Assembly (NCBI GenBank): GCA_034723395.1
Contig: JAYEOW010000001.1
Location: 1-23,040 of the forward strand
Length of the DNA: 23,040 nt
Reading direction: 5' to 3'
From: Candidatus Margulisiibacteriota bacterium
Lineage (GTDB): Bacteria; Margulisbacteria; WOR-1; O2-12-FULL-45-9
Numbering within the stretch: position 1 is the first letter of the stretch; each line of letters opens with the position of its first letter. The translations under genes were made by a program, and so were the position numbers. Below are positions 1 to 23,040 of the stretch, one piece after another. The notes beneath the pieces are model-generated. The model searched no databases. It saw nothing but the letters and a program-made list of their open reading frames with translations, and had not been told where the DNA came from.

Positions 1-468
1 ATTGGCGCAACCAACGTCTTCCGAGTCTTGGGGCCGGTCCCCGCTATTTTAGCCTTCACCCTGGACCTGTTAAAAGGGATCCTGGCCATCTATCTAATAA
101 TGTTGTTTACAGATCGTCCGGAAATTATCGTTATTTCCGGACTATGCGCGATTATTGGGCATACTTTCCCTGTTTTTCTTAAATTTAAGGGGGGGCGCGG
201 AGCAGCCACCGGGCTGGGAATATTGCTGGGAATAGCCCCGGAGATTTTTATAGCGGCCGTAATCACGGTAGCCCTGATCATCCTGATCACCAGATATGTT
301 TCGGTCGCTTCGATAATCACTCCGATCCTTGTGATGGTCGCTTTTATCATTATGCAAAAACCACTCCCCTACACCATCGCAATGGCGATCATTACCTTTT
401 TGATCATCGTCCGTCACATCCCGAATATAAAGAGGCTGTTGAAACGAAAGGAGAATAAAATATGGTAG
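1..468 (+). CDS. plsY: Glycerol-3-phosphate acyltransferase PlsY (5' partial)
   Basis: Frame open from base 1 (IGATNVFRVLG). Contains the PlsY motifs GATN, DLLKG, GHTFPVFLKFKGGRGAAT, RYVSVAS and HIPNIKRL. Hydrophobic; adjacent to gpsA. Confidence 0.95.
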   Translation: MGATNVFRVLGPVPAILAFTLDLLKGILAIYLIMLFTDRPEIIVISGLCAIIGHTFPVFLKFKGGRGAATGLGILLGIAPEIFIAAVITVALIILITRYVSVASIITPILVMVAFIIMQKPLPYTIAMAIITFLIIVRHIPNIKRLLKRKENKIW

Positions 469-1460
469 GAAGTCCAAAAAAAATATCAGTTGTCGGCGCG
501 GGCGCCTGGGGGACCACCCTTGCGATGCTGTTCGCAAAAAACGGGAACCAGGTTAAATTGTGGATATTCGAAAAAGAACTGGCAAAAGAAATATCTGATC
601 TTCATGAAAATAAAAAATACCTTCCCGGATTTAAACTTCCTGACAATATAAGCATAACTGCTGATCCCGGCGAGTGCGGCGGGTCAGACATCAATTTATT
701 TGTCGTCCCCACCCAATTCCTGCGCTCTGTGGCAAAAACATTCAGCCGTGTGATCGACCCCGAAACACCTCTCGTTTCAGCAAGCAAGGGGATAGAAAAA
801 AAGAGCTTGAAACTTCCAATGGAAATATTACAGGAAGAGCTTAAAGTAAAAGATGTCATAGCCCTTTCGGGGCCAAATCTTTCAAAGGAAATCGCCAAAG
901 GCCTCCCTGCCGCCACCGTCGTTGCTTCAGAAAACATAGAAAAAGCCAAATTGGTGCAGGGGGCACTAATGCAGAGTTGCCTTCGGGTCTACACAAACAC
1001 AGATGCTTTGGGCGCGCAAATTGGCGGGGCTTTAAAAAACATCATGGCTATCGCGGCTGGCGTTGCTGACGGGTTAGAACTTGGCGATAACGCGAAGTCC
1101 ACCCTTTATATTAGGGGGATCGCCGAGATCAGCCGCCTGGGAATTTCGCTGGGGGCAAATGCCAAAACTTTTAGCGGCCTTTCCGGTATAGGAGACCTGA
1201 TCACGACCTGCTCAAGCCGTCTTTCGAGAAATCACCGTGTCGGCGAACAAATTGCCAAAGGGAAAAAACTGCCGGAGATTATCGAATCGATGGTCGAAGT
1301 AGCCGAGGGCATACCTACCACCCAGGCCGCGCTAGAACTTGGGAAGAAACAAAAAATTACTATGCCAATCACCAATGAGGTAAATAATATCTTATACAAG
1401 GATAAAGATCCTCACCAGGCGATCACCGACCTTATGACCCGCGCCGCAACTAGCGAATAA
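462..1460 (+). CDS. gpsA: NAD(P)H-dependent glycerol-3-phosphate dehydrogenase
   Basis: GAGAWGT Rossmann motif, SKGIE, LSGPNLSKEI, GGALKNIMAIAAG, GDLITTCSSRLSRN, VAEG. SD-like AAGGAG upstream. Confidence 0.97.
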   Translation: MVGSPKKISVVGAGAWGTTLAMLFAKNGNQVKLWIFEKELAKEISDLHENKKYLPGFKLPDNISITADPGECGGSDINLFVVPTQFLRSVAKTFSRVIDPETPLVSASKGIEKKSLKLPMEILQEELKVKDVIALSGPNLSKEIAKGLPAATVVASENIEKAKLVQGALMQSCLRVYTNTDALGAQIGGALKNIMAIAAGVADGLELGDNAKSTLYIRGIAEISRLGISLGANAKTFSGLSGIGDLITTCSSRLSRNHRVGEQIAKGKKLPEIIESMVEVAEGIPTTQAALELGKKQKITMPITNEVNNILYKDKDPHQAITDLMTRAATSE

Positions 1461-2724
1461 GCTTTGCCTTCTCCCGCGCGCTCTTTTCTTCCATCTCTTT
1501 TATATGAGAACGGGAAAGAGCTTCGAGGTTCGAAGCAGTCAGAATATGCGGGGTAACGAAGACTATTAATTCCTGTTTTTCTTTGCTTATAACGCTCCTT
1601 CTAAAAAAAGCGCCGATCAATGGGATATCCATGACAAAAGGGATCCCATAATCGGTTTGCGTATCTTTATCCTTCATCAAACCGCCAATAACAAAAGTCT
1701 GCCCATCTTTGACCATAACTTCGTTCTTGGTTTCGGTCGTGTTTTCCTGCGGAAGTTCGTTTACGATCGTTCCATCACTCAATTTTGGTTCAATTGACAT
1801 TCGTATATAACCCCCTTTTGTAACTAATGGGGTTATACTAAGCGAAGTCCCGACTTCCAGGAAATTTATTTCCTGAGTAGTTGTAGTTTCAGTAATAACA
1901 GTGGTTTTATATCCTAATTTCTGCCCGATAAGCAGAGAAGCTTCTTTATTGCTTAGGGTAGTTAAACGCGGGGTAGCCACCGTATTATAGCTAACGGCCG
2001 TTTTTAGCGCCGATAGATAAGCCTCGATATTGCCGGAAAGGACATGCGCATAAATACCCTCAGGATCATCAGCGTTCGATTTTTCAGCAAACCCCTTGGT
2101 CTCGACCACATCATTAGGGTCACTTGAACTGGTATATTTTATATCTGATCCGGTTTTACCGCCATCGGTATGCCGGAGCTCGATCATCCGGACCTCGATC
2201 ATCACCTGAGTAGGGGGAACATCCAGCTCTTTTATAAGCCTTTCCAAACGCGGCAGATAATCGGAGGTAGTTTGGACGACCAACACATTATAGCTGTCAT
2301 CCACCGAAACTGTACTCCCGTCCGGAAGAATATTTTTTACTATGCTTTCTATGTCAGATGGACGCGCGCTTTCCAAGTAATAAGTGCGCATGATCTTTTT
2401 AGTGGAGACATAAATGGTCCCCTCTTCCTCAAACCAGTCCAACCCTTTGGTCCGCAGAACCGCTTCTAGTCCCTTTTTGGGGGCAATTCCGGTAAAAGTA
2501 ACCGTTATTTTACCCTCTACGTCGTCAGACGCGACGATATTAGTGTTCGTTGCCTTGGCAAAAATCTGTAAAACCGATTTAATATCCGCGTCCTTTAGGT
2601 TTAGATATACTTTTCCCCTCCTTATTTGCAGATTACTTGTTCGGGCCGCCATCGCTTCACTAAAAATACCAAGACAAATACCGACCACCAAAATTAATAC
2701 CAATATCCCTTTTACTTTATTCAT
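1450..2724 (-). CDS. pilQ: Secretin, PilQ/GspD family (signal peptide, STN/N domains, secretin domain)
   Basis: Signal peptide ending AMA; LNLKDADIKSVLQIFA; LIKELDVPPTQVMIEVRMIE; C-terminal VKDGQTFVIGGL, GIPFVMDIPLIGAFFR, ELIVFVTPHIL. Last gene of the pilMN-O-P cluster. Confidence 0.9.
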   Translation of the reverse strand: MNKVKGILVLILVVGICLGIFSEAMAARTSNLQIRRGKVYLNLKDADIKSVLQIFAKATNTNIVASDDVEGKITVTFTGIAPKKGLEAVLRTKGLDWFEEEGTIYVSTKKIMRTYYLESARPSDIESIVKNILPDGSTVSVDDSYNVLVVQTTSDYLPRLERLIKELDVPPTQVMIEVRMIELRHTDGGKTGSDIKYTSSSDPNDVVETKGFAEKSNADDPEGIYAHVLSGNIEAYLSALKTAVSYNTVATPRLTTLSNKEASLLIGQKLGYKTTVITETTTTQEINFLEVGTSLSITPLVTKGGYIRMSIEPKLSDGTIVNELPQENTTETKNEVMVKDGQTFVIGGLMKDKDTQTDYGIPFVMDIPLIGAFFRRSVISKEKQELIVFVTPHILTASNLEALSRSHIKEMEEKSAREKAKLIR

Positions 2725-2725
2725 G

Positions 2726-3241
2726 TTATTCCCCCTCCAAACGTAACACTTTTGTTCGACTCCCTTTTGTTATCGTAACCGATCTCTCACTTATACCTGT
2801 AACCCGCCATCCGTTTACTATCTCTCCAACTGATACTGCCTGGCCCGAAATAAAAGCAACCTTCATGCTCGAATCTACCCAAACCCCCTCTAGCACCGGG
2901 GCCACTTCTTTCGCAGGCGGTGCGATTGTCTTTTTTGTTGTAATATCCACCTTGCGTTTTACCCCAACCCTTAAAGCAAACGGATTTGTCAAAATCCTGG
3001 CATCTTCCAGTTCAAGCCTTAATCTCGCCCTCTCTGCTTCTTTTTGGGACTCAAGCTCAGACGGGGAAACAACCTTTTCTACTTCCGGGGCCTTTCGCCG
3101 CTTGGGAATAATTTGTTTCTCCTCAACTACCGGCCAATACATATAAATCGCAAAGACAATCACCAGCGCCATAAACACCAATAATATTATTGCGCTCCTC
3201 TTTTTGCTCATATCGACATTTTTGATATTTTTAAAGTCCAT
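2726..3241 (-). CDS. PilP/GspC-like pilus assembly protein with N-terminal membrane anchor
   Basis: One N-terminal TM helix, NPF motif, C-terminal beta domain (LEGVW...AFISGQAVSVGEIVNGWRVTGI). Lies between pilO and the secretin. No lipobox Cys. Confidence 0.65.
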   Translation of the reverse strand: MDFKNIKNVDMSKKRSAIILLVFMALVIVFAIYMYWPVVEEKQIIPKRRKAPEVEKVVSPSELESQKEAERARLRLELEDARILTNPFALRVGVKRKVDITTKKTIAPPAKEVAPVLEGVWVDSSMKVAFISGQAVSVGEIVNGWRVTGISERSVTITKGSRTKVLRLEGE

Positions 3242-3243
3242 TT

Positions 3244-3753
3244 TTAATGGTAAGCCGTAATCGACATCTGAATTTCAAGGGTCGGCTTGCGCTCTTCCGC
3301 TCCTCTCACGTCTATTTCATCGATCGAGATCAACATTTGCAATTCGCGCAGTATCTTTAAAAACTGGTAGAGATCCTGATAACTGCCATTTGATGTGATA
3401 TCAAACTTCATCCCTTCGCGTACGGCCAAATTCGGCTTAATTGAAATTAAGTTCAACCCGGACTTTGAAGTCGCTTGTGAAAGGGACCTCAAAACTTCGA
3501 GCGCTTTTTCTTCTTTCGTTAGGGGGATATTTTCTTCCCTTACCCCGGCTTTTGTTTCAAAAGCTTCCAGTATCTTAATTTTGCTTTCTGCCAATCTTAA
3601 TTCGATTCGAGCATCCCTTACTTGCGCTTTTAATTTATCAATATCGTTCCACTTAGCAACCAGTAAAAAGCGATAAAAAAGGTAGAATACGACAACTCCC
3701 AGCATTATCATAATCAGCTTATTTTCTCTATCCGACAATTTTAATGGCAGCAT
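3244..3753 (-). CDS. pilO: Type IV pilus assembly protein PilO/GspM-like
   Basis: LSDRE + TM helix + coiled coil + ferredoxin-like region (GLNLISIKP, GSYQDLYQFLKIL). SD AGGAG upstream. Confidence 0.8.
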   Translation of the reverse strand: MLPLKLSDRENKLIMIMLGVVVFYLFYRFLLVAKWNDIDKLKAQVRDARIELRLAESKIKILEAFETKAGVREENIPLTKEEKALEVLRSLSQATSKSGLNLISIKPNLAVREGMKFDITSNGSYQDLYQFLKILRELQMLISIDEIDVRGAEERKPTLEIQMSITAYH

Positions 3754-3762
3754 CCAACTCTC

Positions 3763-5406
3763 CTATATTTTTATTTTTGCCACGATCTCAAAATCAAAAG
3801 CGTCTTGAACAAACTCCACATTTTTTGAAGCCTGCAATAATTTGACCTCGCCAAAATATTTGGATGAAGAAAGCGATAGGACAAATTTTGAGAGCACATT
3901 TTCCGCCGTATCACCAACTTCAAAGGCTGTTCCCCAAACATGTATCTCACTCGGCGTCATGTTAATATTTCTCAATATGACACTCCGGGGGACCAAATGG
4001 CTTATTTCGCGGAACACCAAGGGGATCTTAGTCCTCTCTTCTTCGTGCAGCTGCAAAGCTAGTCTTTTTCTTTCGTGCGCCTTGGCGGTCTTCTCTATCA
4101 GGCCCAAAGCCTCAATTTTTGGCTTATACTCTTTTAACTTTCTATTAATATTGCTTAAAACACCATCTAAGATCAAAGCATGCACAAAGAAGATCATATA
4201 GAACAGGAAAAGGAAAATTGTATAGGTCAATATTACATACTGGGGTTTCAATAATTCCTGTGCGGCCAATTCCCACCGATGCTTGATCTCATCGGGCATT
4301 AGATTGATCTTTTCTCCGCCGGCGATGCCCGCCCCAACCGCGGCAGAAAGCCTTGGAATTATTTCTTCGAGGAGCTCTCTATCCTCTATATCCACACTGC
4401 CCTCTATCCCCTCGAGAATCTTTGGCGTTTCAACCGGGATCCCCAACCCATCAGAAAGGAACTTAACCAGATTTTTGGTTATCGAGCCCCCTCCAGTTAA
4501 TAATATTTTATCTACCGCAGCTTCCCCGGTCTGTCCCTTATAATACTCGAAAGAACGCATGATCTCATCTTGCATCCTTTCCAGCGCAGGCCGCACCATC
4601 GCCTGCAATTGTGTAATGGGAATATCCGCTACTCTTGGATAAGTGGCTACATCAATCGGGACCCCATGTTCGAGCTTGATCTTCTCGGCATCGTCAGGGC
4701 TAATCTCTATCCGGCCATCCGGCGAAACTAAAACACCGGACATCGCTAGCGTAATATTCTCTCCGCCGATATTCAATTCCCTCTCAAAAACAATTTTATT
4801 ATCTTTTAAAATACTGATATTTGTAGTGTTCTTTCCCATATAAATAAGGGATATTATTTTCCCCTTATTTTTCAAGATCTCTACTTCGAACACCTCATGT
4901 AAAACATCCGGAAGGATGACCATCGCAGCAAGTTTGAGCCCCGCCCTTTTAATCAGGCGATCATAATTTTCATAAGTGTTTTTATTTACACTGGCAACTA
5001 AATAATCCGCCTTCTGTTCTGCCCCCCCAACCGTTGTAGAAAGTGGATAATAATCGAAAACAGCTTCCTCGATCGGGTAAGGGAGCTCTTCTGCCAGCTT
5101 CCATTTTACTGCCTCATGCATCTCCCCCCTAGCCACTTCGGATAAATTGAAGATTTTGACAAAAACTTCACTCCCGCCTAAAGCAACCGCCGCCTCTTTG
5201 GCCTTCATTTTCTTCTCTTGGACAAGTTTACGGATAGTATCTGCCTGGGCATCCTCTTTATCGGGGTGTTTATTAAGCAGGGAGTAAGCAAGGTCGGCCA
5301 ATCCCCAATTCTTAATAATTGGCCTCCCTTTGTCTTTTTCGATCTCGACAATTTTTACTGAGGTAACTCGGAGGTCAATTCCTAAAATTGATCTTGATTT
5401 GGGCAT
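3763..5406 (-). CDS. pilM: Fused PilM (actin-like) - PilN pilus assembly protein
   Basis: LGIDL..SVKIVE, IGGENIT, ILLTGGGS, LSAAVGAG (PilM), followed in frame by INLMP, a TM helix, a coiled coil and a PilN-like domain. Confidence 0.88.
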   Translation of the reverse strand: MPKSRSILGIDLRVTSVKIVEIEKDKGRPIIKNWGLADLAYSLLNKHPDKEDAQADTIRKLVQEKKMKAKEAAVALGGSEVFVKIFNLSEVARGEMHEAVKWKLAEELPYPIEEAVFDYYPLSTTVGGAEQKADYLVASVNKNTYENYDRLIKRAGLKLAAMVILPDVLHEVFEVEILKNKGKIISLIYMGKNTTNISILKDNKIVFERELNIGGENITLAMSGVLVSPDGRIEISPDDAEKIKLEHGVPIDVATYPRVADIPITQLQAMVRPALERMQDEIMRSFEYYKGQTGEAAVDKILLTGGGSITKNLVKFLSDGLGIPVETPKILEGIEGSVDIEDRELLEEIIPRLSAAVGAGIAGGEKINLMPDEIKHRWELAAQELLKPQYVILTYTIFLFLFYMIFFVHALILDGVLSNINRKLKEYKPKIEALGLIEKTAKAHERKRLALQLHEEERTKIPLVFREISHLVPRSVILRNINMTPSEIHVWGTAFEVGDTAENVLSKFVLSLSSSKYFGEVKLLQASKNVEFVQDAFDFEIVAKIKI

Positions 5407-5414
5407 TTGGGAAT

Positions 5415-5442
5415 ATTATATATAATGGAGGACGTTTGTCAA
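5415..5442 (-). promoter_or_regulatory. Sigma-70-type promoter for pilMN-O-P-Q, probably leaderless
   Basis: Minus strand TTGACA (5442-5437), 16-nt spacer, TATAAT (5420-5415), then 8 nt to the ATG at 5406. No SD. Confidence 0.75.
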
Positions 5443-5515
5443 ACGCTTAATAGGCCTTCATTTCACAGCCTAATATCCGCAGCCTCGTCCATTTCGCCGC
5501 CCGGGGTCGACTATT

Positions 5516-6745
5516 TTAATATATTTCGTCCCATGTTTCAATATCGGTAGCTTCGGCCGTCCCGCTCCCCGATTCTAACCCAGGGATTAAGGTCTGATCG
5601 ACCAACTCTGGGGACAAATTAATATCTGAATTTTCCCCGATACTATCTACAAATCCGGCAATAATATTCCCGTCAAAATCGGTATTATTTCCTAAGATAA
5701 GAGTTCCTTCGCAGAAAAGAAGACCATTAAAATCGATATTATTTCCGATATCGATATCTCCGGAGGTAATAAACGAGGTCCCTTCGCCCGCGCTGATTTC
5801 ATCGCCCGCCTCAGCATTGTTCCCCACATCAAACCCTGTAGACGAATACCATATATTATTTTTACCAATAATCACGTTATTATCTATCGTGATCAATCCA
5901 TCAGCTATAACTGAAAAATTATCACCGATGACAACATTGTTATTTACCACAAATGTTCCCGTGGCGACGATAGTAGCCGATCCGGTAATACTAATATTTG
6001 CATTGTTCCCAAATGCGGCATCACCATTGACATAATAAAGGCCCGACAGCGTCCTGTTGCCGTTCCAGCTCTGATTCCCGCTCGGATAAGTTGCAGCTAT
6101 CGCTAATTGATCGTCATAATATGTGGTATCAATAAAAGGCGCAGTTTCGGGAGTAGGGACATGTGTCTCAATCGTCCCGGAAACACCTCCAGTATCGCCA
6201 GACACATCACCAGTAGATTGAGTGTCCCCGTTAATTGTAACGTTACTACCTACATCAATATCATTATCCGCAAAAAGATCTCCGGTAATCGTAACGTTAT
6301 TATCTATTTGGGTAGCATCACCCCCTCCGCCAATTCCTCCCCCACCCCAATACATGACATACTCATCCTCGAAGGACCATCCGCCGCTTTTAACAATATT
6401 AGCCTGGAGCATTCGTTGATAGGTCGTCCCCTCAACCGTATAATACGCCGTTACCGTTACCGTAATAAAATTTGCCGATTCACCGGTGGTGGCGATCGAA
6501 AAAACACCGTCGGAAAATTGGCCCGTAGCCTGCGCTGGAGGGCTTGACCAATCATCATCTACTTTTAATTGCCTTAGATAATACTGGAATCCGGCATTCG
6601 CAATGTAAAACGCGTTTAAGGATTCATAATTCTTTACCGAAATATGCGATCCGGAAGAGACCAGCGTAGTAATGGTAACCGCAAATAAAGTAACGGCAAC
6701 AACAATAAAAACGGTGGCAATTAGCGTAAATCCTCTTTTTTTCAT
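5516..6745 (-). CDS. PilX/GspK-like minor pilin with acidic Asn/Gly-rich repetitive C-terminal domain
   Basis: MKKRG|FTLIA class III signal lacking Glu+5; AFYIANAGF is PilX N-terminal-like; repeated (G/D)NN turns. SD GGAGG upstream. Confidence 0.75.
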   Translation of the reverse strand: MKKRGFTLIATVFIVVAVTLFAVTITTLVSSGSHISVKNYESLNAFYIANAGFQYYLRQLKVDDDWSSPPAQATGQFSDGVFSIATTGESANFITVTVTAYYTVEGTTYQRMLQANIVKSGGWSFEDEYVMYWGGGGIGGGGDATQIDNNVTITGDLFADNDIDVGSNVTINGDTQSTGDVSGDTGGVSGTIETHVPTPETAPFIDTTYYDDQLAIAATYPSGNQSWNGNRTLSGLYYVNGDAAFGNNANISITGSATIVATGTFVVNNNVVIGDNFSVIADGLITIDNNVIIGKNNIWYSSTGFDVGNNAEAGDEISAGEGTSFITSGDIDIGNNIDFNGLLFCEGTLILGNNTDFDGNIIAGFVDSIGENSDINLSPELVDQTLIPGLESGSGTAEATDIETWDEIY

Positions 6746-7275
6746 TCCATCCTCCTTGTTCTTACCCGGGCGGCAGATTCGATTACAAACCGATTATCTC
6801 CCTTTACCACCATCAGGTCAACACGAATTACCCCGATCGCCTCATTCGAAGCGACGGGATTCCCGTCAGTATCTAAATATGAAAAGATAAGCCCATTACT
6901 CGCATCGAGATCATCAAGCAAAATATCTGAATTGCGATATAAAGAGGTCCCCTCCTGGGAAAAAGTTATGGTATTGCTATTGATATCGGTAAAGGTAACC
7001 TCTTTTGAAGTAAAGGTGGAAATACTGGAATTACCGTCCACCCTCTTTAGCTCGCGGACGACCTTATACATTGCCGATTGCGTGGACATCGCAATCCCCT
7101 TCTGTCCGCTCAAAAAAGCCCAGGTGTCGATTGCTTCCCAGAGGAAAAAAGTAAGCACCGCCGTAATAATAGCAATCAAGGAGATTACGGTAATTAATTC
7201 AATTAGAGTAAACCCTTGCCTGCCGGCTTCGCCCCGAGGCTCAGCCCGAGGGGCAGGCAGGGATTTACTCTTCAT
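6742..7275 (-). CDS. Minor pilin, PilW/GspJ-like, with a palindromic insertion in the leader peptide
   Basis: G|FTLIE prepilin site and hydrophobic helix. ATG 7275 chosen because it follows the upstream stop at 7277; ATG 7284 is an alternative. Confidence 0.8.
   Translation of the reverse strand: MKSKSLPAPRAEPRGEAGRQGFTLIELITVISLIAIITAVLTFFLWEAIDTWAFLSGQKGIAMSTQSAMYKVVRELKRVDGNSSISTFTSKEVTFTDINSNTITFSQEGTSLYRNSDILLDDLDASNGLIFSYLDTDGNPVASNEAIGVIRVDLMVVKGDNRFVIESAARVRTRRME
7213..7262. repeat. Nested palindromic element inside a prepilin leader
   Basis: TGCCTGCC (7217-7224) / GGCAGGCA (7252-7259) inverted repeat separated by a 27-nt GC-rich insert; encodes LPA-PRAEPRGEA-GRQ. Confidence 0.8.
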
Positions 7276-7276
7276 A

Positions 7277-7666
7277 TTAAACATCCGACCTTATTGATTC
7301 TAGGGTGGTTGGAATGCCCAGATCCGGGTGCCGGATCAGGACTTCGATTTTTTTATAGTCCGTGCTGTAGCCTACCGGCGTATCCAGCGCCTCGCCGGAA
7401 ACATAGTTAGAGATTATCTCGTAGCTAAAATCGCTAAGATTTCCGGAAAAATTAGTTTCACTTTCTGAAGTAACATTATTAAAACTTAACGCCATCGTCT
7501 CCTCGAGCTTCCCCTCCGCTAAAGATTGGGCAACCGTAAATATTTCTACATTCACCCCCTTTACCCCGGTCGTTATAAAAACGGCGATCAGCGCGTAAAG
7601 CACGATCGCCAAAACCGTGATCGAAATAACAACCTCGATTAAACTGAACCCGCGTTTATTTTTCAT
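7277..7666 (-). CDS. Minor pilin, PilV/GspI-like
   Basis: MKNKRG|FSLIE, AQSLAEGKLEE, KKIEVLI; 129 aa; second of four prepilins. Confidence 0.8.
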   Translation of the reverse strand: MKNKRGFSLIEVVISITVLAIVLYALIAVFITTGVKGVNVEIFTVAQSLAEGKLEETMALSFNNVTSESETNFSGNLSDFSYEIISNYVSGEALDTPVGYSTDYKKIEVLIRHPDLGIPTTLESIRSDV

Positions 7667-8166
7667 TGAGCGCTGATTTTCCCCGTATTAGGGATAATTA
7701 TAACTGTTTTTGTCGTTCCGCCAAACTCCACGCTGACTGTTCCGGTATTTACCAGCGGCGAACCGTTCTTATCGTCATAAGGATAGCCAAGGGGATGAAA
7801 TTCTATTTTGTTTCCCCCGTCAAAATAGACCGAATCTATAATTACCCCGCTATATTCATTGGAAATGTCGATGCTAAAATCATTTTGCAGTGCGGAGGGA
7901 TCTTTGATTACCGTATCGGTTACTCCATCGGTAATATAGATTGTATAAAGGTTTACGGGATCGGCTTCAAAGCTTACTCCGTACCATTTCGAGGTAGTAA
8001 GGGCGAGATTTTGAGCATATTTCAGGTCGGCAGCCAACCTTTTTGCCGCCGCGTCTACCCTGACTGGGCCCAAAGAGCCTAAGGCGATCATCGATACGCC
8101 CGCCAGGACCACGATCAACCCTAAAACCACAATAAGCTCTATCAATGAAAAGGCTTTTCTATTCAT
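7663..8166 (-). CDS. Minor pilin, FimT/GspH-like
   Basis: MNRKA|FSLIE, AAKRLAADLKYAQNLA, IEFHPLG, C-terminal TGKI. Confidence 0.85.
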   Translation of the reverse strand: MNRKAFSLIELIVVLGLIVVLAGVSMIALGSLGPVRVDAAAKRLAADLKYAQNLALTTSKWYGVSFEADPVNLYTIYITDGVTDTVIKDPSALQNDFSIDISNEYSGVIIDSVYFDGGNKIEFHPLGYPYDDKNGSPLVNTGTVSVEFGGTTKTVIIIPNTGKISAQ

Positions 8167-8181
8167 TTCTGACCGATTTTA

Positions 8182-8907
8182 TCACCGCGGACCAAACTGT
8201 GCAAACTGTTTTATTTTTAATTTATGTAATACTAATTTCCCGCAAACCAATAATGTCTGGATCCCATAAATTGTGCTCCGCCACGCGTTAATTTCTGAAG
8301 CTTCTTTAAAATACCGGCAAGGGATCGGGATCTCTCCTGCCTTAAATCTAAAGGCAGCCACTTCAGCCAGCACCTCCGTGTCAAAAACAAAATCATTTGA
8401 ATTTAGCTGGTAAGGGATCGTCTCCAAAACTTTTCGGCCAAAAGCGCGCATGCCGGTATGGTATTCAGACAAATCAAGCTTAAATACCAAATTTTCAACG
8501 AACGTAAGAAAACGATTTGATATCAGCTTATAAAAGGGCATTCCGCCGGCGCCGGTTAAAATACGTGATCCGAGCATTACATCTTTCTCGCCCTTAATGA
8601 TCGGACTGATCAGCTCTGAAATCTTAGTCGCGTCGTACTGCCAATCGGGGTGGACCATAATGATCACATCCGCCCCTATCTTTAACGCCTCTCCATAAAG
8701 CATCTTCTGATTTCCGCCGTATCCCAAATTCTGCGGAGTCTTTAAGACGCGGATATCAAGCGAGGTCGCTATTTCAACCGTTCTGTCGGTCGAACAATCG
8801 TCGCCCAGGATTACTTCTGACACTAAATTTTTTGGAATATCCTGAAAGGTCTTTTCCAAAGTCTTTTCGGCATTATAGGCCGGCATAATTACGATAATCT
8901 TTGCCAT
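8182..8907 (-). CDS. Glycosyltransferase family 2 (polyprenol-phosphate glycosyl synthase, DPM1-like)
   Basis: IMPAYNAE, DDCSTD, NLGYGGNQK, HPDWQYD, GSR, FVFDTE. ATG 8907 follows GGAGG. Confidence 0.9.
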   Translation of the reverse strand: MAKIIVIMPAYNAEKTLEKTFQDIPKNLVSEVILGDDCSTDRTVEIATSLDIRVLKTPQNLGYGGNQKMLYGEALKIGADVIIMVHPDWQYDATKISELISPIIKGEKDVMLGSRILTGAGGMPFYKLISNRFLTFVENLVFKLDLSEYHTGMRAFGRKVLETIPYQLNSNDFVFDTEVLAEVAAFRFKAGEIPIPCRYFKEASEINAWRSTIYGIQTLLVCGKLVLHKLKIKQFAQFGPR

Positions 8908-10343
8908 ATCCTCCACCCTTTGATCGATTTATCCTGACGATAATACAATTTTAAGTATTCTGCAAGATTTTTATAGTAAACTTCTTTATTAACCCAAATA
9001 ATATATTTCGGCCGGTTCGCTTTTAACTCCTTAAGCATCTCAATACGCCGGGCTTTATTATGAAAAAGTGGATAATAGTATATAAAGCGCGATGCCGACG
9101 CTCTATTCGAATAAAAATAGACCTCCGGCTCCGCCCCCCAGATGAATACTTTTTGATCAGGTTTGGTATTTTTTTCCACAAATGCTGCTACCTCTTTAGC
9201 TACCACAAAATTATTAATACCATATTTTCTAATTGATATATTATCCGGCGAAGCTGTATAAAAATCCTTCTCATAAGAAATGGTCATCCCCGCCATGATA
9301 AAGGTGATCATTAAAATGAAAACTTTGAACTGATTATGTTTCAAGTTAATGATCACCAACGCTGAGAGGAACGAAAGCCCCGGAATCGCCTGAATAAAAT
9401 AATGACCGTAAAAGACCTTGCCCAAGATAACCCCAACGATCGAAAAGAGCGCCCAGAATCCAATCAGGAGGTTCTTATCGCTTCTCTCCCGCATAATAAT
9501 GAATAATAGGGCGATAATCGATAAAAACCAAAGGATCAAATTCTCATTTATTACAACTTTGTAGAACTGGGCCCATTGCCACGGCTGATGCGACAGGTAA
9601 CCGACATTTTCCAGGAACATAACATTAATAAATTCCGGCAAGGCATTGTTCAACCAAAAATAGAGTGTAAATAAAAGAGGAAAGATTGCAAATCCTGCAA
9701 GCAACCTCACCCCTTTCTTGCGCCTTCGGCGCAATTCATTCCCCTCTCCATCTTCGATGGAGAGGGGTGGCACGAACGAAGTGAGTGACGGGGTAAGGAC
9801 AACAAAGAAAAACAATGCTAAGAAATTCAAAAAAGCCACCTGCTTGATCATTACCGCCAAACCAGAAAATAATCCAGCCCAGAATAAATCCCATTTATTA
9901 TTTGATCGAATTGCAAAAAATAACGCTAGAAGGATCGGCAGCACCAAAAAGGTTTCAGTATTTGCCGAGGTCCCCTGAATCAAAGCTCCACCTGAAAAAA
10001 CCGCGTAGAAAAAGGCAGAAAGTAATCCACCAACCCTCCCCCATAATTTCGAACCGATTAGGAACATAATAAAAGTAAGGATCAAACTATAAAATAAGGT
10101 GAAATATCGGATACTCGCCGCGCTCTCACCGAAAAGTTTAAATATCCCCGCATAGATAAAATAGATCGCGGGCGGTTTATGGTCGTAGATATCACGATAC
10201 GGGACCTGGCCAACCGCCATCCTTTGAGCAATATAGGCATACGCCCCTTCATCCCGTTCCAACGGTTCCCCCAAAAAAGGGACCCGGAGAAATATTTGAA
10301 GCACCATGATCAGTAAAAGAATAATAATTGTTCTGTTTTTCAT
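8889..10343 (-). CDS. GT-C membrane glycosyltransferase (ArnT/PMT-like) with a palindromic insertion
   Basis: ERDEGAY, DHKPP, NTETF, multiple TM helices, soluble C-terminal domain. ATG 10343 overlaps the upstream TGA (ATGA). Confidence 0.85.
   Translation of the reverse strand: MKNRTIIILLLIMVLQIFLRVPFLGEPLERDEGAYAYIAQRMAVGQVPYRDIYDHKPPAIYFIYAGIFKLFGESAASIRYFTLFYSLILTFIMFLIGSKLWGRVGGLLSAFFYAVFSGGALIQGTSANTETFLVLPILLALFFAIRSNNKWDLFWAGLFSGLAVMIKQVAFLNFLALFFFVVLTPSLTSFVPPLSIEDGEGNELRRRRKKGVRLLAGFAIFPLLFTLYFWLNNALPEFINVMFLENVGYLSHQPWQWAQFYKVVINENLILWFLSIIALLFIIMRERSDKNLLIGFWALFSIVGVILGKVFYGHYFIQAIPGLSFLSALVIINLKHNQFKVFILMITFIMAGMTISYEKDFYTASPDNISIRKYGINNFVVAKEVAAFVEKNTKPDQKVFIWGAEPEVYFYSNRASASRFIYYYPLFHNKARRIEMLKELKANRPKYIIWVNKEVYYKNLAEYLKLYYRQDKSIKGWRIWQRLS
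9705..9798. repeat. Multi-hairpin palindromic element inside the GT-C gene
   Basis: Terminal IR CCTCACCCC/GGGGTAAGG (1 mismatch); hairpins TTGCGCC-ttc-GGCGCAA (9718-9734) and CCCCTCTCCATC-ttc-GATGGAGAGGGG (9741-9767). Confidence 0.88.
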
Positions 10344-11551
10344 GCTAAATTGCTTACAAACCATTTTGCCAGCCTGATCGAAGCATTTATCCCTCTATCC
10401 TGCGGGTAGATCTGAGTGTTAGAGACCAGAAAGAGATCCTTTGCAATATGAAAAGATGGTATTTTTTTAGAATATCCCAGAGTAGGGATTGGTTGCGCAT
10501 ATTTTGCGCGGAAAACCGAATAACCGGACAGATTTTTATCTTCAAATTCAGGATTGATCGTTTTCAATCCCTCAAGATAGCGCCGATAGATCTCCTGATC
10601 GCTCATTTTCCACTCCGGTCCTTCATGACCAACATAGCTTGAAAGATAGACAACCCGATATCCGCCGTAACCGGAATCGTCGAAGGCGTTGGTCTGTTCC
10701 ACCATCACACAAAAAGGGAGATTATTATCTCCGATATTAGTCCAATAATAGTTAGTCACCGGACACCTTGTTTTTACCATTACACAAATATTTCCGGCAT
10801 ACTTAATATCCTTGCCCGGATAAAGATCAGGAGCTGTAATAATTGTCATATCAAATCCGGAGACCGGATAAGCATCTACCCTCGAATTAAGTTTTATCTC
10901 CCCCCCCATCTTTGTAACCCGATCGGCCAGCGCATCGATTAAAACCTTATAGCCCCCTTTTAAATAACCGAGCTTTTCACACAATCCAAAACGGCTGCGC
11001 GATTTCGCCCGGGCGATTATTCTCGCCCACACCCATGAGGCCGGGATCTCGTCCGCCTGCTCGCCAAACTTGGCATATAATAACGGACTCCATACTTTTT
11101 CGCATATTCGCTTCCCCAAATTATTGGTTAACCAATCAACCGCGCTGATCTTTTCCAGCGGACGCCAATCGGCGATCCTTTTTGCCTTAATGCTAAAAAG
11201 CCCGAGTTTTATCCGATCGGCAATCGGCAATGGAGGGAAAGATAACAGGTCTAAAGGGGTAGTAAAAGGATAAATTCGGTTCCCGGAAAAGAATCCCATC
11301 TTTGGATAAGCCCAATATAATTTATCCGAAATTCCAAGTTCGCTTAAGAGCTGGACCGCCTGCTTATCTTGCGAGAAAAAATGATGGTAGAACTTTTCAA
11401 GGTAACTATTCTCAAATTTAAAACCGGCAGCTAGCCCCCCCAATTGTTCTTGACGCTCAAAGATTGTGGCTTTAATCCCTTTTTTCAGCAAGAAATAAGC
11501 GGTGGTAAGCCCGGTAATCCCTCCGCCAATAATAGCCGCGCTCTTTTTCAT
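10340..11551 (-). CDS. FAD-dependent oxidoreductase (protoporphyrinogen oxidase/amine oxidase-like fold)
   Basis: IIGGGITGLTTA, FERQEQLGGLA, LEKFYHHFF, LGYLKGG, AQPI, IYPQDRGIN. Confidence 0.85.
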   Translation of the reverse strand: MKKSAAIIGGGITGLTTAYFLLKKGIKATIFERQEQLGGLAAGFKFENSYLEKFYHHFFSQDKQAVQLLSELGISDKLYWAYPKMGFFSGNRIYPFTTPLDLLSFPPLPIADRIKLGLFSIKAKRIADWRPLEKISAVDWLTNNLGKRICEKVWSPLLYAKFGEQADEIPASWVWARIIARAKSRSRFGLCEKLGYLKGGYKVLIDALADRVTKMGGEIKLNSRVDAYPVSGFDMTIITAPDLYPGKDIKYAGNICVMVKTRCPVTNYYWTNIGDNNLPFCVMVEQTNAFDDSGYGGYRVVYLSSYVGHEGPEWKMSDQEIYRRYLEGLKTINPEFEDKNLSGYSVFRAKYAQPIPTLGYSKKIPSFHIAKDLFLVSNTQIYPQDRGINASIRLAKWFVSNLA

Positions 11552-11560
11552 GACTCACCA

Positions 11561-11577
11561 ATTATATCTGATATAAT
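11561..11577. promoter_or_regulatory. Bidirectional palindromic -10 pair between divergent genes
   Basis: ATTATATC-T-GATATAAT is a perfect 8-bp inverted repeat that gives TATAAT on both strands. On + it is TGnTATAAT, 7 nt before ATG 11585; on - it is 9 nt before ATG 11551. Confidence 0.7.
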
Positions 11578-11584
11578 AGTCAGG

Positions 11585-12736
11585 ATGAAAGCGTTATTTG
11601 TTAATCCAAACTGGAAAGAGCTGGTCAGCAAAAAGGAAAAACTGGTCAATCGTCCCTGGCCACCGCTTGACCTCCTAAATTATGCGGCAACTTTCCCCGA
11701 AAGTGAAATCCTGGACTTGCGCGCCAAGAATAGACCCTTGGAATATATCAATAATAAGATACGCGAAAGCGATACCGTCTATATCACTTCATCGCCGATG
11801 GACCGCTGGCAGTGCCCCAACCTTGGAATAGATGATTTTGTCCAATTTATAAACTCGCTGGTTGATAAGGAAAAAATCCATCTGCTCGGAGTCCTTCCTT
11901 TGCTATATCCAGAAAAGCTCCTGCAGAAGACTAAGGTAAAGGGGATCGTTAAAGCGCTTGCCGAAGGCCCTCTCCCCGCTTATGAAAAGATAGATCTTGA
12001 TAATTATCATTACGAATTGATGGGTGGTCGCTTCGCCATCCTAGAAACTGCCCGCGGTTGCCCATACCAGTGCTCATTCTGCTTAAAAATCATGTACGGG
12101 GACAAGGTTATCAAGAAAGACATCCAAAAAGTAAAAGAGGAGATCGATCTATTGGTTAAATTGGGCGCGAAAAATATATATTTTATCGACCTCGAATTAA
12201 CCATCGAAAAAGAACGGGTGAGAGCGATCGCTAATTATATCATTGAAAAAGAATATAAGTTTAACTGGTGCTGCCAGACCAGGGCGGACGCAATTGACCG
12301 GGAACTTCTGGCATTGATGAAAAGCTCCGGCTGTAAACTGATCCACTTTGGGATTGAATCGGGATCGCAAAGGGTGCTCGATTCAACAAACAAGAAAATA
12401 TCGATACAAAAAATTCGGTTAGGGATAAAATTAACCAAAGAAGCAGGGATTAAAACTGCCGGATTCTTTATGTTCGGCTTTCCTGGAGAGACTAAACAAG
12501 AAATGGAACAAACCATTGAATTCGCTAAAGAGTTGGACGTTGATTACGCCTCTTTTCACGCCGTCATCCCTTACCCGGGGACAAAAATAACTAAAGCGCC
12601 GGATGAATCGGTCTCAAAATTAGTAAAAAAAGCTTATATAAATTTCTATTTTAGGCCAATTCGGATCATTTCCGCATTACTGAGGCCGAAACTCCTTTTT
12701 AATCAGGTCAAATTGTTTTATAATTTTATTAGATGA
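11585..12736 (+). CDS. Radical SAM protein, B12-binding-domain (class B-like) family
   Basis: ETARGCPYQCSFC (CxxxCxxC), WCCQTRAD, FGIESGSQ, FMFGFPGET, PYPGT. Start moved to ATG 11585 (MKALFVNP) because the longer ORF overlaps the divergent gene. Confidence 0.88.
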   Translation: MKALFVNPNWKELVSKKEKLVNRPWPPLDLLNYAATFPESEILDLRAKNRPLEYINNKIRESDTVYITSSPMDRWQCPNLGIDDFVQFINSLVDKEKIHLLGVLPLLYPEKLLQKTKVKGIVKALAEGPLPAYEKIDLDNYHYELMGGRFAILETARGCPYQCSFCLKIMYGDKVIKKDIQKVKEEIDLLVKLGAKNIYFIDLELTIEKERVRAIANYIIEKEYKFNWCCQTRADAIDRELLALMKSSGCKLIHFGIESGSQRVLDSTNKKISIQKIRLGIKLTKEAGIKTAGFFMFGFPGETKQEMEQTIEFAKELDVDYASFHAVIPYPGTKITKAPDESVSKLVKKAYINFYFRPIRIISALLRPKLLFNQVKLFYNFIR

Positions 12737-13419
12737 GACCATTTTGCATAAACATCCCGATCTATAATGAAGAGGCGATCCTGGTTAAGAATATTGAACG
12801 CTTGATCGATTTTTTGGATAAACTAAAGACTGATTATGAGATCATTATCGTAAGCAATGGATCCACCGACAAAAGCATCCTTCTGGGAGAAGGTTTGCAG
12901 GACAAACATTCCCGGGTAAAATTTTTCTCTTTGCCCAAAAAAGGGGTTGGCCGCGCTTTTCGAACAGCAGTTGAAGCCGCAAAGTATGGCCATATCATCT
13001 CATTAGACGCAGATCTCTCAGTCGATCTTTCATTCATCAAGGAAGCAAATACTCTGCTTGAAAATAATGTAATGGTAATCGGCTCAAAGATCATGGGCAG
13101 TCAAAAGAGGAGTTTTATGCGGAAGATCGGGAGCGGCATCTATATTTATTTTACCAAACTCTTTTTCCGCGTATCGCTGCACGATTTTTCGATCGGGGCC
13201 AAGGGATTCCAGCGCGGATTTGTTTTAAAGAATATCGAAGCGATTGACCAGCATACCAGCTATGTCTTAAATCTCGCCCACGCCGCTACCCGGGAAGGAG
13301 AAAAAGTAACTGAGATCCCGATAAAGTGTATAGACCTTCGCAGAAGCAGGTTTAATCTTTTAACCGAAGCGCTCTATCGCTTCAGCATGCTTTTTAAATT
13401 GGCCCTGCGTAAGAAGTAG
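12733..13419 (+). CDS. Glycosyltransferase family 2
   Basis: IPIYNEE, SNGSTD, GVGRA, LDADL (DxD), IGSK. ATGA overlap with the radical SAM gene. Confidence 0.88.
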   Translation: MRPFCINIPIYNEEAILVKNIERLIDFLDKLKTDYEIIIVSNGSTDKSILLGEGLQDKHSRVKFFSLPKKGVGRAFRTAVEAAKYGHIISLDADLSVDLSFIKEANTLLENNVMVIGSKIMGSQKRSFMRKIGSGIYIYFTKLFFRVSLHDFSIGAKGFQRGFVLKNIEAIDQHTSYVLNLAHAATREGEKVTEIPIKCIDLRRSRFNLLTEALYRFSMLFKLALRKK

Positions 13420-15431
13420 GCCCCGACAAATATCCAGCCAAAGAAAGAGATAACCTCGCCGGCATAATTATATTTACTCTTGCAAAAGGTCAGCTTTACA
13501 TTTTTCTGCTTCGGGTAAACCAGCATGAATGTCGGCGCAGTTAAATATATCCGATCCGCCCCCGCAACCCTCCAGTTTGGATGGTACGATACTTTGATAA
13601 TATGCGGATGGCCGATCAGTGAAGTTTCAAACTCGATCGTTTCAGCTCCAATTTTCTCCGAGATCTTATAACGGGGAACGCTTAAGGGTTTCTGTTGTAC
13701 TTTAACTGCGTCTTTAGTCCTTAATTTAAAACGGGAACGATCCCCTTTCCCCTTTATTACCGGCACATTTTGTATTTCCGGCACTTTAAACCAGGCATAA
13801 AAATCCTTTTTCCAATTTTTACCGGTATAGATATTCGGTTCGTATCTGGCAGGTACTACATGACGCGGATCGCTCCCGACCACTTTATAAATGCTACAAT
13901 CCCCAAATTTCTTCTGGAACCTAAATTCCGGCCTCCCTTTGATCGTTTTTTTTACTTTATCACTTCTTACAATAAATTGCGTGACCGCAAAATCCCTCAA
14001 ATGCTGAGCACCGTTCTCCAAGTTGAACGGTGAGACCAGATAGCTCCAAAAAGGCGCGGAAACATCCTTGGATATCTCTGATTGAATATAAAAGACAAAC
14101 GGGCCGGTGATCGAAGACTGCATATACAATCCTTCAAGCGTATCTCTGCCCGAAAACATCTTCAATGATTCAAATATCCTTTGTGTCCCGAGCGATTCAT
14201 AAGCTATCGCATTCTCATAAACTACCCTCCCCCCATCATCACTCTCCCTCAGGTAATCAAACATATCTTTAACTTTTGGCCAGGTCTCCTTCTGTTCAAA
14301 CCCTGAATAATTCCAATCGATCCAATTCTTTATATAATTTGAATTTTCATTGACCCATAGAAAAGTGACCAAGACGAGAATGGCCGGGATAAGAGGTGAG
14401 TATCTGAGTTTTGCCGAGACTGTTCCAATCCCGATCGCTCCAATAATGGTCAAAAACAGCTGGGAAAAGGTTAAAAAACGGATATCGACCAGGCCAACTT
14501 TTGGCCCGGCAAAGTATAATATGCCCGCCATTAGAAGGATGAAAGCGAAAAAGAGCGTTCTTCGCTCTTTGATAAATGCAACCAGGCTAAAAATAGAAAG
14601 GATAAAGAAAGGAATTAAGATCGGTGGGAAGATCTCCCAGATCGAACCGAAAGCCCAAACAATGTGGAAAGGGGTGACAAAAGGAATATTTGCAATAAAT
14701 GGAAGCAGCCAAAAGGCGAGAAGGATCCCACCTAAGGCCCCAACTTTAAAAAGGTACCAGATATTTTTTAAAAATGGCCGGCTGCTGAATATATAAAACA
14801 ATGAGAGAAAAACAAAAAAGACCAGGGTATAGCCGTGGCTGAATCCCATCAGGAAAAAGAGAAAGGCATTTAACACTACCCACTTATTCTCTTTTACCCC
14901 TTGATATACGGTTGCTAAAAAAACCATAAAGATTGCCAAACTAAAAGAGAACGAAAATTCACCCGCCAGGGTACTCGGGATGTTGCCGCCCCACATCGAA
15001 TTATTCTCATTAAAAAGAAAAGCAAGCGAAAATATTGCCCCTAACACAGGAACGGGGAACGAATAGCGTAAGATCTTAAACATCAGATAGACCGAAAGCG
15101 GCAAAAGGAAGGTTCCCAGCACGGTGATCAGCTTAAAACTTACCTGAAGCGGGATAATATAACCGAGCAACGCCATAAAGATAAAGGTCAAGGGAAAATA
15201 GTGGTAGAAAACGGGAAATCCGCAATAATTCGCCTGCATCCACCCCATAACCTCTAATTTAGGAAGAAGAACCTCTTTTAGATATTGTGCCGTATAGTAA
15301 TGGGATGCGGTATCTCCCCCCGTAGTAATTGTTTTTAAAAACAGAAGGCTCGGCTTAAAAAAGGTAAACAAGAAAATCCAGATAAATAGAACAATTAAAA
15401 TATCAATGATTAGCTGTTTATTTACCTTCAA
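13374..15431 (-). CDS. Polytopic membrane protein, GT-C-like (YfhO / 'PTPS-related membrane protein' type)
   Basis: TM + GGDTASHY, W...GFPVFYHYFPL, many TM helices, large soluble domain, SYHPNWR and a final TM helix. Start uncertain (TTG 15431 or 15458). Confidence 0.7.
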   Translation of the reverse strand: MKVNKQLIIDILIVLFIWIFLFTFFKPSLLFLKTITTGGDTASHYYTAQYLKEVLLPKLEVMGWMQANYCGFPVFYHYFPLTFIFMALLGYIIPLQVSFKLITVLGTFLLPLSVYLMFKILRYSFPVPVLGAIFSLAFLFNENNSMWGGNIPSTLAGEFSFSFSLAIFMVFLATVYQGVKENKWVVLNAFLFFLMGFSHGYTLVFFVFLSLFYIFSSRPFLKNIWYLFKVGALGGILLAFWLLPFIANIPFVTPFHIVWAFGSIWEIFPPILIPFFILSIFSLVAFIKERRTLFFAFILLMAGILYFAGPKVGLVDIRFLTFSQLFLTIIGAIGIGTVSAKLRYSPLIPAILVLVTFLWVNENSNYIKNWIDWNYSGFEQKETWPKVKDMFDYLRESDDGGRVVYENAIAYESLGTQRIFESLKMFSGRDTLEGLYMQSSITGPFVFYIQSEISKDVSAPFWSYLVSPFNLENGAQHLRDFAVTQFIVRSDKVKKTIKGRPEFRFQKKFGDCSIYKVVGSDPRHVVPARYEPNIYTGKNWKKDFYAWFKVPEIQNVPVIKGKGDRSRFKLRTKDAVKVQQKPLSVPRYKISEKIGAETIEFETSLIGHPHIIKVSYHPNWRVAGADRIYLTAPTFMLVYPKQKNVKLTFCKSKYNYAGEVISFFGWIFVGAYFLRRANLKSMLKR

Positions 15432-16326
15432 CTTTTTTCTTTCCCGCAAATTGTGCAAATATAAAAAAGAGGACCATTAAAATCATGGCCGCAATTATGA
15501 GCAAATAATTGATGCCAAAAAGTGTTTTTTCTTCTTTTACAGTAATTATCCCGGGAGTAATATTCGTCTTATGGGCCCCGTCCTGCTCATATTCTGATAT
15601 CGCAAAAACCTGATAGCTGCTCCCGCTTAGGGCGGAAAAATTTTCGAGCGGGAATCGGATCTCTTTTTTCGATTTCCCCGGCAGATCAAAGGTAAAAGGC
15701 CCCTCCTTAACCGTCAATTCGCGCGGAACGGCCAAACAGGTCGTGATCTTTTTTGTGCTCTTTTCAATGTTCCGCAAAGTCAGCTTAAGCGCCCCCTCTT
15801 TCCATAATTTTGTATTCCCCATTTTCCCAAAGATCGATCCCGGCGCACCTTTTGTCTTAAAAGGGAATACCTGGCAGGTCAGCGCGGAAAATGGATACTG
15901 GTTTGCATCCGCATAATGCATCAGCAGGGTTAAGGGGTACTCACCGGGAGATTTAAATCTTAGCCTTACCGGCAGATTTGATTGATAGCTTTCATTTACC
16001 CCCAGCTCCCCCACTTTTTTTAACAGGAACTTTTTACCGCCGACCGCAATTTCCCCTTGAACATTATAAGCAGCTTCATCCCCCTTATTGATCACGTTCA
16101 CATCCACCAAGATAGTGTTGCTTACAATTTCAGAAGAGAGTTTTGTTTCAAGCGAGATGTAACCGGCGAAAGAGGGAAAAGCTAAAAATAAAAGAATAGT
16201 AATACCTAATAAGACCCTCACCCAACTTCTTCTTAGTCCCCCAATTATCCTATTCGTCCCTCTCCCACAGGGAGAGGGAGTAGAAGAATAAATATTGGTA
16301 AATAAATACTTGGGTAAGGGTAACAT
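15418..16326 (-). CDS. Exported, C-terminally anchored beta-rich protein of unknown function with a palindromic insertion in the signal peptide
   Basis: h-region LLGITILLFLAFPSFA, Ig-like-looking segments (VNVINKGDEAAYNV; LTLRN), C-terminal TM helix with basic tail. Confidence 0.7.
   Translation of the reverse strand: MLPLPKYLFTNIYSSTPSPCGRGTNRIIGGLRRSWVRVLLGITILLFLAFPSFAGYISLETKLSSEIVSNTILVDVNVINKGDEAAYNVQGEIAVGGKKFLLKKVGELGVNESYQSNLPVRLRFKSPGEYPLTLLMHYADANQYPFSALTCQVFPFKTKGAPGSIFGKMGNTKLWKEGALKLTLRNIEKSTKKITTCLAVPRELTVKEGPFTFDLPGKSKKEIRFPLENFSALSGSSYQVFAISEYEQDGAHKTNITPGIITVKEEKTLFGINYLLIIAAMILMVLFFIFAQFAGKKKVEGK
16214..16321. repeat. 108-nt palindromic element, same type as 9705-9798
   Basis: Terminal IR ACCCTCACCCAA/TTGGGTAAGGGT (1 mismatch); central hairpin TCCCTCTCCC-aca-GGGAGAGGGA (16257-16279). 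Confidence 0.85.
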
Positions 16327-16330
16327 CCCA

Positions 16331-18385
16331 CTACCCCGGGAGGACGATTTTTCTAAAATCGGCCACGCTTAGAAATAATTTTTCAATCGACTTTAATAGT
16401 GCCAGCCGGTTTAACTTGAGTTTTTCGTCTTTGTGCATGACCAAAACTTTATCGAAGAAAAGCTCAAGCGGATCGGTAAAGAAGGTCAAGGCTTTAAGCG
16501 CTTTTTCCCATGCCTCTTCTTTAATCGCCTCCCCTACTTCCCAGTTTAGCTTCATATAAAGCTCAAACAAGCTTTTTTCTTCTTTCTCTACCAGGTCTTC
16601 TTCGATCACTTCTTCCCGAGCAGGATTGTTCGCAATGCGGGACACGCGCTCGGCCGATTTAACAACTCCCGGGAACCATTTCTCACCGGTCGAAAGATCA
16701 ATCACCTTAGCTTTCTTTGAACAATCCAGGATGTCGTTAAAATCGGAAAGAACCGCGTCCACCACATCGTAGCGGGTCCCGCTATCGAGCAGCGCCGGTC
16801 TTAATCTTGCCGCTATAAAATTTAAGATAGCGGATTTTACTTTTGGGGATACCGGAAAGCTATGCTCGATCGCTTCATCCAGTAAAAGATCGATCTCCTT
16901 TTCAACGATGATCCGGATGATCCCGTGCGCGGCGCGGCGCAGGCCGTACGGATCGGCCGATCCGGTGGGGATCGCCCCCACGCTGAAACATCCGACAATA
17001 GAATCGATCCGATCGGCCAGGGAAACGATCGTCCCCTCCATCGAGCTTGGGATCTTATCTTCCGCATAACGCGGGAGATAATGTTCGCGTATTCCTTCGG
17101 CAACTTTTGGGTCTTCGCCGGATAATAATGCGTAATGCTTACCGATGATCCCCTGCAGGATCGGGAATTCATAAACCATTTTCGTAGTCAGGTCCGCCTT
17201 ACAAAGCTCGGAGATCCTTTTTACGGTCCGCAAACCTTCTCCATCAAATCCGATCCGTTTTGCGATCCATTCGGCGAGTTTTCCGATCCGTTTGGATTTA
17301 TCGGCCATCGATCCGAGCTTTTCGAAGTAACCAACCCTCTCGAGATCGGGGATGCGCAGCTTTAACGGCTGTTTTTTATCCTCTTCAAAGAAGAATTTAG
17401 CATCCGAAAGCCTGGCGGTAAGCACTTTTTGGTTCCCTGCTACCACCGATTTATTTTTACAGCCATCGGTCACTACTACAAAACGCCCGGCCAGCTTACC
17501 TTTATTATCTAAGATCGGAAAATATTTTTGGTTCTTCTTCATCGAAGTGATTAACACTTCCTGCGGGATCTTTAAGAAAGATTTATCGATCGCCCCGACA
17601 TAAACAATTGGATCTTCCACTAAGAAAGTGACTTCTGAGAGAAGCTCTGCCTCAATGTGCGCATTCCCCTTAACCTTTTTTGCTTCCGCCTCCACCATCT
17701 TTTTGATCTTCTCTCTCCGCTCATCCTGATCGACAACTACTCCGTATTTCAGAAGGAATTTTTTATAAGAAGGTAGGGACAGGGTTTGTCCCTGTCCGGC
17801 TAAACGGACAGCCACGAGGGCTGTCCCTACATTTCGATGAGGACTCGTCTTATTCCCCGAAACTATCCCAGCCAGTTTAAACTTAACAGTCTTATTACCA
17901 CACAACGCCACGATCCAATGGATCGGCCGGATAAATTTAAAGTCGATGTCTCCCCAACGCATTGCCAGCGGCTGATAGATCGAAGAGACAATTTCGGGGA
18001 ACAGCTCAGCCAAAACTTTTTCGGCCGTTTTCCCTTTCTTATGAACCTTGGCGTATACGTAATTATCGCGGACCTCGAGGTTCTCAATCCCCACCCCCTG
18101 GCTTTTAGCAAAGCCCAGTGCGGCCTTGGTTGGATTCCCTGAGGGATCGTAGGCGACCTTAGCCGGAGGACCTTTGGCATCCAAGGAAACATCTTTCTGT
18201 TTCGGTTCCAGGTCTTCGATATAAAGGGTTAAGCGGCGGTAAGTCCCGAGAGTTTCGATCTTTTTATAAGATAGTCTCTCCCTCTTAAGCTTTTCCTGCG
18301 CCTTCTCTTTTAGATCTTTTAGGAATCCCGGCATAAATCGCGCCGGGATCTCTTCGCATCCTATTTCAAGCAGACTGTTCAACAT
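16331..18385 (-). CDS. glyS: Glycine--tRNA ligase beta subunit, with an internal REP doublet
   Basis: [15 protein letters not shown]...[57 protein letters not shown]...NRLALL. Confidence 0.96.
17773..17830. repeat. GTAG-type REP doublet (REPIN-like) inside glyS
   Basis: GTAG-GGACAGGG-tttgt-CCCTGTCC, 8-nt spacer, GGACAGCC-acgag-GGCTGTCC-CTAC; perfect 10-bp terminal IR. Confidence 0.9.
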
Positions 18386-19217
18386 ATTGCCTCGCACACC
18401 TTCTGGCTAATTTGCGGATCTTAAGGATATAAGCCATCCTTTCGGTAACTGATACTGCTCCCCGCGCGTCGAGGAGGTTAAAAACGTGAGAACATTTAAG
18501 AACATAATCGTAAGCAGGAAAAACTAATTCTTGGTCTAAGGACTTATAAGCTTCACTTTCGTACATTTGGAAAAGCTTGCTTAAAGTTTCGATATTTGCG
18601 GTTTCGAAATTGTATTTTGAATGCTCTCTCTCTTGCGGAAGGTAAATATCGCCGTATTTTACCCCTTTGGTCCACTGAATATCGTAGACGTTATCAACTT
18701 TCTGGATAAACATCGCGAGCCGTTCGAGTCCATAGGTTAATTCAACCGCGACCGGTTTACAGGGAAAGCCGCCGCATTCTTGAAAATAAGTAAATTGAGT
18801 GACCTCCATCCCTTCGGCCCATACTTCCCAACCTGTACCCCAAGCGCCTAGCGTCGGTGATTCCCAGTTATCTTCAACGAACCGGACATCGTGTTTTGCC
18901 GGTTCGATCCCGATCGCGCGAAGTGAATTTAGATAAGCATCTTGAACATCCATCGGAGAAGGTTTTAGAACTACTTGATATTGGAAATAGTGGAATAAAC
19001 GATTTGGATTTTCACCGTATCTGCCATCGGTCGGCCGGCGGACAGGATCGATATAGGCGACGTTCCATTTTTTAGGTCCGAGGACGCCGAAAAAGGTTGC
19101 CGGAGACATCGTCGCCGCCCCTTTTTCGAGGTCGTACGGCTGGCGGATAACGCACCCATATTCCGCCCAATAACGGTTTAAATTGTCGATGATTTCCTGG
19201 AAGTTTAACGCTTTCAC
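18366..19217 (-). CDS. glyQ: Glycine--tRNA ligase alpha subunit
   Basis: [69 protein letters not shown]. Start GTG 19217 (283 aa); the longer ORF upstream is trpD antisense. Confidence 0.96.
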
Positions 19218-19227
19218 CCTGGAGCAA

Positions 19228-19256
19228 ATATTATCATAAAAGAAGAGCGAATTCAA
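19228..19256 (-). promoter_or_regulatory. Putative sigma-70 promoter for glyQS
   Basis: Minus strand TTGAAT, 17-nt spacer, TGn-TAATAT, 10 nt before the GTG; no clear SD. Confidence 0.5.
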
Positions 19257-19279
19257 AGATTTAACTTTTCCCAATAGAA

Positions 19280-19288
19280 TGATATAAT
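19280..19288 (+). promoter_or_regulatory. Extended -10 promoter for trpD, probably leaderless
   Basis: TGATATAAT, 8 nt before ATG 19297; no SD. Confidence 0.65.
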
Positions 19289-19296
19289 CTCGTATC

Positions 19297-20313
19297 ATGA
19301 TTAAAGATAGTATAAAAAAGCTCGTTGAGGGGAAAAATTTGACCAGGGAAGAAGCTGCCTTGACCATGGATACGATCATGCGCGGCGACGCTACCCCATC
19401 GCAAATCGCCGCATTCATTACTGCGCTAAGAATGAAGGAGGAAACGGTGAATGAAATTACCGGCTGCGCCGAAAAGATGCGGGAACACGCAATCAACATA
19501 ACTCCTGAACAGAAGAATTTAGTTGATACTTGCGGTACCGGTGGAGACGTTTCCGGAACTTTTAATATCTCAACCGTATCCGCTTTTGTAGTTGCCGGCG
19601 CTGGCATTCCAGTCGCCAAACACGGGAACAGATCGGTATCGAGCAAATGCGGATCGGCCGATATTCTAGAAGCACTCGGCGTTAACATTGAAATCGAACC
19701 CAAAAAGGTTGAAGAATCTATCTCCAAAGTCGGGATCGGCTTTATTTTCGCGCCTAAATTCCACAAAGCCATGAAGTTCGCCATGCCCAGCCGCAAAGAG
19801 ATCGGCATCCGCACCGTTTTCAACATTTTGGGACCGTTAACCAATCCGGCAAAAGCCTCCGCTCAAGTTTTAGGGGTTTTCAATCCGGACCTGACCGAAA
19901 TGATCGCTAAGGTTCTCGGAAATCTGGGTGTCAAACAGGCCATGGTCGTTCACGGCATGGACGGCTTGGATGAGATCTCGATTTCCGATAAAACCAGAGT
20001 TTCCGAGCTCAAGAATGGCAAAGTTAAAACCAGTTTTATAAAGCCGGAAGACTTCGGAATGAAAAAAGGAAAAAAAGAAGATATTCTCGGCGGATCCATC
20101 AATGAAAACTTAAAGATTGCTTACGCCGTCTTAAAAGGCGAAGAAAAAGGGCCTAAGCGGGATGTAGTACTAATTAACGCCGCCGCGGCGATCTATGTCG
20201 GCGGAAAGGCCAAAGATATAAAAGAAGGCATTAAGCTGGCGGCAAAATCAATTGACTCGGGCGCGGCTTATAAAAAAGTGGAAGAGATGATTAAGTTCAC
20301 GAAAGGAACCTAA
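19297..20313 (+). CDS. trpD: Anthranilate phosphoribosyltransferase
   Basis: [55 protein letters not shown]. Confidence 0.97.
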
Positions 20314-20325
20314 TCTTCAAAAATC

Positions 20326-22530
20326 TTAAAGCAATTTCATGAAATAGCTCAACCACGCGGTATTTATCTTATTATAAAAATGATACACCTCTAATGTCTT
20401 ACAATATTCATCTTCAATCTCTTTAATCGCAGTCAATGTACTCTGCGCCACTGAGTCTGGATGTTTTATCAACCACGCTCTCAAATTCATCTTCACCTCT
20501 GCCATGCTCAAAGGCGGATTCTTTTTTGTAATATTATATTCAAAACATAATCCATCTGTAGGATCAAAATGTTCAATATACTTATTAAATAAATATTTTA
20601 CCGCCGGCTCAAAATTACCCTTTTTCATCTGTTTTCGCACTTCCGGTCTTGCCAGCCTGTTTTTTCCTTCTACATACGACACCTTAGAAGTAGCCTTATC
20701 TTCAAATCCATCGCTCATCCCATAATTCCTTGCAAAATCTTCCTTCTCAGCTTTAGGCTTTCTTTTCCATTTCCCACAAGGCTTTCTTTCGTCACTACAA
20801 GAAACCTTATCCCAAGCATCCCAGCTGATCTTGTAAAAGATTAAACTTCGATCGCCAGAAGATTGATCTTTCCCATCATTTCCTCGTTCAACCCCTATAT
20901 CCCAATGATGTCCAATTTCGTGAATAGCAGTATCGGAATCTTCTACAGCTAAGTTGATCCTCCCCAAATGGTATGTTCCCGATGCCCTAAGCCTTTTTAT
21001 CGACCAATCAAAATCAACAATCTTTAATCCATCAAAATGATGCTTGGGTAAAATTGAATAGGCTTCAGCAAAAGACAAAAGCTTTTTCCTTTTTTTCTTG
21101 CCGCCATTGATCTTTGCCTGAAGAGAGTCAACCATTCTCTTCGCTTTTTCCGAAAGCCCTTGCTTTTTCAAATTGACAATTAATTTATAGGCAGACAAGC
21201 TATCTCCATAATATTCCTTGAGGGATCTGCTGAATATTTCTTTTTTCCATGATATTGAAGGAATTGTTGATCGTGTCGATTTCTCAATCGCCTTTACCGC
21301 ATCTTCAAATTTGTCAGTTTTAAACCTCGCCCTTTTTAGTTTTAAATCCCTCCCATTCCCAATCACATGCCAAACCCCTTTACTCCGAAACATTAATAAG
21401 TAATAATTTTTCGGGGTTTTGGTTTCCTCATCTATGGTTGCAAAGCTATCTAATAAGGCAATTCTAACCTCTTCCACATCCTTACATGAATTTAACAACA
21501 GTAGTTGCAGATACATCTTTTTACTAAGCTTGGAAAAGCCCCAATTTCCAAGCCTTTGATATTGCAGGAAAGCCCATATTTTGCCTCTTTTTTCCAAGTC
21601 ATCAACTGCTTTCAAAATCTGCGAACTAAAATGCATTCTTCTCAATTTAATTTCTTCTAACGCCATTTCGGCTTCTTCTATATAATATGATATCCGCCAC
21701 CTTTCATTAAATGGGGTCTTGGCTTGTTCTGCTATCTTAGTAAATATTCTTCCCGCTCTTTGATAGTCCCTTCTTGTGTGAAGGAAATAGTGCCCCCTTT
21801 TCAAAGCATGCTTAAACTTATATACGAAATACCATAGTGCATATTTTTTATATTTAGGATTTCCTGTCAACTCAAAAGGAGCCCCTCTGGCAGCATTCGC
21901 TATAAAGTCATCGCTGCCGGAAACAACTTGAGCGAATATCTTTTTTGCCTCTTTAAATTTTCCCGCTCTTTTGTAATGTTCGGCAAGAAAGAAAAGAACC
22001 CTAGCTTTTATGTCTTGATAATTACGAGGAGGTGCAGAATATCCCCGGGTTTTATAAGGTTTTCTTTTCAGCCAACTCGTTGCAGCCGATAAAGATCTTT
22101 CATCATCCCCGACATAAAAATGATAGATTACAAGCCGATCCAGGGCATTTGATGCTTGATTCGAAGAGGGGTAACGATAAACCAAATTCTCGTACATCTC
22201 TATCCCTCTTTCATATTCTCTCTCAGCAAAATATTGGCGCCCCAATAGATAATAGGCCTCAGGAACATTTTCTGATTCAGGATTTTTATAGATAAAATCT
22301 TCTAAACATTTTATCTCTTCGCTTCTCTTTGAATAAATTTTACAGTTTTCCCAATCGATCTCCGCTTGAGGTCGCTTAATCTGCACAGGTTCAAACGGAG
22401 GAGAAATAATCTGAGGAGAAGCATCTTTAAAATCAAGCGCATCTCTGGTTTCCGCAGCCTCAAAATGAGAGTATACGTTATCTGTTTGTGATGGAAGCGC
22501 TATTCTGCTTGTTGGGTCTATTCCTGGCAT
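20326..22530 (-). CDS. TPR-containing protein with a C-terminal putative zinc metallopeptidase motif
   Basis: TPR-like units (PEAYYLLGRQYF...YENLVYRYPSS; VLFFLAEHYKRAGKFKEA). HEIGH at 20908-20922 and downstream YGMSDGFEDKAT. SD AGGAG upstream. Confidence 0.7.
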   Translation of the reverse strand: MPGIDPTSRIALPSQTDNVYSHFEAAETRDALDFKDASPQIISPPFEPVQIKRPQAEIDWENCKIYSKRSEEIKCLEDFIYKNPESENVPEAYYLLGRQYFAEREYERGIEMYENLVYRYPSSNQASNALDRLVIYHFYVGDDERSLSAATSWLKRKPYKTRGYSAPPRNYQDIKARVLFFLAEHYKRAGKFKEAKKIFAQVVSGSDDFIANAARGAPFELTGNPKYKKYALWYFVYKFKHALKRGHYFLHTRRDYQRAGRIFTKIAEQAKTPFNERWRISYYIEEAEMALEEIKLRRMHFSSQILKAVDDLEKRGKIWAFLQYQRLGNWGFSKLSKKMYLQLLLLNSCKDVEEVRIALLDSFATIDEETKTPKNYYLLMFRSKGVWHVIGNGRDLKLKRARFKTDKFEDAVKAIEKSTRSTIPSISWKKEIFSRSLKEYYGDSLSAYKLIVNLKKQGLSEKAKRMVDSLQAKINGGKKKRKKLLSFAEAYSILPKHHFDGLKIVDFDWSIKRLRASGTYHLGRINLAVEDSDTAIHEIGHHWDIGVERGNDGKDQSSGDRSLIFYKISWDAWDKVSCSDERKPCGKWKRKPKAEKEDFARNYGMSDGFEDKATSKVSYVEGKNRLARPEVRKQMKKGNFEPAVKYLFNKYIEHFDPTDGLCFEYNITKKNPPLSMAEVKMNLRAWLIKHPDSVAQSTLTAIKEIEDEYCKTLEVYHFYNKINTAWLSYFMKLL

Positions 22531-22547
22531 TTAATAATACTCTCCTA

Positions 22548-22576
22548 TTGCGAATACGTTTAAAACCCTCTATAAT
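22548..22576 (+). promoter_or_regulatory. Sigma-70 promoter for the small protein/nucleotidyltransferase pair
   Basis: TTGCGA, 17-nt spacer, TATAAT. Confidence 0.6.
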
Positions 22577-22578
22577 TA

Positions 22579-22605
22579 TTATCGTCAAAAAGCGGTTAAA
22601 ATTTC
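22579..22605 (-). promoter_or_regulatory. Sigma-28 (FliA)-like promoter upstream of the TPR protein
   Basis: Minus strand GAAA-N15-GACGATAA versus the consensus TAAA-N15-GCCGATAA. Confidence 0.5.
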
Positions 22606-22626
22606 AGTTAAATAAGGGAAATATTT

Positions 22627-22812
22627 ATGGCGCCGAATCTAAAACTGAAGAAGCATAATGCTAAAAAAGAAGAGGAATTTGAACAAAAATTCCAGCGCTC
22701 CCTTTCGTTAACCGACCGCTTTAGGATGGTAGTCCGCCAATCTAAACTCGTTCTAAGGATGTTAATAGACAATGGGCATAGAAAACCTACTGAAATATTT
22801 AAAAGAACTTAA
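22627..22812 (+). CDS. Small basic protein, possible antitoxin-like partner
   Basis: 61 aa; FQRSLSLTDRFRM helix motif; AAGGGA upstream; overlaps the next ORF by 41 nt. Confidence 0.65.
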   Translation: MAPNLKLKKHNAKKEEEFEQKFQRSLSLTDRFRMVVRQSKLVLRMLIDNGHRKPTEIFKRT

Positions 22813-23040
22813 GGTTCGTTTTGTAATTATCGGGGCCATGGCTTTCCCTTTTTACGGCTACTCGAGAACCACTCTTGATACAGATCTATTTATAGAACCA
22901 ACCGAGGAAAATGCAGAAAAAGCCAGAAAGGCACTTAAAAAATTCGGCTATGATGTATCCGACATCTCAGTCGACGATTTGCTGACAAAAAAAATACTTA
23001 TCCGCCAATATATGGTAGAAACAGATATCCATCCATTTGT
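22772..23040 (+). CDS. Nucleotidyltransferase superfamily protein (3' partial; not in the ORF track)
   Basis: Hand translation: MGIENLLKYLKELKVRFVIIGAMAFPFYGYSRTTLDTDLFIEPTEENAEKARKALKKFG... with the G[GA]xA...RxTxDxD signature; open to the window end. Confidence 0.82.
   Translation, partial: MGIENLLKYLKELKVRFVIIGAMAFPFYGYSRTTLDTDLFIEPTEENAEKARKALKKFGYDVSDISVDDLLTKKILIRQYMVETDIHPF

What the first reader, a model, noticed from the sequence alone, without database searches (positions are those of the whole stretch)
7213..17830. Four frame-preserving palindromic elements of three types sit inside protein-coding genes
Seen: GC-rich hairpin elements at 7213-7262, 9705-9798, 16214-16321 and 17773-17830, all inside intact ORFs; I saw none in the few intergenic gaps. 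Two lie in peptides that are cleaved off (prepilin leader, signal peptide n-region) and two lie in probable loops. Known: REPs are normally extragenic, and coding palindromes are best known from Rickettsia (RPEs). Inference: in a genome with almost no intergenic DNA, several non-autonomous repeat families persist as translated inserts at tolerant protein sites, adding new peptide and mRNA structure. No mobilising enzyme is encoded in the window.
Basis: partly seen in the sequence, partly recalled or inferred. Interest (0 to 1): 0.85.

Follow-up and report, generated by a model that had tools for sequence, protein, structure and literature searches.

The report
Selfish palindromic repeats translated inside genes
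Small hairpin-forming selfish DNA repeats of an uncultured Margulisbacteria genome mostly fill the tiny gaps between genes, but some sit in frame inside working genes at harmless spots such as export signals and surface loops, which is a known phenomenon seen here in a new phylum with a possible new partner enzyme.

Summary
All four hairpin elements are real, lie where stated inside open frames, and are multi-copy. They belong to four families, not three. E4 is a GTAG-tagged REP doublet; a relative carries its RAYT transposase flanked by the same REPs. E2 and E3 are two related elements whose ends and core use the same words as E. coli BoxC/PIT/TMECO "triplex" repeats. E1 is a 20-bp palindrome with a piece nested at its centre.

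Orthologues give empty sites for E1, E2 and E3. The glyS loop is filled by different elements, or in a different orientation, in separate lineages.

Genome-wide, 37 of 58 E2/E3-type loci are intergenic. A minority are in frame: five internal, seven at the start of signal peptides or membrane anchors, plus two prepilin leaders. E3 could instead be 5' untranslated, using a GTG inside its end. But 6 of 6 such copies are open and 0 of 8 intergenic copies are.

All 5 DUF559 nuclease genes in the genome are bracketed by these repeats.

This scan has noted both patterns before, on other genomes.

The parts
7213..7262 (-). E1. A GC-rich palindrome of the CCTGCCTGCC/GGCAGGCAGG family with a 27-nt piece nested at its centre. 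It encodes SLPAPRAEPRGEAGRQ between MFNMKSK and GFTLIEL of a prepilin-type leader.
   Evidence: Fold z -5.5. A 43-nt copy at 100% identity on C38 and an 89% copy on C6, both intergenic. The minimal 20-bp palindrome occurs elsewhere. The 13 orthologous loci aligned lack this insert; several have short MKKGFTLIE-type leaders. No in-frame start codon lies between the element and GFTLIEL (sequence).
6742..7284 (-). Host of E1: a pseudopilin or minor pilin gene in a pilM/N/O/secretin cluster.
   Evidence: Pfam N_methyl at residues 22-44. Neighbours are PilM_2/PilN, PilO and Secretin.
9705..9798 (-). E2. A family A element: ends CCTCACCCC/GGGGTAAGG, core hairpin CCCCTCTCCATC-TTC-GATGGAGAGGGG, and a GCGCC..GGCGC side hairpin. 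It is read as ..LTPSLTSFVPPLSIEDGEGNELRRRRKKGVR..
   Evidence: Fold z -5.0. Copies at 92-96% identity on C33, C31 and C3, plus 81-95% copies in this genome and in other genera. 12 of the 13 aligned orthologous loci lack an insert at this site; the clearest empty sites are L015-L021. G004 carries a different, larger hairpin insert in the same loop.
8889..10364 (-). Host of E2: a PMT_2 / GT39-like membrane glycosyltransferase. The insert lies in a short basic loop between hydrophobic segments.
   Evidence: Pfam PMT_2 at residues 62-194, ending just before the insert. Alignment.
16212..16321 (-). E3. A family B element: ends CCCTCACCC/GGGTAAGGG and core hairpin TCCCTCTCCC-ACA-GGGAGAGGGA. It is read as PLPKYLFTNIYSSTPSPCGRGTNRIIGGLRRSWVR between ML and the hydrophobic core of a signal peptide.
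   Evidence: nhmmer model of family B, 96.6 bits. Fold z -3.7. 12 of 13 aligned orthologues start MK(K/R) followed directly by the hydrophobic core; G011 has other hairpins there. In G024 the orthologous gene carries a family A copy in frame at the same place.
16219..16221 (-). Alternative GTG start codon inside the 3' end of E3 (GG GTG AGG). It would give MRVLLGITILLFLAFPSFA and leave E3 untranslated.
   Evidence: Read. See the rival explanation.
15418..16326 (-). Host of E3: a secreted CARDB-like protein directly downstream of glyS. Its ATG lies 4 nt after the glyS stop codon.
   Evidence: CARDB, E 5.7e-4, below the curated cut-off. 27 of 31 genomes searched, this one included, have an orthologue.
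17773..17830 (-). E4. A doublet of two GTAG-tagged REP units in inverted orientation (17773-17797 on +, 17806-17830 on -), REPIN-like. It is read as [19 protein letters not shown] in GlyS.
   Evidence: Fold z -4.7. The unit pattern occurs in 11 of 31 genomes with 0 control hits. The same site is filled in G012, G003, G024, G017, G020 and L072, in the opposite orientation. A RAYT gene flanked by these REPs is present in G003.
16331..18397 (-). Host of E4: glyS (glycyl-tRNA synthetase beta subunit), single copy in this genome.
   Evidence: Pfam tRNA_synt_2f at residues 9-550 in one stretch, E 2.6e-193. One match in G000. Solved GlyRS beta chains show a 9-residue gap opposite the insert.

Best explanation
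The four features are copies of four families of small, non-autonomous, hairpin-forming selfish repeats that pervade this Margulisbacteria genome.

- E4 is a GTAG-tagged REP doublet of the kind moved by RAYT (Y1) transposases.
- E2 and E3 belong to two related families. Their ends (CCCTCACCC/GGGTGAGGG) and core hairpin (CCCTCTCC../..GGAGAGGG) use the same words as BoxC/PIT/TMECO repeats. Their long forms carry a DUF559 (Vsr-like) nuclease gene.
- E1 is a short palindrome that also nests in the loops of the other elements.

New copies land mostly at gene boundaries and in the loops of existing hairpins. In a genome with almost no spacer DNA, some land in the first codons or in loops of genes.

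Only insertions that keep the frame, carry no stop codon and add peptide at a harmless place survive. Such places are the part of a Sec signal peptide or prepilin leader before the hydrophobic core (later cut off), linkers between domains, and variable surface or cytoplasmic loops. The inserts are then translated as passenger peptide. They are tolerated, not useful.

Shown here: copy number, palindromy, empty sites in orthologues, open frames, real host genes, the RAYT link for E4 in a relative, and the DUF559 link for the E2/E3 families.

Inferred: that the inserts are translated, that they are cleaved off with the leaders, and which enzyme moves which element.
For: Multi-copy families.
- Self-BLAST finds 408 repeated intervals. 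The two largest clusters (52 and 31 intervals) contain E2 and E3.
- 33 pairs bounded by the two ends.
- 14 full-length family B copies.

Real hosts. Pfam domains lie on both sides of, or across, the inserts:
- GlyS
- TsaD, split into two stretches
- a HemN-like radical-SAM protein
- MetH, between S-methyl_trans (13-285) and Pterin_bind (327-549)
- a TrpE-like protein, between its two domains

Empty sites in orthologues exist for E1, E2 and E3.

Independent hits at the same sites in other genera.
- The GT39 loop in G004 and the E3-host signal peptide in G011 carry other hairpins.
- The E3-host signal peptide in G024 carries a family A copy in frame: MR[TSPRHSLRSCHPSPSKMERGMNSPTKSEKKGVR]CILAFC...
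- The glyS loop carries the REP doublet in 7 of 35 distinct alleles and a CCCTCTCCC-type element in 2 more. These are scattered on the GlyS tree, with at least 4 changes forced by well-supported branches. G000's copy is inverted relative to the others.

Selection on frame. The 6 family B copies that are followed directly by a hydrophobic core have 0 stops in the PSP..WVR frame. All 8 intergenic copies are closed in it (Fisher p = 3.3e-4). One in-frame copy has a 6-nt deletion, a multiple of three.

Signal-peptide bias. All 7 N-terminal in-frame copies precede a hydrophobic segment, against about 28% of all genes (P = 1.2e-4). Two prepilin leaders carry E1-type sequence.

Enzymes.
- The RAYT gene at G003:C99 is flanked by E4-type REPs.
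- All 5 DUF559 matches in G000 lie between family A, B or C ends and hairpins.
- In 30 DUF559 loci of this order, 18 have the repeat words within 150 nt on both sides, 8 on one side and 4 on neither. Word density is 14.0 per kb in the flanks against 0.66 per kb in the rest of the loci.

Nesting in hairpin loops: E1 itself, C48:16486, C52:3754 and the G017 glyS REP.
Against: - There is no expression or protein evidence. The only run that holds the window is DNA, kept as contigs.
- For E3 and the other signal-peptide copies, a GTG-AGG in the element's end could be the real start.
- No closely related genome (same genus) is held, so exact insertion boundaries, target duplications and ages are unknown.
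- No intact RAYT was found in this genome. The only match is a Y1 gene whose frame is broken, flanked by unrelated hairpins.
- The DUF559 link is an association of position, not a shown activity.
- E4 replaces the native GlyS loop rather than adding to it. Simple insertion does not explain that.
- The REP in glyS is about 90-95% identical between genomes whose glyS genes are about 60% identical at the DNA level. This calls for recent spread or a constraint that I cannot explain.
Confidence: 0.8

Rival explanations
1. E3, and the other copies at signal-peptide starts, are not translated. Translation starts at the GTG inside the element's 3' end (GG GTG AGG), giving a normal short signal peptide (MR plus hydrophobic core). 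The element is then 5' untranslated or intergenic DNA, like most copies.
For: - Every such copy offers GTG-AGG directly before the hydrophobic core.
- A purine-rich run lies 8-12 nt upstream of that GTG in several copies (read).
- Three other copies scored as 'N-terminal' clearly sit upstream of a gene's own start.
- C24:31208 lies about 15 nt before an ATG-AAA-AAA start.
- Di Nocera et al. 2013 (PMC3733652, passages read) warn that many REPs at predicted N-termini are probably extragenic.
Against: - 6 of 6 such family B copies are open from an upstream start codon through the element; 0 of 8 intergenic copies are.
- The upstream ATG sits where orthologues start, right after the glyS stop. In G024 it overlaps that stop as ATGA.
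- The one length variant differs by 6 nt.
- The rival cannot apply to E1, E2 or E4.
Confidence: 0.3
2. The elements are kept because they do something useful where they sit, for instance as mRNA or DNA hairpins that tune translation, stability or termination, or as functional peptide segments. They would then not be mere tolerated passengers.
For: - The glyS REP keeps both hairpins in all 7 alleles that carry it. G024 has a paired change (ACA to ACG with CCT to CCC) that keeps the stem and is synonymous on both sides.
- The same glyS site is occupied in several lineages.
- Intergenic copies abut stop codons, where a hairpin could act as a terminator or stabiliser.
Against: - 25 of 35 distinct GlyS alleles have neither a REP nor another element; one further allele (L064) keeps half a REP unit.
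- Most orthologues of the other three hosts lack the inserts.
- Different, unrelated elements occupy the same sites.
- No Rfam family matches the window.
- The terminator-like scan is not enriched over shuffles (14 sites against a mean of 15.1).
Confidence: 0.1
3. The coding palindromes are not mobile-element copies. They arose locally, for example by template switching during replication, which creates inverted repeats in place.
For: Some copies show complementarity reaching beyond the conserved ends into the flanks: AGAGTAAA/TTTACTCT at E1, and 10 of 10 flank bases at C7:84727.
Against: - The interiors are conserved between dispersed copies: 100% over 43 nt for E1, 92-96% over about 90-98 nt for E2, and 84% over 106 nt for E3.
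- The same families occur in other genera.
Confidence: 0.03

Closest known systems
Rickettsia palindromic elements (RPE; Ogata et al. 2000 and 2002, as summarised in the MITE review PMC10969869, passages read)
   Same: Palindromic, non-autonomous repeats of about 100-150 bp, inserted in frame in unrelated housekeeping genes in a small, gene-dense genome.
   Different: - A different phylum and unrelated sequence families.
- Here most copies are extragenic.
- There is a strong bias to signal-peptide and leader starts.
- Candidate partner enzymes can be named.
- Sequence similarity to RPEs was not tested, because no RPE sequence was at hand.
GTAG-tagged REPs and REP doublets (REPINs) moved by RAYT transposases, including intragenic REPs (Di Nocera, De Gregorio and Rocco 2013, PMC3733652, passages read). 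The term REPIN (Bertels and Rainey) is recalled, not read.
   Same: - E4 has two 25-nt palindromic units, each starting GTAG, in inverted orientation.
- The family is multi-copy in relatives.
- A RAYT gene is flanked by the same units in G003.
- That paper also reports REPs inside genes, tRNA synthetase genes among them, and many at predicted N-termini.
   Different: - In this genome the family has only 2 loci and no intact cognate RAYT was found.
- The glyS copy replaces the native loop.
- The glyS site is filled in several separate lineages, and in both orientations.
BoxC / PIT / TMECO intrastrand-triplex repeats (Holder et al. 2015, PMC4666352; outline, Table 1 and passages read)
   Same: Families A and B are built from the same words as the 23 E. 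coli TMECO sequences: a CCCTCTCCC..GGGAGAGGG hairpin followed by GGGTGAGGG. That paper reports very high numbers of such motifs in Cyanobacteria, the sister phylum.
   Different: - In E. coli the motif is 34-37 nt, 'always located intergenically', and was not found with mobile elements.
- Here the words frame 55-156-nt elements with two inverted ends.
- Some copies are in frame in genes.
- Long forms enclose a DUF559 nuclease gene.
- Triplex formation was not tested here.
MITEs of bacteria, for example QMITE1/2 of Coxiella (PMC5896051, passages read)
   Same: Small size, terminal inverted repeats, no transposase of their own, overlap with gene ends, and occasional in-frame insertions.
   Different: - No target-site duplication could be seen.
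- No insertion sequence with matching ends was found.
- DDE_Tnp_1, rve, DDE_3 and TnpB-type genes were not found in this genome.

Membership tests
REP / REPIN with RAYT (applies to E4) | Short (20-40 nt) palindromic unit tagged with GTAG at its 5' end | tested here: met
   Both units start GTAGGGACAG and fold as hairpins.
REP / REPIN with RAYT (applies to E4) | Two units in inverted orientation forming a larger hairpin (doublet) | tested here: met
   Units at 17773-17797 (+) and 17806-17830 (-). The same doublets occur in G003, G017 and G019.
REP / REPIN with RAYT (applies to E4) | Many dispersed copies in the genome | tested here: inconclusive
   Only 2 pattern hits in G000. Relatives have up to 18 (G019) and 14 (G003) units. 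The reversed control pattern gave 0 hits.
REP / REPIN with RAYT (applies to E4) | A RAYT (Y1 transposase) gene flanked by the same REPs | tested here: met
   Met in relative G003:C99. Three REP units and one inverted unit lie upstream, and a degenerate inverted unit lies downstream, of a 168-aa Y1 gene. Not met in G000, whose only Y1 match is 79 aa, then out of frame, and flanked by other hairpins.
REP / REPIN with RAYT (applies to E4) | Extragenic location | tested here: not met
   This copy lies inside glyS. The second G000 copy (C52) lies between convergent genes.
BoxC / PIT / TMECO triplex repeats (applies to E2, E3) | CCCTCTCCC..GGGAGAGGG hairpin plus a G-rich third segment, GGGTGAGGG | tested here: met
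   These words are present in E2, E3 and 33 end-bounded elements. They were compared with Table 1 of PMC4666352. In family B the third segment lies about 35 nt from the hairpin, not 2-4 nt as in E. coli.
BoxC / PIT / TMECO triplex repeats (applies to E2, E3) | Folds into an intrastrand triplex | not testable with these tools
   Only duplex hairpin folding could be computed.
BoxC / PIT / TMECO triplex repeats (applies to E2, E3) | Always intergenic (as reported for E. coli) | tested here: not met
   By my reading, 5 internal and 7 N-terminal in-frame loci among 58.
MITE (applies to E2, E3) | Terminal inverted repeats and a size under about 300 bp | tested here: met
   Ends (C)AGCCCTCACCC / GGGTGAGGGCT(G). 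Sizes 55-156 nt.
MITE (applies to E2, E3) | Target-site duplication | tested here: inconclusive
   No consistent direct repeat flanks the 14 family B copies (read). Exact empty sites are lacking.
MITE (applies to E2, E3) | A longer, autonomous relative with the same ends that encodes the mobilising enzyme | tested here: inconclusive
   Long forms with the same ends and core hairpins exist at C29:116015-116604, C46:13000-13517 and C16:8445-8862. They encode DUF559, which is not a known transposase. No DDE, rve or TnpB genes were found.
Rickettsia palindromic elements (RPE) | In-frame insertion of a palindromic repeat in protein-coding genes without loss of the gene | tested here: met
Rickettsia palindromic elements (RPE) | Sequence membership in the RPE-1 to RPE-10 families | not tested
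The host phylum differs.

The most novel reading that the evidence does not exclude
Families A, B and a third family C would be nuclease-less miniature derivatives of an undescribed class of mobile cassette. In that cassette, BoxC/PIT-type hairpin-plus-G-tract ends bracket a DUF559 (Vsr-like PD-(D/E)XK) nuclease gene, and the nuclease spreads both the cassette and its miniatures.

This would give the long-orphan BoxC/TMECO repeats a partner enzyme. It would also explain why such repeats pile up at gene boundaries, in each other's hairpin loops and, as in-frame passengers, in export signals across many phyla.
Probability: 0.35. Interest if true: 0.75.

Novelty: new variant of a known kind. Interest (0 to 1): 0.5.

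Why it matters
- It extends 'coding palindromes' from Rickettsia and a few Proteobacteria to Margulisbacteria, the sister group of Cyanobacteria.
- It shows what fixes where they survive: cleaved export leaders and variable loops.
- It warns annotators that odd proline-, glycine- and arginine-rich N-termini and loop inserts in such genomes are repeat-derived.
- The DUF559 link offers a concrete, testable candidate for the enzyme behind BoxC/TMECO-type repeats. Holder et al. 2015 reported no link between those repeats and transposons, phages or plasmids.
- The glyS loop, filled again and again by the same REP doublet and in both orientations, is a natural system for asking how REPs choose or replace targets.

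Tried and rejected
1. Lys-codon/Phe-Leu-codon complementarity. I tested whether it makes the start of signal peptides intrinsically hairpin-prone and therefore a target. Mean best stem was 2.93 at 191 such junctions, 2.86 at 573 internal control positions and 2.82 at 866 other N-termini (p = 0.20 and 0.10). Not supported.

2. Import of the glyS REP by recombination from another REP-bearing allele. In the closest pair (L012 with REP, L068 without, 87% identical), only the 20 codons left of the insert are unusually diverged (70%). Their nearest relatives there are not REP-bearing alleles. Inconclusive.

3. Target-site duplications. None was evident.

4. Known RNA families. None was found in the window.

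5. Promoter-like and terminator-like sites in 7000-18000. Not above shuffles.

6. Transposases in G000. DDE_Tnp_1, TnpB-type, rve and DDE_3 were not found. The genome is 97% complete in 55 contigs, and repeats are often unassembled.

7. Sequencing runs. No RNA holder is listed. One DNA run (the probable source) is kept as contigs, and no joint skipping an element was seen. Contigs cannot show rare empty alleles.

8. Structure prediction of GlyS (alignment A1) was not available. The 'surface loop' reading therefore rests on length variation and on gaps against solved GlyRS chains.

9. Print searches.
- Repeats inside signal peptides and in Margulisbacteria gave no relevant paper among those listed.
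- The MITE review has 0 mentions of 'signal peptide'.
- 25 papers mention DUF559. I read the one passage each in PMC9403480 and PMC3424549, and neither links it to flanking repeats. For the rest I saw only titles and the start of each abstract.
- Ogata 2002 and the Anabaena short-sequence paper are not held.

Full report
**Observation**

The window is a whole 23-kb contig of a 1.68-Mb, 55-contig genome. Its closest GlyS loci carry titles of Candidatus Margulisiibacteriota / WOR-1 / Saganbacteria.

All four stretches fold much better than shuffled sequence:
- E1: z -5.5
- E2: z -5.0
- E3: z -3.7
- E4: z -4.7

They are among the longest inverted repeats of the window. Each lies in an open minus-strand frame. 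Pfam names the hosts as an N_methyl pseudopilin, a PMT_2 glycosyltransferase, a weak CARDB-like secreted protein, and GlyS.

The rest of the window holds plsY, gpsA, a secretin, pilO, pilM-pilN, two more pseudopilins, glycosyltransferases, a radical-SAM gene, glyQ, trpD and a TPR gene. It holds no transposase.

Logan contigs of the single run that holds the window run through E3 and E4 with no difference, and break at E1 and E2. That run is probably the window's source, so this is not independent DNA.

**The elements are families, four of them**

BLAST of the four elements against the genome finds copies of each. Self-BLAST finds 408 repeated intervals. The two largest clusters, of 52 and 31 intervals, contain E2 and E3.

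Family A (E2) and family B (E3):
- They share ends (C)AGCCCTCACCC / GGGTGAGGGCT(G) and a core hairpin CCCTCTCC(C/A)-loop-(G/T)GGAGAGGG.
- They differ in their arms.
- 33 end-bounded pairs of 55-156 nt are present.
- A profile of family B finds 14 full-length copies among 32 non-overlapping matches.

E1:
- It is a 20-bp palindrome, CCTGCCTGCC-GGCAGGCAGG, with a 27-nt piece at its centre.
- The expanded form recurs on C38 (100% over 43 nt) and C6.
- The minimal palindrome recurs several times.

E4:
- It is a pair of 25-nt GTAG-tagged palindromic units in inverted orientation.
- The unit pattern occurs in 11 of 31 genomes of the order. Counts are up to 18 units in G019 and 14 in G003, but only 2 in this genome. 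The reversed control pattern gave 0 hits.

**Empty sites and repeated hits**

I aligned orthologues from 13 loci for each host.
- E1 host: relatives have short leaders (MKKGFTLIE). Here 16 residues lie between MFNMKSK and GFTLIEL.
- E2 host: 12 of the 13 orthologues lack an insert in the basic loop. G004 has its own larger insert there, made of other GC-rich hairpins.
- E3 host: 12 of 13 orthologues begin MK(K/R) followed at once by the hydrophobic core.
  - G011 has other hairpins at that spot (z -2.9).
  - In G024 the orthologue reads MR[TSPRHSLRSCHPSPSKMERGMNSPTKSEKKGVR]CILAFCMSFAMLASANA. This is a family A copy, in frame, and its ATG overlaps the glyS stop codon.

For GlyS I compared 35 distinct alleles.
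- 25 have a native loop of 42-108 nt between the GHR and YKK anchors.
- 7 carry the REP doublet (102-123 nt).
- 1 keeps half a unit.
- 2 carry a CCCTCTCCC..GGGTGAGGG element.

The doublet stands in place of the native loop rather than being added to it. G000's copy is the reverse complement of the others. G017's copy has an E1-like palindrome nested in a REP loop.

On a quick maximum-likelihood tree with the loop masked, the REP-bearing alleles are scattered. Well-supported branches force at least 4 changes. One REP-bearing allele (L012) has a sister without the REP at about 87% DNA identity. The careful tree search did not finish, so the tree is the quick one.

Solved GlyRS beta chains show a 9-residue gap opposite the insert.

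**Where the copies sit genome-wide**

I used a crude gene model that takes the longest ORFs. It covers 94% of the genome, which is an overestimate.

Of 68 GC-rich perfect hairpins:
- 37 are intergenic
- 11 are internal to genes
- 11 lie within 50 codons of a start
- 8 lie within 20 codons of a stop
- 1 straddles a gene edge

Of 58 loci carrying at least two family A/B words:
- 37 are intergenic
- 3 lie at contig ends
- 2 run into gene ends
- 7 were scored internal
- 9 were scored N-terminal

Reading those 16 sequences, I judge as follows.
- Five are true internal inserts, and Pfam confirms their hosts:
  - the glycosyltransferase
  - a HemN-like radical-SAM protein, before its FFGGGTP motif
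  - MetH, between two domains
  - TsaD
  - a 4624-residue protein
- Seven lie between a start codon with a few residues and a hydrophobic segment: E3, C7:84727, C11:4598, C36:5813, C45:20456, C43:29190 and C48:6752. Their hosts include SLH, DJ-1, Memo-AMMECR1 and YceG/MltG proteins.
- Three lie upstream of a gene's own start.
- One is doubtful.

A TrpE-like gene carries a third hairpin type between its domains.

The eight intergenic family B copies fill gaps that leave 3-158 nt to the flanking ORFs. Most leave under 15 nt, and several abut or supply a stop codon.

**Is the signal-peptide class translated?**

For:
- All seven copies are in one orientation and one frame, ending ..(W/G)VR.
- The six family B copies have no stop in that frame, while all eight intergenic copies are closed in it (Fisher p = 3.3e-4).
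- The one in-frame copy of different length differs by 6 nt.
- About 28% of genes have a hydrophobic N-terminal segment by a simple hydropathy rule. Seven of seven therefore has P = 1.2e-4.
- Two prepilin leaders carry E1-type sequence: E1 itself, and MKKNI[SAGRQ]GFTLIEL on C44.

Against:
- The element's end always offers GTG-AGG just before the hydrophobic core, so a start there would also give a working signal peptide.
- Shine-Dalgarno-like runs are ambiguous at both candidate starts (read).

I put read-through at about 65-70% for E3. E1, E2 and E4 have no such way out if their genes work. glyS is single-copy.

**What moves them**

E4:
- In G003, which is in the same family as G000, a 168-residue Y1 (RAYT-type) gene has three E4-type REP units and one inverted unit just upstream.
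- It has a degenerate inverted unit just downstream. This is the classic RAYT-with-REPs layout.
- G000's only Y1 match is 79 residues and then out of frame. It is flanked by different hairpins.

Families A and B:
- I listed genes bracketed by two repeat loci and found three small ORFs, which Pfam assigns to DUF559.
- Each is laid out as follows: left end, core hairpin, a TATAAT-like box (in two of the three), the ORF, a second core hairpin, then the right end.
  - C29:116015-116604. Its right side is taken by a complete family B copy.
  - C46:13000-13517. The ORF is truncated.
  - C16:8445-8862. This one is family A type.
- On C46 the family B profile matches positions 3-85 on the left and 37-113 on the right, on the same strand. 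Family B therefore looks like the long element with everything between the two core hairpins removed.
- The other two DUF559 matches of the genome lie between hairpins and ends of a third family (AACAACCCCCTCT .. TCTCCCCCTTAT-AAGGGGGAGA). One of them has an E1-type palindrome nested beside it.
- So 5 of 5 DUF559 matches are bracketed. Two of the five look full-length.

Across the order:
- 20 of 31 genomes have DUF559 matches.
- In 30 loci, the repeat words lie within 150 nt on both sides in 18, on one side in 8 and on neither in 4.
- Word density is 14.0 per kb in the flanks against 0.66 per kb in the rest of the same loci.

Distribution of the families:
- Family A is in 24 of 31 genomes, with copies up to 95% identical to E2 in other genera.
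- Full-length family B is nearly confined to G000.

This is association by position. No activity is shown.

**Comparison with what is known**

- In-frame palindromic repeats are known from Rickettsia (RPEs; MITE review PMC10969869, passages).
- They are also known for GTAG/CGTC REPs, including in tRNA synthetase genes. That paper adds the caution that N-terminal cases may be extragenic (PMC3733652, passages).
- The words of families A and B are those of the E. coli BoxC/PIT/TMECO repeats (PMC4666352, Table 1). That paper describes the repeats as always intergenic, not found with mobile elements, and very frequent in Cyanobacteria.
- DUF559 is grouped with Vsr, and with a group I intron homing endonuclease, in the PD-(D/E)XK survey (PMC3424549, one table row).
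- My searches for repeats inside signal peptides, and for DUF559 with flanking repeats, found nothing in print. These searches cover open-access text only.

Earlier notes of this scan report the same two patterns on other genomes: repeats in frame in signal peptides, and DUF559 genes bracketed by BoxC-like repeats. They gave me the BoxC name and that paper. I tested both claims here on this genome and its relatives.

**Verdict**

- Most copies are extragenic.
- There are four families.
- E4 is a REP doublet with a known type of enzyme.
- E3's translation is probable, not certain.
- Candidate mobilising genes exist outside the window.

As coding palindromes this is a new example of a known phenomenon. 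The BoxC-like build of two families, and their DUF559-bearing long forms, are what lift it above the ordinary.

Noticed in passing
G000:C29:116015-116604, C46:13000-13517, C16:8445-8862, C46:19780-20480, C24:24600-25250: All five DUF559 (Vsr-like nuclease) matches of the genome lie inside elements bounded by the same ends and core hairpins as the miniature repeats. Two ORFs look intact and three are truncated.
   Followed up: yes
L142 (G003:C99:5800-8200), about 700-1420: A RAYT-type Y1 transposase gene flanked by E4-type GTAG REP units, in a genome of the same family as the window's.
   Followed up: yes
L135 (G000:C19:36334-39558), 1240-1740 minus strand: The genome's only Y1 transposase match is 79 residues long. 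The conserved C-terminal part (..LWARSYF..YIKNQ) follows in another frame. It is flanked by GGAACCGACA..TGTCGGGAC hairpins unrelated to E1-E4.
   Followed up: partly
L157 (G000:C44:15100-16000), 141-530: A second pseudopilin gene has part of the E1-type palindrome in its leader: MKKNI[SAGRQ]GFTLIEL.
   Followed up: partly
window 17773-17830 compared with L002, L003, L009, L012, L072: [quoted passage not shown] Either it inverted in place between its own inverted ends, or it was inserted independently.
   Followed up: partly
G000:C48:16412-16524; C52:3754-3836; C7:75239-75374; L012 glyS insert: New hairpin pieces sit at the loop of an existing hairpin (palindrome nested within palindrome). This suggests that exposed loops are preferred targets.
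   Followed up: partly
G000, many contigs (for example C4:88230-88338, C23:14183-14235, C28:10399-10444): AT-rich runs of 7-base units (AATGAC/CATTTGT type) lie between genes.
   Followed up: no
G000 contig ends (for example C4:1-201, C16:1-133, C27:1-140, C3:1-909, C5:1-127): Several families of 127-900-bp repeats sit at contig ends and probably mark collapsed insertion sequences. Their ends do not resemble those of the palindromic families. An ISL3-like identity is my recollection and was not tested.
   Followed up: no
G000:C3:4712-4907, C4:105077-105374, C3:8238-8346, C15:2762-2864: A motif CTTCGACTCGCT(C/T)CGCTCGCTCAG lies directly beside several tRNA genes. It also occurs as a piece inside some family A copies.
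   Followed up: no
window 18366-19844 minus strand: The 492-residue ORF is an over-extension. Only its last roughly 294 residues match GlyQ (Pfam tRNA-synt_2e), so glyQ starts near 19250.
   Followed up: partly
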